Positions 1 through 64,000 of a stretch of 64,000 bases of DNA are shown here, piece by piece. The notes below the pieces were generated by a model. It ran no database searches. It saw only the letters and a program-made list of their open reading frames with translations, and was not told where the DNA came from. Every line of letters starts with the position of its first letter. Within the stretch, counting starts at the first letter, position 1. The position numbers were made by a program, and so were the translations under genes. The stretch comes from Candidatus Omnitrophota bacterium (GTDB taxonomy: Bacteria; Hinthialibacterota; Hinthialibacteria; Hinthialibacterales; Hinthialibacteraceae): NCBI GenBank assembly GCA_003598175.1, contig QZKN01000016.1, positions 91,523 to 155,522 of the forward strand, written 5' to 3'.

Positions 1-1026
1 CGTATTGCCCGCCGGCAAGGTTTTAGCTGTCATCCGTTCATATCCGTTGTAGGTAAAGGTTGTCGTGTTTCCCAGCGGATCGGTAAGGGAGCGAAGCACG
101 ATGCCGTCCGTATTATCGGAGGGATTGGACTCATAGGCCAATGTTATGCTTCGCCCGTTCTGGTCTTCGATTTTTGTTAAGAAAGGTCGCGTTACTTGAT
201 TGCCAGAATCCGTGTACGTGATGTCCACATATGTAAATCTCAGTTCACGCCCATGACCGTCAGAAACGCGATCCGGCCCCCGCTGCTCAATCGCGCCGCC
301 GCTCGGATTCTCATACGTGAGTCGGTTTCCATTGCGATCCTCGATATATACCAAAAACGCAGTGGCAACCTGGGCGTCGTTCCGTTCCTTCTTAAATCCG
401 TAGATTCGTTGTTCCATCGGGTCCATCATATAGTAATAATCCGTGGTTTCCTTCAGTTGATAGCGAACATTTTCGATTCCGAAGACCACCCATTCGGAAT
501 TGATCAAATGAAATCCGATTTCCTCACCCATACCGGTTTCGACGAAAATTTGCTCATTCGGCAGAGTCGTGGTGTCTTTATAGCGCGTCAGCATGATGCG
601 GTGATTGCTGATGAAGCGATAAGCCAATCCATCCGGATATCGTTTCGAATCCACTTGGGAACCATAATACAGTTTGAACTCCAGAGGCATCACGCCGCCA
701 AGATTCATCAAGTCCATCGTAAAATAATATTCACCCGTGGACATATTGATGGGGTCTTTATCCTCCAGGGTCGTTTTACCCGCTCCAGTCGTCACGGTTT
801 TGCTTTCCTGGCGGGGAGTGGGTGAAGGCGTGGCAGGCATCGACGTCGGATATGGCATTGATGTCGGATACGACACCGATGTCGGATACGGCTGTATATC
901 GGTATCCGGATAACCGGAGCCTCTTTGCGAGAACGCCTGATACGGACTCATAGCCAAAAGAGACCATACGAAAAACAGGCCAATCCATTCCCTTAGTTTC
1001 CAGCGATTATAATGCATTTCAAACAT
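1..1026 (-). CDS. RHS/YD-repeat family protein, N-terminal part (partial; runs off window start)
   Basis: Open frame on minus strand from ATG at 1024-1026 to window edge with no stop, so absent from the complete-ORF track. N-terminus MFEMHYNRWKLREWIGLFFVWSLLAMSPYQAFSQ looks like a signal peptide, followed by a Pro/Tyr-rich linker. Then ...DPINMSTGEYYFTMDLMNLGGVMPLEFKLYYGS... and repeated YxxxDxxG-like segments typical of RHS/YD-repeat proteins. Confidence 0.55.
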   Translation of the reverse strand, partial: MFEMHYNRWKLREWIGLFFVWSLLAMSPYQAFSQRGSGYPDTDIQPYPTSVSYPTSMPYPTSMPATPSPTPRQESKTVTTGAGKTTLEDKDPINMSTGEYYFTMDLMNLGGVMPLEFKLYYGSQVDSKRYPDGLAYRFISNHRIMLTRYKDTTTLPNEQIFVETGMGEEIGFHLINSEWVVFGIENVRYQLKETTDYYYMMDPMEQRIYGFKKERNDAQVATAFLVYIEDRNGNRLTYENPSGGAIEQRGPDRVSDGHGRELRFTYVDITYTDSGNQVTRPFLTKIEDQNGRSITLAYESNPSDNTDGIVLRSLTDPLGNTTTFTYNGYERMTAKTLPAGNT

Positions 1027-1548
1027 GGTTTACTCCTGATAACGTGAGGTTTTCATCATCTCATGATTGAGTTTGCGGATACAATGGAATTCTCATCATG
1101 AAAGTGCGTTTTAAATGAGTATGTAATCTCATCATAACGTTGATTTCCCGTTTTCTTCCTGCCGCAAATCGCTCATTTTATAGATGAAAGAAATCCAACA
1201 TCCCATATAATGATTCTCTTAAAAAATACACTCAATGATGCAACAATTTATTGCATCTTATCTGGGCGTGATCCACTTCCATACGTTTTCAACTCATTCA
1301 TAATAAACTATTCGTATTCGGATTTTCAACCCAACTGGCCGGTTTTTGCACAGATTTCTGCGTTTTCTGTTCGGATGTAAAAAAACATGACATTCCTTTA
1401 TCGAATTGAGTTCAGAAAAGATCAATAAAATCGTGCTGATTCATCCTGCTTTCTCTTATAATGATCTCATGCTTCTTTCCTACAAAAATGATTCGTCCAT
1501 AATGGGGAAAAACAAATAAAAAAGAATTATTCAGGTTGAGATCGCATC

Positions 1549-2595
1549 ATGGCAAACCAAGAACATGTTGAAATCATCAAGCAGGGTTCGGAAACCGTGA
1601 ATCAATATCTTGGAAAACACCCGGACGTCATGTTCGACTTGCGAAACGCCGACTTTTCCGACGCCGATTTGAAAAGTATGGATTTGAGAGGCGCGATTCT
1701 CTCCGGCGCCAACCTGCGGAACACCAACTTGCGCATGGCGAATTTGCGAAGCGCGGATTTGCGATTTGCCGATCTCACCGATGCCAACCTGAGCTATGCG
1801 CGCTTCGACCTGTCCAATCTGAGCCGCGCCACCCTCCGAAACGCCTACGTGAGCCACACCTGTTTTCAAAAAGCCAATCTGTCGCACGTGGATTTCCGCA
1901 ACGCCAACGGCTCGGAAACCAACATTTCCGGCGCCAACCTGACCGGCGCGAAAGTTCATAAACTCAAAACCGCCAAATGGCAGGCTATCAATTTGATTTG
2001 CGAATGGCTCAATTTGTCGCCAAATGGGGAGGATTCGCCCAAAGCGGAACATATCTGGAAACCGAATCAAGGCATCGTAAGCCCTTTTGAAGAATCCGCA
2101 TTCGAAAAACTCGTGTTCGAGCTCATCACGGACGCTTCCTTTCCTTCCTTAACGACGACGGCGCAAGCTTTCGGCTGTATTGCCGCATGTTTCGAACGAA
2201 TCGAGCCCGAACCACGATTGGAATGGTCGAAATTCGTATTCAATGATGATCGTTGCGAAATCCATCTGGCGGCAAGCGAAACGGCGCTGGCGGCGTTGGC
2301 GCGCTTACTCGAAGGGGCCATCCGCAGCCTACGAACGTTGGCGGGAAAAGCGCTGATTGAAGATATCCGTCCTCTTTCTCTCGATCCGGAAGAAAACGCC
2401 AAATCCACGGCATTCGTTCGGCGTTTGCAATTGGAAAACCATCCGGAAGTCACGTCGGCAATTCTGCATCTGGCCAGGCTGACGCGTTCGATTTTTTATC
2501 GCGGCGAGTCTTTTCTATTGAAAGAAACGCAATCTCTTTTTTTCTCTTCACCATTCGACTCTCAAACCAGTTCAAATGGAACGGATGAAACATGA
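1549..2595 (+). CDS. pentapeptide-repeat protein
   Basis: Long run of A(D/N)LxxA(N/D)L pentapeptide repeats (ADLKSMDLRGAILSGANLRNTNLRMANLRSADLRFADLTDANLSYARFDLSNLSRATL...). ATG preceded by a purine-rich stretch. Confidence 0.85.
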   Translation: MANQEHVEIIKQGSETVNQYLGKHPDVMFDLRNADFSDADLKSMDLRGAILSGANLRNTNLRMANLRSADLRFADLTDANLSYARFDLSNLSRATLRNAYVSHTCFQKANLSHVDFRNANGSETNISGANLTGAKVHKLKTAKWQAINLICEWLNLSPNGEDSPKAEHIWKPNQGIVSPFEESAFEKLVFELITDASFPSLTTTAQAFGCIAACFERIEPEPRLEWSKFVFNDDRCEIHLAASETALAALARLLEGAIRSLRTLAGKALIEDIRPLSLDPEENAKSTAFVRRLQLENHPEVTSAILHLARLTRSIFYRGESFLLKETQSLFFSSPFDSQTSSNGTDET

Positions 2596-2896
2596 GTATG
2601 GCAAAACAATTTCACTACCGTTCATTCACCGACCTTCTTTTTTAAATGTTGCATGAATTAATTATATACAACCATACCAGCTCAACCAGGCAAACCATTT
2701 AAACAATCATTATCGCACCCTTATTTTTTTATGCTCATAACCTATTCATTATTAAGAAGTTATGGAAGAAATGGAATGGGATTGGGGAAAAAATGAAAAT
2801 CTTTCTTGCAAATTATGATAAAGTAGTATACTATTACATATAGGTAATTTTCATGAAACTTTGTAACTTTACTTTAATCTTTTGGTGTGATACGAA

Positions 2897-3490
2897 ATGG
2901 TCATTTCATCTCGAGGCACTCTCACAAAATCCGACGGGTCGAATATTTCCAAGCAGATCAAGGAATTGCGACATTTTCTTCAAACAAAATCGAATCCCTC
3001 ATCCAATTCCTCCGTTCGAGCCGAAATCATCAATCCCTTCATCGAAAGCGTCAAAGAAGTATTTGACACCATGCTTCAAAGCGATGTTTCTCGTGACAAT
3101 ATCGAATTGAAATTAAACCTACCGCCAAATTTGGATATCGTTGCCATCATTGGTTTAAGCGGGTATTTGCGTGGAATCATCGCCCTTTCCTTTCCGGTGC
3201 GAACGGCCCTGGCCGTTGTGAGCCGGTTATATCAAAAGGAACACGTTACCGTCGATTCGACGGTCATCGATACGGTAGCCGAATTAGTCAATATCGTGGC
3301 AGGAAGGGCGCTCTCCATATTTAGCAACGAAAGCGGCATCGCCATTGATTTAAGTATCCCCAGCGTTATCCGCGGAAGCCGCTTTGCCATGGAAATGCCC
3401 TCGGTGGCCGCATGGATCGAACTTCCGTTCTCCTGCGAATTGGGAGAATTCACCATCCGCGTGGCGGTGGAAAAACAGTTCGCCAATTGA
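2897..3490 (+). CDS. cheX: CheX/CheC-like chemotaxis phosphatase
   Basis: INPFIESVKEVFDTMLQ... N-terminal motif and overall about 160-aa architecture resemble CheX. Directly upstream of a CheY-like receiver. Start codon uncertain. Confidence 0.55.
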   Translation: MVISSRGTLTKSDGSNISKQIKELRHFLQTKSNPSSNSSVRAEIINPFIESVKEVFDTMLQSDVSRDNIELKLNLPPNLDIVAIIGLSGYLRGIIALSFPVRTALAVVSRLYQKEHVTVDSTVIDTVAELVNIVAGRALSIFSNESGIAIDLSIPSVIRGSRFAMEMPSVAAWIELPFSCELGEFTIRVAVEKQFAN

Positions 3491-3513
3491 ATAGAAAATC
3501 GAGGTTGATCAAG

Positions 3514-3882
3514 ATGAAAGCACTCGTTGTCGATGATTCCGCGTTAGCAAGAACCGTATTGTTAAATGCCTGCTCACGAGTGGGAATTCAATCCATCGAT
3601 CAAGCGTTTGATGGAAAAATGGCGTTGGAATACGTTACCAAAAACAATTACAACATCATTTTCATGGATTGGAATATGCCGAACATGTTAGGCATCGAGG
3701 CGGTCAAAAAAATACGGGAAATGGGAAGAAACATCCCCATCATCATGGTTACGGGTCTCTCGGATCGAATCCACGTCAGCGAAGCAATGAAAGCAGGCGT
3801 AAACAACTATCTCATCAAACCGTTCAAACCCGAAACCGCCATCGAAAAAATTCAGGAAACGCTTTCAGCCACTCCATCTTAA
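3514..3882 (+). CDS. CheY-like single-domain response regulator
   Basis: MKALVVDDSALARTVLLNA...IIFMDWNMPNMLGIEAVKKIR...IIMVTG...KAGVNNYLIKPF: receiver-domain D/D/K signature. GAGG Shine-Dalgarno sequence 8 nt upstream of the ATG. Confidence 0.85.
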   Translation: MKALVVDDSALARTVLLNACSRVGIQSIDQAFDGKMALEYVTKNNYNIIFMDWNMPNMLGIEAVKKIREMGRNIPIIMVTGLSDRIHVSEAMKAGVNNYLIKPFKPETAIEKIQETLSATPS

Positions 3883-5609
3883 TTCATGTTTTCCCAATTC
3901 CGTTCGAATATCCCACTTGCCGCGCCCGGTTTCAGGCGAAAGCGAAATCCGCGATGAATTTTGTCGCTGACGGTTCCGCGCATGGCATAAATCCATCCGC
4001 TGGGACTGATGTTCGAAGAAAATTTCGGTCCGTTTTCTCCCCATCGGGGAACATTGCGTATCGGATTGGGTGGAAAAGTGATGAGCCGCCACCATTTTGC
4101 GCCGTCATTCGTCCCGGCATAAATGCGGGGCGGCTGCAATTGCCCGTTTTCCATCACGTCGCCGTAAGGCATGTAAGCAAAAACCAGCGCTTTTTCATCG
4201 ACGTGATGAGCCCAGAACCAGTTTCCCTTATCGGCCCAGGGAATGGGGGAAGCGGGATAAAAATCAATACCGGTCGTCGTCCAAAACGGTTCATTTCCCG
4301 CCACAAAATTCTCATTTTTGTCCCAGCGGACGATTTTTTTGAATTGACGATCGGTGTCCATGCCTAAAAATAAAAATCGCTGGGTGAACGTGACCGCCGT
4401 ATATTGAGAATTCACTCCTCGCTCCAGCGTTTCCCACGTTCCCGGATCGCCTTGCCGGCGGGAACGGATAAAACGGCCGACGCCGCCGTCGCCAATGGCG
4501 GCATAGACGTCGTCGGTATAGGGATCCACTCCAACATAATGTGTATGATTGAGCAATGTGTCCGGTTCGATTCGCGGATTGGCAAAAACAACTTCAAATA
4601 CCTCACTGTTATTGCCATGATTCTTTCGACGCCAGACATTCCCGGCGTATCGGGGCGCTCCTTCTTCCACGATTTTGGACGAATATTCCCCGATAAACAC
4701 GTTTCCATGGCTGTCTTCGGCAATGCGCCAGGCGACGCCCGTCGGCCATTCCAACGAAAACGCCTTCGTCCAGGTCAAACCGCCGTCGCGGCTTTCCATT
4801 ACGAAGCCGTGCAGATTTTTTTTGAGAACCTGATCGGCGGCAGTCCATGGACTGGCATAAATGATGCCTTTCGAATCGACAAAAAGCCCGAAAACAGTCC
4901 CATGCAGGGGAGATTGGCCCGCGGGAGGGTAAATTTGCCGCCAGGTTTTGGCGTCATCGCCGCTGGTCAGAATATATCCGCTTTCCGTCCCCGCATAGAT
5001 TCGTTCCCCATGCTGCGATTGCCTGTCAGGAACCACGTAAGCGACGGATAATGAATGCTTTACGTGATTTGGGGTTTCACCGAGATCAAGATCCTCCACT
5101 TCGAATTCGAATCCTTCCACCGCCGGATCGACGATCAGAGCATATCGTCCCCCGTCAGTTGACAACGAACCGACGCCGATGCGATATTCGCTATTCGGAT
5201 CCATAATCACATTTTGCAGCCGGGCAATGGGAACATCATGCATCGCCGGTTCGGAACGCGCCGCGAGTATCCACCGCGTAGAAGCCGAGTTCTTTTTGCG
5301 CTGTTCGAGAAGCAAGAAAGGAGAAGTAAGATAATGGGAAGTTCGATCGTCAGGCCGGTGAATGTGGCCGAATAAACCGATACTCATCTTTTGAAAACGG
5401 AAATGAGGATTCAGATCGTAATAATCCATTTCCTCTCCACCCGTCAATCCGCCTAGACGTATTTCTCCAATATGAATCGACGCGCTTTCATCGGGAATGG
5501 CTCCGGCGAATCGCGCGTTCACAGTCAACCATACAACAACCACGAATATAAATAGAAACCTTGCACTTCTTATGAACAAATATTTCTTGCCACGGTTTTT
5601 CATCATCAT
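3879..5609 (-). CDS. secreted BNR/Asp-box repeat protein (sialidase-like beta-propeller)
   Basis: N-terminal signal/TM segment. Asp-box motifs SGDDAKTW and SRDGGLTW. 576 aa. Confidence 0.55.
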   Translation of the reverse strand: MMMKNRGKKYLFIRSARFLFIFVVVVWLTVNARFAGAIPDESASIHIGEIRLGGLTGGEEMDYYDLNPHFRFQKMSIGLFGHIHRPDDRTSHYLTSPFLLLEQRKKNSASTRWILAARSEPAMHDVPIARLQNVIMDPNSEYRIGVGSLSTDGGRYALIVDPAVEGFEFEVEDLDLGETPNHVKHSLSVAYVVPDRQSQHGERIYAGTESGYILTSGDDAKTWRQIYPPAGQSPLHGTVFGLFVDSKGIIYASPWTAADQVLKKNLHGFVMESRDGGLTWTKAFSLEWPTGVAWRIAEDSHGNVFIGEYSSKIVEEGAPRYAGNVWRRKNHGNNSEVFEVVFANPRIEPDTLLNHTHYVGVDPYTDDVYAAIGDGGVGRFIRSRRQGDPGTWETLERGVNSQYTAVTFTQRFLFLGMDTDRQFKKIVRWDKNENFVAGNEPFWTTTGIDFYPASPIPWADKGNWFWAHHVDEKALVFAYMPYGDVMENGQLQPPRIYAGTNDGAKWWRLITFPPNPIRNVPRWGENGPKFSSNISPSGWIYAMRGTVSDKIHRGFRFRLKPGAASGIFERNWENMN

Positions 5610-6112
5610 TCAAAACAACGGCTTCCTTTTCATCGCTCGATCCCATACCCGGCAATCGGCGACGGATTCCACACAAATGATTCCATGATACTGATCCCAA
5701 AAAAAATCATGTCAAGTCGGATTTCGCATGAAAATGAAAAACTAATATCGAAAAAAAACAATTTACGTATAGTGCATGATTGAATTCCGACTTGATTATT
5801 CACTCAATGAAAATCGATGGAACGCGGATTTGTAACGTCCGCGGATACACGATTTCCAGAAAATAGGGAATCTACGGATGCCCGCTTCGCCGGAAACGAA
5901 ACGTTTTTCGGATAAAAAATCCCGTTCCCAATTGATTAATCCCTCCTTTTGAACCCCCAAAACAGGCTTTTTCCCCTCAAAATCCACCCATTTTATCTCC
6001 GATTTAAGTTATTTGTGAAAAAGAATGGGGAAACCCCTTGAAATTCTCTTTAGTATTTTATATTATTGACAGTATAATTTGTTCACACTATACAATGCAA
6101 AGGACAAGAACA

Positions 6113-6487
6113 ATGGGTACCGTATCATCAGAATTAACACCTGCCGAGATTTGGTTGTTGAGTTCGCTGTACGAGCTGGACGAAGCGGATATTTATGCCG
6201 TCCTGGATCACATCAAAGGTGAGAAGGATTGGAAATATACCACCGTCCAAACCATGATCCATCACATGTGCGACAAAGGCTACATCGTGAGAAAGAAGGT
6301 CGGACGGCGCTTCATCTACACACCGACGAAAACCCGTTCGAAAATGTTCGATAGCGTGATCACCAAACTCTTCGGCGGCAGCCTGAAACAGGATCCGACG
6401 CCGCTGGTCGATTACCTGTTGAACATCCGGAAATTGAAACCACGTGATGAAAAAATATTGAAGAACCTGTTGCTGGACGAAAAATAA
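6113..6487 (+). CDS. BlaI/MecI/CopY-family transcriptional repressor
   Basis: ...DHMCDKGYIVRKKVGRRFIYTPTKTRSKMFDSVITKLFGGS... matches the penicillinase-repressor winged-helix core and C-terminal dimerisation region. AAGGA 9 nt before the ATG at 6113. A TTGACA/TATAAT-like promoter lies inside the longer ORF-track frame, so the 6038 start is rejected. Confidence 0.75.
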   Translation: MGTVSSELTPAEIWLLSSLYELDEADIYAVLDHIKGEKDWKYTTVQTMIHHMCDKGYIVRKKVGRRFIYTPTKTRSKMFDSVITKLFGGSLKQDPTPLVDYLLNIRKLKPRDEKILKNLLLDEK

Positions 6488-6799
6488 GGTTCTTTTCCCG
6501 AACATCCAACAGGATGTTTCACGTGGAAACCCTATCCTGATGTTGCAGTAGGAATGAGTGTTTTTTGTTTATTGTTATGGGAATGATGATCTTCATTAGC
6601 GGCGGTGGATACGCTGTAGGGATGAGGTGTGTCTTGATCACCTAACAGGATGTCCGCCATAACGTTCGACTTTTTTGGCCGGACATCCCATAACAGCGTA
6701 TCCGCACGAAGAGTAATCGTTATTATCTTTAAACGGATGCAATTCGAAGCATTCGTTCTGTCTTTGCAGGCGTCTTTCAGGACGCCTTTTTCATTTTTT

Positions 6800-7675
6800 T
6801 TAACGGATATCACCATCCATCACGTCCATCGCTTTCATGCGGCGAAGCTCCGCTTGTTGCAATTGGCAAAGAAGATTGCGATAGATGGGGATCATCACCA
6901 TGGTTCCGATCACGCCGGGCAGGAGAAAGGCGTACCAACTTGACCATAAGGCGCCCACCATCAGTAAAATGAAGCCTGTCGCAAGCAGAATGATGGAACA
7001 TGCAATCATGAAAAGCCCCATCGCTTGAATGAATCCTTTTCCCCTACCGCGGGACGCCAATGATCCCGCAAGGCCGCCGAAGAGTCCGCCAAACACTCCC
7101 AGCAATGTGCCCGGAAGCCATTGCCAATTGCCGGATACGGTAAATAATCCGGTTTCCATCTGCAATAATTGTAAATTTCGAATCCAAACGGTTCCCGGCC
7201 CTTCCATGCGAATTCCCAATCGAGCCGCTGACGGCTGTTCACCTTCCTTCAAGAAAAACGGCGTTTTCACGGAACGCCAATCGCCGGTTCCGGTCAATGC
7301 ATTGTCGAGCGCTCGTGAAAAATATTCCTTCCCTCCCTCGAATAGGCAAAGCATCTCAATATATGCTTTGGACGAAACGGATTCCGCGCGGATTTCGGCG
7401 TTGTATAGCAATGTACAGTTGTCGATATCTTTCAAGGGAATTGTGTAAAGGGGAATGGAGAGCGCTTGATTTCCATTATAGCTGATTTTCAGCGAATTCG
7501 GATCATCGGCCGCCACTTCCACGGAAATCAGGCTCATCAACTGTTCATTGAGCTGTGGAACCTGATCGATTGTGATGTTTGCCAATTCGGCTGCATATCC
7601 CCCAAACGCCATACCGACTGACGCCGCACACATAACAAATACACTTATCCATCGTATCGTAACGTTATATTTCAT
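6800..7675 (-). CDS. membrane protein, hypothetical (signal peptide plus C-terminal TM helices)
   Basis: MKYNVTIRWISVFVMCAASVGMAFG signal peptide. C-terminal Gly-rich TM segments. AAAGGA 9 nt upstream. Starts immediately after the stop of the upstream small gene, so an operon. No M56 HExxH motif, so not BlaR1. Confidence 0.45.
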   Translation of the reverse strand: MKYNVTIRWISVFVMCAASVGMAFGGYAAELANITIDQVPQLNEQLMSLISVEVAADDPNSLKISYNGNQALSIPLYTIPLKDIDNCTLLYNAEIRAESVSSKAYIEMLCLFEGGKEYFSRALDNALTGTGDWRSVKTPFFLKEGEQPSAARLGIRMEGPGTVWIRNLQLLQMETGLFTVSGNWQWLPGTLLGVFGGLFGGLAGSLASRGRGKGFIQAMGLFMIACSIILLATGFILLMVGALWSSWYAFLLPGVIGTMVMIPIYRNLLCQLQQAELRRMKAMDVMDGDIR

Positions 7676-7688
7676 TTTAATCATCCTT

Positions 7689-7991
7689 TCAATCTTTAGT
7701 TTGCATTGTTTGCTTGAACGCTTGCAATAATTTTCGCGCAGTCGCCGGATCAATGGCGCCTTCAACAAGAAGAATTTGTAATTGCCGTTGAAACGGATCT
7801 TTCCATGCGGGATTGTCGGCGATTTTCACTTTTTCGATCAATCGATCCAAACGTAGACGAATGGTGGGATAAGAAATCCGGTATTCTTCCGCCAACGCCT
7901 TTAACGAACCCGAGGCCAACAAAAACCGCTTCAAAAATTGAAAATCCTCCTCGTCCAGAGCGTGAATCCACGCCGGAAGTTCTCGTTCCAT
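7689..7991 (-). CDS. small DNA-binding protein (DUF2089-like HTH)
   Basis: 100 aa. C-terminal ...LKALAEEYRISYPTIRLRLDRLIEKV... helix-turn-helix-like segment. Confidence 0.4.
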   Translation of the reverse strand: MERELPAWIHALDEEDFQFLKRFLLASGSLKALAEEYRISYPTIRLRLDRLIEKVKIADNPAWKDPFQRQLQILLVEGAIDPATARKLLQAFKQTMQTKD

Positions 7992-8130
7992 CGATTTTTC
8001 GCTCCCTCCTGACTTGAATTTAATTCATATTCACTTTCATTATATTCAAGTTTATGGCAACTTCAAAATAATTCAAGTGGATTTTAACAAAATTAAAGGC
8101 GGATGAACGGACTGATGGCATGGCTATGCA

Positions 8131-8373
8131 TTGATCTTTGAGGGGGATCCCATCCAATTACATGATTCTCGATCTTTGATTAAACCTGCCTTTGATATGG
8201 CCGTTGCGCTTGCCCATGCCATATATGACTGCTATTACCTGGCTTTGGCGCAAGAACACGACGCCTCGGTAGTTACCGCCGACCGGAAGTTTTATGAGAG
8301 AGTAATGAAAAGCCCTTACGCCCATCGAATTCGATGGGTGGAAGAGCCGCCGGTGGTTCTTACGGAGGTGTGA
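8131..8373 (+). pseudogene. PIN-domain (VapC-like) toxin, C-terminal fragment
   Basis: ...AHAIYDCYYLALAQEHDASVVTADRKFYERV... matches the C-terminal half of a VapC PIN domain. The N-terminal half with the first acidic residues is missing. Confidence 0.5.
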
Positions 8374-8398
8374 TCGGCGCAGCTGTCAATGACTGTTT

Positions 8399-8640
8399 TT
8401 AAATCCAGTCAATGAGCCTCGACGAAGCGGAGGGAGGCCGGTTGATCAAGCGGAATGGCAATTTCGCGCGTTTCGGAAACGAGAAGCGATTTTCGCAGAG
8501 GGTCTCGCGCTTGATGGGGATTGTGGAGGAGGAACTCGGAATACTTGGCGGCGCAGACGGGGCAGAGAGCGCGATGATCGGCTTCGTGTTCCTTATTCTT
8601 CCGGAGGGTGAAAACATGCCGCTCTTGTTTCCCTGATCCA
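8399..8640. repeat. approx. 240-bp imperfect direct repeat, copy 1 (pairs with 10320-10560)
   Basis: Direct DNA comparison shows about 85 % identity to 10320-10560, e.g. cgacgaagcggagggaggccggtt... and ggaatacttggcggcgcagacggggcagagagc are identical. Confidence 0.85.
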
Positions 8641-8700
8641 TAGAAATTATCCTTATTGATATATGATGCTGAATCATACCAAATCGGTGGAGTTTCGGAG

Positions 8701-9078
8701 ATGAGTTCTGCTTCAGAACAATGGACGCAACAAGCTCATTACGATCTGGTGACGGCTCAAGCCATGTTCGACGCCGGACGATATTTGTACGTTCTTTTTT
8801 GTTGTCAACAGGCGGTGGAGAAGATGCTCAAGGCGATCATCGCCCATAAGACTATGGAGTTGCCGCCGCGAGTTCATCAGTTGACACGTTTGGCGGAAGT
8901 GGCCGGCTTGACAATGACCGAGAAGCAGACGAACTTTCTCCGGTTACTTTCAAACTATTACCTACAAACCCGTTATCCGGATGAAATCGTAAATCTTGCC
9001 TCCCAGGTAAAAAAGGAGAATGCTCTGTCGCTTTTGGAACAAACTCAGGAGATTATTCGATGGTTGACCTCGATATAA
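8701..9078 (+). CDS. HEPN-domain protein
   Basis: ...LFCCQQAVEKMLKAIIAHK... and ...RLLSNYYLQTRYPDE... are HEPN signatures (Rx4-6H-like). GGAG before the ATG at 8701. Confidence 0.7.
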   Translation: MSSASEQWTQQAHYDLVTAQAMFDAGRYLYVLFCCQQAVEKMLKAIIAHKTMELPPRVHQLTRLAEVAGLTMTEKQTNFLRLLSNYYLQTRYPDEIVNLASQVKKENALSLLEQTQEIIRWLTSI

Positions 9079-9569
9079 CAATGGAAAATCGGATTCAAAT
9101 GGCGCTGACTGTAATCTCCCGTTTTACCCACGTGGTTTGCGCTTATCTTTTCGGCTCGCAGGTGGATGGAACCCCTGACCAATGGAGCGATATCGACCTG
9201 GCCGTGTTTGTCGAAGGAATGGAATCCTGGGAACTGCACGAACGTGCCACAGTGGCAGCCCTGGTTCAAAAGGAAGTGGGAGACGATGTGGACGTTCGAT
9301 TTTTCCCCAGCCAGGCTCTTACCCATCATGATCCGGCCGGTTTCGCCGCGTGGGTGATTACTCATGGCATCAAGGTGATAGAAATACCAGAGAAAGGGAA
9401 TTCGTATGAATACCACCGAAATCAGGAAAATGAGCCGAATCGAACGCCTGCAAGCCATGGAGGCGCTTTGGAACTCGCTTCTCGAGGACGAATGCGAAAT
9501 GGAGTCTCCGGAATGGCATCGGGACATCCACGAAGAGAGAAAAAAGCGGATCGAAACCGGAAAGGCTGA
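9060..9569 (+). CDS. minimal nucleotidyltransferase (MNT) partner of HEPN; C-terminal extent uncertain
   Basis: ...CAYLFGSQVDGTPDQWSDIDLAVFV... is the GS...DxD nucleotidyltransferase motif. Overlaps the HEPN gene by 19 nt. The frame stays open to 9569, overlapping the next small gene, so the true stop is unclear. Confidence 0.6.
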   Translation: MVDLDITMENRIQMALTVISRFTHVVCAYLFGSQVDGTPDQWSDIDLAVFVEGMESWELHERATVAALVQKEVGDDVDVRFFPSQALTHHDPAGFAAWVITHGIKVIEIPEKGNSYEYHRNQENEPNRTPASHGGALELASRGRMRNGVSGMASGHPRREKKADRNRKG

Positions 9570-9585
9570 ATTTCATTCTCTGTAG
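9406..9585 (+). CDS. small addiction-module antitoxin-like protein (59 aa)
   Basis: MNTTEIRKMSRIERLQAMEALWNSLLEDE... resembles the 'putative addiction module component' family that pairs with RelE/ParE toxins. Below the 60-aa ORF-track cut-off, so found by manual translation. Confidence 0.5.
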   Translation: MNTTEIRKMSRIERLQAMEALWNSLLEDECEMESPEWHRDIHEERKKRIETGKAEFHSL

Positions 9586-9651
9586 GAGTTGAAGGCGAAA
9601 CGGGTATCATGAAGATTCGGAACAGCGGTGCATGGCAACGATTGAAACGCG

Positions 9652-9957
9652 ATGATGTATAAAATTGAATACGCGAATAAAACCGTTCTCGATAATCTGA
9701 AGAATTTGTCTACGTATGTGCGTAAACAAATCTTGAATCGTATCGATAACCAGCTGCAGTATGAGCCGATAATTGAAACAAAACATCGAAAACCCATAAT
9801 TGGCTTGATTCCCCCATGGGAGTATGTAGAACCGATTTGGGAGTTGCGGATCGGCGAATATCGCGTTTTCTATGACGTGGATGAAGCGGCAATGGTGGTG
9901 AAAATTCGTGCAATTCGACACAAGCCGCCGCATAAAACAACGGAGGAAATACTATGA
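9652..9957 (+). CDS. RelE/ParE-family type II toxin
   Basis: ...ELRIGEYRVFYDVDEAAMVVKIRAIRHK... matches the RelE/ParE C-terminal core. Overlaps the next gene by 4 nt. Confidence 0.75.
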   Translation: MMYKIEYANKTVLDNLKNLSTYVRKQILNRIDNQLQYEPIIETKHRKPIIGLIPPWEYVEPIWELRIGEYRVFYDVDEAAMVVKIRAIRHKPPHKTTEEIL

Positions 9958-10202
9958 AGACAATTGGAATTGAACAAGCAACCTTGGATATGTGTATGGA
10001 AAATATCCAGCAGGAACGCGTTGTTCTTATGCGTAACGGCAAGCCTTTCGCGCTTCTTGTCGGCGTCGAAGGGATGGATAAAGAACAATTGGAATTAGGA
10101 AGCAGCGCTAAATTCTGGAAACGGGTTGAAAAATGGCGTAAAGAAAAAACGATTAGCCGCGCCGAACTGGAGCGGCGACTTGATGAGATCAAGGAAAAAT
10201 GA
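9954..10202 (+). CDS. Phd/YefM-like antitoxin
   Basis: ...QQERVVLMRNGKPFALLVGVEGMDKEQLEL... matches the Phd/YefM N-terminal fold pattern. Confidence 0.55.
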   Translation: MKTIGIEQATLDMCMENIQQERVVLMRNGKPFALLVGVEGMDKEQLELGSSAKFWKRVEKWRKEKTISRAELERRLDEIKEK

Positions 10203-10319
10203 GCCGAAAACGGTTAGATTCATCGGACAAGTGAAGGGGCGTATCGGCTGTTGTGGGAATGAAGGGTGATAGGGCTGTCGATTATGAATTAGAATCGGCG
10301 CGGTTCTCCAGCGCCGTCT

Positions 10320-10560
10320 TCAAATCCAGCCAATGCGGCTCGACGAAGCGGAGGGAGGCCGGTTGGTCGAGCTGTATGGCAATTTCGGGCGTTTCGGAAT
10401 CGAGAAGCGATTTTTGCAGATGGTCTCGCGCTTGGTGGGGATTGTGGATGATGAATTCGGAATACTTGGCGGCGCAGACGGGGCAGAGAGCAGGGGTGGC
10501 AAGGGTGGCGTTGTTTCCACCCTTGTGAGAAATCGCGATGGTTTCAGGTAATGGTACACA
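10320..10560. repeat. approx. 240-bp imperfect direct repeat, copy 2
   Basis: See copy 1. A minus-strand frame ends in ...ALCPVCAAKYSEFIIHNPHQARD...LRFVEPHWLDLKTALENRADSNS. Confidence 0.85.
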
Positions 10561-10714
10561 CAATTATTTATTTGGAGCCCACGCATCGAAACCAAAGTCT
10601 GACGTGACCTTGTCATGATTTTTATATTGCGATATGATTTGAAAAATTTTTGAATTTCGAATTTTTTTTATATCCCTTTGATTTACGTCCATTTGGCGGT
10701 GGTGTATCATCATA

Positions 10715-11803
10715 ATGGGATCAATAGAATTGAATATTAACAAGCAAAAGAATAAATTCATCGGTGTAGATTTATTCGCCGGAGCAGGAGGCATGTCTCT
10801 TGGTGCGGAGATGGCGGGGATTGATGTAAAACTTGCCGTTGAAAAAGATCATCATGCCGCAGCAACCTATGCACATAATTACCCGAATACGAGGTTGTAC
10901 ATAGGAGATATTGCCAATATCGATGAAAAATGTCTTCCGAAGAAAGAGAATAACACCATTCTATTCGGTGGGCCTCCTTGTCAGGGATTTTCGACCTCAA
11001 ATCAAAGAACAAGAGGTTCAAAAAATCACTCTAATTGGTTATTTCAAGAGTATATTAGAATTGTACGGCTTTGGCAGCCGGATTGGGTGGTTTTTGAAAA
11101 CGTCAAGGGAATCATCGAAACCGAAAAGGGAATCTTTGTTGAAAGAATTCAAAATGATCTTGCCGATTCGGGATACACAACAACGCACGGTGTGCTTTGT
11201 GCCAGTGATTTTGGAGTTCCACAGGTTCGTTCACGATTCTTTCTCATCGGCTCAAGTCACGGATTCAATGTTGATTTCCCAAAACCGTTAATGAAAGATC
11301 CCGTGACGGTCAAAGAGGCGATTTCTGATTTACCGAAGTTGGATAATGGGGCAAATTATGATTTTCTTCCCTATCCATGCAAACCTAGATTCCAATATGC
11401 TAGAAACATGAGAAATGGAGATATTGGTTGTTCTAATCACAACGTGACACGGAATGCTGCGTATGTCATTGAAAGGTATAATCATATTCCACAAGGCGGC
11501 AATTGGGAGGATATTCCGGAATCTCTGATGGCCAATTACTCGGACAGAAAACGATGCCATACAGGTATTTATCACAGGTTGGATGCGGATAAACCATCCG
11601 TTGTCATTGGTAACTTTCGGAAGAATATGCTTATTCATCCAACACAAGATCGCGGTTTGTCTTTGCGTGAAGCAGCACGTCTGCAATCTTTTCCTGATTG
11701 GTATGAGTTCATGGGATCGATTGGTTTTCAGCAGCAACAGGTGGGGAATGCCGTTCCGCCGTTGCTTGCGATGTCGGTCTTTTTCATACTTACACGTAAT
11801 TAA
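10715..11803 (+). CDS. dcm: DNA (cytosine-5)-methyltransferase
   Basis: Motif I FAGAGG, motif IV GGPPCQGFS, motif VI ENV, and C-terminal QxGNAV. AT-rich relative to flanks. Confidence 0.9.
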   Translation: MGSIELNINKQKNKFIGVDLFAGAGGMSLGAEMAGIDVKLAVEKDHHAAATYAHNYPNTRLYIGDIANIDEKCLPKKENNTILFGGPPCQGFSTSNQRTRGSKNHSNWLFQEYIRIVRLWQPDWVVFENVKGIIETEKGIFVERIQNDLADSGYTTTHGVLCASDFGVPQVRSRFFLIGSSHGFNVDFPKPLMKDPVTVKEAISDLPKLDNGANYDFLPYPCKPRFQYARNMRNGDIGCSNHNVTRNAAYVIERYNHIPQGGNWEDIPESLMANYSDRKRCHTGIYHRLDADKPSVVIGNFRKNMLIHPTQDRGLSLREAARLQSFPDWYEFMGSIGFQQQQVGNAVPPLLAMSVFFILTRN

Positions 11804-11849
11804 TAAATATATTATAATAAGTAATAGCAGGAGTTGTATTGTGGCATCC

Positions 11850-12914
11850 ATGACAACCGTCATCTATAAACCAGTGGATGGTCTTCGATACTATCTTGAG
11901 GAACGTTACTTGGGAAAGCGCGAACAATTTCCTGAAGATCAAAAAGACTACCCCAACTTCTTTCGAAATATTGAGGATTATATGAAAAAGCATGTTCATC
12001 AAGAGGTAATAATTGGTGCAGCTCTTCAAGGATATGGACTGCTTAATGATCACGGTAAGGAACATATCGCAATGGTCATACAACGAGCGGGACTCATATT
12101 GCAGGGTAGAATAGAAGACCTTTCAGGGTATGAAATATATCTCTTGCTGCTTGCTATACATTTTCATGATGTCGGCAATATATACGGCCGAGATGATCAT
12201 GAGCATCGTATATTTGAAGTTATGGAAGAATTGGGTACATTACTCCCATTAGATAGCCCTTCTAAAAAATATGTAGCTAAAATCGCCATGGCACACGGTG
12301 GGAAGATAAATGACAGCAAAGACACCATCTCGACACTTTTGATGAGTGATTATCTTCAGGGCATGCATATACGTCCTGCTTTAATCGCTGCTATCCTCAG
12401 ATTTGCAGACGAGATTGCAGATGATCACACTCGGGCTTGTCGCTTCCTAAACAAAACTAAACAAATACCACCTCGAAATGAAGTTTTTCATCGATATTCC
12501 GAGTGTTTGCAACAGGCAGCAATTGATGGAAACACTTTGATCTTAAAGTTCGACCTTTCGATGGAAAAAGCTTTGAAAACCTGTTCAAAAGAGAATAAAC
12601 AGTCATCCAGAGGGTACAGCAAAGTGTTCCTTTACGATGAAATATTGGAGAGGCTAAAAAAATGCCTTTGTGAACTCGAATATTGTGCCAGATATTCACG
12701 TCCCTTTATTCAGATCAATTCCATTAGAGCGGAAATCGAGGTACACGCCTCAAACATTCTTAATCCCCTTTATAAGGATAGTATTCTCCTGAGGCTTTGC
12801 GGATATCCAGATATGCGTAATAAACCTATCTGTGATCTCCTCGAAAAACAACCACTGGCTATGAACGGACAGGAATTAAAGCATCAAATTCTGGAGAAGA
12901 GTAATGCCAAATAA
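11850..12914 (+). CDS. HD-domain (metal-dependent phosphohydrolase-like) protein
   Basis: H...HD signature: ...DHGKEH...LLLAIHFHDVGNIYGRDDHEH... GGAG before the ATG at 11850. Stop overlaps the start of the next gene. Confidence 0.5.
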   Translation: MTTVIYKPVDGLRYYLEERYLGKREQFPEDQKDYPNFFRNIEDYMKKHVHQEVIIGAALQGYGLLNDHGKEHIAMVIQRAGLILQGRIEDLSGYEIYLLLLAIHFHDVGNIYGRDDHEHRIFEVMEELGTLLPLDSPSKKYVAKIAMAHGGKINDSKDTISTLLMSDYLQGMHIRPALIAAILRFADEIADDHTRACRFLNKTKQIPPRNEVFHRYSECLQQAAIDGNTLILKFDLSMEKALKTCSKENKQSSRGYSKVFLYDEILERLKKCLCELEYCARYSRPFIQINSIRAEIEVHASNILNPLYKDSILLRLCGYPDMRNKPICDLLEKQPLAMNGQELKHQILEKSNAK

Positions 12915-14691
12915 CATATCTGTATCAGAGCCAACCAATCCGTTTACCGTCATTAGTCCTGAGAATTTGGACGCTCATACTGCCGTACAACTATTTGTCG
13001 ATTTATTCTCTGATTTTCCACAAGTTCGAAATCCAGGGCATTCTCTGATTTTTGGTGCCCGTGGTTCTGGCAAGAGCATGATGTTTCGCTGTCTCCTACC
13101 TGATGTACTCATGCTTCACAAGAATTGTACGTTCACTGACTTGGATTTCCTTGCTTTTCATGTCCCCATAAAGAACACACAACTCCGAATTACCGACCTC
13201 CAGAGGCTGGATCAACACCACGCAACATTTCTTATAAACGAACATTTTCTCACTCTTTCTTTAATAATTGAGGTGCTTCACTCTTTAAAGTATTTAGAAT
13301 TTTTGCCTTTCCAGGAGTCAGACTATCGAGATTTCTTTGAAAAGATGTATACCTATCGTCTTCGACTATGCGGCTGTACAACAAAATGTGTATTTCGCAA
13401 TAGTTCAACCAATGATTTTTTTGAAACTCTTTACGATCACATGCTCGAAATGCATGCTGAATTCATTCAATACATACTGCAAATCAGTCCGGACAGGGGA
13501 GTTCCTGTTCCACCTTATAATCTCCAGCTTCTTACTTTCCAGGGCTTTTTAGTCCCCTTTTTTCAAGGTTTAAAACGTCTACCCGGCTTTCCGCTAAAGA
13601 ATATTTACTTATTTATTGATGATGCTGATAACTTAAGCAAAACGCAAACCCAGATTTTGAATGCTTGGCTAGCAACCAGAACTCAACCGGAGATCAGTCT
13701 TAAAGTTTCTGCACAGATTGGCAAGTATAGGTCCTTTGTATCTCCAAATGGCACATCGGTTGAGTCTCCACATGATTATCAGGAAGTGAACATTTCCGAC
13801 AAATACACTACAAGCAGAACAGTATATTTTAAGCGGGTACAAGCGATTATAGAAAAACGACTCGATCTTGCAGGAATTAGGGGAATCACTCCAGAAGATT
13901 ACTTTCCTCCATATAAAAAACAGGAAGATGCGGTAAAAAAAGAAGAAGAACGGCTGCGTGCTGTCTGGGAAAAAGAAGGACGCGGCCATCGACCCGGCGA
14001 CGATGCTTTGCGTTACGCAAGACCTAATTACATTCGAGACTTAGGAGGATCTAGAAAGTCTCGTTCGAAATATATGTATGCAAGTTTTGGGCAACTTGTC
14101 CATTTATCATCCGGTGTCATAAGGTATTTTCTGGATTGTGCAGCGTTGATGTTTGATGAGACAATAAAAGTGAAAGGACCGCAACAATCGTTAAAATATA
14201 TTCCACATGAGATTCAAAATAAGATTGCCCGAGAAAAAGCAGATAAAATGATGTTCTCTCAGTTTAGAAAACTAGAGAAAGATGAATCTGTAATAAAAGG
14301 AGAACTCGGTGTTGTACAGAAACTTCAAAATCTCATCTTCTCCATGGGCTATACATTCCACGACATTCTAACCTCTGATAGATCGGAACGTCGAGTTTTT
14401 TCGATCGCTTTATCTAACACCCCTACTGAGGAAATAAAAGAGGTTCTTACATTCGGTGTTCAAATCGGCTACCTCCATGAAGCCACAATTGGAAACAAAG
14501 ATGGTACGGGACGAACGTGGCTATATATAATGAATCGTTGTTTATCTCCCCTTTTTGTTTTAGATCCAACTGGATTCGCAGGTTACTTATTTGTAACTAA
14601 TGAAGCGTTGATTAGGGCGATGTATAATGGAAAACCATTAAGAGAAGTATATGCCAGCGATGAACCCGAGCAATTAACCTTGTTTGATTAG
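12904..14691 (+). CDS. P-loop NTPase, 595 aa (Walker A GARGSGKS, Walker B LFIDDAD)
   Basis: Walker A/B motifs seen in translation. Start overlaps the upstream stop by 11 nt. No recognisable nuclease or helicase motifs by eye. Confidence 0.55.
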   Translation: MPNNISVSEPTNPFTVISPENLDAHTAVQLFVDLFSDFPQVRNPGHSLIFGARGSGKSMMFRCLLPDVLMLHKNCTFTDLDFLAFHVPIKNTQLRITDLQRLDQHHATFLINEHFLTLSLIIEVLHSLKYLEFLPFQESDYRDFFEKMYTYRLRLCGCTTKCVFRNSSTNDFFETLYDHMLEMHAEFIQYILQISPDRGVPVPPYNLQLLTFQGFLVPFFQGLKRLPGFPLKNIYLFIDDADNLSKTQTQILNAWLATRTQPEISLKVSAQIGKYRSFVSPNGTSVESPHDYQEVNISDKYTTSRTVYFKRVQAIIEKRLDLAGIRGITPEDYFPPYKKQEDAVKKEEERLRAVWEKEGRGHRPGDDALRYARPNYIRDLGGSRKSRSKYMYASFGQLVHLSSGVIRYFLDCAALMFDETIKVKGPQQSLKYIPHEIQNKIAREKADKMMFSQFRKLEKDESVIKGELGVVQKLQNLIFSMGYTFHDILTSDRSERRVFSIALSNTPTEEIKEVLTFGVQIGYLHEATIGNKDGTGRTWLYIMNRCLSPLFVLDPTGFAGYLFVTNEALIRAMYNGKPLREVYASDEPEQLTLFD

Positions 14692-14699
14692 GATATACT

Positions 14700-15695
14700 A
14701 TGAAAACAGATACACGACCGATACTTTCTGCTTTGCCAGAAATTCTAAAAGATAGATGTGGTGCATTTATTTGCTGCGCAAGCTATGAAGAAAGATCTCG
14801 CTGTATTTCTGGCGCTGTTAAAGACCTCCCCTTTGAAAGAGTTGTAATTTTTGCGATAGCGGATATTTTCTCTGGTATCGAGGATAGGGCTTTAGAAATA
14901 AAAAGTAATTTTAGCAACAAAACAAACTCAGAAATTGTTTTGACAAAAACTCATGAGCCACTTTTTACTGCTAATGTGGTTGCGAAATCGTTAAGGCGAA
15001 TTATGGATGACGGTATAAATGACATTTTTATTGATATTACAACGTTTACACATGAATTGCTTCTGATATTACTAAGACAGATCAATAGATTTAAAGATAG
15101 ATTAGCGAAAGTAACATGCCTATACACAAGTGCACGAAGTTATTCTATCGGTGATCCAGATGACAGAAAATGGCTTAGCAAAGGTTGCAAAGAAATTAGA
15201 AGCGTAGTGGGATTTCCTGGTTTACTAGTACCTGGTCGTCCCACATGCCTGATTGTGCTTGTGGGATTTGAGCATGAAAGGGCCACTAGGACGATCGTTG
15301 AGATGGATCCTGAACTTCTACTTATAGGAAAGGGAATTCCGAGTGTGGAACATCTAACGGATGAATCTCATAAAGCACCAATGGAATTTTTCCACAATCT
15401 TGTGCAAACTATGGTATCAAGTCGAGGTTCAGTTGAGCCTTTTGAGTTCTCATGCAGAGAGCCTTATCAGACTGCGAGGACTATACTTGAATTGGTTACA
15501 AAAAAACCTGACTTTAACCATATCATAGCTCCATTGAACACAAAAATATCTACAGTTGCTGTTGCTTTAGCCGCCATGGCGAATCAAAAAATCCAGGTGT
15601 GTTATGCAGAACCTGAAACATATAACTTCAATGGATATTCAGAACCAGGTGATAAAGTTTCCATTTTTGATCTGGATTGGGATCGTGAGTTATGA
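14700..15695 (+). CDS. hypothetical protein, 331 aa
   Basis: Long ORF translationally coupled on both sides (8-nt gap upstream, ATGA overlap downstream). No motif recognised. Confidence 0.4.
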   Translation: MKTDTRPILSALPEILKDRCGAFICCASYEERSRCISGAVKDLPFERVVIFAIADIFSGIEDRALEIKSNFSNKTNSEIVLTKTHEPLFTANVVAKSLRRIMDDGINDIFIDITTFTHELLLILLRQINRFKDRLAKVTCLYTSARSYSIGDPDDRKWLSKGCKEIRSVVGFPGLLVPGRPTCLIVLVGFEHERATRTIVEMDPELLLIGKGIPSVEHLTDESHKAPMEFFHNLVQTMVSSRGSVEPFEFSCREPYQTARTILELVTKKPDFNHIIAPLNTKISTVAVALAAMANQKIQVCYAEPETYNFNGYSEPGDKVSIFDLDWDREL

Positions 15696-16603
15696 AGATG
15701 ACTGACAAAAAACTGAATAATTTGGAAGATGTCTTAACTCATTCGCTTACCGTCTTGGATGATGGCTTTGTACGGCTTGTTGATTTCATGGGAGACGATT
15801 CCTCCATTGTACAAGCCGCTCGTGTATCATATGGAGAAGGTACGAAGAAGGTCAGCGAAGATCGTGACCTTATTCGCTACCTTATGCGCCACCGCCACAC
15901 CACTCCATTCGAAATGTGTGAAATCAAATTACACGTTCGCGTTCCGATGGATTGTTGGCGTCAGTGGATTCGACATCGAACGGCTAGCGTAAACGAATAC
16001 TCAACAAGATACTCCATCGCTATAGACGCTGCTCAAAAAACCGATCCCCAAAAATGGAGGATACAATCTAAAAGTAATAAACAGGGAAGTGATGATTTTT
16101 TAAATAATGAAGATGGTGAATTTCTTTCCAAACGAGAAAAGGAAATTCAGGAAAAATGTCGAGAAATTTATGATGAAAGATTAAATTACAGTGTTGCCCG
16201 AGAACAGGCTAGAAAAGATTTACCTCTTTCAACATATACAGAAGCCTATTGGAAAATTGACCTTCACAATCTTCTTCACTTTCTTGAATTGAGATTGGAT
16301 GAAAAAGCTCAATATGAAATCAGACAATACGCGAATGTAATCGGAAACGAAATCGTAAGTAGATGGGTTCCCATCACTTGGGAGGCGTTCAAAGAATATC
16401 GGCTTAATGCTGTTCATCTTTCAGAAACAGAGATTAAAATTTTATCTATGATGTATACTAACGATATAAATTCTGTAGTTGGTTTCATGAAAGAGTGCGG
16501 CTGGTTAGAAGAAGCTGGTGAAATATTGAAACCAAAAGGAGAAACCCGTGAATTTGGAGAAAAGCTTATACGGTTAGGGATACCTATACCCTGGAAAAAA
16601 TAG
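15692..16603 (+). CDS. thyX: flavin-dependent thymidylate synthase family protein
   Basis: Canonical ThyX signature R-H-R-x7-S (WIRHRTASVNEYSTRY). N-terminal ...GFVRLVDFMGDD...AARVS...TPFE... aligns with ThyX. ATGA overlap with the upstream gene; 5-nt gap to Vsr. Confidence 0.8.
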   Translation: MKMTDKKLNNLEDVLTHSLTVLDDGFVRLVDFMGDDSSIVQAARVSYGEGTKKVSEDRDLIRYLMRHRHTTPFEMCEIKLHVRVPMDCWRQWIRHRTASVNEYSTRYSIAIDAAQKTDPQKWRIQSKSNKQGSDDFLNNEDGEFLSKREKEIQEKCREIYDERLNYSVAREQARKDLPLSTYTEAYWKIDLHNLLHFLELRLDEKAQYEIRQYANVIGNEIVSRWVPITWEAFKEYRLNAVHLSETEIKILSMMYTNDINSVVGFMKECGWLEEAGEILKPKGETREFGEKLIRLGIPIPWKK

Positions 16604-16608
16604 TTTCA

Positions 16609-17031
16609 ATGGCAGATAATCTTTCTTTTGAACAACGCAAATACTGCATGTCTCAAATACGTGAAAAAGATACAAAACCAGAGATAATAATCCGCAAAAT
16701 AGTTCATGCACTTGGATACCGTTTCAGACTTCATCGACGTGATCTTCCCGGTTGCCCTGACCTTGTTTTTCCATCTCGAAGAAAGATTATTTTTGTTCAT
16801 GGCTGTTTTTGGCACCGACATTCAGGATGTTCCAAGTCTACAACCCCGACGACCAGAAATGACTACTGGATAAAAAAATTCAAGGGGAACGTCAAACGTG
16901 ACCGCACGAACATTAAGTCGCTTCGTAATCAAGGTTGGGATGTATTGGTAATTTGGGAGTGTGAAACGAAAGAAACTGAAAAACTGTACGAAAATATAAA
17001 ATATTTTTTGGAAAAAAAGGACTGTTCATAA
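16609..17031 (+). CDS. vsr: very-short-patch repair endonuclease
   Basis: ...DLVFPSRRKIIFVHGCFWHRH... and ...RDRTNIKSLRNQGWDVLVIWECE... are diagnostic Vsr motifs. 140 aa. Confidence 0.9.
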   Translation: MADNLSFEQRKYCMSQIREKDTKPEIIIRKIVHALGYRFRLHRRDLPGCPDLVFPSRRKIIFVHGCFWHRHSGCSKSTTPTTRNDYWIKKFKGNVKRDRTNIKSLRNQGWDVLVIWECETKETEKLYENIKYFLEKKDCS

Positions 17032-17039
17032 TAAATAGG

Positions 17040-17359
17040 ATGAACTTCAGCGCGGGACGAAACTGGTAAGGAATAAAGTAAATTAGCGCGGCGTTCAGAG
17101 AATAGAGAATCGAACAACTGGGATGACGAATATGTAAAACCGTGAGGTATAAACGAAATTCTCCGAGAGAAACCACTTTTGTTTTTTTCGCATCAACAGC
17201 GTCGGAAATCAGTTGCGATTCATAAAAGGTCTGCGCCTTTCCCTCCATGAAAACCTGGTAAAGGATTTCCGCGCCACCCGGTATGACGGAAGTCACGGCC
17301 CCCTTCCGCCGCGGATCCGCCGCAAGGCGAACTATCGCTCCAACGTGATAAATCGGCAT
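17040..17359 (-). pseudogene. truncated ORF, apparently the N-terminal domain of a larger, possibly helicase-associated, protein
   Basis: MPIYHVGAIVRLAADPRRKGAVTSVIPGGAEILYQVFMEGKAQTFYESQL... then degenerates into antisense of vsr. Abuts the island boundary. Confidence 0.3.
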
Positions 17360-17387
17360 AAGCATCAAAACCTTTCCTATAAAAAAA

Positions 17388-17428
17388 CCGGGGTGATTAT
17401 TTCTTCCGAAAACCCCGCTTTTTTATTT
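17388..17428. terminator. bidirectional rho-independent terminator hairpin
   Basis: aaaaaaa-CCGGGGT-gattatttcttccgaaa-ACCCCG-ctttttta. GC stem flanked by A-run and T-run, so functional in both orientations. Confidence 0.55.
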
Positions 17429-18189
17429 TGTGTATATTTTTAAGAATTGTCCAGACCTGCGGGATGCGTTTGAAAATCCGCCGTCTCCTGTCCGCCGATG
17501 AAAGCGCCGCAAGGTTTGCTTTCCTCCTAACGCATGTGGTGGTATACTCCAAAACGCCTTAATACATAAAATTTAACGTCCTTGGCTGCCGTATCCTCGT
17601 AGGAAAAGAATCGTAAAACAGGGGCGAAGCGCCTGAGGCGTGTGTTAAGCGGCAATTGGAGCAGAAATATCAATTGGAAACAAAAGATTTCTATCAGCAA
17701 TTTCAAACCGGCTTGCTTGCAGATACGGAAGACTATCTGATTTGGGCAGACCTTTATGAGATGTTTCAGGAGAATCACCGGAAACTTAAGGAATTACAAT
17801 GATTGAAGCTTATTTTGAATCGTATGAAAAGACGATTCAAACGTTTCCTCCTATTCAGTCCTATTCACTCTACAAGAAAATCTATAATGTAAAACAAGGC
17901 TTTATCAGGGGGATGATTCTGTTTGACGATAACGCTCGACTTGGAAATTGCCCAAAAACCTTTATACCACTGATATAACAGAACCCGTTTAATCACGGCA
18001 TCCCTCCCGGCGTGTTATTTTTTTCATTTTGCGGATATTTTCAGGAAATGTCCGGACCAGGCAAACCAGGCACAAAACGCGTTGTCCAATCGCTTTCCCC
18101 ACTACTCTCCGAATGCTATAATCAGTGACATCGTCACGATTATCATTCATCATACTTGACAGAGTTGCCTGGCAGGGAAACACCGGATC

Positions 18190-18624
18190 ATGAGGATATA
18201 TTTGGATAATTGTTGTTTCAATCGTCCATTCGACGATCAATCGAAAATTCGGGTGCGACTTGAAACGGAGGCCAAAATACGAATTCAAGAGGAGTTATTA
18301 CACGCAAAATTTGAACTGGTATGGTCCTATATTCTTGAGGCGGAGAATCGGGCGAATCCTTTCGAAGAACGAAAACGAGAAATCTCCGCCTGGAAAAGGC
18401 AGGCTTTGGTGAAGATCGAAGAAAATCCGGAAATTTTAGCAAAAGCGAAACAATTTATTCGCGTGGGACTTCGCGAAAAAGATGCGCTGCATATATCTTG
18501 CGCCATTGCAGCCGCTTGCAAATATTTTCTGACGACGGATGACAAAATCTTAAATAAAAGCAGGATGATTGAAGAGATTGCGGTTATTGATCCCCTTGAA
18601 TTTATCAAAGAGGTATACCCATGA
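18190..18624 (+). CDS. PIN-like domain protein (putative toxin)
   Basis: MRIYLDNCCFNRPFDDQS...DALHISCAIAAACKYFLTTDDKIL... pattern of acidic residues resembles PIN-like nucleases. Confidence 0.45.
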   Translation: MRIYLDNCCFNRPFDDQSKIRVRLETEAKIRIQEELLHAKFELVWSYILEAENRANPFEERKREISAWKRQALVKIEENPEILAKAKQFIRVGLREKDALHISCAIAAACKYFLTTDDKILNKSRMIEEIAVIDPLEFIKEVYP

Positions 18625-18830
18625 TAACGGATACGGAAGTAAAAATAAAAGGGATGCAAGCCCTTGCGGAATCGTTGGGAAACGTGGGAGCCGAAAGGTT
18701 TATATCATTGATTCAGCGGGAACCGTTTGACTATACCGCATGGCAACGAACATTGTGGGAAGGCCAAAGCGTGGAAGAGATAAGCCGAAACGCCATGAAG
18801 ATTACCCGTAACCTGGCTGAACAATCGTGA
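18621..18830 (+). CDS. small protein, 69 aa, coupled to PIN-like gene (possible antitoxin/partner)
   Basis: ATGA overlap with the upstream gene. No motif recognised. Confidence 0.3.
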   Translation: MITDTEVKIKGMQALAESLGNVGAERFISLIQREPFDYTAWQRTLWEGQSVEEISRNAMKITRNLAEQS

Positions 18831-19051
18831 GCGTCAAGGAGAAGACGACAGCCTGTCTACGCAAGTATGCATATTATGGATTTTACCATAATTCAACCGA
18901 ACCATGGGGTAATTGTGCGGCGATGAGAGAATCGGGCTTCGGTTATTGGCGCCGGGCGCAGGCAGCCTTCGACACGGAAATTGCGGAAGATGCGTACTCC
19001 GAAACATTGAATAAGATCAAACCACGGCGCGAACAATCGGTTTCCTGTTGA
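18827..19051 (+). CDS. small protein, 74 aa, GTG start
   Basis: Overlaps the upstream stop, so third gene of an apparent operon. Weak. Confidence 0.2.
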   Translation: MSVKEKTTACLRKYAYYGFYHNSTEPWGNCAAMRESGFGYWRRAQAAFDTEIAEDAYSETLNKIKPRREQSVSC

Positions 19052-19196
19052 TCACTCATGAACCCGACTACAATGGCTCATCGTGATCGTATGCGACATT
19101 TCAAGGATCGTTTGTTTCATACTATGCGGAATGGATTGTTCGCTTGAAGAAAAGCGTATTTTCCAACGATTCCACGATAGAGATGGGGATATCAGG

Positions 19197-20684
19197 ATGT
19201 CGGTTCTACTCGCATTGGATCAAGGCACCACCAGTTCACGGGCAATTGTATATGACGCCTCCGGCGTCGCGCTGACCACGGCGCAAAAGGAGTTCGAGCA
19301 GATCTATCCGGAGGCGGGATGGGTCGAGCACGATCCGCGCGAGATCTGGTCCTCGCAAATCCAGGTCGCGCATCGCGCGTTGCATCAAGCCGGATTGAAG
19401 GCCAGGGATGTGGCCGCCATCGGGATCACCAATCAGCGCGAAACCACTCTTTTGTGGGACCGCCGCACCGGCGAACCGGTCCACAACGCGATTGTGTGGC
19501 AGGACCGGCGCACCGCGTCGTTTTGCGACGATTGCAAGAATAAAGGCTGCGCCGATTGGATCCAACAAAAAACCGGCCTGGTCATCGACGCCTATTTTTC
19601 CGGGAGCAAACTCCGCTGGCTGCTCGATCACGTTCCCGGAGCGCGGGAACGGGCGCAACGCGGCGAACTGGCATTCGGAACCGTCGATACCTGGCTGCTG
19701 TGGAACCTGACCGGCGGCGCCGCGCATGTCACCGATCCCAGCAACGCGTCGCGCACCATGCTTTTCAATATCCAAACCGGCGAATGGGACGACGAATTAC
19801 TAAAATTACTCGACATTCCGCGCGAAGTATTACCCGCCGTCCGCTCCTCCAGCGAAGTGTATGGAGAGACCGCATCCGGCGTGTTTGACAGCCCGGTCCG
19901 GATCGCGAGCATTGCGGGGGATCAGCAATCCGCTTTGTTCGGCCAAAACTGCTTCGAGCATGGCATGGCCAAAAACACGTACGGCACCGGCTGCTTCATG
20001 CTCATGAACATCGGCCAAACCGCGACGCTTTCGCGCCATCAATTGCTGACGACGATCGCCTGGAAAACCAATGGCGTGACCGATTACGCTTTGGAAGGCA
20101 GCGTCTTCATCGGCGGCGCGGTAGTGCAGTGGCTGCGGGATGGCTTGGGGCTCATCCAATCCTCCGCGGAAATCGAATCCCTGGCCGGCCGCGTTCCCGA
20201 TAGCGGCGGGGTGTATTTGGTTCCCGCGTTCGCGGGTTTGGGCGCGCCGCATTGGGATCAATACGCGCGCGGAACGATCGTCGGCGTCACGCGCGGAACC
20301 ACGTCGGCGCACATCGCCCGCGCCGCGCTGGAGGGGATCGCGTTTCAAGTCGCGGACGTGCTGGATGTCATGAAAGAGGATTCCGGCATCCCTATCAACG
20401 AATTGCGCGTGGATGGCGGCGCGTCCGGAAACAATCTCCTCATGCAAATCCAGGCGGATTTGTTGCGCGCGCCGGTGATTCGTCCGAAAAACGTCGAAAC
20501 TACTGCGCTGGGAGCCGCCTATCTGGCGGGTCTGGCGACCGGTTTTTGGAACAATCGCGACAGCATCCGCCAGGCCTGGCAGGTCGATCGCACCTTCGAA
20601 CCGCAATGCAGCGAAGACGAAATCGCCTTCCGCCGCGGCCGCTGGGCCAAAGCGTTGAAACGCGCGAAACACTGGGAACAATAA
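19197..20684 (+). CDS. glpK: glycerol kinase
   Basis: [20 protein letters not shown]...[31 protein letters not shown]... are FGGY-family GlpK signatures. 495 aa from the internal Met. Confidence 0.9.
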
Positions 20685-20745
20685 AATCGGAGCGCGGACA
20701 TCCTGTCCGCATCGGAAACACGCATTCCCATCATCCGTTCAAATA

Positions 20746-22359
20746 ATGGAAAGGGATCAAATCCCCATATCAATAACCATGGATCGAAACCAATTTCTTG
20801 ACCGCATCAATGAACAAAAAAAACCGTGGGATATCGCCGTCGTGGGCGGCGGCGCGACCGGAGTGGGCATCGCCGTGGACGCCGCCTCGCGCGGATATGA
20901 CGTGGTTTTACTCGAACAAAGCGATTTCGGAAAAGGGACCTCCAGCCGTTCCACCAAACTGGTTCACGGCGGCGTGCGCTACCTGCAACAGGGCAACATC
21001 TCGCTGGTGATGGAAGCGCTGAAAGAACGCGGCATCCTGCTGAAAAACGCGCCCCATCTGGTTCACGATATGCAGTTCATCGTACCCAATTATCAATGGT
21101 GGGAAGCGCCGTTTTACGGCATCGGCCTGAAAGTCTACGACCTGCTTGCGGGAAAATACGGCTTCGGCGCGTCTCGCCTGCTTTCCCGCGATGAGGTGCT
21201 CGACCGCATCCCCACGCTCGAACAGGACGGATTGCGCGGCGGCGTCAATTATCACGACGGCCAGTTCGACGACAGCCGCCTGCTGATCAATCTGTTGCAA
21301 ACCGCCGCCGAACAAGGCGCATGCCTGCTCAATTACGCTCGCGTCACGAAACTGGAAAAAGACGCGGAGGGATACATCAACGGCCTCGAATTTCGCGAGG
21401 AAGAAACCGGAGACGTCCATTTTCTGGCCGCCCGCTGCGTCATCAACGCCGCCGGACCGTTTTGCGACGATCTTCGCCGTTTGGACGAAGCGGACATCAC
21501 GCCAATGATCGCGCCCAGTCAGGGAATCCACATTGTGCTTTCCCGCGATTTTCTCCCCCGCGACACCGCCATTATGGTTCCTCATACCCGCGATGGCCGG
21601 GTCATGTTCGCCATTCCGTGGAACGGGCACGTAGTGGTCGGCACCACCGACACGCCCATTGAGCAGGCGAGTCTCGAACCCACTCCGTTTTCTCACGAAG
21701 TTGATTTCATTCTTGAAACCGCGAGCGATTACCTGGCTCGCCGCCCCTCGCGCTCGGATATTCTCAGCGTGTTCACCGGTATTCGTCCGCTGGTCAAGGC
21801 GGGCGATCACGCCAACACCGCCGCCTTGTCGCGCGATCACACCATTCATATTTCCAAATCCGGTCTGCTCACCATCACCGGCGGAAAGTGGACCACCTAC
21901 CGCCGCATGGCGGAAGATTGCGTGGATCACGCGATCGTCCTGGCCAGTTTGGAAGAGCATCCCTGCGTCACCAAGGAATTGCGCATCCACGGCTACCATC
22001 AACGCGCGAGTGAATTCGGCGATTTGGCGGGGTACGGTTCGGACGCGATTGCCCTGGAAGAACTTATGCGGGAACAACCGGAACTGGCGCAACCATTGCA
22101 CGAAGCGCTTCCCATCCGAGCGGCGCAAGTGGTTTGGGCCGCGCGCAATGAGATGGCGCGTACGCTCGATGATGTCCTGGCCCGCCGCACGCGCGCCCTT
22201 TATCTGAACGTCAAAGCGGCTCGCGCAATGGCGCCCGCCGTCGCCCGGCTGCTGGCCGACGAATTGGGCCGGGATGAAACCTGGCAATCCCGACAGATCG
22301 TTGCGTTCAACCAAATTGCCGATCATTTTGACGTCGATTTAATCCGTGAAATCAAATAA
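20746..22359 (+). CDS. glpD: FAD-dependent glycerol-3-phosphate dehydrogenase
   Basis: DIAVVGGGATGVGIAVDAASRGYDVVLLEQSDFGKGTSSRSTKLVHGGVRYLQ is the Rossmann GxGxxG FAD-binding region of GlpD/GlpA. Confidence 0.85.
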   Translation: MERDQIPISITMDRNQFLDRINEQKKPWDIAVVGGGATGVGIAVDAASRGYDVVLLEQSDFGKGTSSRSTKLVHGGVRYLQQGNISLVMEALKERGILLKNAPHLVHDMQFIVPNYQWWEAPFYGIGLKVYDLLAGKYGFGASRLLSRDEVLDRIPTLEQDGLRGGVNYHDGQFDDSRLLINLLQTAAEQGACLLNYARVTKLEKDAEGYINGLEFREEETGDVHFLAARCVINAAGPFCDDLRRLDEADITPMIAPSQGIHIVLSRDFLPRDTAIMVPHTRDGRVMFAIPWNGHVVVGTTDTPIEQASLEPTPFSHEVDFILETASDYLARRPSRSDILSVFTGIRPLVKAGDHANTAALSRDHTIHISKSGLLTITGGKWTTYRRMAEDCVDHAIVLASLEEHPCVTKELRIHGYHQRASEFGDLAGYGSDAIALEELMREQPELAQPLHEALPIRAAQVVWAARNEMARTLDDVLARRTRALYLNVKAARAMAPAVARLLADELGRDETWQSRQIVAFNQIADHFDVDLIREIK

Positions 22360-22422
22360 TCCTTCCGGACAGCTGGTCTCGGAAACGGTCACATTAACAT
22401 TATTTGTAAATGGGGTAATTTT

Positions 22423-23169
22423 ATGAATCCATACGTCGCTGAATTCATCGGAACCGCATTGCTTATTATTTTCGGAAACGGCGTTGTGGCGAACGTGCTG
22501 CTCGCGCGAACGAAAGGCCACAATTCCGGATGGATCGTCATCACCGCCGGTTGGGCGTTCGGCGTCTATGTCGGCGCGTTTTGCAGCGCGAAGTACAGCG
22601 GGGCGCATCTCAATCCCGCTATCACTGTCGCCTTGATCGCCAACGGCTCGATCGAATTTGTGAAAGCGATTGGATATATCATTGCGCAAATACTCGGCGG
22701 CATGTTGGGCGCAACGATGGTCTTTCTCTTCTACCGCGAACATTTTAAAATCTCCGAGAATCCAGATGAAAAACTGGCCTGTTTTTGCACCGCGCCCAAC
22801 ATTCGCAATTTGCCTCAAGCCTTCTTCTGTGAAGTGGTGGGAACCTTTGTTCTCATGTTCCCCCTCTTGCTGGTCACTTCGCCGAGTTTCATGCTGCCGG
22901 CGGCGGTGGGAGAACAGGAAATCATGATCGGGCTGGGCACGTTGGGACTGATTCCGGTCTCGCTGCTGGTGTTTGGAATTGGCCTCTCGCTGGGCGGAAC
23001 CACCGGTTACGCCATCAATCCCGCCCGCGACCTCGGCCCCCGCATCGCCCACGCGCTGCTACCCATCCCCGGCAAACGCGACAGCGATTGGGGATATTCA
23101 TGGGCGCCGGTTATCGGCCCTATCTTCGGCGCGCTGCTGGCGGTGCTGGTGTTTGCTATCATTACATAA
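22423..23169 (+). CDS. glpF: aquaglyceroporin / glycerol uptake facilitator (MIP family)
   Basis: Two NPA motifs (SGAHLNPAIT, INPARDLGPR). Six TM segments. Confidence 0.85.
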   Translation: MNPYVAEFIGTALLIIFGNGVVANVLLARTKGHNSGWIVITAGWAFGVYVGAFCSAKYSGAHLNPAITVALIANGSIEFVKAIGYIIAQILGGMLGATMVFLFYREHFKISENPDEKLACFCTAPNIRNLPQAFFCEVVGTFVLMFPLLLVTSPSFMLPAAVGEQEIMIGLGTLGLIPVSLLVFGIGLSLGGTTGYAINPARDLGPRIAHALLPIPGKRDSDWGYSWAPVIGPIFGALLAVLVFAIIT

Positions 23170-23312
23170 AAGTAAAAAAAAATATTCAATATCTCTGATT
23201 TTCGAGATAAGAGGAAACCAGACCTTCCTTGTTTTTTGTAATGACAATGAATACATTGTAAAAGATCAACGCATAAATAAAAGCATACTATCCGACAAGA
23301 GAGGAAATTTCG

Positions 23313-24860
23313 TTGAGAAAGCGTTTGACGTCAATATATGGTCTTGCAGCCGCTGTTATTCTGTTTCCACTCCTGGCGCAATCTCAGATCCCTATCCCTC
23401 ATCAGGCGGACGCGCTTCCGGTTCCGATATATATCGGTCAAGAATTCACGCCGCAAAATATTCCGGCGTCAACCATACCCGATCATCCGTTTTTGGCTTC
23501 AAACGGATGGTCGAACACTCACAACGATCTCTATATGAGCGAAATCTATTTCACCGGAGGCCCGCTGGGCGCGGCGCCGATGGAAGTGATATCGAGCAAT
23601 CTGGGAACCGAAGCGGATCCGATTGCCGTTTGCATTACCGTGGCTTTCGATTCCCAAGGCCGTATCGTGACGACCAGTCTGGGCCGCGCGGAAGTTCGCT
23701 TATACCTGATCGATCCCCATACGTTGAACCCTTTGGCAAAGTACGATCTCCCATCCCGCTCGGGCGGGGGATCACCCATCGCAGGCGGCGCATATTTCTT
23801 TCTGGACAATGAGGATCGGGTTATTGTTCCGACCGGTCGGCAAATTCAGTTGATCTCGCATGACGATTCCGCCTTTCATCTCGACAAACGATACGAATTG
23901 GAACATGTCATCCCTGAAGACGACGCGATCGGATCGACGCTTCCGGATTTTGCAGGCCGACTCTGGTTTGTCACAAAGGGTGGGCTTGTCGGGACGATTG
24001 ACAGGAACCGCTATCCCGACAATCAATCGATCCGCGTCACCCAACTGGAGGGGGAGAAGAACGACAACTCGTTTGCGATTGATGAAAACGGCGGAGTATT
24101 CATCGTAACTGACCACGCCCTCTACCGTTTTGACGCGGGATTGAACGGAGAGCCGACAATCACGTGGCGTGAAGTTTACGACCGCGGTCATCAGATCAAA
24201 CCCGGCCAATTCAGTATGGGAAGCGGAACGACGCCCACCCTGATGGGAAGCCGATACGTCGCCCTGACGGACAACGCGGAGCCACAAATGCACGTCCTGG
24301 TTTATCACCGCGCCAAGGAAGTTGACGGCGCGCGCCTGGTCTGCTCCACGCCGGTGTTTCAACCGGACCGCAGCGCAACGGAAAACTCTCTGATCGCCAC
24401 CGACCGATCGATCATCGTCGAGAACAATTACGGATACAGTAATTATGCGGCAACCACCGAGGGCCAAACCACGGAACCTGGGATGACGCGCATCGATCCG
24501 GATGACAACGACGGTTGCCGGATCGTATGGACAAACCAAGAGCACATCCCATCGGTGATTTCGAAGATGTCACTTGCCACCGGCTTGATCTATACATATA
24601 CTAAGGATGAAGGACCGGAAAATACCGACGCATGGTATTTTACCGCTATCGACTATATCAGCGGAAAGACCGTCTTCAAACAACTCGCCGGAACGGGCGT
24701 TGGCTATAACAATCACTACGCGGGGATTTACCTGGGGCCCGATGGAAAAACGGCGTATGTTGGAGTCCTATACGGCATCGTTGCCATCCGCGATCGCGCG
24801 GAGTCGGAATCCGGAATTCCCGGATGGATGGAATTGGATAGAGCGCATACCGGCCGCTAA
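23313..24860 (+). CDS. secreted hypothetical protein, 515 aa
   Basis: Signal peptide MRKRLTSIYGLAAAVILFPLLAQSQ. No motif recognised. Confidence 0.4.
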   Translation: MRKRLTSIYGLAAAVILFPLLAQSQIPIPHQADALPVPIYIGQEFTPQNIPASTIPDHPFLASNGWSNTHNDLYMSEIYFTGGPLGAAPMEVISSNLGTEADPIAVCITVAFDSQGRIVTTSLGRAEVRLYLIDPHTLNPLAKYDLPSRSGGGSPIAGGAYFFLDNEDRVIVPTGRQIQLISHDDSAFHLDKRYELEHVIPEDDAIGSTLPDFAGRLWFVTKGGLVGTIDRNRYPDNQSIRVTQLEGEKNDNSFAIDENGGVFIVTDHALYRFDAGLNGEPTITWREVYDRGHQIKPGQFSMGSGTTPTLMGSRYVALTDNAEPQMHVLVYHRAKEVDGARLVCSTPVFQPDRSATENSLIATDRSIIVENNYGYSNYAATTEGQTTEPGMTRIDPDDNDGCRIVWTNQEHIPSVISKMSLATGLIYTYTKDEGPENTDAWYFTAIDYISGKTVFKQLAGTGVGYNNHYAGIYLGPDGKTAYVGVLYGIVAIRDRAESESGIPGWMELDRAHTGR

Positions 24861-24986
24861 ATTCCACGATTTTTTTGCAATCTTAACCTTCTTCTCAAAC
24901 CAATGGGTAAACAGACCGATCCGGTATTCCTGCTGGCCAAATCGATTGAGAAGGAAGGAATCCCAGTATGATGGGGAGTCAATAAA

Positions 24987-25958
24987 ATGAGCACAGCGAA
25001 AGAACAAGTTCTAAAAATAATCGGACAATTACCAGACGATGTGAGTGCGGATGATATTTTCTCTGAAATCCAATCGAAACTGCAAGTGGATGCCGGTTTG
25101 AAAGAACTTGATGAAAGCAAATCGAATGGAAAAGAAAAAATGATTGAACATATTAAAAGCAAGTTAAATGATAATGATAAAATATTACCAAAATTATGCT
25201 CTAATGAAAAGAAATTATTAAATATTATTTTTCCACAAAAATTATCTATCAAGATCAATAATAATGATTATAAAATAAAAAAAAAGAAAGAGTCTGATTT
25301 GGACAATAATAGATTACTGTATGATTTGGGCAATAATAGACCACTATATTGTGATCGGGTGCTCAGTAGCCAAAATGGATCGAACGACAAAATATGGATT
25401 GAATGCAAGCCAACATCGCATCTTTTACCAATTAATTGTGGTCACACTCCCGAAAAAATAACGTTGGGAAAAGATGCGGTTTTATTGGATATTGCGCGTC
25501 TACTTTCTTTAGTAGAAAATAAAAACGATATTCGCATGATTATTACAAGTTCGCAAAAAAAGTTACTCGAATACTATGGGGAAAAAACATGTTGCGGGAA
25601 TAATATTTCGTATTTATTGAAATGCTATATGAAAAATATCCATAATAAATCAAAAATTTCACAACAATATCCCTTTTTTTTCTTTTTATCGGACTATAAG
25701 CATCTCGATATATTACCAACAGAAAAAAATAGGAAAAAAAATGTTGAATTATATTATAATGCGAAATTATCATTTTATTTGCTTCATCCAATCAATTCAT
25801 GCATTCCTATTATCATTTTTATAGATGGGGGTAAAATACGAATAACCGTTTATAGGGATATTGATAATCCTAAAAATGAGGGGAATTCGATATCTTTTAA
25901 CATGGGTGAAGCAAAAAATCATGCGAACTTTATTGGAGATTATTTTCCCGCAAGTTAA
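24987..25958 (+). CDS. AT-rich orphan protein, 323 aa; N-terminus antitoxin-like
   Basis: Markedly lower GC than flanks. N-terminal MSTAKEQVLKIIGQLPDDVSADDIFSEI... resembles small antitoxin/addiction-module helices. Remainder Lys/Asn-rich with no motif. Confidence 0.4.
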   Translation: MSTAKEQVLKIIGQLPDDVSADDIFSEIQSKLQVDAGLKELDESKSNGKEKMIEHIKSKLNDNDKILPKLCSNEKKLLNIIFPQKLSIKINNNDYKIKKKKESDLDNNRLLYDLGNNRPLYCDRVLSSQNGSNDKIWIECKPTSHLLPINCGHTPEKITLGKDAVLLDIARLLSLVENKNDIRMIITSSQKKLLEYYGEKTCCGNNISYLLKCYMKNIHNKSKISQQYPFFFFLSDYKHLDILPTEKNRKKNVELYYNAKLSFYLLHPINSCIPIIIFIDGGKIRITVYRDIDNPKNEGNSISFNMGEAKNHANFIGDYFPAS

Positions 25959-26031
25959 CGCTGATGGTTTTTGAGATTTCATCTCACACAGCTCAACATC
26001 CCCCCAAAACAAGATAAAATAAACGATCACA

Positions 26032-27765
26032 TTGTACAAACGGAGTCCATACATGCCGGAAAACGAAACGTATCAACCAACCGATTTCATCCGTGAATTC
26101 GTCAAGGAGGATTTGGCCTCGGGTCGCTTCACTTACGTCCATACCCGCTTTCCGCCGGAGCCAAATGGGTATCTGCATATCGGTCACGCCAAGGCCATCT
26201 CCATTTCTTTTGGCATCGCGGAAGATTTCCACGGAAAAACCAACCTGCGCTTCGACGATACCAATCCGCTGAAGGAAAAGATGGAATACGTCGATGCGAT
26301 TCAGGAAGATGTGCGCTGGCTGGGATATGATTGGGAAGACCGCTTGTTTTTCGCCTCCGATTATTTCGAGCAACTCTACGAATGGGCGAAAGAATTGATC
26401 AAAAAAGGCAAGGCGTACGTTTGTGAATTGTCCGATGAGGAAATACGCGAGTATCGCGGCACGCAGGAATTCGACGAGCAGGGCAACCGCGTCACTCCAC
26501 CCGGCAAAAACAGCCCTTACCGCGACCGCCCGATCGAGGAAAATCTCGACCTCTTCGAACGGATGCGCAACGGCGAATTTGCGGACGGTTCGAAGACGCT
26601 GCGGGCGAAAATCGACATGGCGCATCCCAACCTCAACATGCGCGATCCGGTCATGTACCGCATCATGCACGCCGAACACTACCGCACCGGCAATCAATGG
26701 TGCATTTACCCGATGTACGACTGGACGCACGGCCAGTCGGACTCGATTGAGGGGATCACCCATTCGATCTGCGACGTCGGCTTTGAAAATCACCGTCCGC
26801 TGTATGATTGGTATATCCGGGAACTCGGCATCTTCCCTTCCCGCCAGATCGAATTCGGCCGCCTGCATTTGACCTACACGGTTTTGAGCAAGCGTTATCT
26901 GCGCCAATTGATCGAGGAAGGCCACGTATCCGGCTGGGACGATCCTCGCTTACCCACCATAAAAGGAATGCGGCGGCGCGGCTTCACACCTGAAGCGATT
27001 CGCGCGTTCTGCAAACGCATCGGCATCAGCAAAAGCGACGGCATCGTCGAGATTCAACAGCTGGAACATTGCCTGCGCGAACATTTGAATCAAACCGCCC
27101 CGCGCGTCATGGCGGTGTTGAATCCGCTGAAAGTGGTGATCACGAATTATCCGGAGCAGCAGGAAGAAGAATTGGAAGCCATCAACAATCCCGAAGATCC
27201 GACGGCAGGGACGCGAAAAGTTCCATTCTCGCGCGAACTCTATATCGAACGGGATGATTTCATGGAAGAGCCGCCCAAAAAATTCTTTCGGCTATCGCCC
27301 GGACGCGAAGTGCGGCTGCGTTACGCCTATTTTGTCGCCTGCCAGGAAATGATCAAAGATGACAAGGGAGAAATCGTCGAGCTGCGCTGCACCTACGATC
27401 CCGCCACCCGCGGCGGCGATGCGCCGGACGGCCGTAAAGTGAAAGCGACATTGCATTGGGTATCCGCCCGCCATGCGGTAAAAGCGGAGGTGCGGTTGTA
27501 CGAATACCTTTTCACGAAAGAGGATCCCTTCGATTTGAAAGAGGGGGAGGATTGGAAGACAAATTTAAATCCGCATTCGTTAACTGTCCTTTCCAATTGT
27601 TATGTCGAACCGGATATGGCGGCGGCCCAGGCCGGCTATCGCTGCCAGTTCGAACGCCTGGGCTATTTTTGCAAGGATCCCGACAGCACGCCGGAACGGC
27701 CGGTCTTCAATCGAACCGTGGCGCTAAAGGATACGTGGAAAAAAATCCAACAAAAAACGGATTGA
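26032..27765 (+). CDS. glnS: glutamine--tRNA ligase
   Basis: [21 protein letters not shown] motif. Class-I Gln/Glu-RS core. About 570 aa is typical of GlnRS. Confidence 0.9.
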
Positions 27766-27827
27766 TTGCAGCATGTGGAAAATGGAAAACGATTTTTCTC
27801 TTTTATGTATTTTGAAAGGACAATGCA

Positions 27828-28646
27828 TTGACTATCCTGGAATCCGCTTTGCTCGGTTTTTTACAAGGCATGACCGAGTTTCTCCCCATTTCCAGCTCCG
27901 GCCATCTCGTTTTGGCGGAAACATTACTCCAATTCAAATCGTCGGATTACCTCTTTTTCGACATCCTTCTGCATCTGGCAACGCTGGTCGCGGTTTGTAT
28001 TTTTTTCCGAGTTCGTCTGATGAATATGGCCGTAGCGCTATTTTCATTTCTGCAGAAACGTGAAAGCACCGACGCCGAACGGTTTGATCGGATTCTATTC
28101 TTCGCTCTTTTTTTGAGTACCGTCGTAACCGGTGTTTTGGGAATTAGTTTTCGATATCGGTTTGAAGCCATGCGGGATCATCTTACGCTTGTGGGCGCAG
28201 CATTCCTGCTGATGGGAGTGATTCTTTTGGCGACGCGGAAATGCCGGACAGATGAATCATCCGAATCGTCTTCCCTCCCCATCAATATTTGGCTGTTTGC
28301 GCTGATCATGGGCCTGGCGCAAACAACCGCGATCACGCCGGGAATTTCTCGTTCCGGCACGACGGTAGCCGTGGCGTTGTTGATCGGCGTTTCCCGCCGG
28401 TTTGCTGTCGAGTATTCGTTTTTGATGTCGATTCCCGCCATTCTCGGCGCGGCGGCGCTGGAATGGAGACATGCGAAGATGATCGTCGACATGACGCCGG
28501 CGATCATCGGATTTGTCGTTTCCCTCGTTTCCGGTATTATCTTTTTATGGTTGTTGGTCTGGCTGGTGCAAAAAGAACGATTGTATCAGTTTTCGTTTTA
28601 TTTGTTCGCGTTGGGAACGATAGTTCTTGTCTATTCGTTGACTTGA
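27828..28646 (+). CDS. uppP: undecaprenyl-diphosphatase
   Basis: MTILESALLGFLQGMTEFLPISSSGHL... is the UppP/BacA N-terminus. Multi-TM. Confidence 0.9.
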   Translation: MTILESALLGFLQGMTEFLPISSSGHLVLAETLLQFKSSDYLFFDILLHLATLVAVCIFFRVRLMNMAVALFSFLQKRESTDAERFDRILFFALFLSTVVTGVLGISFRYRFEAMRDHLTLVGAAFLLMGVILLATRKCRTDESSESSSLPINIWLFALIMGLAQTTAITPGISRSGTTVAVALLIGVSRRFAVEYSFLMSIPAILGAAALEWRHAKMIVDMTPAIIGFVVSLVSGIIFLWLLVWLVQKERLYQFSFYLFALGTIVLVYSLT

Positions 28647-28680
28647 AGATCTTAGGATATGAATCAGGATTGACCAGGAT

Positions 28681-28748
28681 GAAAATGTAACGCCGCCGCC
28701 CCGGCGGCATGGCCGGTAAAGCCGGCAAGATGCCGGCGCTACATTTTC
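28681..28748 (+). other. structured three-stem element (putative terminator or small structured RNA)
   Basis: Outer 15-bp stem gaaaatgtaacgccg / cggcgctacattttc (one mismatch) enclosing sub-hairpins ccgccg/cggcgg and gccgg/ccggc. Sits 35 nt after the uppP stop. Confidence 0.35.
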
Positions 28749-28865
28749 ATATATACTGTCATAATCGGTTGATTACAACAATGGATGAAAATGTTTCCAT
28801 TGAACGATGCGGACGGGACGTCCGCGCTCCGGAATTTTCATACAATTTTCATTTCGCAAAGGAGA

Positions 28866-30092
28866 ATGGCGATGAACAATGAATCTCAAATTGATACCAG
28901 GCGATCGTTTTTGAAGACAACGGCGATCGGCGCAACCAGTGTAATGCTCCTTTCCCCAAAATCCGTGTTCGGCAGCTCGGCCAACTCGAAAATCGAATTG
29001 GGAATCATTGGCTGCGGCGGACGCGGACGCTTTATCGGAAAAAAACTGATTACCAATGTCGGCGACGACATCGCGCTGGTTTCCGCGCATGACTATTTCC
29101 GCGATCGACTGGAAATCGTCCAAAACATGTTCGACATTCCCGAATCCCGATCGTATGGCGGATTGCAAGGCTATCGGGAAATTCTGCAGTCGAATGTGGA
29201 CGGCGTGATTATCGAATCGCCGCCCTATTTTCATCCCGAACACGCGGCGGCGGCAGTGGAGGCGGGAAAACATGTCTGGCTGGCGAAACCGGTTGCGATC
29301 GATGTGCCCGGCTGCACGAGTATTAAGGAAACCGGAAAAAAAGCGGAAGGGAAAGTCGCGTTTTTAGTGGATTTCCAGTCGCGCAACAGCCCGTTTTTCG
29401 TGGAAGCGGTGAAACGAGTGCGCGAAGGCGCGATCGGCGAGATGATCAGCGGACAGGTGTTCAACCAATTTCCCTGCGGCGGCAATCCGGATACGACGGG
29501 CATGTCGCCGGGAGCGGCGCGATTGCGATGCTGGGTTACCGATCCGGTTTTATCCGGCGCGTGCATCGTCGAGCAAGCGGTTCATGCGATGGACATCGCA
29601 AATTGGATCGTCGGTTCGCATCCGACCAAAGCGTTCGGAACCGGCGGACTGAAAGCGCGTCTCAACGCGGGGAAAATGTGGGATCATTTCCTCGTAACGT
29701 ATTGGTACGGCGACGGCCCCAAACTAAGTTTAAACTGCTCACAGTTTATGCGCGGTTATGAAGACCTCGGCGCGCGGATTTATGGCAAACTGGGCGTCAT
29801 CGATGCGCACTATCGCGCCGTCGATTGGGGCAACGGCCCCGTGAAAATCACCGGCGACAACGCCTGGGCGGGAACCGAGTTCGACAACACGTGGGATATC
29901 GGCGTGGATAACAATTGCAGGGACTTTGTCAAGGCCATCCGTAGCGGCAACTACATGAATCACGCAGACTATTCCGCCGACAGCACGATGACGTCGATTC
30001 TCGGGCGCACGGCGGCATATCGCGAGAGCGTAGTGACATGGGACGAGATTTTAAAGGAGAATGAGATACTAGAAATGAAAGATGAATTGTGA
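28866..30092 (+). CDS. Gfo/Idh/MocA-family oxidoreductase with twin-arginine signal
   Basis: RRSFLKTTAIGA Tat motif. GIIGCGGRG Rossmann motif. AGGAGA upstream of the ATG. Confidence 0.8.
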   Translation: MAMNNESQIDTRRSFLKTTAIGATSVMLLSPKSVFGSSANSKIELGIIGCGGRGRFIGKKLITNVGDDIALVSAHDYFRDRLEIVQNMFDIPESRSYGGLQGYREILQSNVDGVIIESPPYFHPEHAAAAVEAGKHVWLAKPVAIDVPGCTSIKETGKKAEGKVAFLVDFQSRNSPFFVEAVKRVREGAIGEMISGQVFNQFPCGGNPDTTGMSPGAARLRCWVTDPVLSGACIVEQAVHAMDIANWIVGSHPTKAFGTGGLKARLNAGKMWDHFLVTYWYGDGPKLSLNCSQFMRGYEDLGARIYGKLGVIDAHYRAVDWGNGPVKITGDNAWAGTEFDNTWDIGVDNNCRDFVKAIRSGNYMNHADYSADSTMTSILGRTAAYRESVVTWDEILKENEILEMKDEL

Positions 30093-30201
30093 GAGGATTT
30101 CAATTATGAGGCGAGTGAAAGATCAATCCAAATAGAACGAATGGACTTGAGGTTCTGAAAGTCTGTCCATACCGATGCATCCACGTAAGCAAGCATGACT
30201 A

Positions 30202-30429
30202 CTAACCTCTTAGCTCATGAAGATCTCTTATGATTTCTTCGTGGCTTCGTCGTGGAAAATCCAATGTATCAGCTTCCTCGAAAATCTTTTCTATTGCTTC
30301 CCAATCCGTTTCTCTTTCAAATTCATCTTGCTCTTGTTCAAGTAACGAGAGAGCAATTATTTTTCCACGCCACTCCGGATCGCACACTTTTACCACACCA
30401 TTTTCATCCACTTCGGCTTGCACAATCAT
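30202..30429 (-). CDS. small acidic protein, possible orphan antitoxin
   Basis: MIVQAEVDENGVVKVCDPEW...EQEQDEFERETDWEAIEKIFEE. Short and acidic, with no partner toxin adjacent. Confidence 0.25.
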   Translation of the reverse strand: MIVQAEVDENGVVKVCDPEWRGKIIALSLLEQEQDEFERETDWEAIEKIFEEADTLDFPRRSHEEIIRDLHELRG

Positions 30430-30899
30430 TTGTGGTTCTCCTTTTTCGTTGTCACCGATCAAATGTGCACTCCTCTGCTGAAACATACATTTCAGTTTAT
30501 CGCAAGTGACAAATGCGTCAAATTTGAACCGACAATTCAATTGAAATCTAATTTGTTGAAAAATAATGTAACTGACTGTCGTATTTCAATTCCGAATCTC
30601 ACACAGATCACAGAGCATACGTGATTTAATTTGCGCCTTTCATCCTTGCATTTTGAAAGTCTCGCTTTTAATATGCAAGGATCATGATACCCAGAAGAGC
30701 ACAATCTATTATCGAATCCTCGCTTTCCCGCCAGGCGGCGGTCGCTGTGGTGGATCCGTTATATGCCATATGAGATCAATGCGCTTTCAGCGTAGGGCGC
30801 GGATAACGATAACAAGAGAAATTTTTCACCGTACGGAAAAGGAATTCAAAGAAGTAGAGATGGGATGGATTTATATTCACCATGATGATTTCGCAAATC

Positions 30900-31268
30900 T
30901 CACTTGCTCGACAGCAACGTTTCCACCGCCTGTAGTATTTCTCGGTGCGAATACGGTTTATAAATGATCCGATCGACTCCGATTCGTTGCGCCTCTTCGA
31001 TAATCACTTGCTGCGAGGATGCCGTTACCAGCGCGGCGGGAATATCCGGTTTTTGGGCTTTCAAACGGCGGATGGCCTCCAATCCGTTCAGGGTAGGCAG
31101 CAGATAATCCATCAGCACCAAATCGACGGGAATCGCATCGATTTTATCGAGAAACGTCTCTGCATTGGAAAACACATGCACGATATATTCGTGAAACTCA
31201 AGCAGGTCGCGCAGGTTTTCGCGCAGTTCCTCTTCGTCATCCACAATCACAATCGTTCGATCCGCCAT
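30900..31268 (-). CDS. response regulator receiver protein
   Basis: [14 protein letters not shown]...LVLMDYLLP...ALVTASS...IYKPYS receiver motifs. Confidence 0.85.
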
Positions 31269-32373
31269 GATTTTCTCCCTTTTCTCTTACCGGCAACGTA
31301 ATGGTAAAGGTGCTCCCTTTCCCCTGCTCGCTATCCACGCGAATTCGGCCTCCATGCATCTCAACAAGTTCCTTGGCGATGGACAGACCCAAGCCCGATC
31401 CCTTGGCGAAATGTTGCGAGGCGACGGTGCGATAAAAACGATCCCAAATCCTGCCGCATTCTTCTTTCGTCATGCCGATCCCCGAATCTTTTATGGAAAG
31501 TGTGACCTGATGATCGGTTCCGGAAAGACGAATTTCGACGACGCCGCCGTCCGGCGTGTATTTGATCGCATTGTTCACCAATTCACCGACAATCCGTTCG
31601 ATTTTACTCGGATCCGCAAGTATCATCTTATTTGAATTCGTTTCCTGAAGCAATAACGTAATGTTCTTCTGATCGGCGGCGGGTTTCATTTCTTGCATTA
31701 CGCGCTCGACGATGGTGTGCAATAACACCGGATTCAATTCCAGAACCGTCCGGCCCGACTCGATGCGGTTGATATCCAATAACTCATTCACCAGATTGGT
31801 GAGGCGATCCACGGAACGGGTGGCGCGGTCGAGGATGCGCAATTGTCGATCGGTCAGCGGTCCGGCGACGCCGATGGCGAGATTGTCCAGACTCCCTTTG
31901 ATCGCGGCCAGCGGCGTCCGCAGGTCGTGCGAAGCCTGCGACACGAATGACGTTTTCATTTTGTCGAGTTCCCGCAATTTATCGTTGGCTTTTTTCAATT
32001 GTTCGTTGGTTTCTTTCAATTCCATTGTCCGCGTCTCGACGCGCTGTTCCAAATCGGCCGTCAAGGATTTCAGATCGCGAATGGTGTCCGGATAGCGTAA
32101 AATCGCCATCAGGATCACCCGGGTACATTCTATCAGCGTGAAAACCAGAAAAATCACGACGATAATCGGCGTTGAATAATACCAATTCAACAAAGCGACA
32201 AACAAACCCAACACAAAGAACATCCAAACCTGCTTCGGACATTCGGTATAGAAAATAGTGTAAAAAAAACAAAGAAATAAAAGCGAACCCAGCGAAGCCG
32301 CCGACAAAAAAGCTCCCTGAACCATACTCAACGCCGTCACCACGGCGACAGACAAAATCAGTTTCTTATTCAC
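31237..32373 (-). CDS. sensor histidine kinase
   Basis: H-box [15 protein letters not shown]1 and G2 boxes ([31 protein letters not shown]). N-terminal TM segments. Overlaps the receiver gene. Confidence 0.85.
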
Positions 32374-32451
32374 GTCGACTCCGTTTCTCGAAACACCCCG
32401 TCTCTACCATACACAGCTGACTCTTCATTGTATCCATGAGTTCCCAGCCGG

Positions 32452-35400
32452 TTAAGAGGATAATGGGGAAAGCGGTAATGTCAGGTTGAACTGCGTTCCC
32501 TTCCCCACCTCACTTTCCACCTGAATGGTTCCTCCATGCATTTCAACAAGTTCCTTCGCAATCGACAATCCCAAACCACTGCCTTTCGCAAACGTTTTTG
32601 ACGCGTTCGTGCGGTAAAACCGCTCCCAAATCCTTTCACATTCCTCTTTCGTCATACCGATGCCGGAATCTTTGACGGATAGGATGATTATGTCATCTGT
32701 CTGACTGAGAGTAACATCGACATCCCCACCTTCTGGCGTGTATTTAATCGCATTGCTGATCAATTCACCCACAACACGCTCCAGTTTCCCCGCGTCGGCG
32801 TGAATAGTTACGTCAGTTATAATATTTGACATAAGTTGGATTCGCTTCTGCTCAGCCGCTGGTTTATTTTCATTGATAATATTCTCCACAAGCGTCTTTG
32901 ATGGTACGTTCGACTTCTCCAACACCATCCGCCCGGATTCGATGCGGGAGAGGTCGAGTACATCGTTCACCAAATCCGTCAGACGGTCCACGGATTTGAC
33001 GGCGCGAGTCATGATTTTTTCCTGTTTTTCGGTCAAGGCTCCGGCGATGCCTAAAATAAGGTTGTCGAGGCTGCCTTTGATCGCGGTGAGGGGAGTGCGG
33101 AGGTCGTGGGAGGCTTGGGAAACGAAAGCGGATTTCATTTGGTCGATTTGGATAAGCTGCGCGTTGGCGTGTTGCAGTTCGGCGTTGGATTGATTGAGTT
33201 GCTCATTGGTGCGGATCACTTGCAGGTGGCGTGTATAGGCAATCAGGGCAAAGGCCAGAATGATGATTAGACCGACAATTCCCAGAATGATCACGATAGG
33301 TTCCTTATACCAGGGATTGACAACCACGAAATCAAAGATTGCCGGTTCTGGAGATACGTTCATATGAACGTCCATTGCGCGAACCTGAAAACGATGCGCT
33401 CCGGCGGGCAGTTTTTTGTAAGAGGCGACTGTATCCTGTGAAAATTTCGTCCATTCTCCCTCATCAATTCGGTGGGAATACAACAACCGGTCGGCGTCCA
33501 CGTATTTCCATTTGTCGATGCCGTCATACACAAAACGCGCTTCGCCGCCGGGGGAGATTTCCGCCACATTCTCTTCCGGATGAAGGATGGCTATCGGCGG
33601 ATCGCGGTCCGCATTGGGATCGTAATAGGTGATTTGCCCCGACATCGTGCCGGCCCAAATCACGCCCTGGCTGTCTTCGAACACTTCCATGACCGCGGAA
33701 GAAGGCAAGCCATCGTCTTCCGTATACTTGATCCAAGCTCCATCGCGATATCGAATCAGGCCGTCCCACGACGCGAGCCAGACGCTGCCGTCTTGTTTGC
33801 TCCGGATCATCGAGGAGATCGATTCTAATCCTTTGCGAATCACTTTGAAATCATTCCCATCGTATTCCACCAGATCTTTGCGGCTCGAAAACCACAGATT
33901 CCCATTTTCCAATTGCAGGATATACATCACAGAATCCGATGGATAGCGATCGCCAAAGGTTTGATACTTTCCATCGCGATAAAGGCCCAGACGCTCTTCG
34001 CTCATGCTGCCAATCCACACATTCTGATCCCGATCCTGGTAAATATGCCTTATATCACCCAGGTTGAGATAACTCACGGACTCCAGGAACGGCTGAAACA
34101 CAATCCCATCCAAACGAAATAAAGAAAAATTATAGAAATAGCCAAATACCGCCAATGCAAATAGATCGCCGTTATCCTGCGCATGGATACTGGTGAATAA
34201 TTTGGTTGATCCATTTTGTTCTGATGATAGTAGTTCGAATTGTTCCAAAATAGGATCGAAGAGCATAAATTCGCCGGGAGTTCCCATGATCAATTTCCCA
34301 TTCGGCAATTCTCCCAGGTTTTGCGTAACATACAGGAATCCCCCTCTATCAATTTTGTTTTTGTAAATCTTCCATGAATGATGATCATTTACTATCAAGT
34401 TCTCAGAATTCTTGTACCAAATCCTGCCATGAGAATCTTCAAAAATACAGGAAAGACCGATTCCATCGATGGCTACGGAACTCGGCACGTTAAAGGCATG
34501 AGGCGAATAGTGGCGGAGACCATAAAGGGATGACGCCCAAAGTCCATCTTTCCCATCGGCCCGAAAACAATTGATCATGCAATCTTGTTCAACAATGGTT
34601 TCCACTCCTTCCCGGCAATGGGTTAATTGCTGGTTGTCAATAAACCAATAGTTGGTTTCATTTACTCCACACCCCCCATCAATATTTTCCCCAATTTGCA
34701 ATATCTTCCATTGGTCTCCGGTGAAATAAACAAGCGCATCCGACACATTCCGGATCGTGGCCACGCCAAAAAGAGTTTCATTGGCTCCTAGACCTGGTTG
34801 CCAAAGAGATTGCAGTCCGTTTTCTTTCGCAAAAGGATATTCCATGATCAGCGGGGGTTGAGTAAAATCATTTTCCGGAAAACGCAATTTCACTACACCA
34901 TGCTCTCCTGTGATCCAATTCGTTCCACTGGGCGACTGATCGATATGATAAAAGGGAGCAATGATGGATTGATCTCCTTGTAGGATGACCGTTGTCTCGT
35001 TTTTTTCGGTATCCAATAGACGCACGGCGTCGGTTGAAACCAAAACGACGCTATTTCCGGAAAGAGGAGCGAAAGTACGTTCTTGCGCAGCTACATTGAA
35101 TCCTTCAATTGCATAAGGCGTCCATTTTTTTGTCTTGAAATCATATTGCTTGATCCCCGCGGCGTAAGGCATATATACTTCATATCCTGGTAACGCAAAA
35201 TAGGACCAGATTTGATTGTCACGCATTACGGTAAATTCAAATCCGTTGTCATTTTCCCGCGGGATCGATTGGACATCGTATCCGGTCACATAACTCAAGG
35301 CGTGAATGGGGCCGTGATTGGTCAACACATGTCCTTCCCGGTTGATCGAAAGGTGTCGGCAATTTGATTCCCCCATCCCATCCGCGGTTTTCCACACGCG

Positions 35401-35487
35401 TACGTTATATGGCGTTCTGGCAAACGCGCTATATCCACATGAAAACAGTAGAACGAATGTTATAAAGTTCAATAGAGTTCGTTGCAT
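32452..35487 (-). CDS. large sensor histidine kinase with periplasmic beta-propeller / Y_Y_Y sensor region
   Basis: 1011 aa. Signal peptide, about 700-aa periplasmic region, TM, then HisKA ([13 protein letters not shown]) and HATPase_c domains closely paralogous to the 31237-32373 kinase. Confidence 0.85.
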   Translation of the reverse strand: MQRTLLNFITFVLLFSCGYSAFARTPYNVRVWKTADGMGESNCRHLSINREGHVLTNHGPIHALSYVTGYDVQSIPRENDNGFEFTVMRDNQIWSYFALPGYEVYMPYAAGIKQYDFKTKKWTPYAIEGFNVAAQERTFAPLSGNSVVLVSTDAVRLLDTEKNETTVILQGDQSIIAPFYHIDQSPSGTNWITGEHGVVKLRFPENDFTQPPLIMEYPFAKENGLQSLWQPGLGANETLFGVATIRNVSDALVYFTGDQWKILQIGENIDGGCGVNETNYWFIDNQQLTHCREGVETIVEQDCMINCFRADGKDGLWASSLYGLRHYSPHAFNVPSSVAIDGIGLSCIFEDSHGRIWYKNSENLIVNDHHSWKIYKNKIDRGGFLYVTQNLGELPNGKLIMGTPGEFMLFDPILEQFELLSSEQNGSTKLFTSIHAQDNGDLFALAVFGYFYNFSLFRLDGIVFQPFLESVSYLNLGDIRHIYQDRDQNVWIGSMSEERLGLYRDGKYQTFGDRYPSDSVMYILQLENGNLWFSSRKDLVEYDGNDFKVIRKGLESISSMIRSKQDGSVWLASWDGLIRYRDGAWIKYTEDDGLPSSAVMEVFEDSQGVIWAGTMSGQITYYDPNADRDPPIAILHPEENVAEISPGGEARFVYDGIDKWKYVDADRLLYSHRIDEGEWTKFSQDTVASYKKLPAGAHRFQVRAMDVHMNVSPEPAIFDFVVVNPWYKEPIVIILGIVGLIIILAFALIAYTRHLQVIRTNEQLNQSNAELQHANAQLIQIDQMKSAFVSQASHDLRTPLTAIKGSLDNLILGIAGALTEKQEKIMTRAVKSVDRLTDLVNDVLDLSRIESGRMVLEKSNVPSKTLVENIINENKPAAEQKRIQLMSNIITDVTIHADAGKLERVVGELISNAIKYTPEGGDVDVTLSQTDDIIILSVKDSGIGMTKEECERIWERFYRTNASKTFAKGSGLGLSIAKELVEMHGGTIQVESEVGKGTQFNLTLPLSPLSS

Positions 35488-35706
35488 GATCCTCTCTCAA
35501 ATCAGCTGGATAGGATGGGGCGCACTTTTTTGATCCATCAAAGATAATTCCAAAGCGCCAGGTCAAACGGTATGATCCATCCTGCAAAACTTCTTTTTGC
35601 ATTTTCGTTCCTTGATAAGATACAGGAAGAATTTTTGCTGTTTAAGGCAGGCAGTGCTGAAAGGATAAGCCTATTTTCAGGATTCTCAAAAAAAAGGAGT
35701 ATAATC

Positions 35707-36033
35707 ATGGATCAAAAGGCATCCAACATGGAAGAAAGCAGTGGTAATGTTTTCGCAGACCTTGGCCTTCCCAACGCGGAACAGGAATTGTTGAAAGCGC
35801 GCCTGATCCTGCAGATTTATGAAATCATCAAACAACGTGGGCTTACGCAGTCGGAAGCCGGCAGAATTCTTGGCATCAAGCAACCTCATGTTTCCGCTCT
35901 GATGCGCAACCGTTCCGGCAATTTCTCTCTGGGCCGGTTGATGACGTTTCTTACGGCTCTCGATCAGGATGTGGAAATCACCGTTCGCCCCAAGCGTAGC
36001 GAACACGCCGAAGTGTCTGTTATAATGCAGTAG
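35707..36033 (+). CDS. XRE-family HTH protein (HigA-like antitoxin, orphan)
   Basis: ...RGLTQSEAGRILGIKQPHVSALMRN... helix-turn-helix. AAGGAG before the ATG at 35707. Confidence 0.6.
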   Translation: MDQKASNMEESSGNVFADLGLPNAEQELLKARLILQIYEIIKQRGLTQSEAGRILGIKQPHVSALMRNRSGNFSLGRLMTFLTALDQDVEITVRPKRSEHAEVSVIMQ

Positions 36034-36153
36034 TAATAGAGACGCCGACGAACTGCCCACGGCAACAGATTCGACGTCCCATTTCACATCAGACGGAAGA
36101 GGAAATTTTCTGTTGGATACCCGGACGGTTTCATGGCGGCCAATCGATCATCT

Positions 36154-36441
36154 TCATGCAAAATCTATTACAAGACGTTTATGAAGCGCATCAGCGATTT
36201 TTCTCAACATTGCCAAGGAATGCCCTTCATAATCGGCATCTTCGAGACGGGCAATAGCGGATTGACTTGAACCGATTAACTCAGCAAGTTGAGTTTGGGT
36301 AAGACCGGCAGATATCCGAGTATCGTAAATCAATTGAGCAATATGCCTATTGATTGTTTCTTCTTCGATCAGGTCGCGAAGTTCCTGATCATCACCAATC
36401 ATATTCTCGATGATTTTCATGGCGTCAGTACTTTTCCGCAT
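36154..36441 (-). CDS. XRE-family HTH antitoxin (HigA-like)
   Basis: ...ISAGLTQTQLAELIGSSQSAIARLE... HTH. Overlaps the upstream toxin gene. Confidence 0.7.
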   Translation of the reverse strand: MRKSTDAMKIIENMIGDDQELRDLIEEETINRHIAQLIYDTRISAGLTQTQLAELIGSSQSAIARLEDADYEGHSLAMLRKIADALHKRLVIDFA

Positions 36442-36823
36442 TTTTTATCTCCATTTCGGTTTTATATTTATTAGGATTAGCCTCATATTGTTTTTTTCTT
36501 AATAGGGCGCGATCGATTTCCCGATCCGGCACTTTTCCTTCTTTTGCGATTGCATTCGCTAAAACCACTACATCCGTTCCGTGAAAGAAATAGAGAATTC
36601 TGTAATGCACATGTCCTTTTCGTATTCGCAACTCATAGATTCCGTCTCGAAGATAATCGGCCTGAGGTCTCCGGAGTTCAAATCCGAAAGAAGCAAGAAA
36701 ATGGATTGCCGCGATGCATTTTGCATAGGCTTTTTTATCGTGCGTCAATAAATTTCCAAGCCATTCAAAAACCGGTGCGTTCTTATTCTCATCCTGATAA
36801 AAGTAGACAACCATTGTCGGCAT
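36425..36823 (-). CDS. RelE/HigB-like toxin (phage Gp49-like family)
   Basis: ...DGIYELRIRKGHVHYRILYFFHGTDVVVLANAIAKEGK... matches the RelE-fold killer proteins that precede XRE antitoxins. Confidence 0.7.
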   Translation of the reverse strand: MPTMVVYFYQDENKNAPVFEWLGNLLTHDKKAYAKCIAAIHFLASFGFELRRPQADYLRDGIYELRIRKGHVHYRILYFFHGTDVVVLANAIAKEGKVPDREIDRALLRKKQYEANPNKYKTEMEIKNAEKY

Positions 36824-36841
36824 TATTTCTCTCGGATTATA

Positions 36842-37210
36842 TCAATATTGGGATATTCCATCAACCAATTTTCTTTCATGGGGAATCGACAATCGAAAAG
36901 TTGTTCCATTCTCTACTTCACTTTCCACTTCAATTAATACTCCATGCATCTCCACCAGTTCTTTCGCAATCGACAATCCCAATCCGCTCCCTTTTGCAAA
37001 GGTCTTGGAAGCATTTGTCCGATAAAATCGCTCCCAGATTTTCTCGCATTCTTCTTTTGTCATGCCGATGCCGGAATCTTAAACGGAAAGAGCGATTTGA
37101 TCATTGTTTTGAGTGAGAGTGACATTGACAGTTTCATTTTCCGGCATGTATTTAATCGCATTGCTGATCAGTTCACCGACCACACGCTCCAATTTCCTGC
37201 ATCAGCGTTA
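36842..37210 (-). pseudogene. histidine-kinase HATPase_c domain fragment with internal stop
   Basis: Minus-strand translation ...[83 protein letters not shown].... No HisKA or sensor upstream. About 80 % nucleotide identity to 32470-32790. Confidence 0.65.
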
Positions 37211-37392
37211 AGAATTGCGAATCGTAGCCTGCCATTCCATGCGATCCATGCTTCCATCAAAAGCGGACACGACGCGCCCTTGCCGCTTATAAATAGGAGA
37301 TTCCCCTTGATGCGTTTCCGAAACGGCATAACAGTATCACCACAAACGATTCACTCCATTATGCTGAACTACGATGAAAGATCAATTGAAAC

Positions 37393-40300
37393 ATGATATC
37401 CCAAAGGAGATTATTCATGCATCGATTTATCCTCTTGACTTTGCTTTTTGCCCAGCCGGTTGGGGCGGAGTTACAGGAAACCTTTCCCTTGCGGGAAAAC
37501 GGAACGATTCCCGCCTGGCTGATCGCCGGCCCGCTCCCATACCATCCGACCACCATCCCCGATGGAAAACGCGGCGGCATTCAAACGGATTATCTGGAAA
37601 CATACGGCGGCGAAACGCAAACGGTTCCTTGCGAAGGCGACCGGATCGAATTGGAAACCGGTCGCGCAGTCCAATGGCAAACAACCGTCAGCGACACGAA
37701 CGGCGTGATCGATTTTCTGGAAAATTTCAACGCCGACATGACGCGAGAAGGCGTGGCTTACGCGTTTTGTGAACTCGAATCCGAAAAATCCAAAGACGTT
37801 TTGTTGAAGATCCGCAGCAACGACGGCGTCCGTGTGTGGTGCAACGATCGCCTGGTCCACGAAAACCTCGTTTCCCGTACGCTCGAGCAGGGCGAAGATC
37901 ACGTTCGCGTCTCGCTGAAAGCGGGTGCGAACCGCCTGCTCTGCAAAGTGGATCAGGAAGGCGGCGGCTGGGGACTTTGTGTGACTTTGCACGAATCAAA
38001 TGGGGATTTCGCGAAAGAAATAACATCGCGCATCCATCAGATCGAACCATTGAAGGGCAAAATCAAATCGGCGTCATTCCTGACCTCGCCGCTGATCATA
38101 AACACGGAGGCGGGAGAACGTCAAAGTATGATTGCAAATGTGGTTTCCGGCGGTGTTGAGAATGTTATATGCAAAATTACGTGCGAAGCATGGTCTGCCG
38201 CGCAGGAATTTCACCTTGGCGACGCGCCGATGGGCAAACACACTTTTGAATTCGCGGTTCCACCGATCAGCGGTCCGATTCGCGTCGCGCTCGAATCGTC
38301 CTCGGATCAAAAAGAATTCAACCACATTTCAATTCCACCCGCGCGAAAATGGACGGTTTATCTCGTGCAGCACGTCCACACCGACATCGGCTACACGCGA
38401 CCGCAAACCGAAATACTGCCCGAGCACCTGCGCTATATCGACTACGCGCTGGATTTCTGTGATTTGACGGATTCGTATCCTGACGACGCAAAATTTCGCT
38501 GGACATGCGAGGTTTCATGGGCGGTGCGGGAGTATTTGAAACGACGTCCGGCGGATCAGATCGCGCGATTGAAGCGACGGGTGGAAGAAGGGCGCATCGA
38601 ATTGGCGGGAATGTTTTTAAATATGGCAGAAATTGCCACCGAAAGCTCGCTGGCCGCTTCCTTGCAGCCGATTCGCACATTCAAGGAGGAATTTGCTCTT
38701 CCTGTCCGTTCCGCACTGCAGAACGACGTCAACGGCGCGGCGTGGTGCCTGGTCGATTATTTCAGCGATATCGGCGTGAACTATTTGAGCATGGGCATCA
38801 ACAAAACCCGTTCGCTGCTGCCGTTTGATAAGCCCACCGCGTTTTGGTGGGAATCGCCTTCGGGCAAACGCATCATCGCTTTCCGGCCCGACCATTACCA
38901 CACCGGCAATTTCTGGAGAATTCACGAAGGCAAAATCGAACCGTTCAAAACCGGTTTGATGAATTACCTGCGCGGTTTGGAAGAACGGGAATACCCCTTC
39001 GACCGTATTTCCGTCCAGTTTTCCGGCTATCACACCGACAATTCTCCGCCGGCGATGATCGAATGCGATCTGGTCAGAGAATGGAACGAAACCTATGCAT
39101 GGCCGAAGCTGCGTATCGCGACCGCGCGTGAATTTATGGATTACGTCGCCGAGCATCACGCCGATGAGTTGGACGTGCGCCGCGAGGCGTGGCCGGATTG
39201 GTGGACGGACGGCTTTGGTTCGGCCGCGCGGGAAACCGCCGCTTCGCGCGATATGCACGTCGCCATGCAAATCAATCAAACCTTACTGGCCATGGCGGCG
39301 GCATTGGGCGCACAGCTGCCGTCCGACGTGATGCAGCGGGTGGACGAGGCGCAAGAATTACTACTTTTCTACGATGAGCACACCTACGGCGCGGCGGAAA
39401 GCATCAGCGATCCCATGGCCGAAAACAGCATGGTGCAGTGGGGAGAAAAATCCTCGTACGTGTGGGAAGCGGTGAAAAAAGCGGGCATGCTGCGGGAGGA
39501 AGCGTTCGGCATGATACAGGGATTTCTGCCCAAAGCCGATACGCCCACGATCACGACGCTGAATACGTTGAATTGGGAGCGTTCCGGCCTGATCGAACTG
39601 TTTATCGATGACGAAATCCTGCCGCGTGATCGTGATTTCCGCATTGTTGACGCCAAGTCGGGCGAATCGATTCCGGCGCAATACCTACGCGGCCGTTCGG
39701 AAGGAAGCTATTGGGCAATCTGGGCAAAGAACGTGCCGCCGATCGGTTACAAAACGTATCGGATCGAAGTGCAGGATGGTCAACGAGAATCGTCAAACCA
39801 AAGCAATGCGGCGAACGGGATGGAAAATGACTTTTATTCCCTGACATTCCAACCGGAAACCGGCGCGGTGATCAGTCTGTTCGATAAAACAGACAACCGA
39901 CAACTCGTCGAATCGCAAAGCGAATGGGGTTTGGGACAGTTCCTGTATGAAACCTTATCCGACGGACGGGAATTTCAACGTCACAAGTTCAAACGCACAA
40001 CTTTGCGAAATGTAAAAATCAAAGACGGCCCCGGCGGCCCCATCTGGAAAAGCAAAATCATTACCGGCGACGCGGACGGATGCTTCAATCCCGGCGGCCT
40101 GCATTGCGAGATTCGCCTGTTCGAAACGGAAAAGCGGATCGATTTTCTCTACGGCATCCGCAAACAACCGGTCACGGATGCGGAAGCGGTGTACATTGCG
40201 TTTCCATTCCATCAGCCGGGCGCCAAACTGGTTTACGAAGCGCAGGGCGGAATGGTAACGCCCGGTGAAAATCAGATACCACGTTCGTCATCCGACTGGC

Positions 40301-40905
40301 AAACCATTCAAAATTTCGCGGCGGTGCGCAGTCCGGACGGGCAAACGATTTTTGTCAGCGACCAAACGCCGCTGGCGCAATTCGGCGATATCAATCTCGG
40401 CAAATGGCAGGAATCCGCGCAAATCGAACACCCCTTCATCTTTTCCTGGGTGATGAACAATTATTGGTTCACCAATTTCCGCGCCAGCCAGGAAGGGGAA
40501 TTCAAATGGCGCTACTCCATCACCTCGACACAAGACACGAGCAATGGAGCAGCGACCCAATTCGGCTGGGGAACGCGCATCCCTCTGGTCTCCCGTGTAT
40601 TTCCACCGGCGGTTGCGCAAAAAGAACAACACCCCTTATCCTTGTCGATTTTGAATCCGGACGCGCCGAATTTGTTGTTGATCGAAGCGAGACCGGCGCG
40701 TTACGGCGAAGGAATTATCTTACAGTTGCGGGAAGTGGAAGGAAAACAAGCAACGTTGAATGTCCGCGAACTTTCCCGAAACGACAAAACGCAACCGGTG
40801 GATGAAGTGAATGTGTTGGAGGAGCCATTGAAAGAAAACCTGGCAAGTATGGTTTTTTCTCCATACGAAGTGAAATTCCTACACGTCGGCATTGATTTGA
40901 ATTAA
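37393..40905 (+). CDS. secreted glycoside hydrolase, family 38-like (alpha-mannosidase-like), 1170 aa
   Basis: Signal peptide. ...VYLVQHVHTDIGYTRPQ... resembles the GH38 N-terminal metal-binding motif. Large multidomain. Confidence 0.5.
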   Translation: MISQRRLFMHRFILLTLLFAQPVGAELQETFPLRENGTIPAWLIAGPLPYHPTTIPDGKRGGIQTDYLETYGGETQTVPCEGDRIELETGRAVQWQTTVSDTNGVIDFLENFNADMTREGVAYAFCELESEKSKDVLLKIRSNDGVRVWCNDRLVHENLVSRTLEQGEDHVRVSLKAGANRLLCKVDQEGGGWGLCVTLHESNGDFAKEITSRIHQIEPLKGKIKSASFLTSPLIINTEAGERQSMIANVVSGGVENVICKITCEAWSAAQEFHLGDAPMGKHTFEFAVPPISGPIRVALESSSDQKEFNHISIPPARKWTVYLVQHVHTDIGYTRPQTEILPEHLRYIDYALDFCDLTDSYPDDAKFRWTCEVSWAVREYLKRRPADQIARLKRRVEEGRIELAGMFLNMAEIATESSLAASLQPIRTFKEEFALPVRSALQNDVNGAAWCLVDYFSDIGVNYLSMGINKTRSLLPFDKPTAFWWESPSGKRIIAFRPDHYHTGNFWRIHEGKIEPFKTGLMNYLRGLEEREYPFDRISVQFSGYHTDNSPPAMIECDLVREWNETYAWPKLRIATAREFMDYVAEHHADELDVRREAWPDWWTDGFGSAARETAASRDMHVAMQINQTLLAMAAALGAQLPSDVMQRVDEAQELLLFYDEHTYGAAESISDPMAENSMVQWGEKSSYVWEAVKKAGMLREEAFGMIQGFLPKADTPTITTLNTLNWERSGLIELFIDDEILPRDRDFRIVDAKSGESIPAQYLRGRSEGSYWAIWAKNVPPIGYKTYRIEVQDGQRESSNQSNAANGMENDFYSLTFQPETGAVISLFDKTDNRQLVESQSEWGLGQFLYETLSDGREFQRHKFKRTTLRNVKIKDGPGGPIWKSKIITGDADGCFNPGGLHCEIRLFETEKRIDFLYGIRKQPVTDAEAVYIAFPFHQPGAKLVYEAQGGMVTPGENQIPRSSSDWQTIQNFAAVRSPDGQTIFVSDQTPLAQFGDINLGKWQESAQIEHPFIFSWVMNNYWFTNFRASQEGEFKWRYSITSTQDTSNGAATQFGWGTRIPLVSRVFPPAVAQKEQHPLSLSILNPDAPNLLLIEARPARYGEGIILQLREVEGKQATLNVRELSRNDKTQPVDEVNVLEEPLKENLASMVFSPYEVKFLHVGIDLN

Positions 40906-41041
40906 GAGGAAAAAACGATCCATGTCCATGCGTACGTAAAGAAAAGCCGTTTTTTTTAATACCATGTAGGATGGTTCTATATTTATTTTCCTTCGTATAT
41001 AATTACAAAGCGATGGATCAAACGACACGACTCATCCAAAA

Positions 41042-41345
41042 CTATAGTAATCTTTTTAGCGGTATTTGCATGGAAAAAGTCGCTCCTTTAACCTTTTCAC
41101 TCTCAACCCGAATCGTCCCCCCATGCATCTCCACCAACTCTTTCTCAATCGACAATCCCAATCCGCTCCCTTTCGCGAATGCTTTCGAAGCTTTCGTACG
41201 GTAAAACCGTTCCCAATTCTTCTGGCATTCTTCCTGCGTCATGCCGATGCCGGAATCTTTGACGGATAGAGTGATATGATCCTCGGTTTGCGAAAGAGTT
41301 AATCGACATTCCCACTTTCCGGCCTATATTTGACTGCATTGCTGA
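41042..41345 (-). pseudogene. histidine-kinase HATPase_c domain fragment with frameshift and stop
   Basis: ...LLERVVGELISNAVKYRPESGNVD* then frame change, then ...[56 protein letters not shown].... Same 5' truncation point as the 36842-37210 copy. Confidence 0.65.
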
Positions 41346-41574
41346 TCAGCTCACCGACAACACGCTCCAGTAGAACGATTCCAAAATAACATATCGATGA
41401 GTATAAATGATAGAAATTGATTCTAATCCATATTTCCATTTGAAAATTACCGGACTATCATTCACTTCATCAAGATATTTCATTATTCGTTGCTTTAATT
41501 CTTCTTTCGAAGATACACGAATCCCTCACACCATCGTTTTGGTCATTTTCATAAAAAACATCTCAATCATATTT

Positions 41575-42098
41575 TCACCATTCTTTTGGCTTGAAATTTT
41601 TCTCATTGAGAATCATCACGGAATCTCCACTTTGGGCAATGACGAACAGACCCTGCTTGTAAGCAAACTGATCCGCATCTTCACTGATCACGATTCCCGC
41701 CACCGCTCCGACCACTTTTCGGTCTTTGTATTCCGGAAAATAGGTTTAAATTTGTCCATTCGTTTCAAATGGTCTTTCACATCCTGAATGCCAAGTGTGC
41801 TTTTCACCTCAATCAAAACCACGTATTCGCTATTGATACCCAGGATATCGATTTCCATGCCTTCTTTACCGTTCTTGGAAACCTTAAAACGCTGAGTGAC
41901 ACGTTCAATCTCGATCCCCCGTTTGGAAAACAGTTTTATGGCGGCCGGGCTGACCAAGCCTTCGACAAATTCTCCCCACTTGTCGGATAACTTTTGAATT
42001 TTTCGATCTGTCGTCTTTATCTGTTCTGCTGTTTCTTTAAACATCTCCTTCGTTTCCGCCCACATTTTTTTGACTTTTTTATCCGTCTCGGCAAACAA
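41575..42098 (-). pseudogene. PD-(D/E)XK-like nuclease-fold protein, frameshifted
   Basis: ...MEIDILGINSEYVVLIEVKSTLGIQDVKDHLKRM... continues in a +1 frame as ...YFPEYKDRKVVGAVAGIVISEDADQFAYKQGLFVIAQSGDSVMILNEKNFKPKEW after about 41735. A single-base frameshift or a sequencing error. Confidence 0.4.
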
Positions 42099-42421
42099 CT
42101 TCCAGATTTCCTGAAATCCCTTTTCCAGATACTAATTCGTCATTTTCTTAACGCTCCGTGATGTGGATATAAAGGAATTATAACTCTAAAAGCCATTGAA
42201 TTCATTCGGGGCGCATGGAATCGCGCCCGGAGAATCAGGATCAATTTAAAATCTTAAAACCCAAATAGGCGGGACGCCGGTTTTCCTCGGGAAAATAGGA
42301 TGACCATGATTGGCTTGCACTATCTTTGCCGCGCCATTGCCACTCACCACCCTTGGCCTTGAATATAATCACGGAGTTGGAAAAATAAGTGTATACATAG
42401 TGAGAGAGGAGTATTGGTTGA

Positions 42422-43387
42422 ATGAAAAAGCAGATCGTATTTGGAATGATTCTTTGTTGTATGAGTTCTATGGTTTATGGCGAGATCGTTTGGACGGATT
42501 ACGCCGACAATCCGATTCCTGTGCCGATGCCGAACGGGAGCCGCGCATACATGCCCTGCGTGATCTGGAATCCGGATATAGGGAAATATCAGATGTGGTA
42601 CGAACAGGGTAGCATCGCGCTGGAAACCTATGCGGAGTCGACGGACGGCCTCAATTGGACCAACGTCCAACTCTGCACCGGCGTCGATTTTGAAACCATC
42701 AATGTGGCGCGCCCGTACGTATTATACAATACCTCGTGGACCTATCCCTATCGCGCCTATTGGTTCGGTCGGGATAGCGGGGAATTGGGCGATCATGTGC
42801 GCTTTGCCGAATCGAAGGATGGGATTGCCTGGGAAAACAACCAGCCGCTGGATTTGGAAGTGGAATTGGCTGGAATGACAATCAGTTCGCCGGATGGCCA
42901 TACGGTTTTCTACAATCCGGTGAGTTCCGTGGCGCCGTTTTTTCTGTTTTTAAAAACGACTGATCCCGGCGCCGGCGACGTGACCAGCGTATTTACTTCG
43001 ACGGACGGACTGAACTGGCGCTGGTTTGATTTCGCCACATTGAACGCCGGTTATCATATTACCACGATTCTCCAAATCAGCGCCAATGATTTTCGCGCGT
43101 GGGGATTTTATCAATATAACATTCCCGGAATTCAATATTTTCGCTCCACGGATGGCATCGAATTTGATCTGATCGAAGATCCGGTCGCGAATGTGGGCGG
43201 CGCGGGTCCCGCCGGCGCCTGGAATCAACACCGGAATTATCATCCCGCCGTCGTGTATGATGGCAATGGGTATTTCAAGATGTGGCGCTCGGGGCGAAAC
43301 GATGACACCGGCCACTATCGCACCGGATTCGCCGATGGATTCGATGAGGAACTCGGAACCGAAGTATCCGCGTGGATGATTTATTGA
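42422..43387 (+). CDS. secreted Asp-box (BNR) beta-propeller protein, glycosidase-like
   Basis: Signal peptide. Repeated SxDGxxW motifs (STDGLNW, SKDGIAW, STDGLNW, STDGIEF). Confidence 0.45.
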   Translation: MKKQIVFGMILCCMSSMVYGEIVWTDYADNPIPVPMPNGSRAYMPCVIWNPDIGKYQMWYEQGSIALETYAESTDGLNWTNVQLCTGVDFETINVARPYVLYNTSWTYPYRAYWFGRDSGELGDHVRFAESKDGIAWENNQPLDLEVELAGMTISSPDGHTVFYNPVSSVAPFFLFLKTTDPGAGDVTSVFTSTDGLNWRWFDFATLNAGYHITTILQISANDFRAWGFYQYNIPGIQYFRSTDGIEFDLIEDPVANVGGAGPAGAWNQHRNYHPAVVYDGNGYFKMWRSGRNDDTGHYRTGFADGFDEELGTEVSAWMIY

Positions 43388-43558
43388 TGATTGCTATCGA
43401 ATTCGTATTCTTCCCGGTTCAACAATAGCCAGTTTCCCTGAAAAGTTGGTAATCAAATTCTCATGACGGAAAAGATTCGTCAATAGTGAATTGATATAAT
43501 TGGAGGTGGCATTTGCCGGAATCGTTAAAACAATAATACCGGAATATTGTTCGGGAGG

Positions 43559-43762
43559 CTAATTTCGAATATCACTAAAATCATAGTCTCCAGTAATAAA
43601 ACAAAATTGGTGATCTTGTACGTATTTTGCAATTACGGGATATTTCGCTTCACCAAGGCCAATATCGCGAACATTTGCAGCGTAAAAACCAAAATCGCGA
43701 ACAATTTTGGTTGATGAAGTGGGGAGATCGGCATCCAAAAGGAAACGCATGGATAGAATCAA
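43559..43762 (-). CDS. DUF5615-family PIN-like protein (toxin of DUF433/DUF5615 pair)
   Basis: MRFLLDADLP...VRDIGLGEA...ITGDYDFSD matches the DUF5615 pattern. 4-nt overlap with the upstream DUF433 gene. Confidence 0.55.
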   Translation of the reverse strand: MILSMRFLLDADLPTSSTKIVRDFGFYAANVRDIGLGEAKYPVIAKYVQDHQFCFITGDYDFSDIRN

Positions 43763-43998
43763 TACTTTGGCAATGGATGAAATTGTTCCGTTTCAATCAG
43801 TGCGGAAGCATATTCCAATGCCGCGAAAACATCGGCTTCACCAATATTATATTCACACATAATCTCTTCTTTTGACATTCCTCCTGACATTCCTCCCAAA
43901 ATCCTTATAATAGGAATACGGGTCCCTTTAATAATCGGTTTTCCATGCTGTATTTCCGGATATATAATGACACGATCAATCATGGAAGTCTCCTGCAC
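43759..43998 (-). CDS. DUF433-domain protein (putative antitoxin)
   Basis: ...QHGKPIIKGTRIPIIRILGGMSGGMSKEEIMCEYN...ADVFAALEYA is the DUF433 signature. Confidence 0.6.
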   Translation of the reverse strand: MQETSMIDRVIIYPEIQHGKPIIKGTRIPIIRILGGMSGGMSKEEIMCEYNIGEADVFAALEYASALIETEQFHPLPKY

Positions 43999-44179
43999 AT
44001 CTACCTGGCATAATCAACGAATTTATTGTAATCCACTCACTTGAATCATCAAGATAATCGTGTCTGTTTCTTGAATGTGTCGGTTCTTCCAGCGCCAGCA
44101 TCTTCGTGAATCCCATTAACGCATGTCTGGACGCGGTGTATGCGGATTGCGTTACATATCCTTTCACCCAACCCAATAT

Positions 44180-47100
44180 TCATTGATGCGCGCGGGCAAA
44201 ATCCAATTGCGCTTCCCGAATGGCAATGCGCATGACGCGTGGATCCCGTTCCAACGCCTTTTTCAATTCCTCCGCCGCGGCAACTTGATCTCCCCTTTCC
44301 GTGTAAATGAGGGAAAGGAGATAATGACCGATGGTTTGGGAATCGCCGCGATAGCGATATTCTCCGGAAGTTCGTTGTTTCGCGTTTTCTTCCAATTGCT
44401 TGAGCAAATTTTCGTATTCCGTTTGATTGGAAAGCGCTCGATACGCCAGCGCCCGATACAACGTGCCGAGATGGGGCCGGTTATAACGTTCCGCGACGAT
44501 TTGGCGCAGGTAATCCGCCGCTTGTTCCTTTTCGTTCCGCGCGAGATAGACTTTTGCCAGATTCCAATACACATGCGCGCGCAAATCGGGAGTGCGCGCC
44601 GCGACTTCCAGATTTTTCGGATATTTGCATGCTTCTTCGTAATAGTGCAATGCGAAAGCATAATCGTCTTTAAGAAACGCCAGATCCCCCAACTTTTGAT
44701 TCACTTCCACCCATGCGTAATGGATACCGTATTGGCCTTCCCAACTGTGAAAATGATGCGTGCCGAGTTTGTCATAGACGCTTTGCAGGTATTCGGGATT
44801 GTCCGACGCCAGGCTCAGATCGATCCAGCGGGAAAGGAGATCGTCTCGCGAATTGACGACGGTGGGATACCGTTCGAGTATCGCCAAACGCTCCGCCGCG
44901 GGAACATCGATATCTTCCGCTCGCTGATCCATTTCCAACAGAATCCGCGCATCGTCGGGATTCAGGGATTGTGCCTTTTTGTAGGTTTGATAAGAAGCCT
45001 GCTTGTCATTTTTCAGATGGCGTTCCGCATAGGCCACGTTGCGCCAGGCGTGAACGAGCCGATCGTTCAACTCCGCCGCTTTCCGCCAATTCGCGAATCC
45101 CTCTTCCCGCTGCCCGCCCGCATACAGCAGGTTGCCTAGAAACAGATGCGCATTGGCGTCGTTGGGATTGGTACGGATCGCCGCTTCCAACGCGGCTTTG
45201 CCTTCCAGTCGATGCGGATTGGTGAGATCAACCGGTCCTTTGCGGGCTTTGCCATAAAACGATGACGCGGCAGTGGGATCGCCGATCAACTCTTTGAAAT
45301 AACCACGATAATAATTGATCATCGGATTGATATTTGCATCGTTTTTCCCATCGGCATACAGCGCCAAGACCGCATCCGCGTCCACATACAATCCCGCGTT
45401 CGCATAGGCGACGGCCAGTTCGAGATAATTCTGCACGGCGTCGCGCATGATGGAAAGCCAAATTGCATTCCACGAGTCCAATGAAGCGTTGCGGTTCTTG
45501 AAAGCAAGAATTTTTTCGTATCCGCCCATGAAATGCAGCGGATCGAGTTGCATCGCTCTTTCTGCCGCTTCCAGGGCGTGTTCGTATTCGCCGAGGGAAC
45601 GATAAGCGGCGGCCTGGAAAGCGGGAATGTCGGCAAATTTGCCATTTTGGCTGGCCGCTTCGTCCAATTTTTCAATGGCGCCGCGATAATCGCCGCGACG
45701 CAGATCGAGTCTGGCAAGATTGTAATATGCAGGCGAGAAATAATCGTACGCATACGTCGCTCGATAAAAATAATCGTAGGCGTTTTGAAAATCCTGCAAA
45801 CCGGCATAGGCCATGCCTTTACCAAAATAAATGCGGGAGTTGTCATCGTCGCGTTGCAGCGCTTTGTCGAAATACACCAGCGCATCGTTCCACTTTCCAT
45901 CCTTCAACGCTAAAAATCCCATTTCCGTATTGACGCGGGAGTCATCGGCGTCTTTCTTCAATGCCTCCTGATAGTAGGGAAGAGCGGCGCGTGTGCGGCG
46001 GAATTTATCCAACCATTCGCCGGAACGAGCCAGTTCATCCTGATTCATCTTTTTCGGATCGCCCGGATCACGCTGACCGGCCGGCAACTCGACTTTTTGC
46101 GCCGGACGCTGTTGCAATTGAATACGAAGATTTTCGTTTTCATCATAAACGGAAAGGTGAAGATCATACACACTCACGTTTTCACCCACATTGACTTCAA
46201 CCGTATAAGGTTTGTCCGGTGAAATGTCCGTGACGGTTTCCGCAAGAATGGCATTCGATTTTGTGTTTTTAAAAACGACTTTATGTTGTCTGGCGACGCC
46301 GGTCGCGTACACTCCCGCGAATGCTTTTCCTTCCTGTAAATCCGTATTGACGGCGAAATCCTTATCGGCCTGATGAAATCCACGCGTGTCCCGCACCGGA
46401 TACCAATAATCGTGCGTCGTTTTCACTTCATTGGACCACATCCAATGATAATCGGGCTGATTGTCGCTCCACGCCCCCGCCTGCGGCTCGAAATAAGGAC
46501 CGCCGCCTTCCGTCAGAATATCTTCCCAGATGCGACCAGACGGGCCGGATCCCCACGTCCATAGTTTTTTGCCGGGCATGATGTGATGATTGGCGACATG
46601 CACCGTCCCCCCCTGCGCATGATGATCGTACACGCCGAACCAGTCGGACGGATTATTAAAGGCAAAATAACTGCTGGCGTTGGGAGAATTTTTCCACCAC
46701 GTCAAATCCACGCCGTCGTGAATCGGCCAGTTCAAAAATTCGTGTTTGCCGTGGCCGGTGACCATATCGCCGGGATATTGCGCTTGCGCCCATTCGTTGG
46801 CGTGAGTCGCCGACGTGGCCCAGAATTGGAAGGAATGTTTGTGATTGGTGGGATTGATGAGAATGTAATCGCAACGCAGGTAGCTCCTGCCGGGAAACAC
46901 CGTCATCCCCACCAGCCAGCGCATGCGGAAAATAGGTTCGGTCTCGCCCACCCACACCGTCGCGCTGCCGTCGTCGTTATTCACGATACGATGATCGACA
47001 GGCATAAAGCAGGAGGGCCGGTGGCCATGCGGGAAATTCCATTCGATGCCGCCGGAAATCCACGCGCCGGTCATGCTGATCAGGCCGGGTTTGATGGTGC

Positions 47101-47470
47101 GCTGCCAATAAAACCACACATACTCATTGGTTTTATCCATCGCGCCATGTAAACGTCCGCCGATTTCAGGCAGGACAAGGACTTTGATGTATTCATTTTC
47201 GAGGATCACGCCTTGATAGATTTTATCAACTTTGTTGTTGGTAAGAACATCGTTCAGGGTGTAGGGATAGATTTCACTCCCCGCGTCGAAAAAGTTGGAA
47301 TGAACCTGCGGCGGTCCGATTTCCCACGTGGGAATCACTAACTCATCCTCATACGCTTTGACCTCGGCAAAAGCAGACGTTCCGAATCCTATCATCAGGC
47401 ATAAAAGCAAAGAAAAACGAGTGATATTCATGAACAACCTCCTGCGGTTGATATTCCTGGCATTCATCAT
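44180..47470 (-). CDS. secreted DUF5107-like N-terminal domain plus TPR-repeat protein, 1096 aa
   Basis: Signal peptide. About 450-aa N-terminal beta-rich domain. C-terminal half consists of TPR-like repeats (...ALKKDADDSRVNTEMGFLALKDGKWNDALVYFDKALQRDDDNSRIYFGKGMAY...). Confidence 0.55.
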   Translation of the reverse strand: MMNARNINRRRLFMNITRFSLLLCLMIGFGTSAFAEVKAYEDELVIPTWEIGPPQVHSNFFDAGSEIYPYTLNDVLTNNKVDKIYQGVILENEYIKVLVLPEIGGRLHGAMDKTNEYVWFYWQRTIKPGLISMTGAWISGGIEWNFPHGHRPSCFMPVDHRIVNNDDGSATVWVGETEPIFRMRWLVGMTVFPGRSYLRCDYILINPTNHKHSFQFWATSATHANEWAQAQYPGDMVTGHGKHEFLNWPIHDGVDLTWWKNSPNASSYFAFNNPSDWFGVYDHHAQGGTVHVANHHIMPGKKLWTWGSGPSGRIWEDILTEGGGPYFEPQAGAWSDNQPDYHWMWSNEVKTTHDYWYPVRDTRGFHQADKDFAVNTDLQEGKAFAGVYATGVARQHKVVFKNTKSNAILAETVTDISPDKPYTVEVNVGENVSVYDLHLSVYDENENLRIQLQQRPAQKVELPAGQRDPGDPKKMNQDELARSGEWLDKFRRTRAALPYYQEALKKDADDSRVNTEMGFLALKDGKWNDALVYFDKALQRDDDNSRIYFGKGMAYAGLQDFQNAYDYFYRATYAYDYFSPAYYNLARLDLRRGDYRGAIEKLDEAASQNGKFADIPAFQAAAYRSLGEYEHALEAAERAMQLDPLHFMGGYEKILAFKNRNASLDSWNAIWLSIMRDAVQNYLELAVAYANAGLYVDADAVLALYADGKNDANINPMINYYRGYFKELIGDPTAASSFYGKARKGPVDLTNPHRLEGKAALEAAIRTNPNDANAHLFLGNLLYAGGQREEGFANWRKAAELNDRLVHAWRNVAYAERHLKNDKQASYQTYKKAQSLNPDDARILLEMDQRAEDIDVPAAERLAILERYPTVVNSRDDLLSRWIDLSLASDNPEYLQSVYDKLGTHHFHSWEGQYGIHYAWVEVNQKLGDLAFLKDDYAFALHYYEEACKYPKNLEVAARTPDLRAHVYWNLAKVYLARNEKEQAADYLRQIVAERYNRPHLGTLYRALAYRALSNQTEYENLLKQLEENAKQRTSGEYRYRGDSQTIGHYLLSLIYTERGDQVAAAEELKKALERDPRVMRIAIREAQLDFARAHQ

Positions 47471-47785
47471 GCCTTTTTTTATGGATTATTCAAGAAATCA
47501 GGAAGGATAAAAAAAATAATGGAACATTCTATTGCTGATGAGGAGAATTCGATTGCTATTACTTTATCGGTTGTTGAGATAATTCTATTTCTGAATCATG
47601 GATTTCATGGATTCATTGGATCGCACGGGTTTCAACCGTCGAGAAGAAATTCGTGGAATCCATAAAATCCGCGCCATCCGTGATGCAAAAGTATTGATAC
47701 CGATGGAATAGTTGCCTAATCTTGTCCAGGATAGGCGCATGACCGGCCTTCTACAATCATACAAAATGTTACGGGAGATTCGATA

Positions 47786-49120
47786 ATGCGGTTGGGAATT
47801 CTTTTATTGATTGCTGTGATTTTAATCGTCGTCACAACGACAAGGTGGAAATTGCATCCGTTTTTAGCGTTGTTGTTTACGGCGATCGGGTATGGATTGT
47901 TCGCGGGAATGCCGATGGCGGATGTGGTGAAATCGGTGAACGAAGGTTTTGGAGGAACAATCGGCTATATCGGCATTGTCATCATCGCCGGAACCATTAT
48001 CGGTGTATTTTTAGAAAAGTCCGGCGGTGCATACGCAATGGCGCAGGCGGTCTTGCGGGTGACCGGCAGGCGGAACGTGCCGCTGGCGATGTCGATCATC
48101 GGCTATTTCGTGTCGATTCCGGTTTTTTGCGATTCGGGTTTCGTTATTTTAAGTCCGCTGAATAAGGCGCTGGCGAAAAAGGCGGGGATTTCACTAGCCG
48201 CGTGCGCGGTGGCGTTGAGTCTGGGATTGTATGCGACGCATACGATGGTCCCCCCGACGCCCGGACCGATCGCGGCTGCAGGAATTTTAAAGGCGGATTT
48301 GGGGCAAGTAATTCTGTATGGTTTGATTGTGAGTGTTCTGGCCATGATCGTGGGTTGGTTATACGCTATTTTTATCGCGTCGCGAGTCTATATTGATCCA
48401 CAGCCGAATTTGTCAGAGGATGATCTTAATCGGAAATTATCCGAAGCGCCGTCGGCGGCGATGTCGTTTCTGCCGATTCTGCTCCCGATCGTTTTGATCG
48501 TGCTGAATTCCATTGCATCGTATCCGACCAATCCGTTTGGAACCGGTCAAACGAAGACAATATTGAACTTTGTCGGAAATCCCGTGATTGCCTTGCTGAT
48601 TGGCGTGTTGATTTCTTTTCTGTTGCCCAAAAAATTGGATCGAGAAATGGTATCGGCAAGTGGATGGGTGGGCGAAGGTTTGCTGAATGCAGCGATTATT
48701 ATCATGATCACAGGCGCAGGGGGAGCATTTGGGAAAGTGCTGCAAAATTCGGGAATTGCGGATGCATTGGGCAAACCCTTGGCGGAACTGAATATCGGCA
48801 TTTGGCTTCCATTTTTGATTGCAGTGGTGATCAAAACGGCGCAGGGATCATCGACGGTCGCGATTATCACCACCGCAACGTTAATGTCATCGCTGATGGA
48901 GCCGCTGGGTTTCACTTCCTCGGCGCAGATTGCGTTGGTGGTTGTGATGATCGGAGCGGGTGCAATGGTAATTTCTCACGCGAACGACAGCTATTTTTGG
49001 GTGGTCACACAATTTTCGCGAATGGATGTACTAACGGGCTATAAACTCTATTCGTTGGGTGGGATTTTGGAGGGAGTCGCGGCGGGAATCGTTGTTTGGG
49101 TGATTTTTAGTTTTATATAA
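47786..49120 (+). CDS. GntP-family permease (gluconate/H+ symporter family)
   Basis: Sequence and 12+ TM topology match GntP (...FLALLFTAIGYGLFAGMP...GYFVSIPVFCDSGFVILSPL...). Confidence 0.8.
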   Translation: MRLGILLLIAVILIVVTTTRWKLHPFLALLFTAIGYGLFAGMPMADVVKSVNEGFGGTIGYIGIVIIAGTIIGVFLEKSGGAYAMAQAVLRVTGRRNVPLAMSIIGYFVSIPVFCDSGFVILSPLNKALAKKAGISLAACAVALSLGLYATHTMVPPTPGPIAAAGILKADLGQVILYGLIVSVLAMIVGWLYAIFIASRVYIDPQPNLSEDDLNRKLSEAPSAAMSFLPILLPIVLIVLNSIASYPTNPFGTGQTKTILNFVGNPVIALLIGVLISFLLPKKLDREMVSASGWVGEGLLNAAIIIMITGAGGAFGKVLQNSGIADALGKPLAELNIGIWLPFLIAVVIKTAQGSSTVAIITTATLMSSLMEPLGFTSSAQIALVVVMIGAGAMVISHANDSYFWVVTQFSRMDVLTGYKLYSLGGILEGVAAGIVVWVIFSFI

Positions 49121-49188
49121 TCACGATCGCTCAGTGAATTGAGCGTGAATGAATCGTAGGTTTTAGGGATTGTTTTTTTCCACTCACA

Positions 49189-51108
49189 TCACTGCGCTGC
49201 AACCGATTCTTTCAATTTTTCCACATCGATATTTTCCTGCAAAAGCGGAGTGGAGATAACCCAGCGGGGAGATGCTGTGGTTTGGGTGAGCTTGTCCCAT
49301 TCGTATTTGGATTCTTCCGCTACGAATGGATGACAGGTGGTGCAGGTTCCATGCAAGGGACGATAGATGCGTTCCGCGATTTCTTTGTGGCAGGTTACGC
49401 ACAGACCGTGCATGGCGTCGACATAACTACCGGCCATATTCAATTGATCCATACGAATCGGACTTTCCTGCACCGCCAGAACCAATGACGCATCTTCGGC
49501 GTTATGGCAATGGTTGCATTCCACCGCCGTATCAACGGAGCGGTTTTGTCCGGCGGGATGGCATTGCGTGCAGGATTGGTTGCCGCCCAACCATGTTTTG
49601 TGTTTTTCGTGATCAAAAATGCAGGTGACTAAATAAACGTCTTGATGACAGGCTGCACAGCTTGTTTGTTCGTCTGCTGGCAGTTTCGCGTGATGGCAAA
49701 CAGCGCAGGATTGCGTCTGTCCCAGGCTGTTTTCATGCTTTTTGTGATCGAACGTGACGAAAAAGCCGTCACGATTGGCATCGATTTGCATGATATCCTT
49801 CCCCCGCGCGGAATTGGCTGGCGTCTTGATCAAACCTTTACTTTCGAGGGAACTGAATGGCAGCAACGAAAATCCGAACGCGGCGGCGACAACGAACGCC
49901 ATCGAGTTTCTTTTCATTCCCGCGGTATGAGGATCGCCAAGCCAGATTGTACCGACGGGCGCAAAGCGAGGGAGGGTATACGGTTTTTCATCCTCTTCAT
50001 CGCGGGGCGGATGTTCCCAGACGTTGAAATGCTCGATGGCGAAGAGGAAAACCAACGCCGCGCCCGACACCACCCCTGCGCTGATGGCGAATTCGGTCCA
50101 CGCGGGGAAATAAAAACTGTCCGTGGTTCCCGCCATTGCGATGCCGCCGACATTTAAGCGGTTGAGCACGAATCCGCTTACGCCGGAAACGACGCCAAGC
50201 GTGATCCAGCCCAATTTACCGCGCGTTAACTTGGAAGTAAACAAAACAATTGGTATGATTGCACTGATTAAAATTTCAATGATGAACCACCAACTCTGCC
50301 ACGAATTTTCGAAAATGGCGAGGTATTCTCCGCGCACGAGCAGATCGAGAATGCGGACAATGAGATATCCGCCAAGCACCCACGCAGCGACTTTACACAG
50401 TTTGGTTAAAAGATGCGTTTCCGGTTCCCGGCGGTAAAGATACGACGTGATCAACGATTCCATACTCACCATCATCAATCCCAGACTAATGGCGGAAATA
50501 AAAAACAGCAAGGGAAGAATTGGAGTGTACCACAATGCATGCAGGCGATAGGGCATGATCAAAAAGAGCGTCCCCAGCGAGGATTGATGCAGCGTGGAAA
50601 GCATAATGCCCAAAATCACGAGAATCAGGCGATTTTTTACCAGGAAATTACGGATTTTGCCCAAACGTGGAAACGATTCGAGAGGCACTGGCAGAAATTC
50701 CAACGCCAACACCGTCAGATACAGCATGACGCACCACGCCACTTCGAACAGGGCGGAATGATGCTGCCAATAAATGGTCGGATGCCAAATATGCCACGGC
50801 AAACCGAGATCCGCAAGCAATCCGACGGCGACGGCTGCATAACCGAGAAACGCCGTCAATACGGCGGGACGGACGATCGGGTGAAATTCCTCTTTTTTGA
50901 GGATATACACTGTCGCAGTGATGACAAATCCGCCGGCGGCCAGGGCGACGCCGCCCATCACGTCGAATCCGACCCACAAACCCCACGGCGTGCCGTCGTT
51001 CAAATTCGTTGACGATCCCAATCCCAGCAAAAATCGGCGAAAGGCCACGGCGAAAGCCAAACCGCAGATCGACCATAACAACAATTTAAATCGTCTGACT
51101 CTATCCAT
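49189..51108 (-). CDS. NrfD/PsrC-like membrane quinone-interacting subunit fused to a C-terminal multiheme (6 CxxCH) cytochrome c domain (DsrP plus DsrJ-like)
   Basis: About 400-aa polytopic NrfD-like N-terminus. C-terminus carries CAVCH, CAACH, CTQCH, CNHCH, CVTCH and CTTCH. Overlaps the upstream ferredoxin gene by 8 nt. Confidence 0.7.
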   Translation of the reverse strand: MDRVRRFKLLLWSICGLAFAVAFRRFLLGLGSSTNLNDGTPWGLWVGFDVMGGVALAAGGFVITATVYILKKEEFHPIVRPAVLTAFLGYAAVAVGLLADLGLPWHIWHPTIYWQHHSALFEVAWCVMLYLTVLALEFLPVPLESFPRLGKIRNFLVKNRLILVILGIMLSTLHQSSLGTLFLIMPYRLHALWYTPILPLLFFISAISLGLMMVSMESLITSYLYRREPETHLLTKLCKVAAWVLGGYLIVRILDLLVRGEYLAIFENSWQSWWFIIEILISAIIPIVLFTSKLTRGKLGWITLGVVSGVSGFVLNRLNVGGIAMAGTTDSFYFPAWTEFAISAGVVSGAALVFLFAIEHFNVWEHPPRDEEDEKPYTLPRFAPVGTIWLGDPHTAGMKRNSMAFVVAAAFGFSLLPFSSLESKGLIKTPANSARGKDIMQIDANRDGFFVTFDHKKHENSLGQTQSCAVCHHAKLPADEQTSCAACHQDVYLVTCIFDHEKHKTWLGGNQSCTQCHPAGQNRSVDTAVECNHCHNAEDASLVLAVQESPIRMDQLNMAGSYVDAMHGLCVTCHKEIAERIYRPLHGTCTTCHPFVAEESKYEWDKLTQTTASPRWVISTPLLQENIDVEKLKESVAAQ

Positions 51109-51864
51109 TCGCTTTTTCTCCCGATTCCCCCTCTTTTTTCAATTGTTCCCTTCGGTTGATGGTCCAATAAAGTCCCGACATCAATACGCCGACGCCGACA
51201 AAGGTAAGCGGCACACTGGCGAGAACCGGCGCGGTCGTCGACGGCAGCGCCGGATCGCCGCGCAAATCGCGGCCATTGTAAATCGCTTTCAAATCGACGT
51301 CGGAAACGTAAAGAACGCAGGTTCCGCCGATTTCATTCTCGTCGCCGTATAATTGCAGCTTGGGATTTTCCTGCCGGCGGCGTTTGGCTTCGGCCAGCAG
51401 TTCCTCCCGCTCGCCGAAAATGGTGGCGCCGGTGGGGCAGGCCTCTGTGCAGGCGGGTTGTTTGCCCTCTTTGATGCGCTCATAACACAGAATGCATTTC
51501 CGAATGTACGGGGCCGCGCTGTCCCAATCGTAACGAGGAATTTCGTAAGGACAGGCCATCATACAATAGCGGCATCCCATGCATTTCCCGCCGTCATAGG
51601 TGACTGGCCCTTCCGCATTTTTGATCAAAGCCCCCACCGGGCAGGCGGAAACACAGGCGGGCTCCTGACAATGCCGACATTGCTTGCGCACGAATTTGTT
51701 TTCCGGCAAGCGAACGATGGATGTCCAATTGCGGGCGCTGAGTCCGTCCGGTTTGTGCCAGCGGCGCGGCAGTTCCGGCGGGAGGTCGTAGGTACGTTTG
51801 CAGGCAAGCACGCATTCGTTGCAGCCGATGCATTTCGTGATATCGGTCAGAATACTTTTCATAT
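51101..51864 (-). CDS. 4Fe-4S dicluster ferredoxin subunit (NrfC/PsrB/DsrO-like)
   Basis: CIGCNECVLAC, CRHCQEPACVSACP, CMGCRYCMMACP and CILCYER...CTEACP cluster motifs. Start MKSILTD directly after the upstream stop. Confidence 0.75.
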
Positions 51865-52578
51865 TGGTTGTCCCTGTTTTCCCAGCGTGATTTCTACGTC
51901 TTTGGCGGAGTTTTTGGGAAAATGCCAGCCCAATTCGGAAATGAATTGAGAGAACGGCGTTAAAATGCAATGAGAAATTTTGGTTAAGGGAATTAAGAGA
52001 AGAATAAAGTTTCCACTTAAAATGTGAATCAACAGCATGGCGTTATAACTGAGCGGGCTCCAGGCCGGATGTGAACAGAAGAAACCGGAAAGAAAGGGAA
52101 TGATCAAAAGCAACGGCCACATGAATTCCTGTCCGCGGCTGATGTGGCGGGAAGCCGAGCTCCATACACGCGCCAGAAAAAGCAGGATGGCGGAGAGGAT
52201 GGTGGTGACGGTCAAAAATTCCGCGAGATGGCGTGGAATGGCCGGCCACCACAGGCCCGCGCCTTGATACCACAATTGAATGTGGGCAAAAAGAAAAATC
52301 GGGACAATAATCAAGCCGATGTGGAAAAGGATCGATACGATACTGAAAAAGGGGCGATTTCTCAATCCCATGCGAATGGGGAACAGCCAATGTATCGTGG
52401 TCCGCCAAATCAACGAATAAGGCAGTTCCTTATCCCCCGCGGCATAATACGCTTTTGCCGCTCCCCATGCCGACAGCATCACGATTCGCGCGAGACCCAA
52501 CACACACAATGCGAACGAAAATCGGAAGATAGGTCCTTTTGCCAATTCGAGCCAGAATTCCAGCATGTTTATCTCCAT
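51859..52578 (-). CDS. NarI-like membrane cytochrome b subunit (DsrM/HmeC-like)
   Basis: 239 aa, 5-6 TM helices with conserved His residues in the helices. Position between HdrD-like and NrfC-like genes. Confidence 0.5.
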   Translation of the reverse strand: MEINMLEFWLELAKGPIFRFSFALCVLGLARIVMLSAWGAAKAYYAAGDKELPYSLIWRTTIHWLFPIRMGLRNRPFFSIVSILFHIGLIIVPIFLFAHIQLWYQGAGLWWPAIPRHLAEFLTVTTILSAILLFLARVWSSASRHISRGQEFMWPLLLIIPFLSGFFCSHPAWSPLSYNAMLLIHILSGNFILLLIPLTKISHCILTPFSQFISELGWHFPKNSAKDVEITLGKQGQPI

Positions 52579-52614
52579 CTTTTATGATTCTTTCATTGGA
52601 AACATTGAAAAAGC

Positions 52615-54075
52615 TTATTCATTAGGGATTGTGGATTCGGGTGTTTTTTCCGGCGAATCGTTTTCTTGCAGGATGATGGCGCGAAAAATCAGGTCGTGCA
52701 AACCAACGATTTCACAGTCCAATCCATTGTCATCCACCACTTCGCGGAGTTGTTTCTTGCAGTTGGCGCATGGCGCGACAACGAGTTTGGCGCCGGTCTC
52801 CTGCAACTGCTCGGCTTTTTTCTTACCCGCGATCGACGTGCGGTAAGGACGCAGTTCGTCGATGGAAACGGTGCCGCCGCCGCCGCCGCAGCAATAATTT
52901 TCACGCCCATTCGGCGTCATTTCGACATAATCCTTGCAGAAAGCGCGCAGGATTTCGCGCGGCTGATCGATGATCCACCCTTTCCGGGCCATGTTGCAGG
53001 GATCGTGATAGACCACGCGGTCGGTCACGACATTTGGATCGAGTTTGAGTTTTCCCGCTTTTAATGCCGCATGCGTCAATTCAATGATGCTGACGACTGG
53101 AGGGGACTCTCCCTCTTCGCAAAACGTTTTTAAAAATACTTTGGCCGTGCGGGACGCATGGCCGCATTCTCCGATCAATACCTTTTTCGTTTTGAGTCGC
53201 TTCACTTCTTTTGGAATCTCGTTGAGAACACGATCCATAATGATGTCGCTGTAGAATAAGCCATAATTGATCCCATCGAAATTCTTCGTGCCGATCGTCC
53301 AGCTGGCCCCGATTTGGTGCAAAACGGCGGCGATGCCGCAAAGAGTGTCCGCTTCCATCATATAATCGCTGACGGGCGCGAAGAACAGATGTTCCGCGCC
53401 TTCCTGATCGATGGGGAATTTGACTTTTGCGCCTTTTGCCTCTTCGATTTCCTCTTCGAGAAATTCACAACTATCGATCATGGCCGGGATAGGAATCGCG
53501 GAAGTGTTTCGCGTCTTTCCCTGCACTTGTTCGCGGACGCTTACCACCAGCGCGCGCGGGGTAATGCCGATTTCACTGAGGATATATCGACCCAAATGCG
53601 TCAAGAGGCCATGATCGATGCCGGCAGGGCATTCGAGGACGCATTTCCGACATGCGGTGCAGTTATAAAACGAATCCGCCATTTCTTCGATGGTTTCATC
53701 CGTTAGACCGGGATCGCCGAACAGTTTGGCCTTCAAACTGCCGGCGAGAGTAAAATGACGGCGGTAGGTTTCGATGAGAAACGCGGACCGATAGCAGGGA
53801 ACGTCTTTCGGATCGCCGGTGGCTTCGTACAACATGCAGGAAACGGCGCAACGAGCGCATTTGAGCGACGTACGCACATATTGTTCGAGAATCAGGCCAT
53901 AACTGGAATGTTTCAGAATCGCGGCGAACGCTTCCAAAAAACGCTGGGCGCGTCCACCTTTGAGAGGATTTTCCACGTGATACCGAACACGTAATCCTTG
54001 TTCTTCCATCGTTTCCGGTTTCTTGGTGTTGGCTTTCGCGCGTAGAATAGCATCCTGGTCGAGAAGTGGGATCAT
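52615..54075 (-). CDS. HdrD/DsrK-like iron-sulfur protein with CCG domains
   Basis: Two ferredoxin-type Cys clusters (CARCAVSC, CTACRKCVLECP) plus CCG-domain motifs (HDPCNMARKG, CCGGGGG). Confidence 0.8.
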   Translation of the reverse strand: MIPLLDQDAILRAKANTKKPETMEEQGLRVRYHVENPLKGGRAQRFLEAFAAILKHSSYGLILEQYVRTSLKCARCAVSCMLYEATGDPKDVPCYRSAFLIETYRRHFTLAGSLKAKLFGDPGLTDETIEEMADSFYNCTACRKCVLECPAGIDHGLLTHLGRYILSEIGITPRALVVSVREQVQGKTRNTSAIPIPAMIDSCEFLEEEIEEAKGAKVKFPIDQEGAEHLFFAPVSDYMMEADTLCGIAAVLHQIGASWTIGTKNFDGINYGLFYSDIIMDRVLNEIPKEVKRLKTKKVLIGECGHASRTAKVFLKTFCEEGESPPVVSIIELTHAALKAGKLKLDPNVVTDRVVYHDPCNMARKGWIIDQPREILRAFCKDYVEMTPNGRENYCCGGGGGTVSIDELRPYRTSIAGKKKAEQLQETGAKLVVAPCANCKKQLREVVDDNGLDCEIVGLHDLIFRAIILQENDSPEKTPESTIPNE

Positions 54076-54358
54076 GGTTGTGTTTCGATTAATTTAGTTG
54101 ATTTAGAGATAGATATATTTCTATCTATTTTAAAGTGTATGATGGAAGAAAGCCTTGATCAAGCCTTCTTGGCGAATTCGGGGATTTTTGTGTTTTTTTC
54201 TCCTTTATCCCTATTATTCCGATATGAATTATGGGAAATAAATAGGAGAAAAGCGTCAAGCGGTTTTCGGAGACGTCATCGAAATGAAACCTTGAATCCA
54301 ACGTTATCCACTCTTACACTGATTTGCGTCAAATATAACGTGAAGGATTATCCTGATC

Positions 54359-55300
54359 ATGAATCGCATTGCTTTCCACTTCATTCGCACTTTTCATTGT
54401 TTGAGTTTCCTATTGATCTTCTCTTTGTCGGTGAGTATCAATATTTATGCCCAACAACGAACGTTTCCACAAGCGCCGATCCTGCTCGAACCACCGAACG
54501 GGGCGCTCGTACGCTATCCCGGAACACAAGTCCCTATCCCCTTTTCGTGGCAGGATGTACAGGGCGCAGACGCCTATCAAATTCTCGTCTCGGTAGACAA
54601 CCGGCAAGCAGCCGATTTTACCACAAACGCTACGTCAGCCGTTCTGAATTTGCACTTGTCGATTTTGGAAAGTCAATCCACTGTGAAATGGTCCGTGCGG
54701 GCCTTTTCCGGAAACCAAAGCGGCAGTTATAGCGATATCTATACCTTCAAGTTCGGATTCGTCGGAACGCCGGTGCCGGGCGGTCCGATTTTACCCACCC
54801 CCCTACCCGTCGCCACGCCTTCTCCATTACTGTCGCCGAAATTATTGTCCCCTGCGGACAAAGCGCTGATCAATAGTTTCACCGTTGCGTTCGATTGGGA
54901 AACTGTAACCGCCGCCGCAGGGTATCGCCTAACCGTATATCAAGACAATGAACCCTTCATTCAACGAAATGTTACTCTCTCTGAAAGTGTGGAAACCATT
55001 GTCTGGCCTAATCAGGAAGTGTTTCAATGGAATGTGTTGACGATCGGCTCGAATGGAGAGGTGAGTCCGCCCGGAATGCGATATTCCTTCACGATCGGGA
55101 TGGGCTTCCTGCCGACTCCGACGGCAGTTCCCTGGGATCCGGATATCAATCGAGACGGTAAAATAGACGCCCTGGATTTGTATTGGTTCGCCGTTTCGTT
55201 CGGCACGAATGCGTCTTTGCCTGACTTTGATCGATCAGGGCTGACCGGTCCACAAGATTTGTTGTATTTTCTGGAAGTCTATCAAGCAGGACACCGTTAA
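54359..55300 (+). CDS. secreted protein with Ig/FN3-like repeats and C-terminal dockerin-like Ca-binding motif
   Basis: Signal peptide. C-terminal DINRDGKIDALDLYWF resembles the dockerin/EF-hand-like DxNxDGxIDxxD motif. Confidence 0.45.
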   Translation: MNRIAFHFIRTFHCLSFLLIFSLSVSINIYAQQRTFPQAPILLEPPNGALVRYPGTQVPIPFSWQDVQGADAYQILVSVDNRQAADFTTNATSAVLNLHLSILESQSTVKWSVRAFSGNQSGSYSDIYTFKFGFVGTPVPGGPILPTPLPVATPSPLLSPKLLSPADKALINSFTVAFDWETVTAAAGYRLTVYQDNEPFIQRNVTLSESVETIVWPNQEVFQWNVLTIGSNGEVSPPGMRYSFTIGMGFLPTPTAVPWDPDINRDGKIDALDLYWFAVSFGTNASLPDFDRSGLTGPQDLLYFLEVYQAGHR

Positions 55301-55348
55301 AAAAAATTGAACGAGAACCTTCTTTTAATCTACTCACATTCGGTTTCA

Positions 55349-55415
55349 ATTTTCCATCAGCTACTGACTACTGGCTATTGGCTACTGCCCATTGGCTACT
55401 GCCCATTGGCTACTG
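55349..55415. repeat. 14-bp tandem repeat (ctactgcccattgg, about 3 full and 2 degenerate units) at the 3' end of xdhC
   Basis: ctactgactactgg ctattgg ctactgcccattgg ctactgcccattgg ctactgcccatttg read directly. The unit is not a multiple of three. Confidence 0.65.
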
Positions 55416-56200
55416 CCCATTTGCGTAGGCTCTTCATTCATCACCTGCACTACCTGCGCAAGAATGCTGATGGCAACCTCGGCGGGAGTATGGCCGCCGA
55501 TGGGCAGGCCGATGGGCGCATGAATTCGATCGAGCTGTTCCTGCAAAACGCCCTGCTCACGCATATTTTCACGAATTCGCATACATTTTATTTCGCTGCC
55601 GATCATGCCGATATATCGAGCCGGAGTATCCAGCGCTTGCCTCACAACCTGTTGATCGTTGGCATGTTGATACGTGACGACAACAATAAAATCGTCTCTT
55701 GCAGGCTGAAGCGTTTCCATAGCCTGATCAAACGACCCGTGAACGATTTTCACGTACGGGGGAAACAATTCGGGCCGAATGAACTCGACGCGATCGTCAT
55801 ACACCACAACCTGTAACTCGATTTCCCCCGCCATGCGAGCCAAGGTCTGGCCGACATGTCCCGCGCCGAAAATGAGGAGCCGTGGAAGAGTTCCGATCCG
55901 TTCCAGAAACACTCGCAGTTCTCCCCCGCAGATTCCTCCCACGCTGGTCGGCTCATTTTCGCGCAGAGCGATGTGCACTAATTTCGACTCGCCGGACTGA
56001 AAAACGGCCAAGGCTTCCTGAATCACCTTTTTTTCCAGTCCGCCCCCGCCGATGGTTCCTTCGATGGCGCCGTCGGGAAACACGATCATGCGCGAACCGG
56101 ATTTGCGAGGTGTGGAACCGTGAGATTCCACCACCGTCGCCAGAACCGCCGCATTGTGTTGATCAAATAATTCCTGAATCCGTGCAAATATTCGTTCCAC
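55382..56200 (-). CDS. xdhC: XdhC/CoxI-family molybdenum-cofactor insertion accessory protein
   Basis: ...AAVLATVVESHGSTPRKSGSRMIV...GTIGGG... N-terminal domain and Rossmann-like C-terminal domain (LLIFGAGHVGQ) typical of XdhC. Confidence 0.8.
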   Translation of the reverse strand: MERIFARIQELFDQHNAAVLATVVESHGSTPRKSGSRMIVFPDGAIEGTIGGGGLEKKVIQEALAVFQSGESKLVHIALRENEPTSVGGICGGELRVFLERIGTLPRLLIFGAGHVGQTLARMAGEIELQVVVYDDRVEFIRPELFPPYVKIVHGSFDQAMETLQPARDDFIVVVTYQHANDQQVVRQALDTPARYIGMIGSEIKCMRIRENMREQGVLQEQLDRIHAPIGLPIGGHTPAEVAISILAQVVQVMNEEPTQMGSSQWAVANGQ

Positions 56201-56425
56201 GATTTTTTTACTCCCTCTTATTCATGAAAATGCAACCAAGCGGCAAGGGCAACGCTGTTTTTGCCCTTGTCTGGGTTACTTCAGCATTTTCATCTCTTTC
56301 TCAGAAAAACGACCATACAATCATACGTTTCAATCACGAATCTGTCATGTCAATACATGCGGATTTCCATTTTTCGAATCGAGAATCCCCCAAATGGGTA
56401 GAGCAAGCGTCCCGCTTGCAATCTT

Positions 56426-57040
56426 TTATATGTCCCCACATCGATTTTCCACGAAATATGCACAAATCCTTTCATAATCCTCGGGCGTGTTCACGTTGTG
56501 CAGGATTGTTTCCGAATCCACCGTAACGTGAATCAGCGCATCCGCATGGCTTCGATACAGATCGCGCAACGGTTCATCCGGTTTCATCTGCCCTATTTCG
56601 GAGAAAAAAGCAGAACCGATCAACGGCGGATGTCCGCGCCGAAATTGAAACGAAGGAATAATGATCCGATCCGTCCTTTCCAGCGCATTCATTATACTTA
56701 CAAGAACGCGATGGGGTATCAATGGGCAATCCACCGGCCAGATCATTGCGCCGCGAACAGAAACCGCCAATGCGCGCAGCCCGCACTGAATACTGCTCAT
56801 TCGTCCCAACCGATAATCCGGATTCACAACGATTTGAATGGGAGGCAAAATGAAACGGCGCACTTGATCCTGTTCGTGCCCGACAACCGCAACGCCGGCG
56901 ACATCGTCTCGTGACATAAAGGGATTGGAAAGAATATGCTGCAGAAACGTCTTGTCGCCCAATTGCAGTAAGGGCTTCAACGCGCCCATGCGTGAAGAAA
57001 GACCGGCTGCGAGCAGAATGATTCCGATTGAATCCGTCAT
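56426..57040 (-). CDS. MobA-like NTP transferase (molybdenum cofactor cytidylyl/guanylyltransferase, MocA/MobA family)
   Basis: IILLAAGLSSRMGALKPLL... N-terminal nucleotidyltransferase motif. Adjacent to xdhC. Confidence 0.7.
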   Translation of the reverse strand: MTDSIGIILLAAGLSSRMGALKPLLQLGDKTFLQHILSNPFMSRDDVAGVAVVGHEQDQVRRFILPPIQIVVNPDYRLGRMSSIQCGLRALAVSVRGAMIWPVDCPLIPHRVLVSIMNALERTDRIIIPSFQFRRGHPPLIGSAFFSEIGQMKPDEPLRDLYRSHADALIHVTVDSETILHNVNTPEDYERICAYFVENRCGDI

Positions 57041-57112
57041 TTCATTCCCTTAAAAACCAATGAAATTCTTGCGATGCAAAATCGGAACAGGCGATATTCG
57101 CGTACAATGTTT

Positions 57113-58516
57113 TTATCGCGCCAGCTTATCCAACAATTCGGTTAATTGTCGGCCTCGAACATCGATAGCAGCCATTTTCCCTTTTTTGTCCATGACGATT
57201 ACGGTCGGTACCGTGTGGACGCCATAACGAAAAGCAATCCCCGATTGAGGATACCCTTCATCCCACAAAATCGGTGTTTGAATCCCGCTCTGCTCGATGT
57301 ATCGCCGGGCAATGCCTCTGGCGCTGTCCAAATTAATGCCGATAATTTGTGCTTTGTCACGATAATCACGATACAGAGTTTCGATATGCCACAGTTCACG
57401 CTCCGCCGGTTCCCACCAAAGCGCCCAAAACAGCATCACGGTCGGTTTTCGTTTTTCCGGAGGAAAGCGAATGAGTTGGCCTTGCAGGGATTCCCCTGAA
57501 AAGTCAGGCGCCTGGTTGGATACCATCGCCTGATCCCGATTTTTTTCGAGTTGCATATTGAATCGATATTTATCGACTACATCTTTTGCCGTCTCCCGCA
57601 AGAACGGAACCGGCGAATGATCCGCAAACGTCAACAGTTTTTGGAGAACAGGATAGGAATCCGCAAAGTTGGTCAATTGCAATTGTATTTTATAGTGAAA
57701 AAAATCGGTCAACTCACCGCGAATTACCGGCAAATGGTGTGATGGAAATATGTTGGCTTGATTCAATTGACTTTCGGCAACGGTTTCGATCTGAAACGTA
57801 CCGTTCGGAGTATCCATGCTCGATTGCGTGCTCGTTCTTGAAAAAACGGGAAGACGTTTGTTTAAATCAAAACGGATTTCATATTCCTGATACCTGACGA
57901 GAATAGGGGGATCGCCTGGAATCGTGACCGGTTGGGACAATCCGGCGCCGATCAATAGAATTTGGTTTTGGGGCTCAATGTGGCGGATCAGGAGTGAATA
58001 TCGTCCTTCCGCATCGGCCGGAAATCCTCCTTGCACCGGCAGTTTCGTTTCCATGCGCGTATCGAGAGGAATCGATTCGTTGGCTAGGGGCGGAAAATGG
58101 ATCATGGGGCTCCATCCCGTCCCCAATTCCGGACCGGCTGAATCGTATCCGGAAAAAGAACCGAATCGATTCATGCGAAAGCGATACGCTTCTCGATTTT
58201 CGAAGGGAATTTTCACTTCTTGCCCTTCAAGAATGCGACGATGTAAACTGGATATTCCCACCAGTGCGATCTCTCCGCCGGCGCCCTCTTCCGCACGAAT
58301 AATACGTGATTCTATCATTCTTGTACTTTGTTCCGAATAAGGTCCTTCAATGATTGTGTCCAGAGTCGCCGTAAAAATCAAATCAATGCCCGGCAATAAC
58401 GCATAGGACAAAATCCCGGCATCTTCTTCCGCGGAAAAAACCGAAATTGGACTGAATCCATACAAAATCACAATGACAAATAACAAAACAATATGGGAAA
58501 AATCCTTGTTGGGCAT
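57113..58516 (-). CDS. secreted protein with C-terminal TlpA/thioredoxin-like domain lacking the CxxC motif
   Basis: Signal peptide. C-terminal ...KPTVMLFWALWWEPAERE...IIGINLDS... aligns with TlpA/ResA but has WEPAE where WCxPC is expected. Confidence 0.45.
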   Translation of the reverse strand: MPNKDFSHIVLLFVIVILYGFSPISVFSAEEDAGILSYALLPGIDLIFTATLDTIIEGPYSEQSTRMIESRIIRAEEGAGGEIALVGISSLHRRILEGQEVKIPFENREAYRFRMNRFGSFSGYDSAGPELGTGWSPMIHFPPLANESIPLDTRMETKLPVQGGFPADAEGRYSLLIRHIEPQNQILLIGAGLSQPVTIPGDPPILVRYQEYEIRFDLNKRLPVFSRTSTQSSMDTPNGTFQIETVAESQLNQANIFPSHHLPVIRGELTDFFHYKIQLQLTNFADSYPVLQKLLTFADHSPVPFLRETAKDVVDKYRFNMQLEKNRDQAMVSNQAPDFSGESLQGQLIRFPPEKRKPTVMLFWALWWEPAERELWHIETLYRDYRDKAQIIGINLDSARGIARRYIEQSGIQTPILWDEGYPQSGIAFRYGVHTVPTVIVMDKKGKMAAIDVRGRQLTELLDKLAR

Positions 58517-58658
58517 GGATTCCGTTCTCCTGGCAATCAGAATGCAATGAATCGCTTTTGAAAATCGACCTTTATTCTTTGTCCATGTTTCAAGCAGAAA
58601 AACGGGGTGGCGTTACACCACCCCGTGCGATACTCCAGTTCAGAAATGTTTAACTACT

Positions 58659-60713
58659 TCATCCCTGTCTTTCAACAAAAATATACACTTCGAGATCGCG
58701 GGCGATATCGAACGAGAAACCGGGATTGATAAACAGTTTTCCCTCCGCTGTCTGATCCACATTACCACGAGCCATTTCCAGGTAGAAGTCGGCGGCGCCG
58801 GATGTGTGAATTGTGCCAAAGCGTGTGAGAGCAAAAATTCCTCGATAGTTAAATTCCGCCATCAACGCTTCATCGCGGCCGGGAATATCCAACTTGTCCA
58901 CTTGAATTTCGAATGCCTGCATGGCGAAATTGTCGCCGAAGGCCAGTTGGGGAAGCATGATATTCAGCTGATCCGCCTCCACTCCACTGCGGACGGCTTT
59001 ATAGAACCTGCCAAATCCGTCTACGAGGATTGCACCGAGAAGTTCGCCGTTATCATCGATATACAATTCCATATCTTTGTAAATCGGAACATTGAACATC
59101 GGATTTCCCTGCAACGCGGGCGCCTGGCCGAATGTGCGAATTCGCCCGAACGAATCAAGAATATAACCGGCCGGATTTCCCGGATTCCCCTGGCCGGGAA
59201 TGATTTCCATATCCACCGCCGGATTCACGCGCGGATTGGTAAATGGGGAATTGACGACATTAACGGAACGGCGATTCCCTTTTCCCTCGATTACAAATAA
59301 GGAACCATCTTCAAGCAAAGCGAAATATCCGTTGGCGTTATCGGTGAATTCCACGTCGCGCATCGCTTCGCTCGATTCGAGATCAAGCGGAAAATCAGCC
59401 AGGAAATTAAATTCAATGTACTTCCCGCGACTCAGATTTTTCGTTTGGGCGGTGAAGATACGGCCATCCCCGGTGCAGGTGATCACTGCCTTGATTTCCG
59501 CATTCACGCTTCCCTTGTTTTCCACAAAGAGTTCAAAATCACGAAAAGCATCTTCATTCGGGTAGAAAGGCAAAATATGGCTCGTATTGGATTCGAGAGA
59601 ACCATCGTTGTTGAGATCGAACCATCCCGCGAGATCACCCAAATCGTGAATTCCGCCGTAGCCGGTGAGAAGAGAAATGCCCTGATAAGGATTGGCAAAG
59701 TTATCCGGCGTCGGCGTTGGCGAAGGCGTCGGCGTATTTGTCGGCGTCGGCGTATTTGTCGGCGTCGGCGTATTTGTCGGCGCCGGCGTATTTGTCGGCG
59801 CCGGCGTTTCGGTCGCAACCGGCACAGGCGTGGCCGGAGTGGGGGTTGGCGATTCCGGCGTAGGTGGGACCGGCGTATTTGTAGGTGGGACCGGTGTATT
59901 CGTCGGTGGAACCGGCGTACTTGTTGGGGTTTCCGGAGTCGGCGGAATTTCTGTCGGCGTTTCCGCCGCGACAATTGTAACCCCAGTAGTGGTAACATTG
60001 GCGTCAGCCAGATCATCGACAAGATTCACGATATTCAATGTCGTCTCACCAGCGGCGATCGCGTTGTATTTCAAGTTCAACAGGATTCCGTCTTCGTTAA
60101 CGCTGGAAAAGCCACCGATCGCGGCAATTTGAACCGTACCGGCAGGCTGACTTAATGGATTGGCTATAACGGCAAAGAAATCCGCTGTCAAAGTGCCAAC
60201 GCTGTCAACCGATACGAATTCCAACAAATTGGAAGATTGGACGACGTCAAATCCAAACGCATCCGCGTCCACGGCATTTCGTATCGTAATCGGAACCACG
60301 ATTTCCTCGCTCACTTTCCCTGCGGCGCTGCCGAGAATCAATTCAATTGGTTTACTCGGAACTACCGTCGGGCTTTCCGTCGGCGGAATCGGCGTATTTG
60401 TCGGCGGTATCGCGGTCGGGGGAACCTGTGTTGGAGTTTCGGTAGCCGGAACCGGAGTGTTTGTCGGTGGAACCGGCGTTGCCGTCGGAGTTTCCACCGG
60501 CGCGACCGTCGGAGTTTCAGCAGGTGTTTCGGATATTTGACTCACAAGAATCAAATGAATGGGAATCCGGAAAAAAGAACCGGATCCATTTTCCAAATTA
60601 TCCGACGACGCTGCCATTCCACCCGGAATAACTGTTAAGCAGAGTATGACCATAAGAAAAACGGGCCCTGCCTGAGTTGCTTTGACACATTGCTTATACA
60701 TATGAACCTCCAA
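58659..60713 (-). CDS. secreted cell-surface protein with cohesin-like domain and Pro/Thr-rich linkers
   Basis: Signal peptide. Two PT-rich linker tracts. ...IELILGSAAGKVSEEIVVPITIRNAVDADAFGFDVVQSSNLLEFVSV...GTVQIAAIGG... resembles cohesin modules. Confidence 0.4.
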   Translation of the reverse strand: MEVHMYKQCVKATQAGPVFLMVILCLTVIPGGMAASSDNLENGSGSFFRIPIHLILVSQISETPAETPTVAPVETPTATPVPPTNTPVPATETPTQVPPTAIPPTNTPIPPTESPTVVPSKPIELILGSAAGKVSEEIVVPITIRNAVDADAFGFDVVQSSNLLEFVSVDSVGTLTADFFAVIANPLSQPAGTVQIAAIGGFSSVNEDGILLNLKYNAIAAGETTLNIVNLVDDLADANVTTTGVTIVAAETPTEIPPTPETPTSTPVPPTNTPVPPTNTPVPPTPESPTPTPATPVPVATETPAPTNTPAPTNTPTPTNTPTPTNTPTPSPTPTPDNFANPYQGISLLTGYGGIHDLGDLAGWFDLNNDGSLESNTSHILPFYPNEDAFRDFELFVENKGSVNAEIKAVITCTGDGRIFTAQTKNLSRGKYIEFNFLADFPLDLESSEAMRDVEFTDNANGYFALLEDGSLFVIEGKGNRRSVNVVNSPFTNPRVNPAVDMEIIPGQGNPGNPAGYILDSFGRIRTFGQAPALQGNPMFNVPIYKDMELYIDDNGELLGAILVDGFGRFYKAVRSGVEADQLNIMLPQLAFGDNFAMQAFEIQVDKLDIPGRDEALMAEFNYRGIFALTRFGTIHTSGAADFYLEMARGNVDQTAEGKLFINPGFSFDIARDLEVYIFVERQG
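59727..59960. repeat. tandem 18-bp and 21-bp repeats encoding the PTNTPT / PPTNTPV linker
   Basis: gtatttgtcggcgtcggc repeated 4-5 times, followed by 21-bp variants. A similar tract lies at about 60360-60530. Confidence 0.7.
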
Positions 60714-61166
60714 CGGTAATTCTTACTGTTTGGGGCATTTTGACTATAAAACACGATAGCCTGCCATACTATATCATAGTTTGGCCTCTCTTTTCAACTG
60801 AAACAAGCTCTCAAAGCTCTATTTTTTTTATTGTTACAAATATATATTCGACTTTCGACATCCGTGCTAAGATCACAAAATAGCCGTCGACAAGCAGGAA
60901 TAAGCCCTTTTTTACGATCAGCAACACAAAAGTTTACAAAACATCGTACGTATTCAAGCATCTTTAATCATTTTTGTCAATTTTTTGGTGATTTTTTCAT
61001 GAAAATGTACCCTTACATTTGAACTTTTTTTCGGATTCACCATGTAAAATACAGAAGAAACCGTTCCCATCGGAACACGATCAAAAATAGTACCACTCGA
61101 CGGGATACGAAAATACAGAAACCTTGTTTAATATAGATCGAATCCAAAGTAAAGGAGAGTTTCGAC

Positions 61167-62594
61167 ATGCCAGATATTCCCGCCGGACCAAGCCATCGAA
61201 TTACCATCCGCTTGGAAATCGATAACAGACCGGGTCAGTTTGCCAAAGTAGCAACCGTCATTGGAGATTTGGGAGGAAATCTCGGCGCCGTCGATATCGT
61301 CAGCGTAGGGAAAGGCTTCCTCATCCGAGATTTGACGATCGATACACGGGGAGAAGATCATGCGGCAAATATTGTCGCCGCCGTCAAGAAAATTCAGGGC
61401 ATCAAAATCCGTAATGTTTCCGATCGAGTTTTTCTCCTTCATCTCGGCGGTAAAATCACTGTACAAAACAAGATTCCGGTCAATACACGCGATGCGCTTT
61501 CCATGGCCTACACGCCCGGCGTTGCGCGCGTGTGCCGCGCCATCGCCGAAGATCGTTCGGCAGTTTATAACTTGACGATTAAGCGAAACACGGTCGGCAT
61601 CGTAACCGATGGCACCGCCGTGCTGGGCCTGGGCGACATCGGGCCGGAAGCGGCGATGCCGGTGATGGAAGGAAAAGCCATGTTGTTTAAGGAATTCGGC
61701 GACGTCGACGCTTTCCCCATCTGCCTCAAAACCAAAGAAACCGAAGAAATCATTCGCATCGTCGAGGCCATCTCGCCAGGCTTCGGTGGGATCAATCTCG
61801 AAGACATCTCTGCCCCGCGTTGCTTCGAAATCGAGGAACGACTGAAAGAACGTCTCGACATCCCTGTTTTTCACGACGATCAACACGGCACCGCGGTCGT
61901 GGTGTCGGCGGCGCTGATCAATGCGATGAAATTGGTGCACAAAACCATGTCCGAGATTAAAGTCGTCATTCTCGGCGTGGGAGCGGCGGGCGTGGCTTGC
62001 ACGAAAATGATGATGAACATGGGAGTGCGTCATATTATCGGCGTGGATCGCGCGGGAATCGTTTACCAAGGCCGCGAAAAAGGAATGAATGTGGCCAAAC
62101 AATGGTTTGCCGAAAACACCAATCACGAGAATCTACAAGGCTCGATCGTCGACGCCGCGAAAGGAGCGGATGTATTTTTAGGATTGTCCGGCCCCAACAC
62201 ATTTCCGCTCGAGGCGCTGAAATTGATGGCGCGGGATCCCGTCGTTTTTGCGCTGGCCAATCCCGATCCGGAAATATCGCCGGAAGAGGCGGCCGGCCAT
62301 TGCCGCATCATGGCGACGGGACGATCGGATTACCCCAATCAAATCAACAACGTGCTTTGCTTTCCGGGCATTTTCCGCGGCGCGCTCAACGTGCAGGCAA
62401 GCGACATCAACGAGGAAATGAAAGTCGCCGCCGCGCGCGCCATTGCGGATACCATCCCGGTCGGCGAACTCACCGAAGAATACATCATTCCCAGCGTTTT
62501 TGACCGGCGGGTATTCAAATCCGTCGCAAATGCGGTTGCCAAAGCCGCCATCGAAACCGGCGTGGCGAAAAGAAAAAGAAAGCAGAAAGAATAG
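61167..62594 (+). CDS. NAD(P)-dependent malic enzyme with N-terminal ACT domain
   Basis: ...YTPGVARVC..., ...GLGDIGPEAAMPVMEGKAMLFKEFGDVDAFPI... and GVGAAGVA Rossmann motif are hallmarks of malic enzyme. AAGGAG upstream of the ATG. Confidence 0.85.
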   Translation: MPDIPAGPSHRITIRLEIDNRPGQFAKVATVIGDLGGNLGAVDIVSVGKGFLIRDLTIDTRGEDHAANIVAAVKKIQGIKIRNVSDRVFLLHLGGKITVQNKIPVNTRDALSMAYTPGVARVCRAIAEDRSAVYNLTIKRNTVGIVTDGTAVLGLGDIGPEAAMPVMEGKAMLFKEFGDVDAFPICLKTKETEEIIRIVEAISPGFGGINLEDISAPRCFEIEERLKERLDIPVFHDDQHGTAVVVSAALINAMKLVHKTMSEIKVVILGVGAAGVACTKMMMNMGVRHIIGVDRAGIVYQGREKGMNVAKQWFAENTNHENLQGSIVDAAKGADVFLGLSGPNTFPLEALKLMARDPVVFALANPDPEISPEEAAGHCRIMATGRSDYPNQINNVLCFPGIFRGALNVQASDINEEMKVAAARAIADTIPVGELTEEYIIPSVFDRRVFKSVANAVAKAAIETGVAKRKRKQKE

Positions 62595-63098
62595 ATGCCC
62601 CTGTTTTACGACGGCCGTTGCCCCGAATTGAAAACCTGGTCGGAATTCTCGCAGATTCTCGGATTTACGGTTTGCGCCCTTCTCGCCAATTTTATACCTT
62701 CCACACTGATCCATTCCTTTCATTTTTTACACGCGCTGCAGTTTCAAACGCAAGTGATCGACGACTACGGAATGATCGGCGCGGTTTTCCTGGCGCTGGG
62801 CCGACCAATCATCTTAACCGGTTTCGGCCAGTGGCTGCCGATGATCGTGGCCGGATGGCAGAAAAAGACGCTCCCCATTCAGTTATTGTGGGCGGCGATC
62901 TGGTTCGCCATCCTTCACGTCCATTACGGTCCGACTCATCTCATCCAATATTTTGCCGTGGGATGGGTCCTCGCGAGTTGTTTCGTTTTTTGCCGGCAAG
63001 ACGGCCTATATAAAGCCTACCGCGTCACCACCATCGTTCACGCCCTGCACAATATCGCTATCCTGCTTTTATTTTATTATTTCCAATACGGGAAATGA
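62595..63098 (+). CDS. CPBP-family intramembrane metalloprotease (CAAX protease / Abi)
   Basis: ...LWAAIWFAILHVHY... and ...TIVHALHNIAI... match the FxxxH and HxxxN/D CPBP motifs. Start codon uncertain. Confidence 0.55.
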   Translation: MPLFYDGRCPELKTWSEFSQILGFTVCALLANFIPSTLIHSFHFLHALQFQTQVIDDYGMIGAVFLALGRPIILTGFGQWLPMIVAGWQKKTLPIQLLWAAIWFAILHVHYGPTHLIQYFAVGWVLASCFVFCRQDGLYKAYRVTTIVHALHNIAILLLFYYFQYGK

Positions 63099-63169
63099 GG
63101 AACGGGTAGAACCGGCGTCCGCGTCCGTCTTGTTTCTTTTTTTTTATTGACCGTGATCATTGCGCTCCG

Positions 63170-63952
63170 TCACAGTCGCCGAATCTCGAATCCTCCCCCC
63201 ACCTCGATTGTCGCTCCCGTCGAAAAATCGAAATAGCCTTGTGCAATCGCGCTTACCGCTTTCCCCACATCCTCCGGACGCCCCCATCGTTTTTGCGGCG
63301 TAAGGCCTGCGGAAATCAATTGATCGTATTTCGCCGTCACCACCGATGTCATATCCGTCGCAATCACGCCCGGTTGAATTTCGTATACGAAAATTTCTTC
63401 TTCCGCCAATCGATCGGCAAACAATTTGACCGCCATCGAAAGTCCGGCTTTGGACAAACAATACTCTCCGCGATTGATGGACGCGGTATAGGCGGAAATG
63501 GAGGTGATGAACACAATCCGTCCGCGTGGCATAACGCCGCTTTTCCGCAATGCGATCATCCGATTGGCGGCATATTGCGTCAGAAAAAACGGTCCGGTCA
63601 GGTTGACGTCGATCACATGGCGGTAACTTTCCTCCGACATCTCCAACAAGTCCGCCCGCACTTTCGGCGCGACGCCCGCATTATTCACAAGCAAATCCAG
63701 CCTCCCGAAAATCGCAATCGCGCCGTCCACCAATTTCCCATGGTCCTCTAGTTTTGACACGTCGGCCTGCCAAATTTCCGCTCGCCGCCCGGTTTCTTCC
63801 ACAATTTTTTTCGTTTCCTCCGCCGCCTGCCGATTTCCGGCATAATTCACGAGGATGTCATATCCCGCTTTGGCCAATTCGACAGCAATCCCACGACCGA
63901 TTCCGCGGCTGGCGCCGGTTATGAGTGCGCAAGACTGATTCGTCATCGGCAT
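63170..63952 (-). CDS. SDR-family oxidoreductase (3-oxoacyl-ACP reductase-like)
   Basis: ITGASRGIGRGIA TGxxxGxG motif. NNAG. YCLSK catalytic YxxxK. Confidence 0.85.
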   Translation of the reverse strand: MPMTNQSCALITGASRGIGRGIAVELAKAGYDILVNYAGNRQAAEETKKIVEETGRRAEIWQADVSKLEDHGKLVDGAIAIFGRLDLLVNNAGVAPKVRADLLEMSEESYRHVIDVNLTGPFFLTQYAANRMIALRKSGVMPRGRIVFITSISAYTASINRGEYCLSKAGLSMAVKLFADRLAEEEIFVYEIQPGVIATDMTSVVTAKYDQLISAGLTPQKRWGRPEDVGKAVSAIAQGYFDFSTGATIEVGGGFEIRRL

Positions 63953-64000
63953 TTCTCCTTTTCAACGTGATGAACTCGTGGTAGGTGCGATTCGCGAATC

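Follow-up and report, generated by a model that had tools for sequence, protein, structure and literature searches.

Two decayed sensor-kinase 3' ends flanking a GH38-family gene in an Omnitrophota genome

Pseudogene stubs that arise by insertion of an insertion sequence (IS) or by deletion are already known. Such IS-disrupted genes and deletion remnants resemble the locus described here in having a coding region that is truncated and bears few point lesions, an adjoining transposase remnant and substitutions that still look like those of purifying selection because the decay is recent. Nothing essential separates the locus from them; it is unusual only in carrying two paralogous stubs 4 kb apart, with breaks 15-40 nt from each other. 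The IS630/Tc1/mariner elements, which insert at TA (PMC8533490), share with the locus a homologous transposase C-terminus, a short tail after the open reading frame and a TA at the target-gene junction. In contrast to complete elements, however, only the last ~230 nt are present here, with a putative terminus, neither a left end nor inverted repeats, and a target duplication on one side. A third comparison is with the displaced 3' gene ends (tRNA, tmRNA or protein-coding) found where integrative islands attach, where direct copies with a sharp 5' boundary also bracket cargo. Here, however, an integrase and a complete target gene are both missing, the copies share 76 % rather than near 100 % identity, their boundaries are unequal and the cargo looks native.

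The Reg_prop/Y_Y_Y sensor kinases, the parent family of both stubs, are periplasmic beta-propeller sensors, as in the hybrid two-component systems of Bacteroides. Intact members, including K1011 in the window (the whole 64,000-nt stretch analyzed) and the kinase of a related MAG (L002), carry Reg_prop, Y_Y_Y, HisKA and HATPase_c domains. The stubs, in contrast, retain HATPase_c alone, and neither a receiver nor an AraC output is fused to the kinases of the Omnitrophota family. Within this family, transmitter modules share 75-85 % nucleotide identity and sensors 23-43 % protein identity. Finally, chromosomal type II toxin-antitoxin modules reportedly stabilize neighboring DNA. A HigBA pair lies immediately 3' of one stub, with its predicted promoter over the stub end, and might plausibly act as a deletion barrier, although this stub is about ten times as long as the promoter needs.

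We propose, with a probability of about 0.7, that the two stubs, fragA and fragB, are ordinary debris, namely independent and recently inactivated 3' ends of two long-diverged sensor kinases belonging to an expanded Omnitrophota family.

Two kinase 3' ends and their neighbors

The first-pass annotation had described two decayed histidine-kinase 3' fragments on the minus strand, and both were recovered at about the positions it gave. For fragB, however, the coordinates extend to 41371 and not to 41345. By blastn, the 3' end of K1011 matched fragA with 77.7 % identity across 318 nt and fragB with 79.4 % across 277 nt. By tblastn, fragA (37195-36881) aligned with K1011 residues 901-1005 (80 % identity, E=9e-45) and fragB (41311-41048) with residues 922-1009 (72 % identity, E=2e-33). 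Both translations contain the N, G1, F and G2 boxes of HATPase_c, and the corresponding JGI-called open reading frames (73 aa and 37 aa for fragA, 66 aa for fragB) have Pfam HATPase_c matches. Neither stub can encode a functional histidine kinase: the frames are broken by a stop codon or frameshifts, both stubs lack HisKA and sensor parts, as had been noted earlier, and no remnant of these parts was found upstream of the stubs or anywhere else in the window. The inactivating lesions attributed to both fragments are also real. In fragA, an in-frame TAA (37081-37079) replaces the Lys codon of SVKDSG, one nucleotide is missing at ~37196, and the ancestral stop is gone, so that the frame reads through to 36842; fragB has lost a single nucleotide. 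The 19-nt gap between the end of the fragA frame and the start of HigB was confirmed, and fragB indeed stands beside the GH38 gene, with 137 nt between the two stop codons.

Table 1. Features of the kinase, HigBA and GH38 region (window coordinates).
Feature	Coordinates	Strand	Description
Response regulator	30900-31268	-	With K378, directly downstream of K1011
K378	31237-32373	-	HisKA and HATPase_c; directly downstream of K1011
K1011	32452-35487	-	Intact Reg_prop/Y_Y_Y-HisKA-HATPase_c sensor kinase; reference paralogue
HTH_37 gene	35572-36033	+	Xre-like, antitoxin-type; between K1011 and HigA
HigA-like antitoxin	36154-36441	-	HTH_3; PF01381, 1.6e-8; 17-nt overlap with HigB
HigB-like toxin	36425-36823	-	Gp49/RelE-ParE superfamily; PF05973, 7e-17; TIGR02683
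Predicted HigBA promoter	36834-36864	-	TTGATG-17-TATAAT with upstream TG; from a consensus scan only, putative function
fragA	36842-37222	-	Pseudogene; 3' stub of a histidine kinase of the Reg_prop/Y_Y_Y type, from the N-box through G1, F and G2 to the end
GH38-family gene	37393-40905	+	Intact, alpha-mannosidase-like; PF01074/PF09261/PF07748; between the stubs
fragB	41042-41371	-	3' stub of another kinase, a paralogue different from that of fragA; 1-nt deletion at ~41300
IS630-family remnant	41372-41597	-	Last ~60 transposase codons (..NMIEMF..SSKEELKQRIMKYLDEVNDSPVIFKWKYGL) and a ~50-nt tail
DUF3782 protein gene	41688-42098	-	Left neighbor of the IS630 remnant
DUF5615 PIN-like toxin and DUF433 antitoxin	43559-43998	-	Toxin 43559-43762, antitoxin 43759-43998; JGI gene calls, Pfam

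The earlier suspicion that a mobile element had cut a kinase gene holds for fragB. An IS630-family remnant, terminating in ...GGAATCGTTCTA, abuts this stub without a gap, and a TA dinucleotide is present at this right junction only, the left end of the element being deleted. The remnant can be assigned to the IS630-type DDE transposases by its C-terminal ~60 residues only: positions 41597-41424 matched residues 318-376 of an M. loti IS630 transposase (50 % identity, E=1.6e-10, tblastn), and the peptide matched the extreme C-termini of annotated IS630 transposases (E 1e-5 to 3e-6). Neither the window nor the compared loci yielded a second copy of the element, and no intact homologue was retrieved. 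The junction 41371/41372 would be the likely terminus of the element, and the neighboring DUF3782 gene may mark the far side of a deletion in which the kinase lost its 5' part and the IS most of its length.

On the other side, fragA adjoins a type II HigBA-like module, in which a Gp49/RelE-fold toxin gene overlaps the HTH antitoxin gene behind it. The pair has conserved counterparts in L002 and across many genomes. Its predicted promoter overlaps the palindrome GGATTATATCAATATTGGGATATTCC, whose core TTGATATAAT is retained in L002, and the -35 box falls within the terminal part of fragA. Together with the DUF433/DUF5615 genes and the IS remnant, the pair belongs to a low-GC accessory stretch, rich in toxin-antitoxin genes, that spans ~35.5-44.2 kb.

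The origin of fragA is clarified by comparison with L002. Positions 36154-37208 of the window align with L002 14326-13271 (78.5 % identity across 1,058 nt), collinear with an "intact kinase-HigB-HigA" unit. The L002 kinase (10231-13611) is intact, with Reg_prop, Y_Y_Y, HisKA and HATPase_c, and the L002 proteins share 73 % (HigB, 13657-14046) and 85 % (HigA, 14039-14323) amino acid identity with those of the window. Because of this collinearity, fragA is the stub of a kinase that once stood upstream of HigBA, an ancestral state that is read from one comparison, with one MAG as the only close relative possessing the unit.

The same alignment could be explained if fragA had never been complete in this genome, and a ~1.06-kb block comprising a kinase 3' end, HigB and HigA had been acquired, through horizontal transfer or illegitimate recombination, from a genome where HigBA sits behind a kinase, with the stub as a passenger. 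The edges of the block in common with L002 coincide exactly with the HigA stop and the N-box, the GC content of the block is low (0.41), HigBA homologues occur in unrelated contexts elsewhere, so that the pair is mobile, and few lesions would fit a recent arrival. However, no known donor exceeds 78 % identity, and the borders of the block carry neither element ends nor repeats. Furthermore, the L002 locus also has an HTH_37 neighbor, in a permuted gene order, and this suggests that a larger region descended from a common ancestor; the last 171 nt of the window's HTH_37 gene are 87 % identical to a truncated copy beside another kinase stub in L002. We consider this arrival doubtful.

Divergence of the copies and the status of the GH38 gene

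The two fragments had been described as ~310-bp direct repeats around the GH38 gene. Their direct orientation is correct; as a repeat pair they do not stand, since fragA and fragB share 75.6 % identity (longest identical run 28 nt, pS about 0.55) and are no closer to each other than to K1011 or to the kinases of other genomes. Aligning the copies and building a tree gave a star-like topology, in which the stubs are equidistant from K1011 and from each other (pairwise identity 75.3-75.9 %), and the best matches of each stub were in other genomes, at 79-81 %. The stubs have pN values of 0.12-0.13 and pS values of 0.60-0.67, compared with 0.11 and 0.67 for the intact paralogues. Synonymous sites are saturated among the copies, and third codon positions hold ~0.6-0.67 of the stub differences, the same as in intact pairs. 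This divergence is of the purifying-selection type; therefore, both stubs belonged to functional genes until recently. Judged from these sequence comparisons, fragA and fragB are ancient paralogues and not duplicates from one event.

The first-pass annotation had also raised a repeat-mediated acquisition of the GH38 gene, a proposal that the age of the copies (pS 0.55-0.67) does not support. An att-type repeat pair would not be expected to show 75.6 % identity and boundaries 15-40 nt apart, and a scan of the window's larger open reading frames, among them every called gene between 23 and 51 kb, detected no domain of an integrase or recombinase. No other repeats flanking GH38 were found. The gene itself has a core-like GC content (0.536, compared with 0.542 for the malic-enzyme gene and 0.41 for HigBA and fragA), and it is adjacent to the malic-enzyme gene in a relative (L113), while here the two lie 20 kb apart in the same window. 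As far as composition and synteny can tell, GH38 is a resident gene that simply lies between the stubs.

A more elaborate version of acquisition would be of the Campbell type: a circle carrying GH38 and a kinase 3' fragment recombined with the kinase upstream of HigBA, within its HATPase region, leaving one complete and one truncated copy, of which the complete one was later destroyed by IS630, while the pair could still excise. The direct orientation of the copies with cargo between them, the collinearity of the fragA 3' side with the resident kinase-HigBA unit, and the same formal layout in L001 and L005 with toxin-antitoxin pairs (intact kinase, opposite-strand cargo, stub) would suit such a history. 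Copies this divergent, with saturated synonymous sites, are nevertheless a poor substrate for homologous recombination, the scheme still needs a second truncation, of fragB, to have fallen by coincidence at the same point, GH38 homologues occur elsewhere with no kinase linkage, and both the native look of GH38 and the lack of an integrase speak against it. This makes it very improbable.

An artefact, in which metagenome assembly made chimeric joins at conserved kinase 3' ends, deserves consideration with a MAG as the source and multi-copy kinase 3' ends. The longest exact run in common, however, is 28 nt and the junctions fall outside such runs; a JGI contig carries the identical sequence, and two contigs on record contain the 73-aa open reading frame of fragA. 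Chimerism would also leave the IS remnant and the point lesions unaccounted for, and we regard it as next to negligible.

Breakpoints at the start of the ATP-binding domain

Upstream of the N-box, the intact paralogues keep 65-85 % identity over ~390 nt; thus, both truncations are real and do not reflect a conservation edge. An identical 5' boundary had been claimed for the two fragments, and breakpoint mapping does not bear this out. Homology of fragB begins exactly at CTGGAGCG, the Leu codon of LERVV, its first codon being the Leu of LERVVGELISNA, whereas that of fragA extends 15-40 nt further 5' (..NADAG..). Their flanks differ as well, with the IS630 tail at fragB and nothing recognizable upstream of fragA (37223-37392).

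Across eight stubs from the window and related genomes, the breaks lie at -42, ~-15 to -40, 0, +99, +115, +130 (twice) and ~+190 nt relative to the N-box; the two at +130 are positionally equivalent, with one junction in common. These stubs arose through different kinds of event. In L006, an internal deletion has fused the HATPase domain to ~150 aa from the N-terminus, the L003 stub lies downstream of the end of a DDE_Tnp_1 transposase, and those of L001 and L005 adjoin toxin-antitoxin promoters. The spread and the differing events are at odds with the single disruption hotspot proposed earlier.

Breaks within ~42 nt at the HATPase_c start occur in two of the eight stubs, or three with L006, which exceeds the expectation of a uniform model (~3 % for a 3-kb gene, ~10 % if only the last 750 nt are detectable). 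This clustering counts against an explanation by ordinary debris.

One could accordingly ask whether the N-box is a preferred target for insertion, by IS630-type or other elements, or for breakage, so that both kinases were cut alike. Three breaks lie close together (fragB at 0, fragA at ~-15 to -40 and the L006 stub at -42), the fragB junction has its IS630 remnant with TA, a possible fragA junction also holds a TA (GGC TA CGAT), and upstream of fragA there is a weak F*WKHG/FKWKYG resemblance. However, a search of the fragA upstream flank for IS630 gave no match, and its similarity to the fragB flank was at shuffle level (score 18 vs 17 +/- 2). The L006 break is an internal deletion rather than an insertion, other stubs are broken at +99 to +190, and the intact paralogues have no TA where the fragB junction falls. 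Preferred targeting of the N-box is, in our view, unlikely.

Proposed history and significance

Our model suggests separate histories for the two stubs. In kinase B, an IS630-family element would have inserted into the gene first, and a later deletion would have removed most of the element together with ~2.7 kb of the kinase 5' part. Kinase A would have been the gene immediately upstream of HigBA, the position it still occupies in the related MAG, and a deletion would have taken its 5' ~3 kb, reaching to within about 180 bp of the GH38 start. The stubs probably persist since deletions cannot run into their 3' neighbors, which may be the HigBA addiction module, with its predicted promoter overlapping the stub end, for fragA, and the convergent GH38 gene for fragB. 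The similar 5' edges at the start of the ATP-binding domain would then be a near-coincidence.

For annotation, the 73 and 66 aa HATPase_c open reading frames are to be marked as pseudogene remnants and the IS630 remnant added, and GH38 is not to be taken for a mobile cassette. A broader role for these sequences is a distinctly improbable idea: the conserved 3' module of the kinase transmitter may be a recurrent landing or recombination pad that joins toxin-antitoxin cassettes, IS elements and cargo to HATPase stubs, these being kept or refreshed in a codon-aware manner, for instance through gene conversion with intact paralogues as donors, and the GH38 pair would be one instance of lineage-wide module shuffling. 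Only if breakpoint clustering were family-wide, or stub maintenance codon-aware, would the locus bear on the shuffling of conserved signaling modules. Read as ordinary debris, the locus is a small, clean example of the way IS insertion and deletion wear down an expanded set of sensor kinases in a phylum with reduced genomes, and it also illustrates how toxin-antitoxin pairs accumulate at kinase 3' ends.

Gene order and content of the kinase stubs

The first-pass annotation had described two decayed kinase 3' fragments with inactivating lesions and no HisKA or sensor part, starting at exactly the same position on either side of a GH38 (alpha-mannosidase-like) gene. We located both fragments, termed fragA and fragB, and mapped their lesions: fragA carries an in-frame TAA at 37081-37079, lacks 1 nt at about 37196 and no longer ends at the ancestral stop codon, and fragB carries a 1-nt deletion at about 41300. 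Each encodes the whole ATP-binding domain, from the N-box LERVVGELISNA through DSGIGM and FYR to the C-terminus, and no HisKA or sensor remnant was found elsewhere in the window. Compared with K1011, the intact reference paralogue, fragA is 80 % identical over 105 aa by tblastn (77.7 % by blastn) and fragB 72 % over 88 aa (79.4 %). Upstream of the N-box, eight intact paralogues hold 65-85 % identity over about 390 nt, a stretch in which both stubs fall to background. Thus, both truncations are real and not a conservation edge. The fragB homology begins exactly at a Leu codon (CTGGAGCG, 41370/41371), and that of fragA extends 15-40 nt further 5' (..CGAT..GCAA..AACGCTGATGCAGG-AAA). The earlier description holds except for the shared start position.

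Coordinates of the stubs and associated features (window positions unless a locus from a related genome, L001 to L113, is named; breakpoints in nt from the N-box)
Feature	Coordinates	Strand	Breakpoint	Context
Low-GC island	10715-17031	+		six genes, 39-41 %
Response regulator	30900-31268	-		same two-component cluster as K1011 and K378
K378 (second kinase)	31237-32373	-		intact two-component cluster with K1011
K1011	32452-35487	-		signal peptide, Reg_prop, Y_Y_Y, HisKA, HATPase_c
HTH_37 gene	35572-36033	+		first upstream of two-component cluster
HigA/HigB-like pair	36154-36823	-		between HTH_37 gene and fragA
Palindrome, 26 nt	36834-36859			overlies -10 box of predicted HigBA promoter, 36864-36836
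fragA	36842-37222	-		between HigBA and GH38
GH38, intact	37393-40905	+		between fragA and fragB
fragB	41042-41371	-		beyond GH38, then DUF3782 gene
IS630 remnant, 230 nt	41597-41372	-		directly 5' of fragB
DUF433/DUF5615 pair	43559-43998	-		antitoxin and PIN-like toxin
ACT-malic enzyme gene	61167-62594			20 kb downstream of GH38
L006 stub	10302-10673		-42	internal deletion; first ~150 codons of the same kinase joined to HATPase domain in a different frame
L002 stub	10001-10210		+99	adjoins truncated HTH_37 gene
L003 stub	684-851		+115	~350 nt downstream of DDE_Tnp_1 transposase C-terminus
L001 stub	9091-9276		+130	adjoins promoter/5' element of PIN-associated antitoxin
L005 stub, first	6564-6635		+130	same antitoxin element; positionally equivalent to L001 stub
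L005 stub, second	~14177-14266		about +190	same antitoxin element
L002 intact kinase	10231-13611			1,126 aa; Reg_prop, Y_Y_Y, HisKA, HATPase_c
L113 GH38-malic enzyme region	794-5955			225 bp gap between the genes

Towards higher coordinates, the DUF3782 gene is followed by an unknown 321-aa ORF, a DUF433/DUF5615 toxin-antitoxin pair, and DUF5107-TPR and GntP genes. The DUF433/DUF5615 pair is a type II module less than 8 kb from HigBA; its assignment rests on precomputed Pfam matches of JGI gene calls, with no NCBIfam match. The HTH_37 gene, which is antitoxin-like and has no visible toxin partner, shares its final 171 nt (87 % identity) with a 5'-truncated copy at L002 9746-9916 that adjoins another kinase stub, in an order circularly permuted relative to HigBA. 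For K1011, the public gene call starts at 35376 (974 aa), and the ATG at 35487 (1,011 aa) looks right instead because the additional stretch, 35376-35487, encodes a plausible signal peptide, MQRTLLNFITFVLLFSCGYSAFA. A JGI contig contains 23.5 kb identical to the window sequence, and the 73-aa fragA ORF is recorded in two contigs. No tRNA genes that could serve as att sites occur in the window, and an Rfam scan of 35-44.5 kb returned no match.

Separate origins of the two stubs

As the first-pass annotation had suggested, we aligned the HATPase segments and built a tree. Over a 316-column core, K1011 and fragA share 75.3 % identity, K1011 and fragB 75.9 %, and the two stubs 75.6 %. The neighbour-joining tree is star-like: fragA groups weakly with the L002 kinase, and the stubs are not sisters. 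The best matches of each are kinases in other genomes (79-81 %), and synonymous sites are saturated (pS 0.55-0.69). This equidistance indicates that the stubs are not repeats of one another, each deriving from a different ancient paralogue. Their pN of 0.12-0.13 barely exceeds the 0.11 of intact paralogues, a surplus that would equal merely 1-1.5 % neutral divergence, and about two thirds of the differences fall at third codon positions, as in intact genes. Both observations suggest that each stub belonged to a functional gene until recently. We rejected a recent duplication or a gene conversion of the stubs, as no counterpart above 85 % identity was found. No orthologue of the source kinase was present in a one-genome-per-species collection (best full-length match 43 %), and a metagenome scan with the HATPase domain gave relatives at 41-61 % identity among the matches listed.

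The source of fragA can be traced through L002, a locus from a related uncultured MAG. The window segment 36154-37208 (HigA, HigB and fragA) is collinear with L002 14326-13271 (78.5 % over 1,058 nt), where HigB starts 46 nt past the stop codon of an intact kinase. This collinearity argues that fragA is the stub of a kinase once located upstream of HigBA. The kinase-HigB spacer of both genomes contains a promoter-like TTGATATAAT. It is the core of the window palindrome GGATTATATCAATATTGGGATATTCC, a likely antitoxin operator. Since HigB homologues of other lineages follow unrelated genes, the kinase-HigBA unit is specific to these two genomes; no HigB relative closer than 73 % emerged in the search for orthologous loci. 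On its 5' side, fragA lacks about 3 kb of kinase, and 180 bp of unassignable sequence, without similarity to any of the loci compared, leads to the GH38 start. A kinase N-terminus in this flank was rejected, as a pairwise match (GVNRLW../GVWRFW..) was not recovered by a profile of six N-termini. An IS630 remnant is not supported there: neither a peptide nor a full transposase query gave a signal, and the nucleotide similarity between both stub flanks equalled that of shuffles. It is unlikely that the 1.06-kb block was imported with the mobile HigBA pair in truncated form, as an alternative to deletion in place.

The fragB edge has a different neighbour. The 230 nt directly 5' of it encode the final ~60 residues of an IS630-family transposase, matching residues 318-376 of the 380-residue Mesorhizobium loti protein (50 % identity, E=1.6e-10) and the extreme C-termini of annotated plasmid IS630 transposases (E 1e-5 to 3e-6). 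A tail of about 50 nt past the last conserved residues terminates as ...GGAATCGTTCTA|CTGGAGCG against fragB. IS630/Tc1/mariner elements use TA as their insertion site and duplicate it (PMC8533490). The simplest reading is that an IS630-family element inserted into kinase B and that a later deletion would have taken about 80 % of the element plus the kinase 5' part, joining the remainder to the region downstream of DUF3782. By inference we place the real end of the IS at 41371/41372; a search for inverted repeats in the M. loti element did not help to locate it. As for an intact copy, a peptide search gave one 50-aa fragment, and pattern searches of the window and loci returned only the remnant itself.

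Breakpoints in related genomes

Repeated site-specific disruption at a hotspot had been put forward as one explanation of the edges. We compared six further stubs from loci of related MAGs, six loci in all. Given their positions, from -42 to about +190, and the differing features that they abut, the breakpoints are spread over about 230 nt and arose by several mechanisms, and a hotspot is not supported. By our rough estimates, two window stubs would lie 15-40 nt apart by chance with a probability of ~3 % for a 3-kb gene or ~10 % for the recognisable last 750 nt, for a pair that was picked out after the fact. That breakage weakly favours the domain edge is unlikely.

Several of these loci have features of their own. 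The kinase at L006 9836-10673 has lost ~2.2 kb from its interior. It keeps its signal peptide and first propeller blade (a 175-aa ORF), which now adjoin, in a different frame, a 127-aa HATPase ORF that has no other lesion. Toxin-antitoxin genes of the HEPN/MNT and PIN types flank this kinase. The equivalent L001 and first L005 stubs share one common junction with the antitoxin promoter element. Of their 72 shared sites, 14 differ, and 12 of these differences lie at third codon positions (p=8e-5). Such a bias is unexpected for a common, neutrally decaying pseudogene and hints at gene conversion, independent truncation at this one junction or selection. One order recurs at L001 6115-9276, L005 2631-6635 and L005 10976-14278: intact kinase, opposite-strand toxin-antitoxin pair (PIN with a DUF2281-type antitoxin, or other toxin-antitoxin genes), antitoxin promoter element, HATPase stub and next gene. 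Formally, this would be the outcome of Campbell-type insertion of a stub and toxin-antitoxin circle at a kinase 3' end, but the copies are only 72-86 % alike. A general role of such conserved modules at kinase 3' ends in Omnitrophota, as pads where toxin-antitoxin cassettes and cargo recombine, is improbable.

The GH38 gene and its accessory surroundings

Repeat-mediated acquisition of GH38, the other explanation proposed initially, finds no support. The GC content of GH38 (0.536) resembles that of the core malic enzyme gene (0.542), compared with 0.41 for HigBA and fragA and 0.43 for DUF3782; no recombinase gene was present among the scanned ORFs, and no repeats other than the kinase stubs flank GH38. 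The stubs are also poor substrates for homologous recombination, being 75.6 % identical and sharing no exact run longer than 28 nt. In L113, a GH38 homologue (58 % aa) directly precedes an ACT-malic enzyme gene (78 % aa), and this adjacency suggests that 40.9-61.2 kb of the window was inserted or rearranged between the two genes. No remnant of the gene upstream in L113 was found beside the window GH38, no kinase neighbours of other GH38 homologues were found, and the search for orthologous loci gave no GH38 relative closer than 63 %. GH38 is thus not a cassette.

Elsewhere in the window, the low-GC island encodes a C5 DNA methylase, an HD-CE protein, an ORC-CDC6-like ATPase (PF24389, 4e-93), a CARF-like/HFX_2341_N protein (PADLOC CARF6, 2.6e-79), a ThyX-like Thy1 protein and a Vsr endonuclease. 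The set resembles a defence or conflict system, in which the thymidylate-synthase-like member is unusual.

Why the stubs persist may be explained by their 3' flanks. A deletion could presumably not have run into the HigBA addiction module beyond fragA, whose palindromic operator and -35 box, both predicted, overlap the fragA end, nor, behind fragB, into the convergent GH38 gene. Stubs in relatives (L002, L003 and L005) often lie immediately before the point at which the following kinase starts, positions that fit a deletion limit set by the 3' flank. We conclude that fragA and fragB are recent pseudogene remnants that arose independently from paralogous sensor kinases, one of them (fragB) cut by an IS630-family element, in an accessory DNA patch rich in toxin-antitoxin genes and insertion sequences. 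The pair is real but ordinary, a kind of feature already known.
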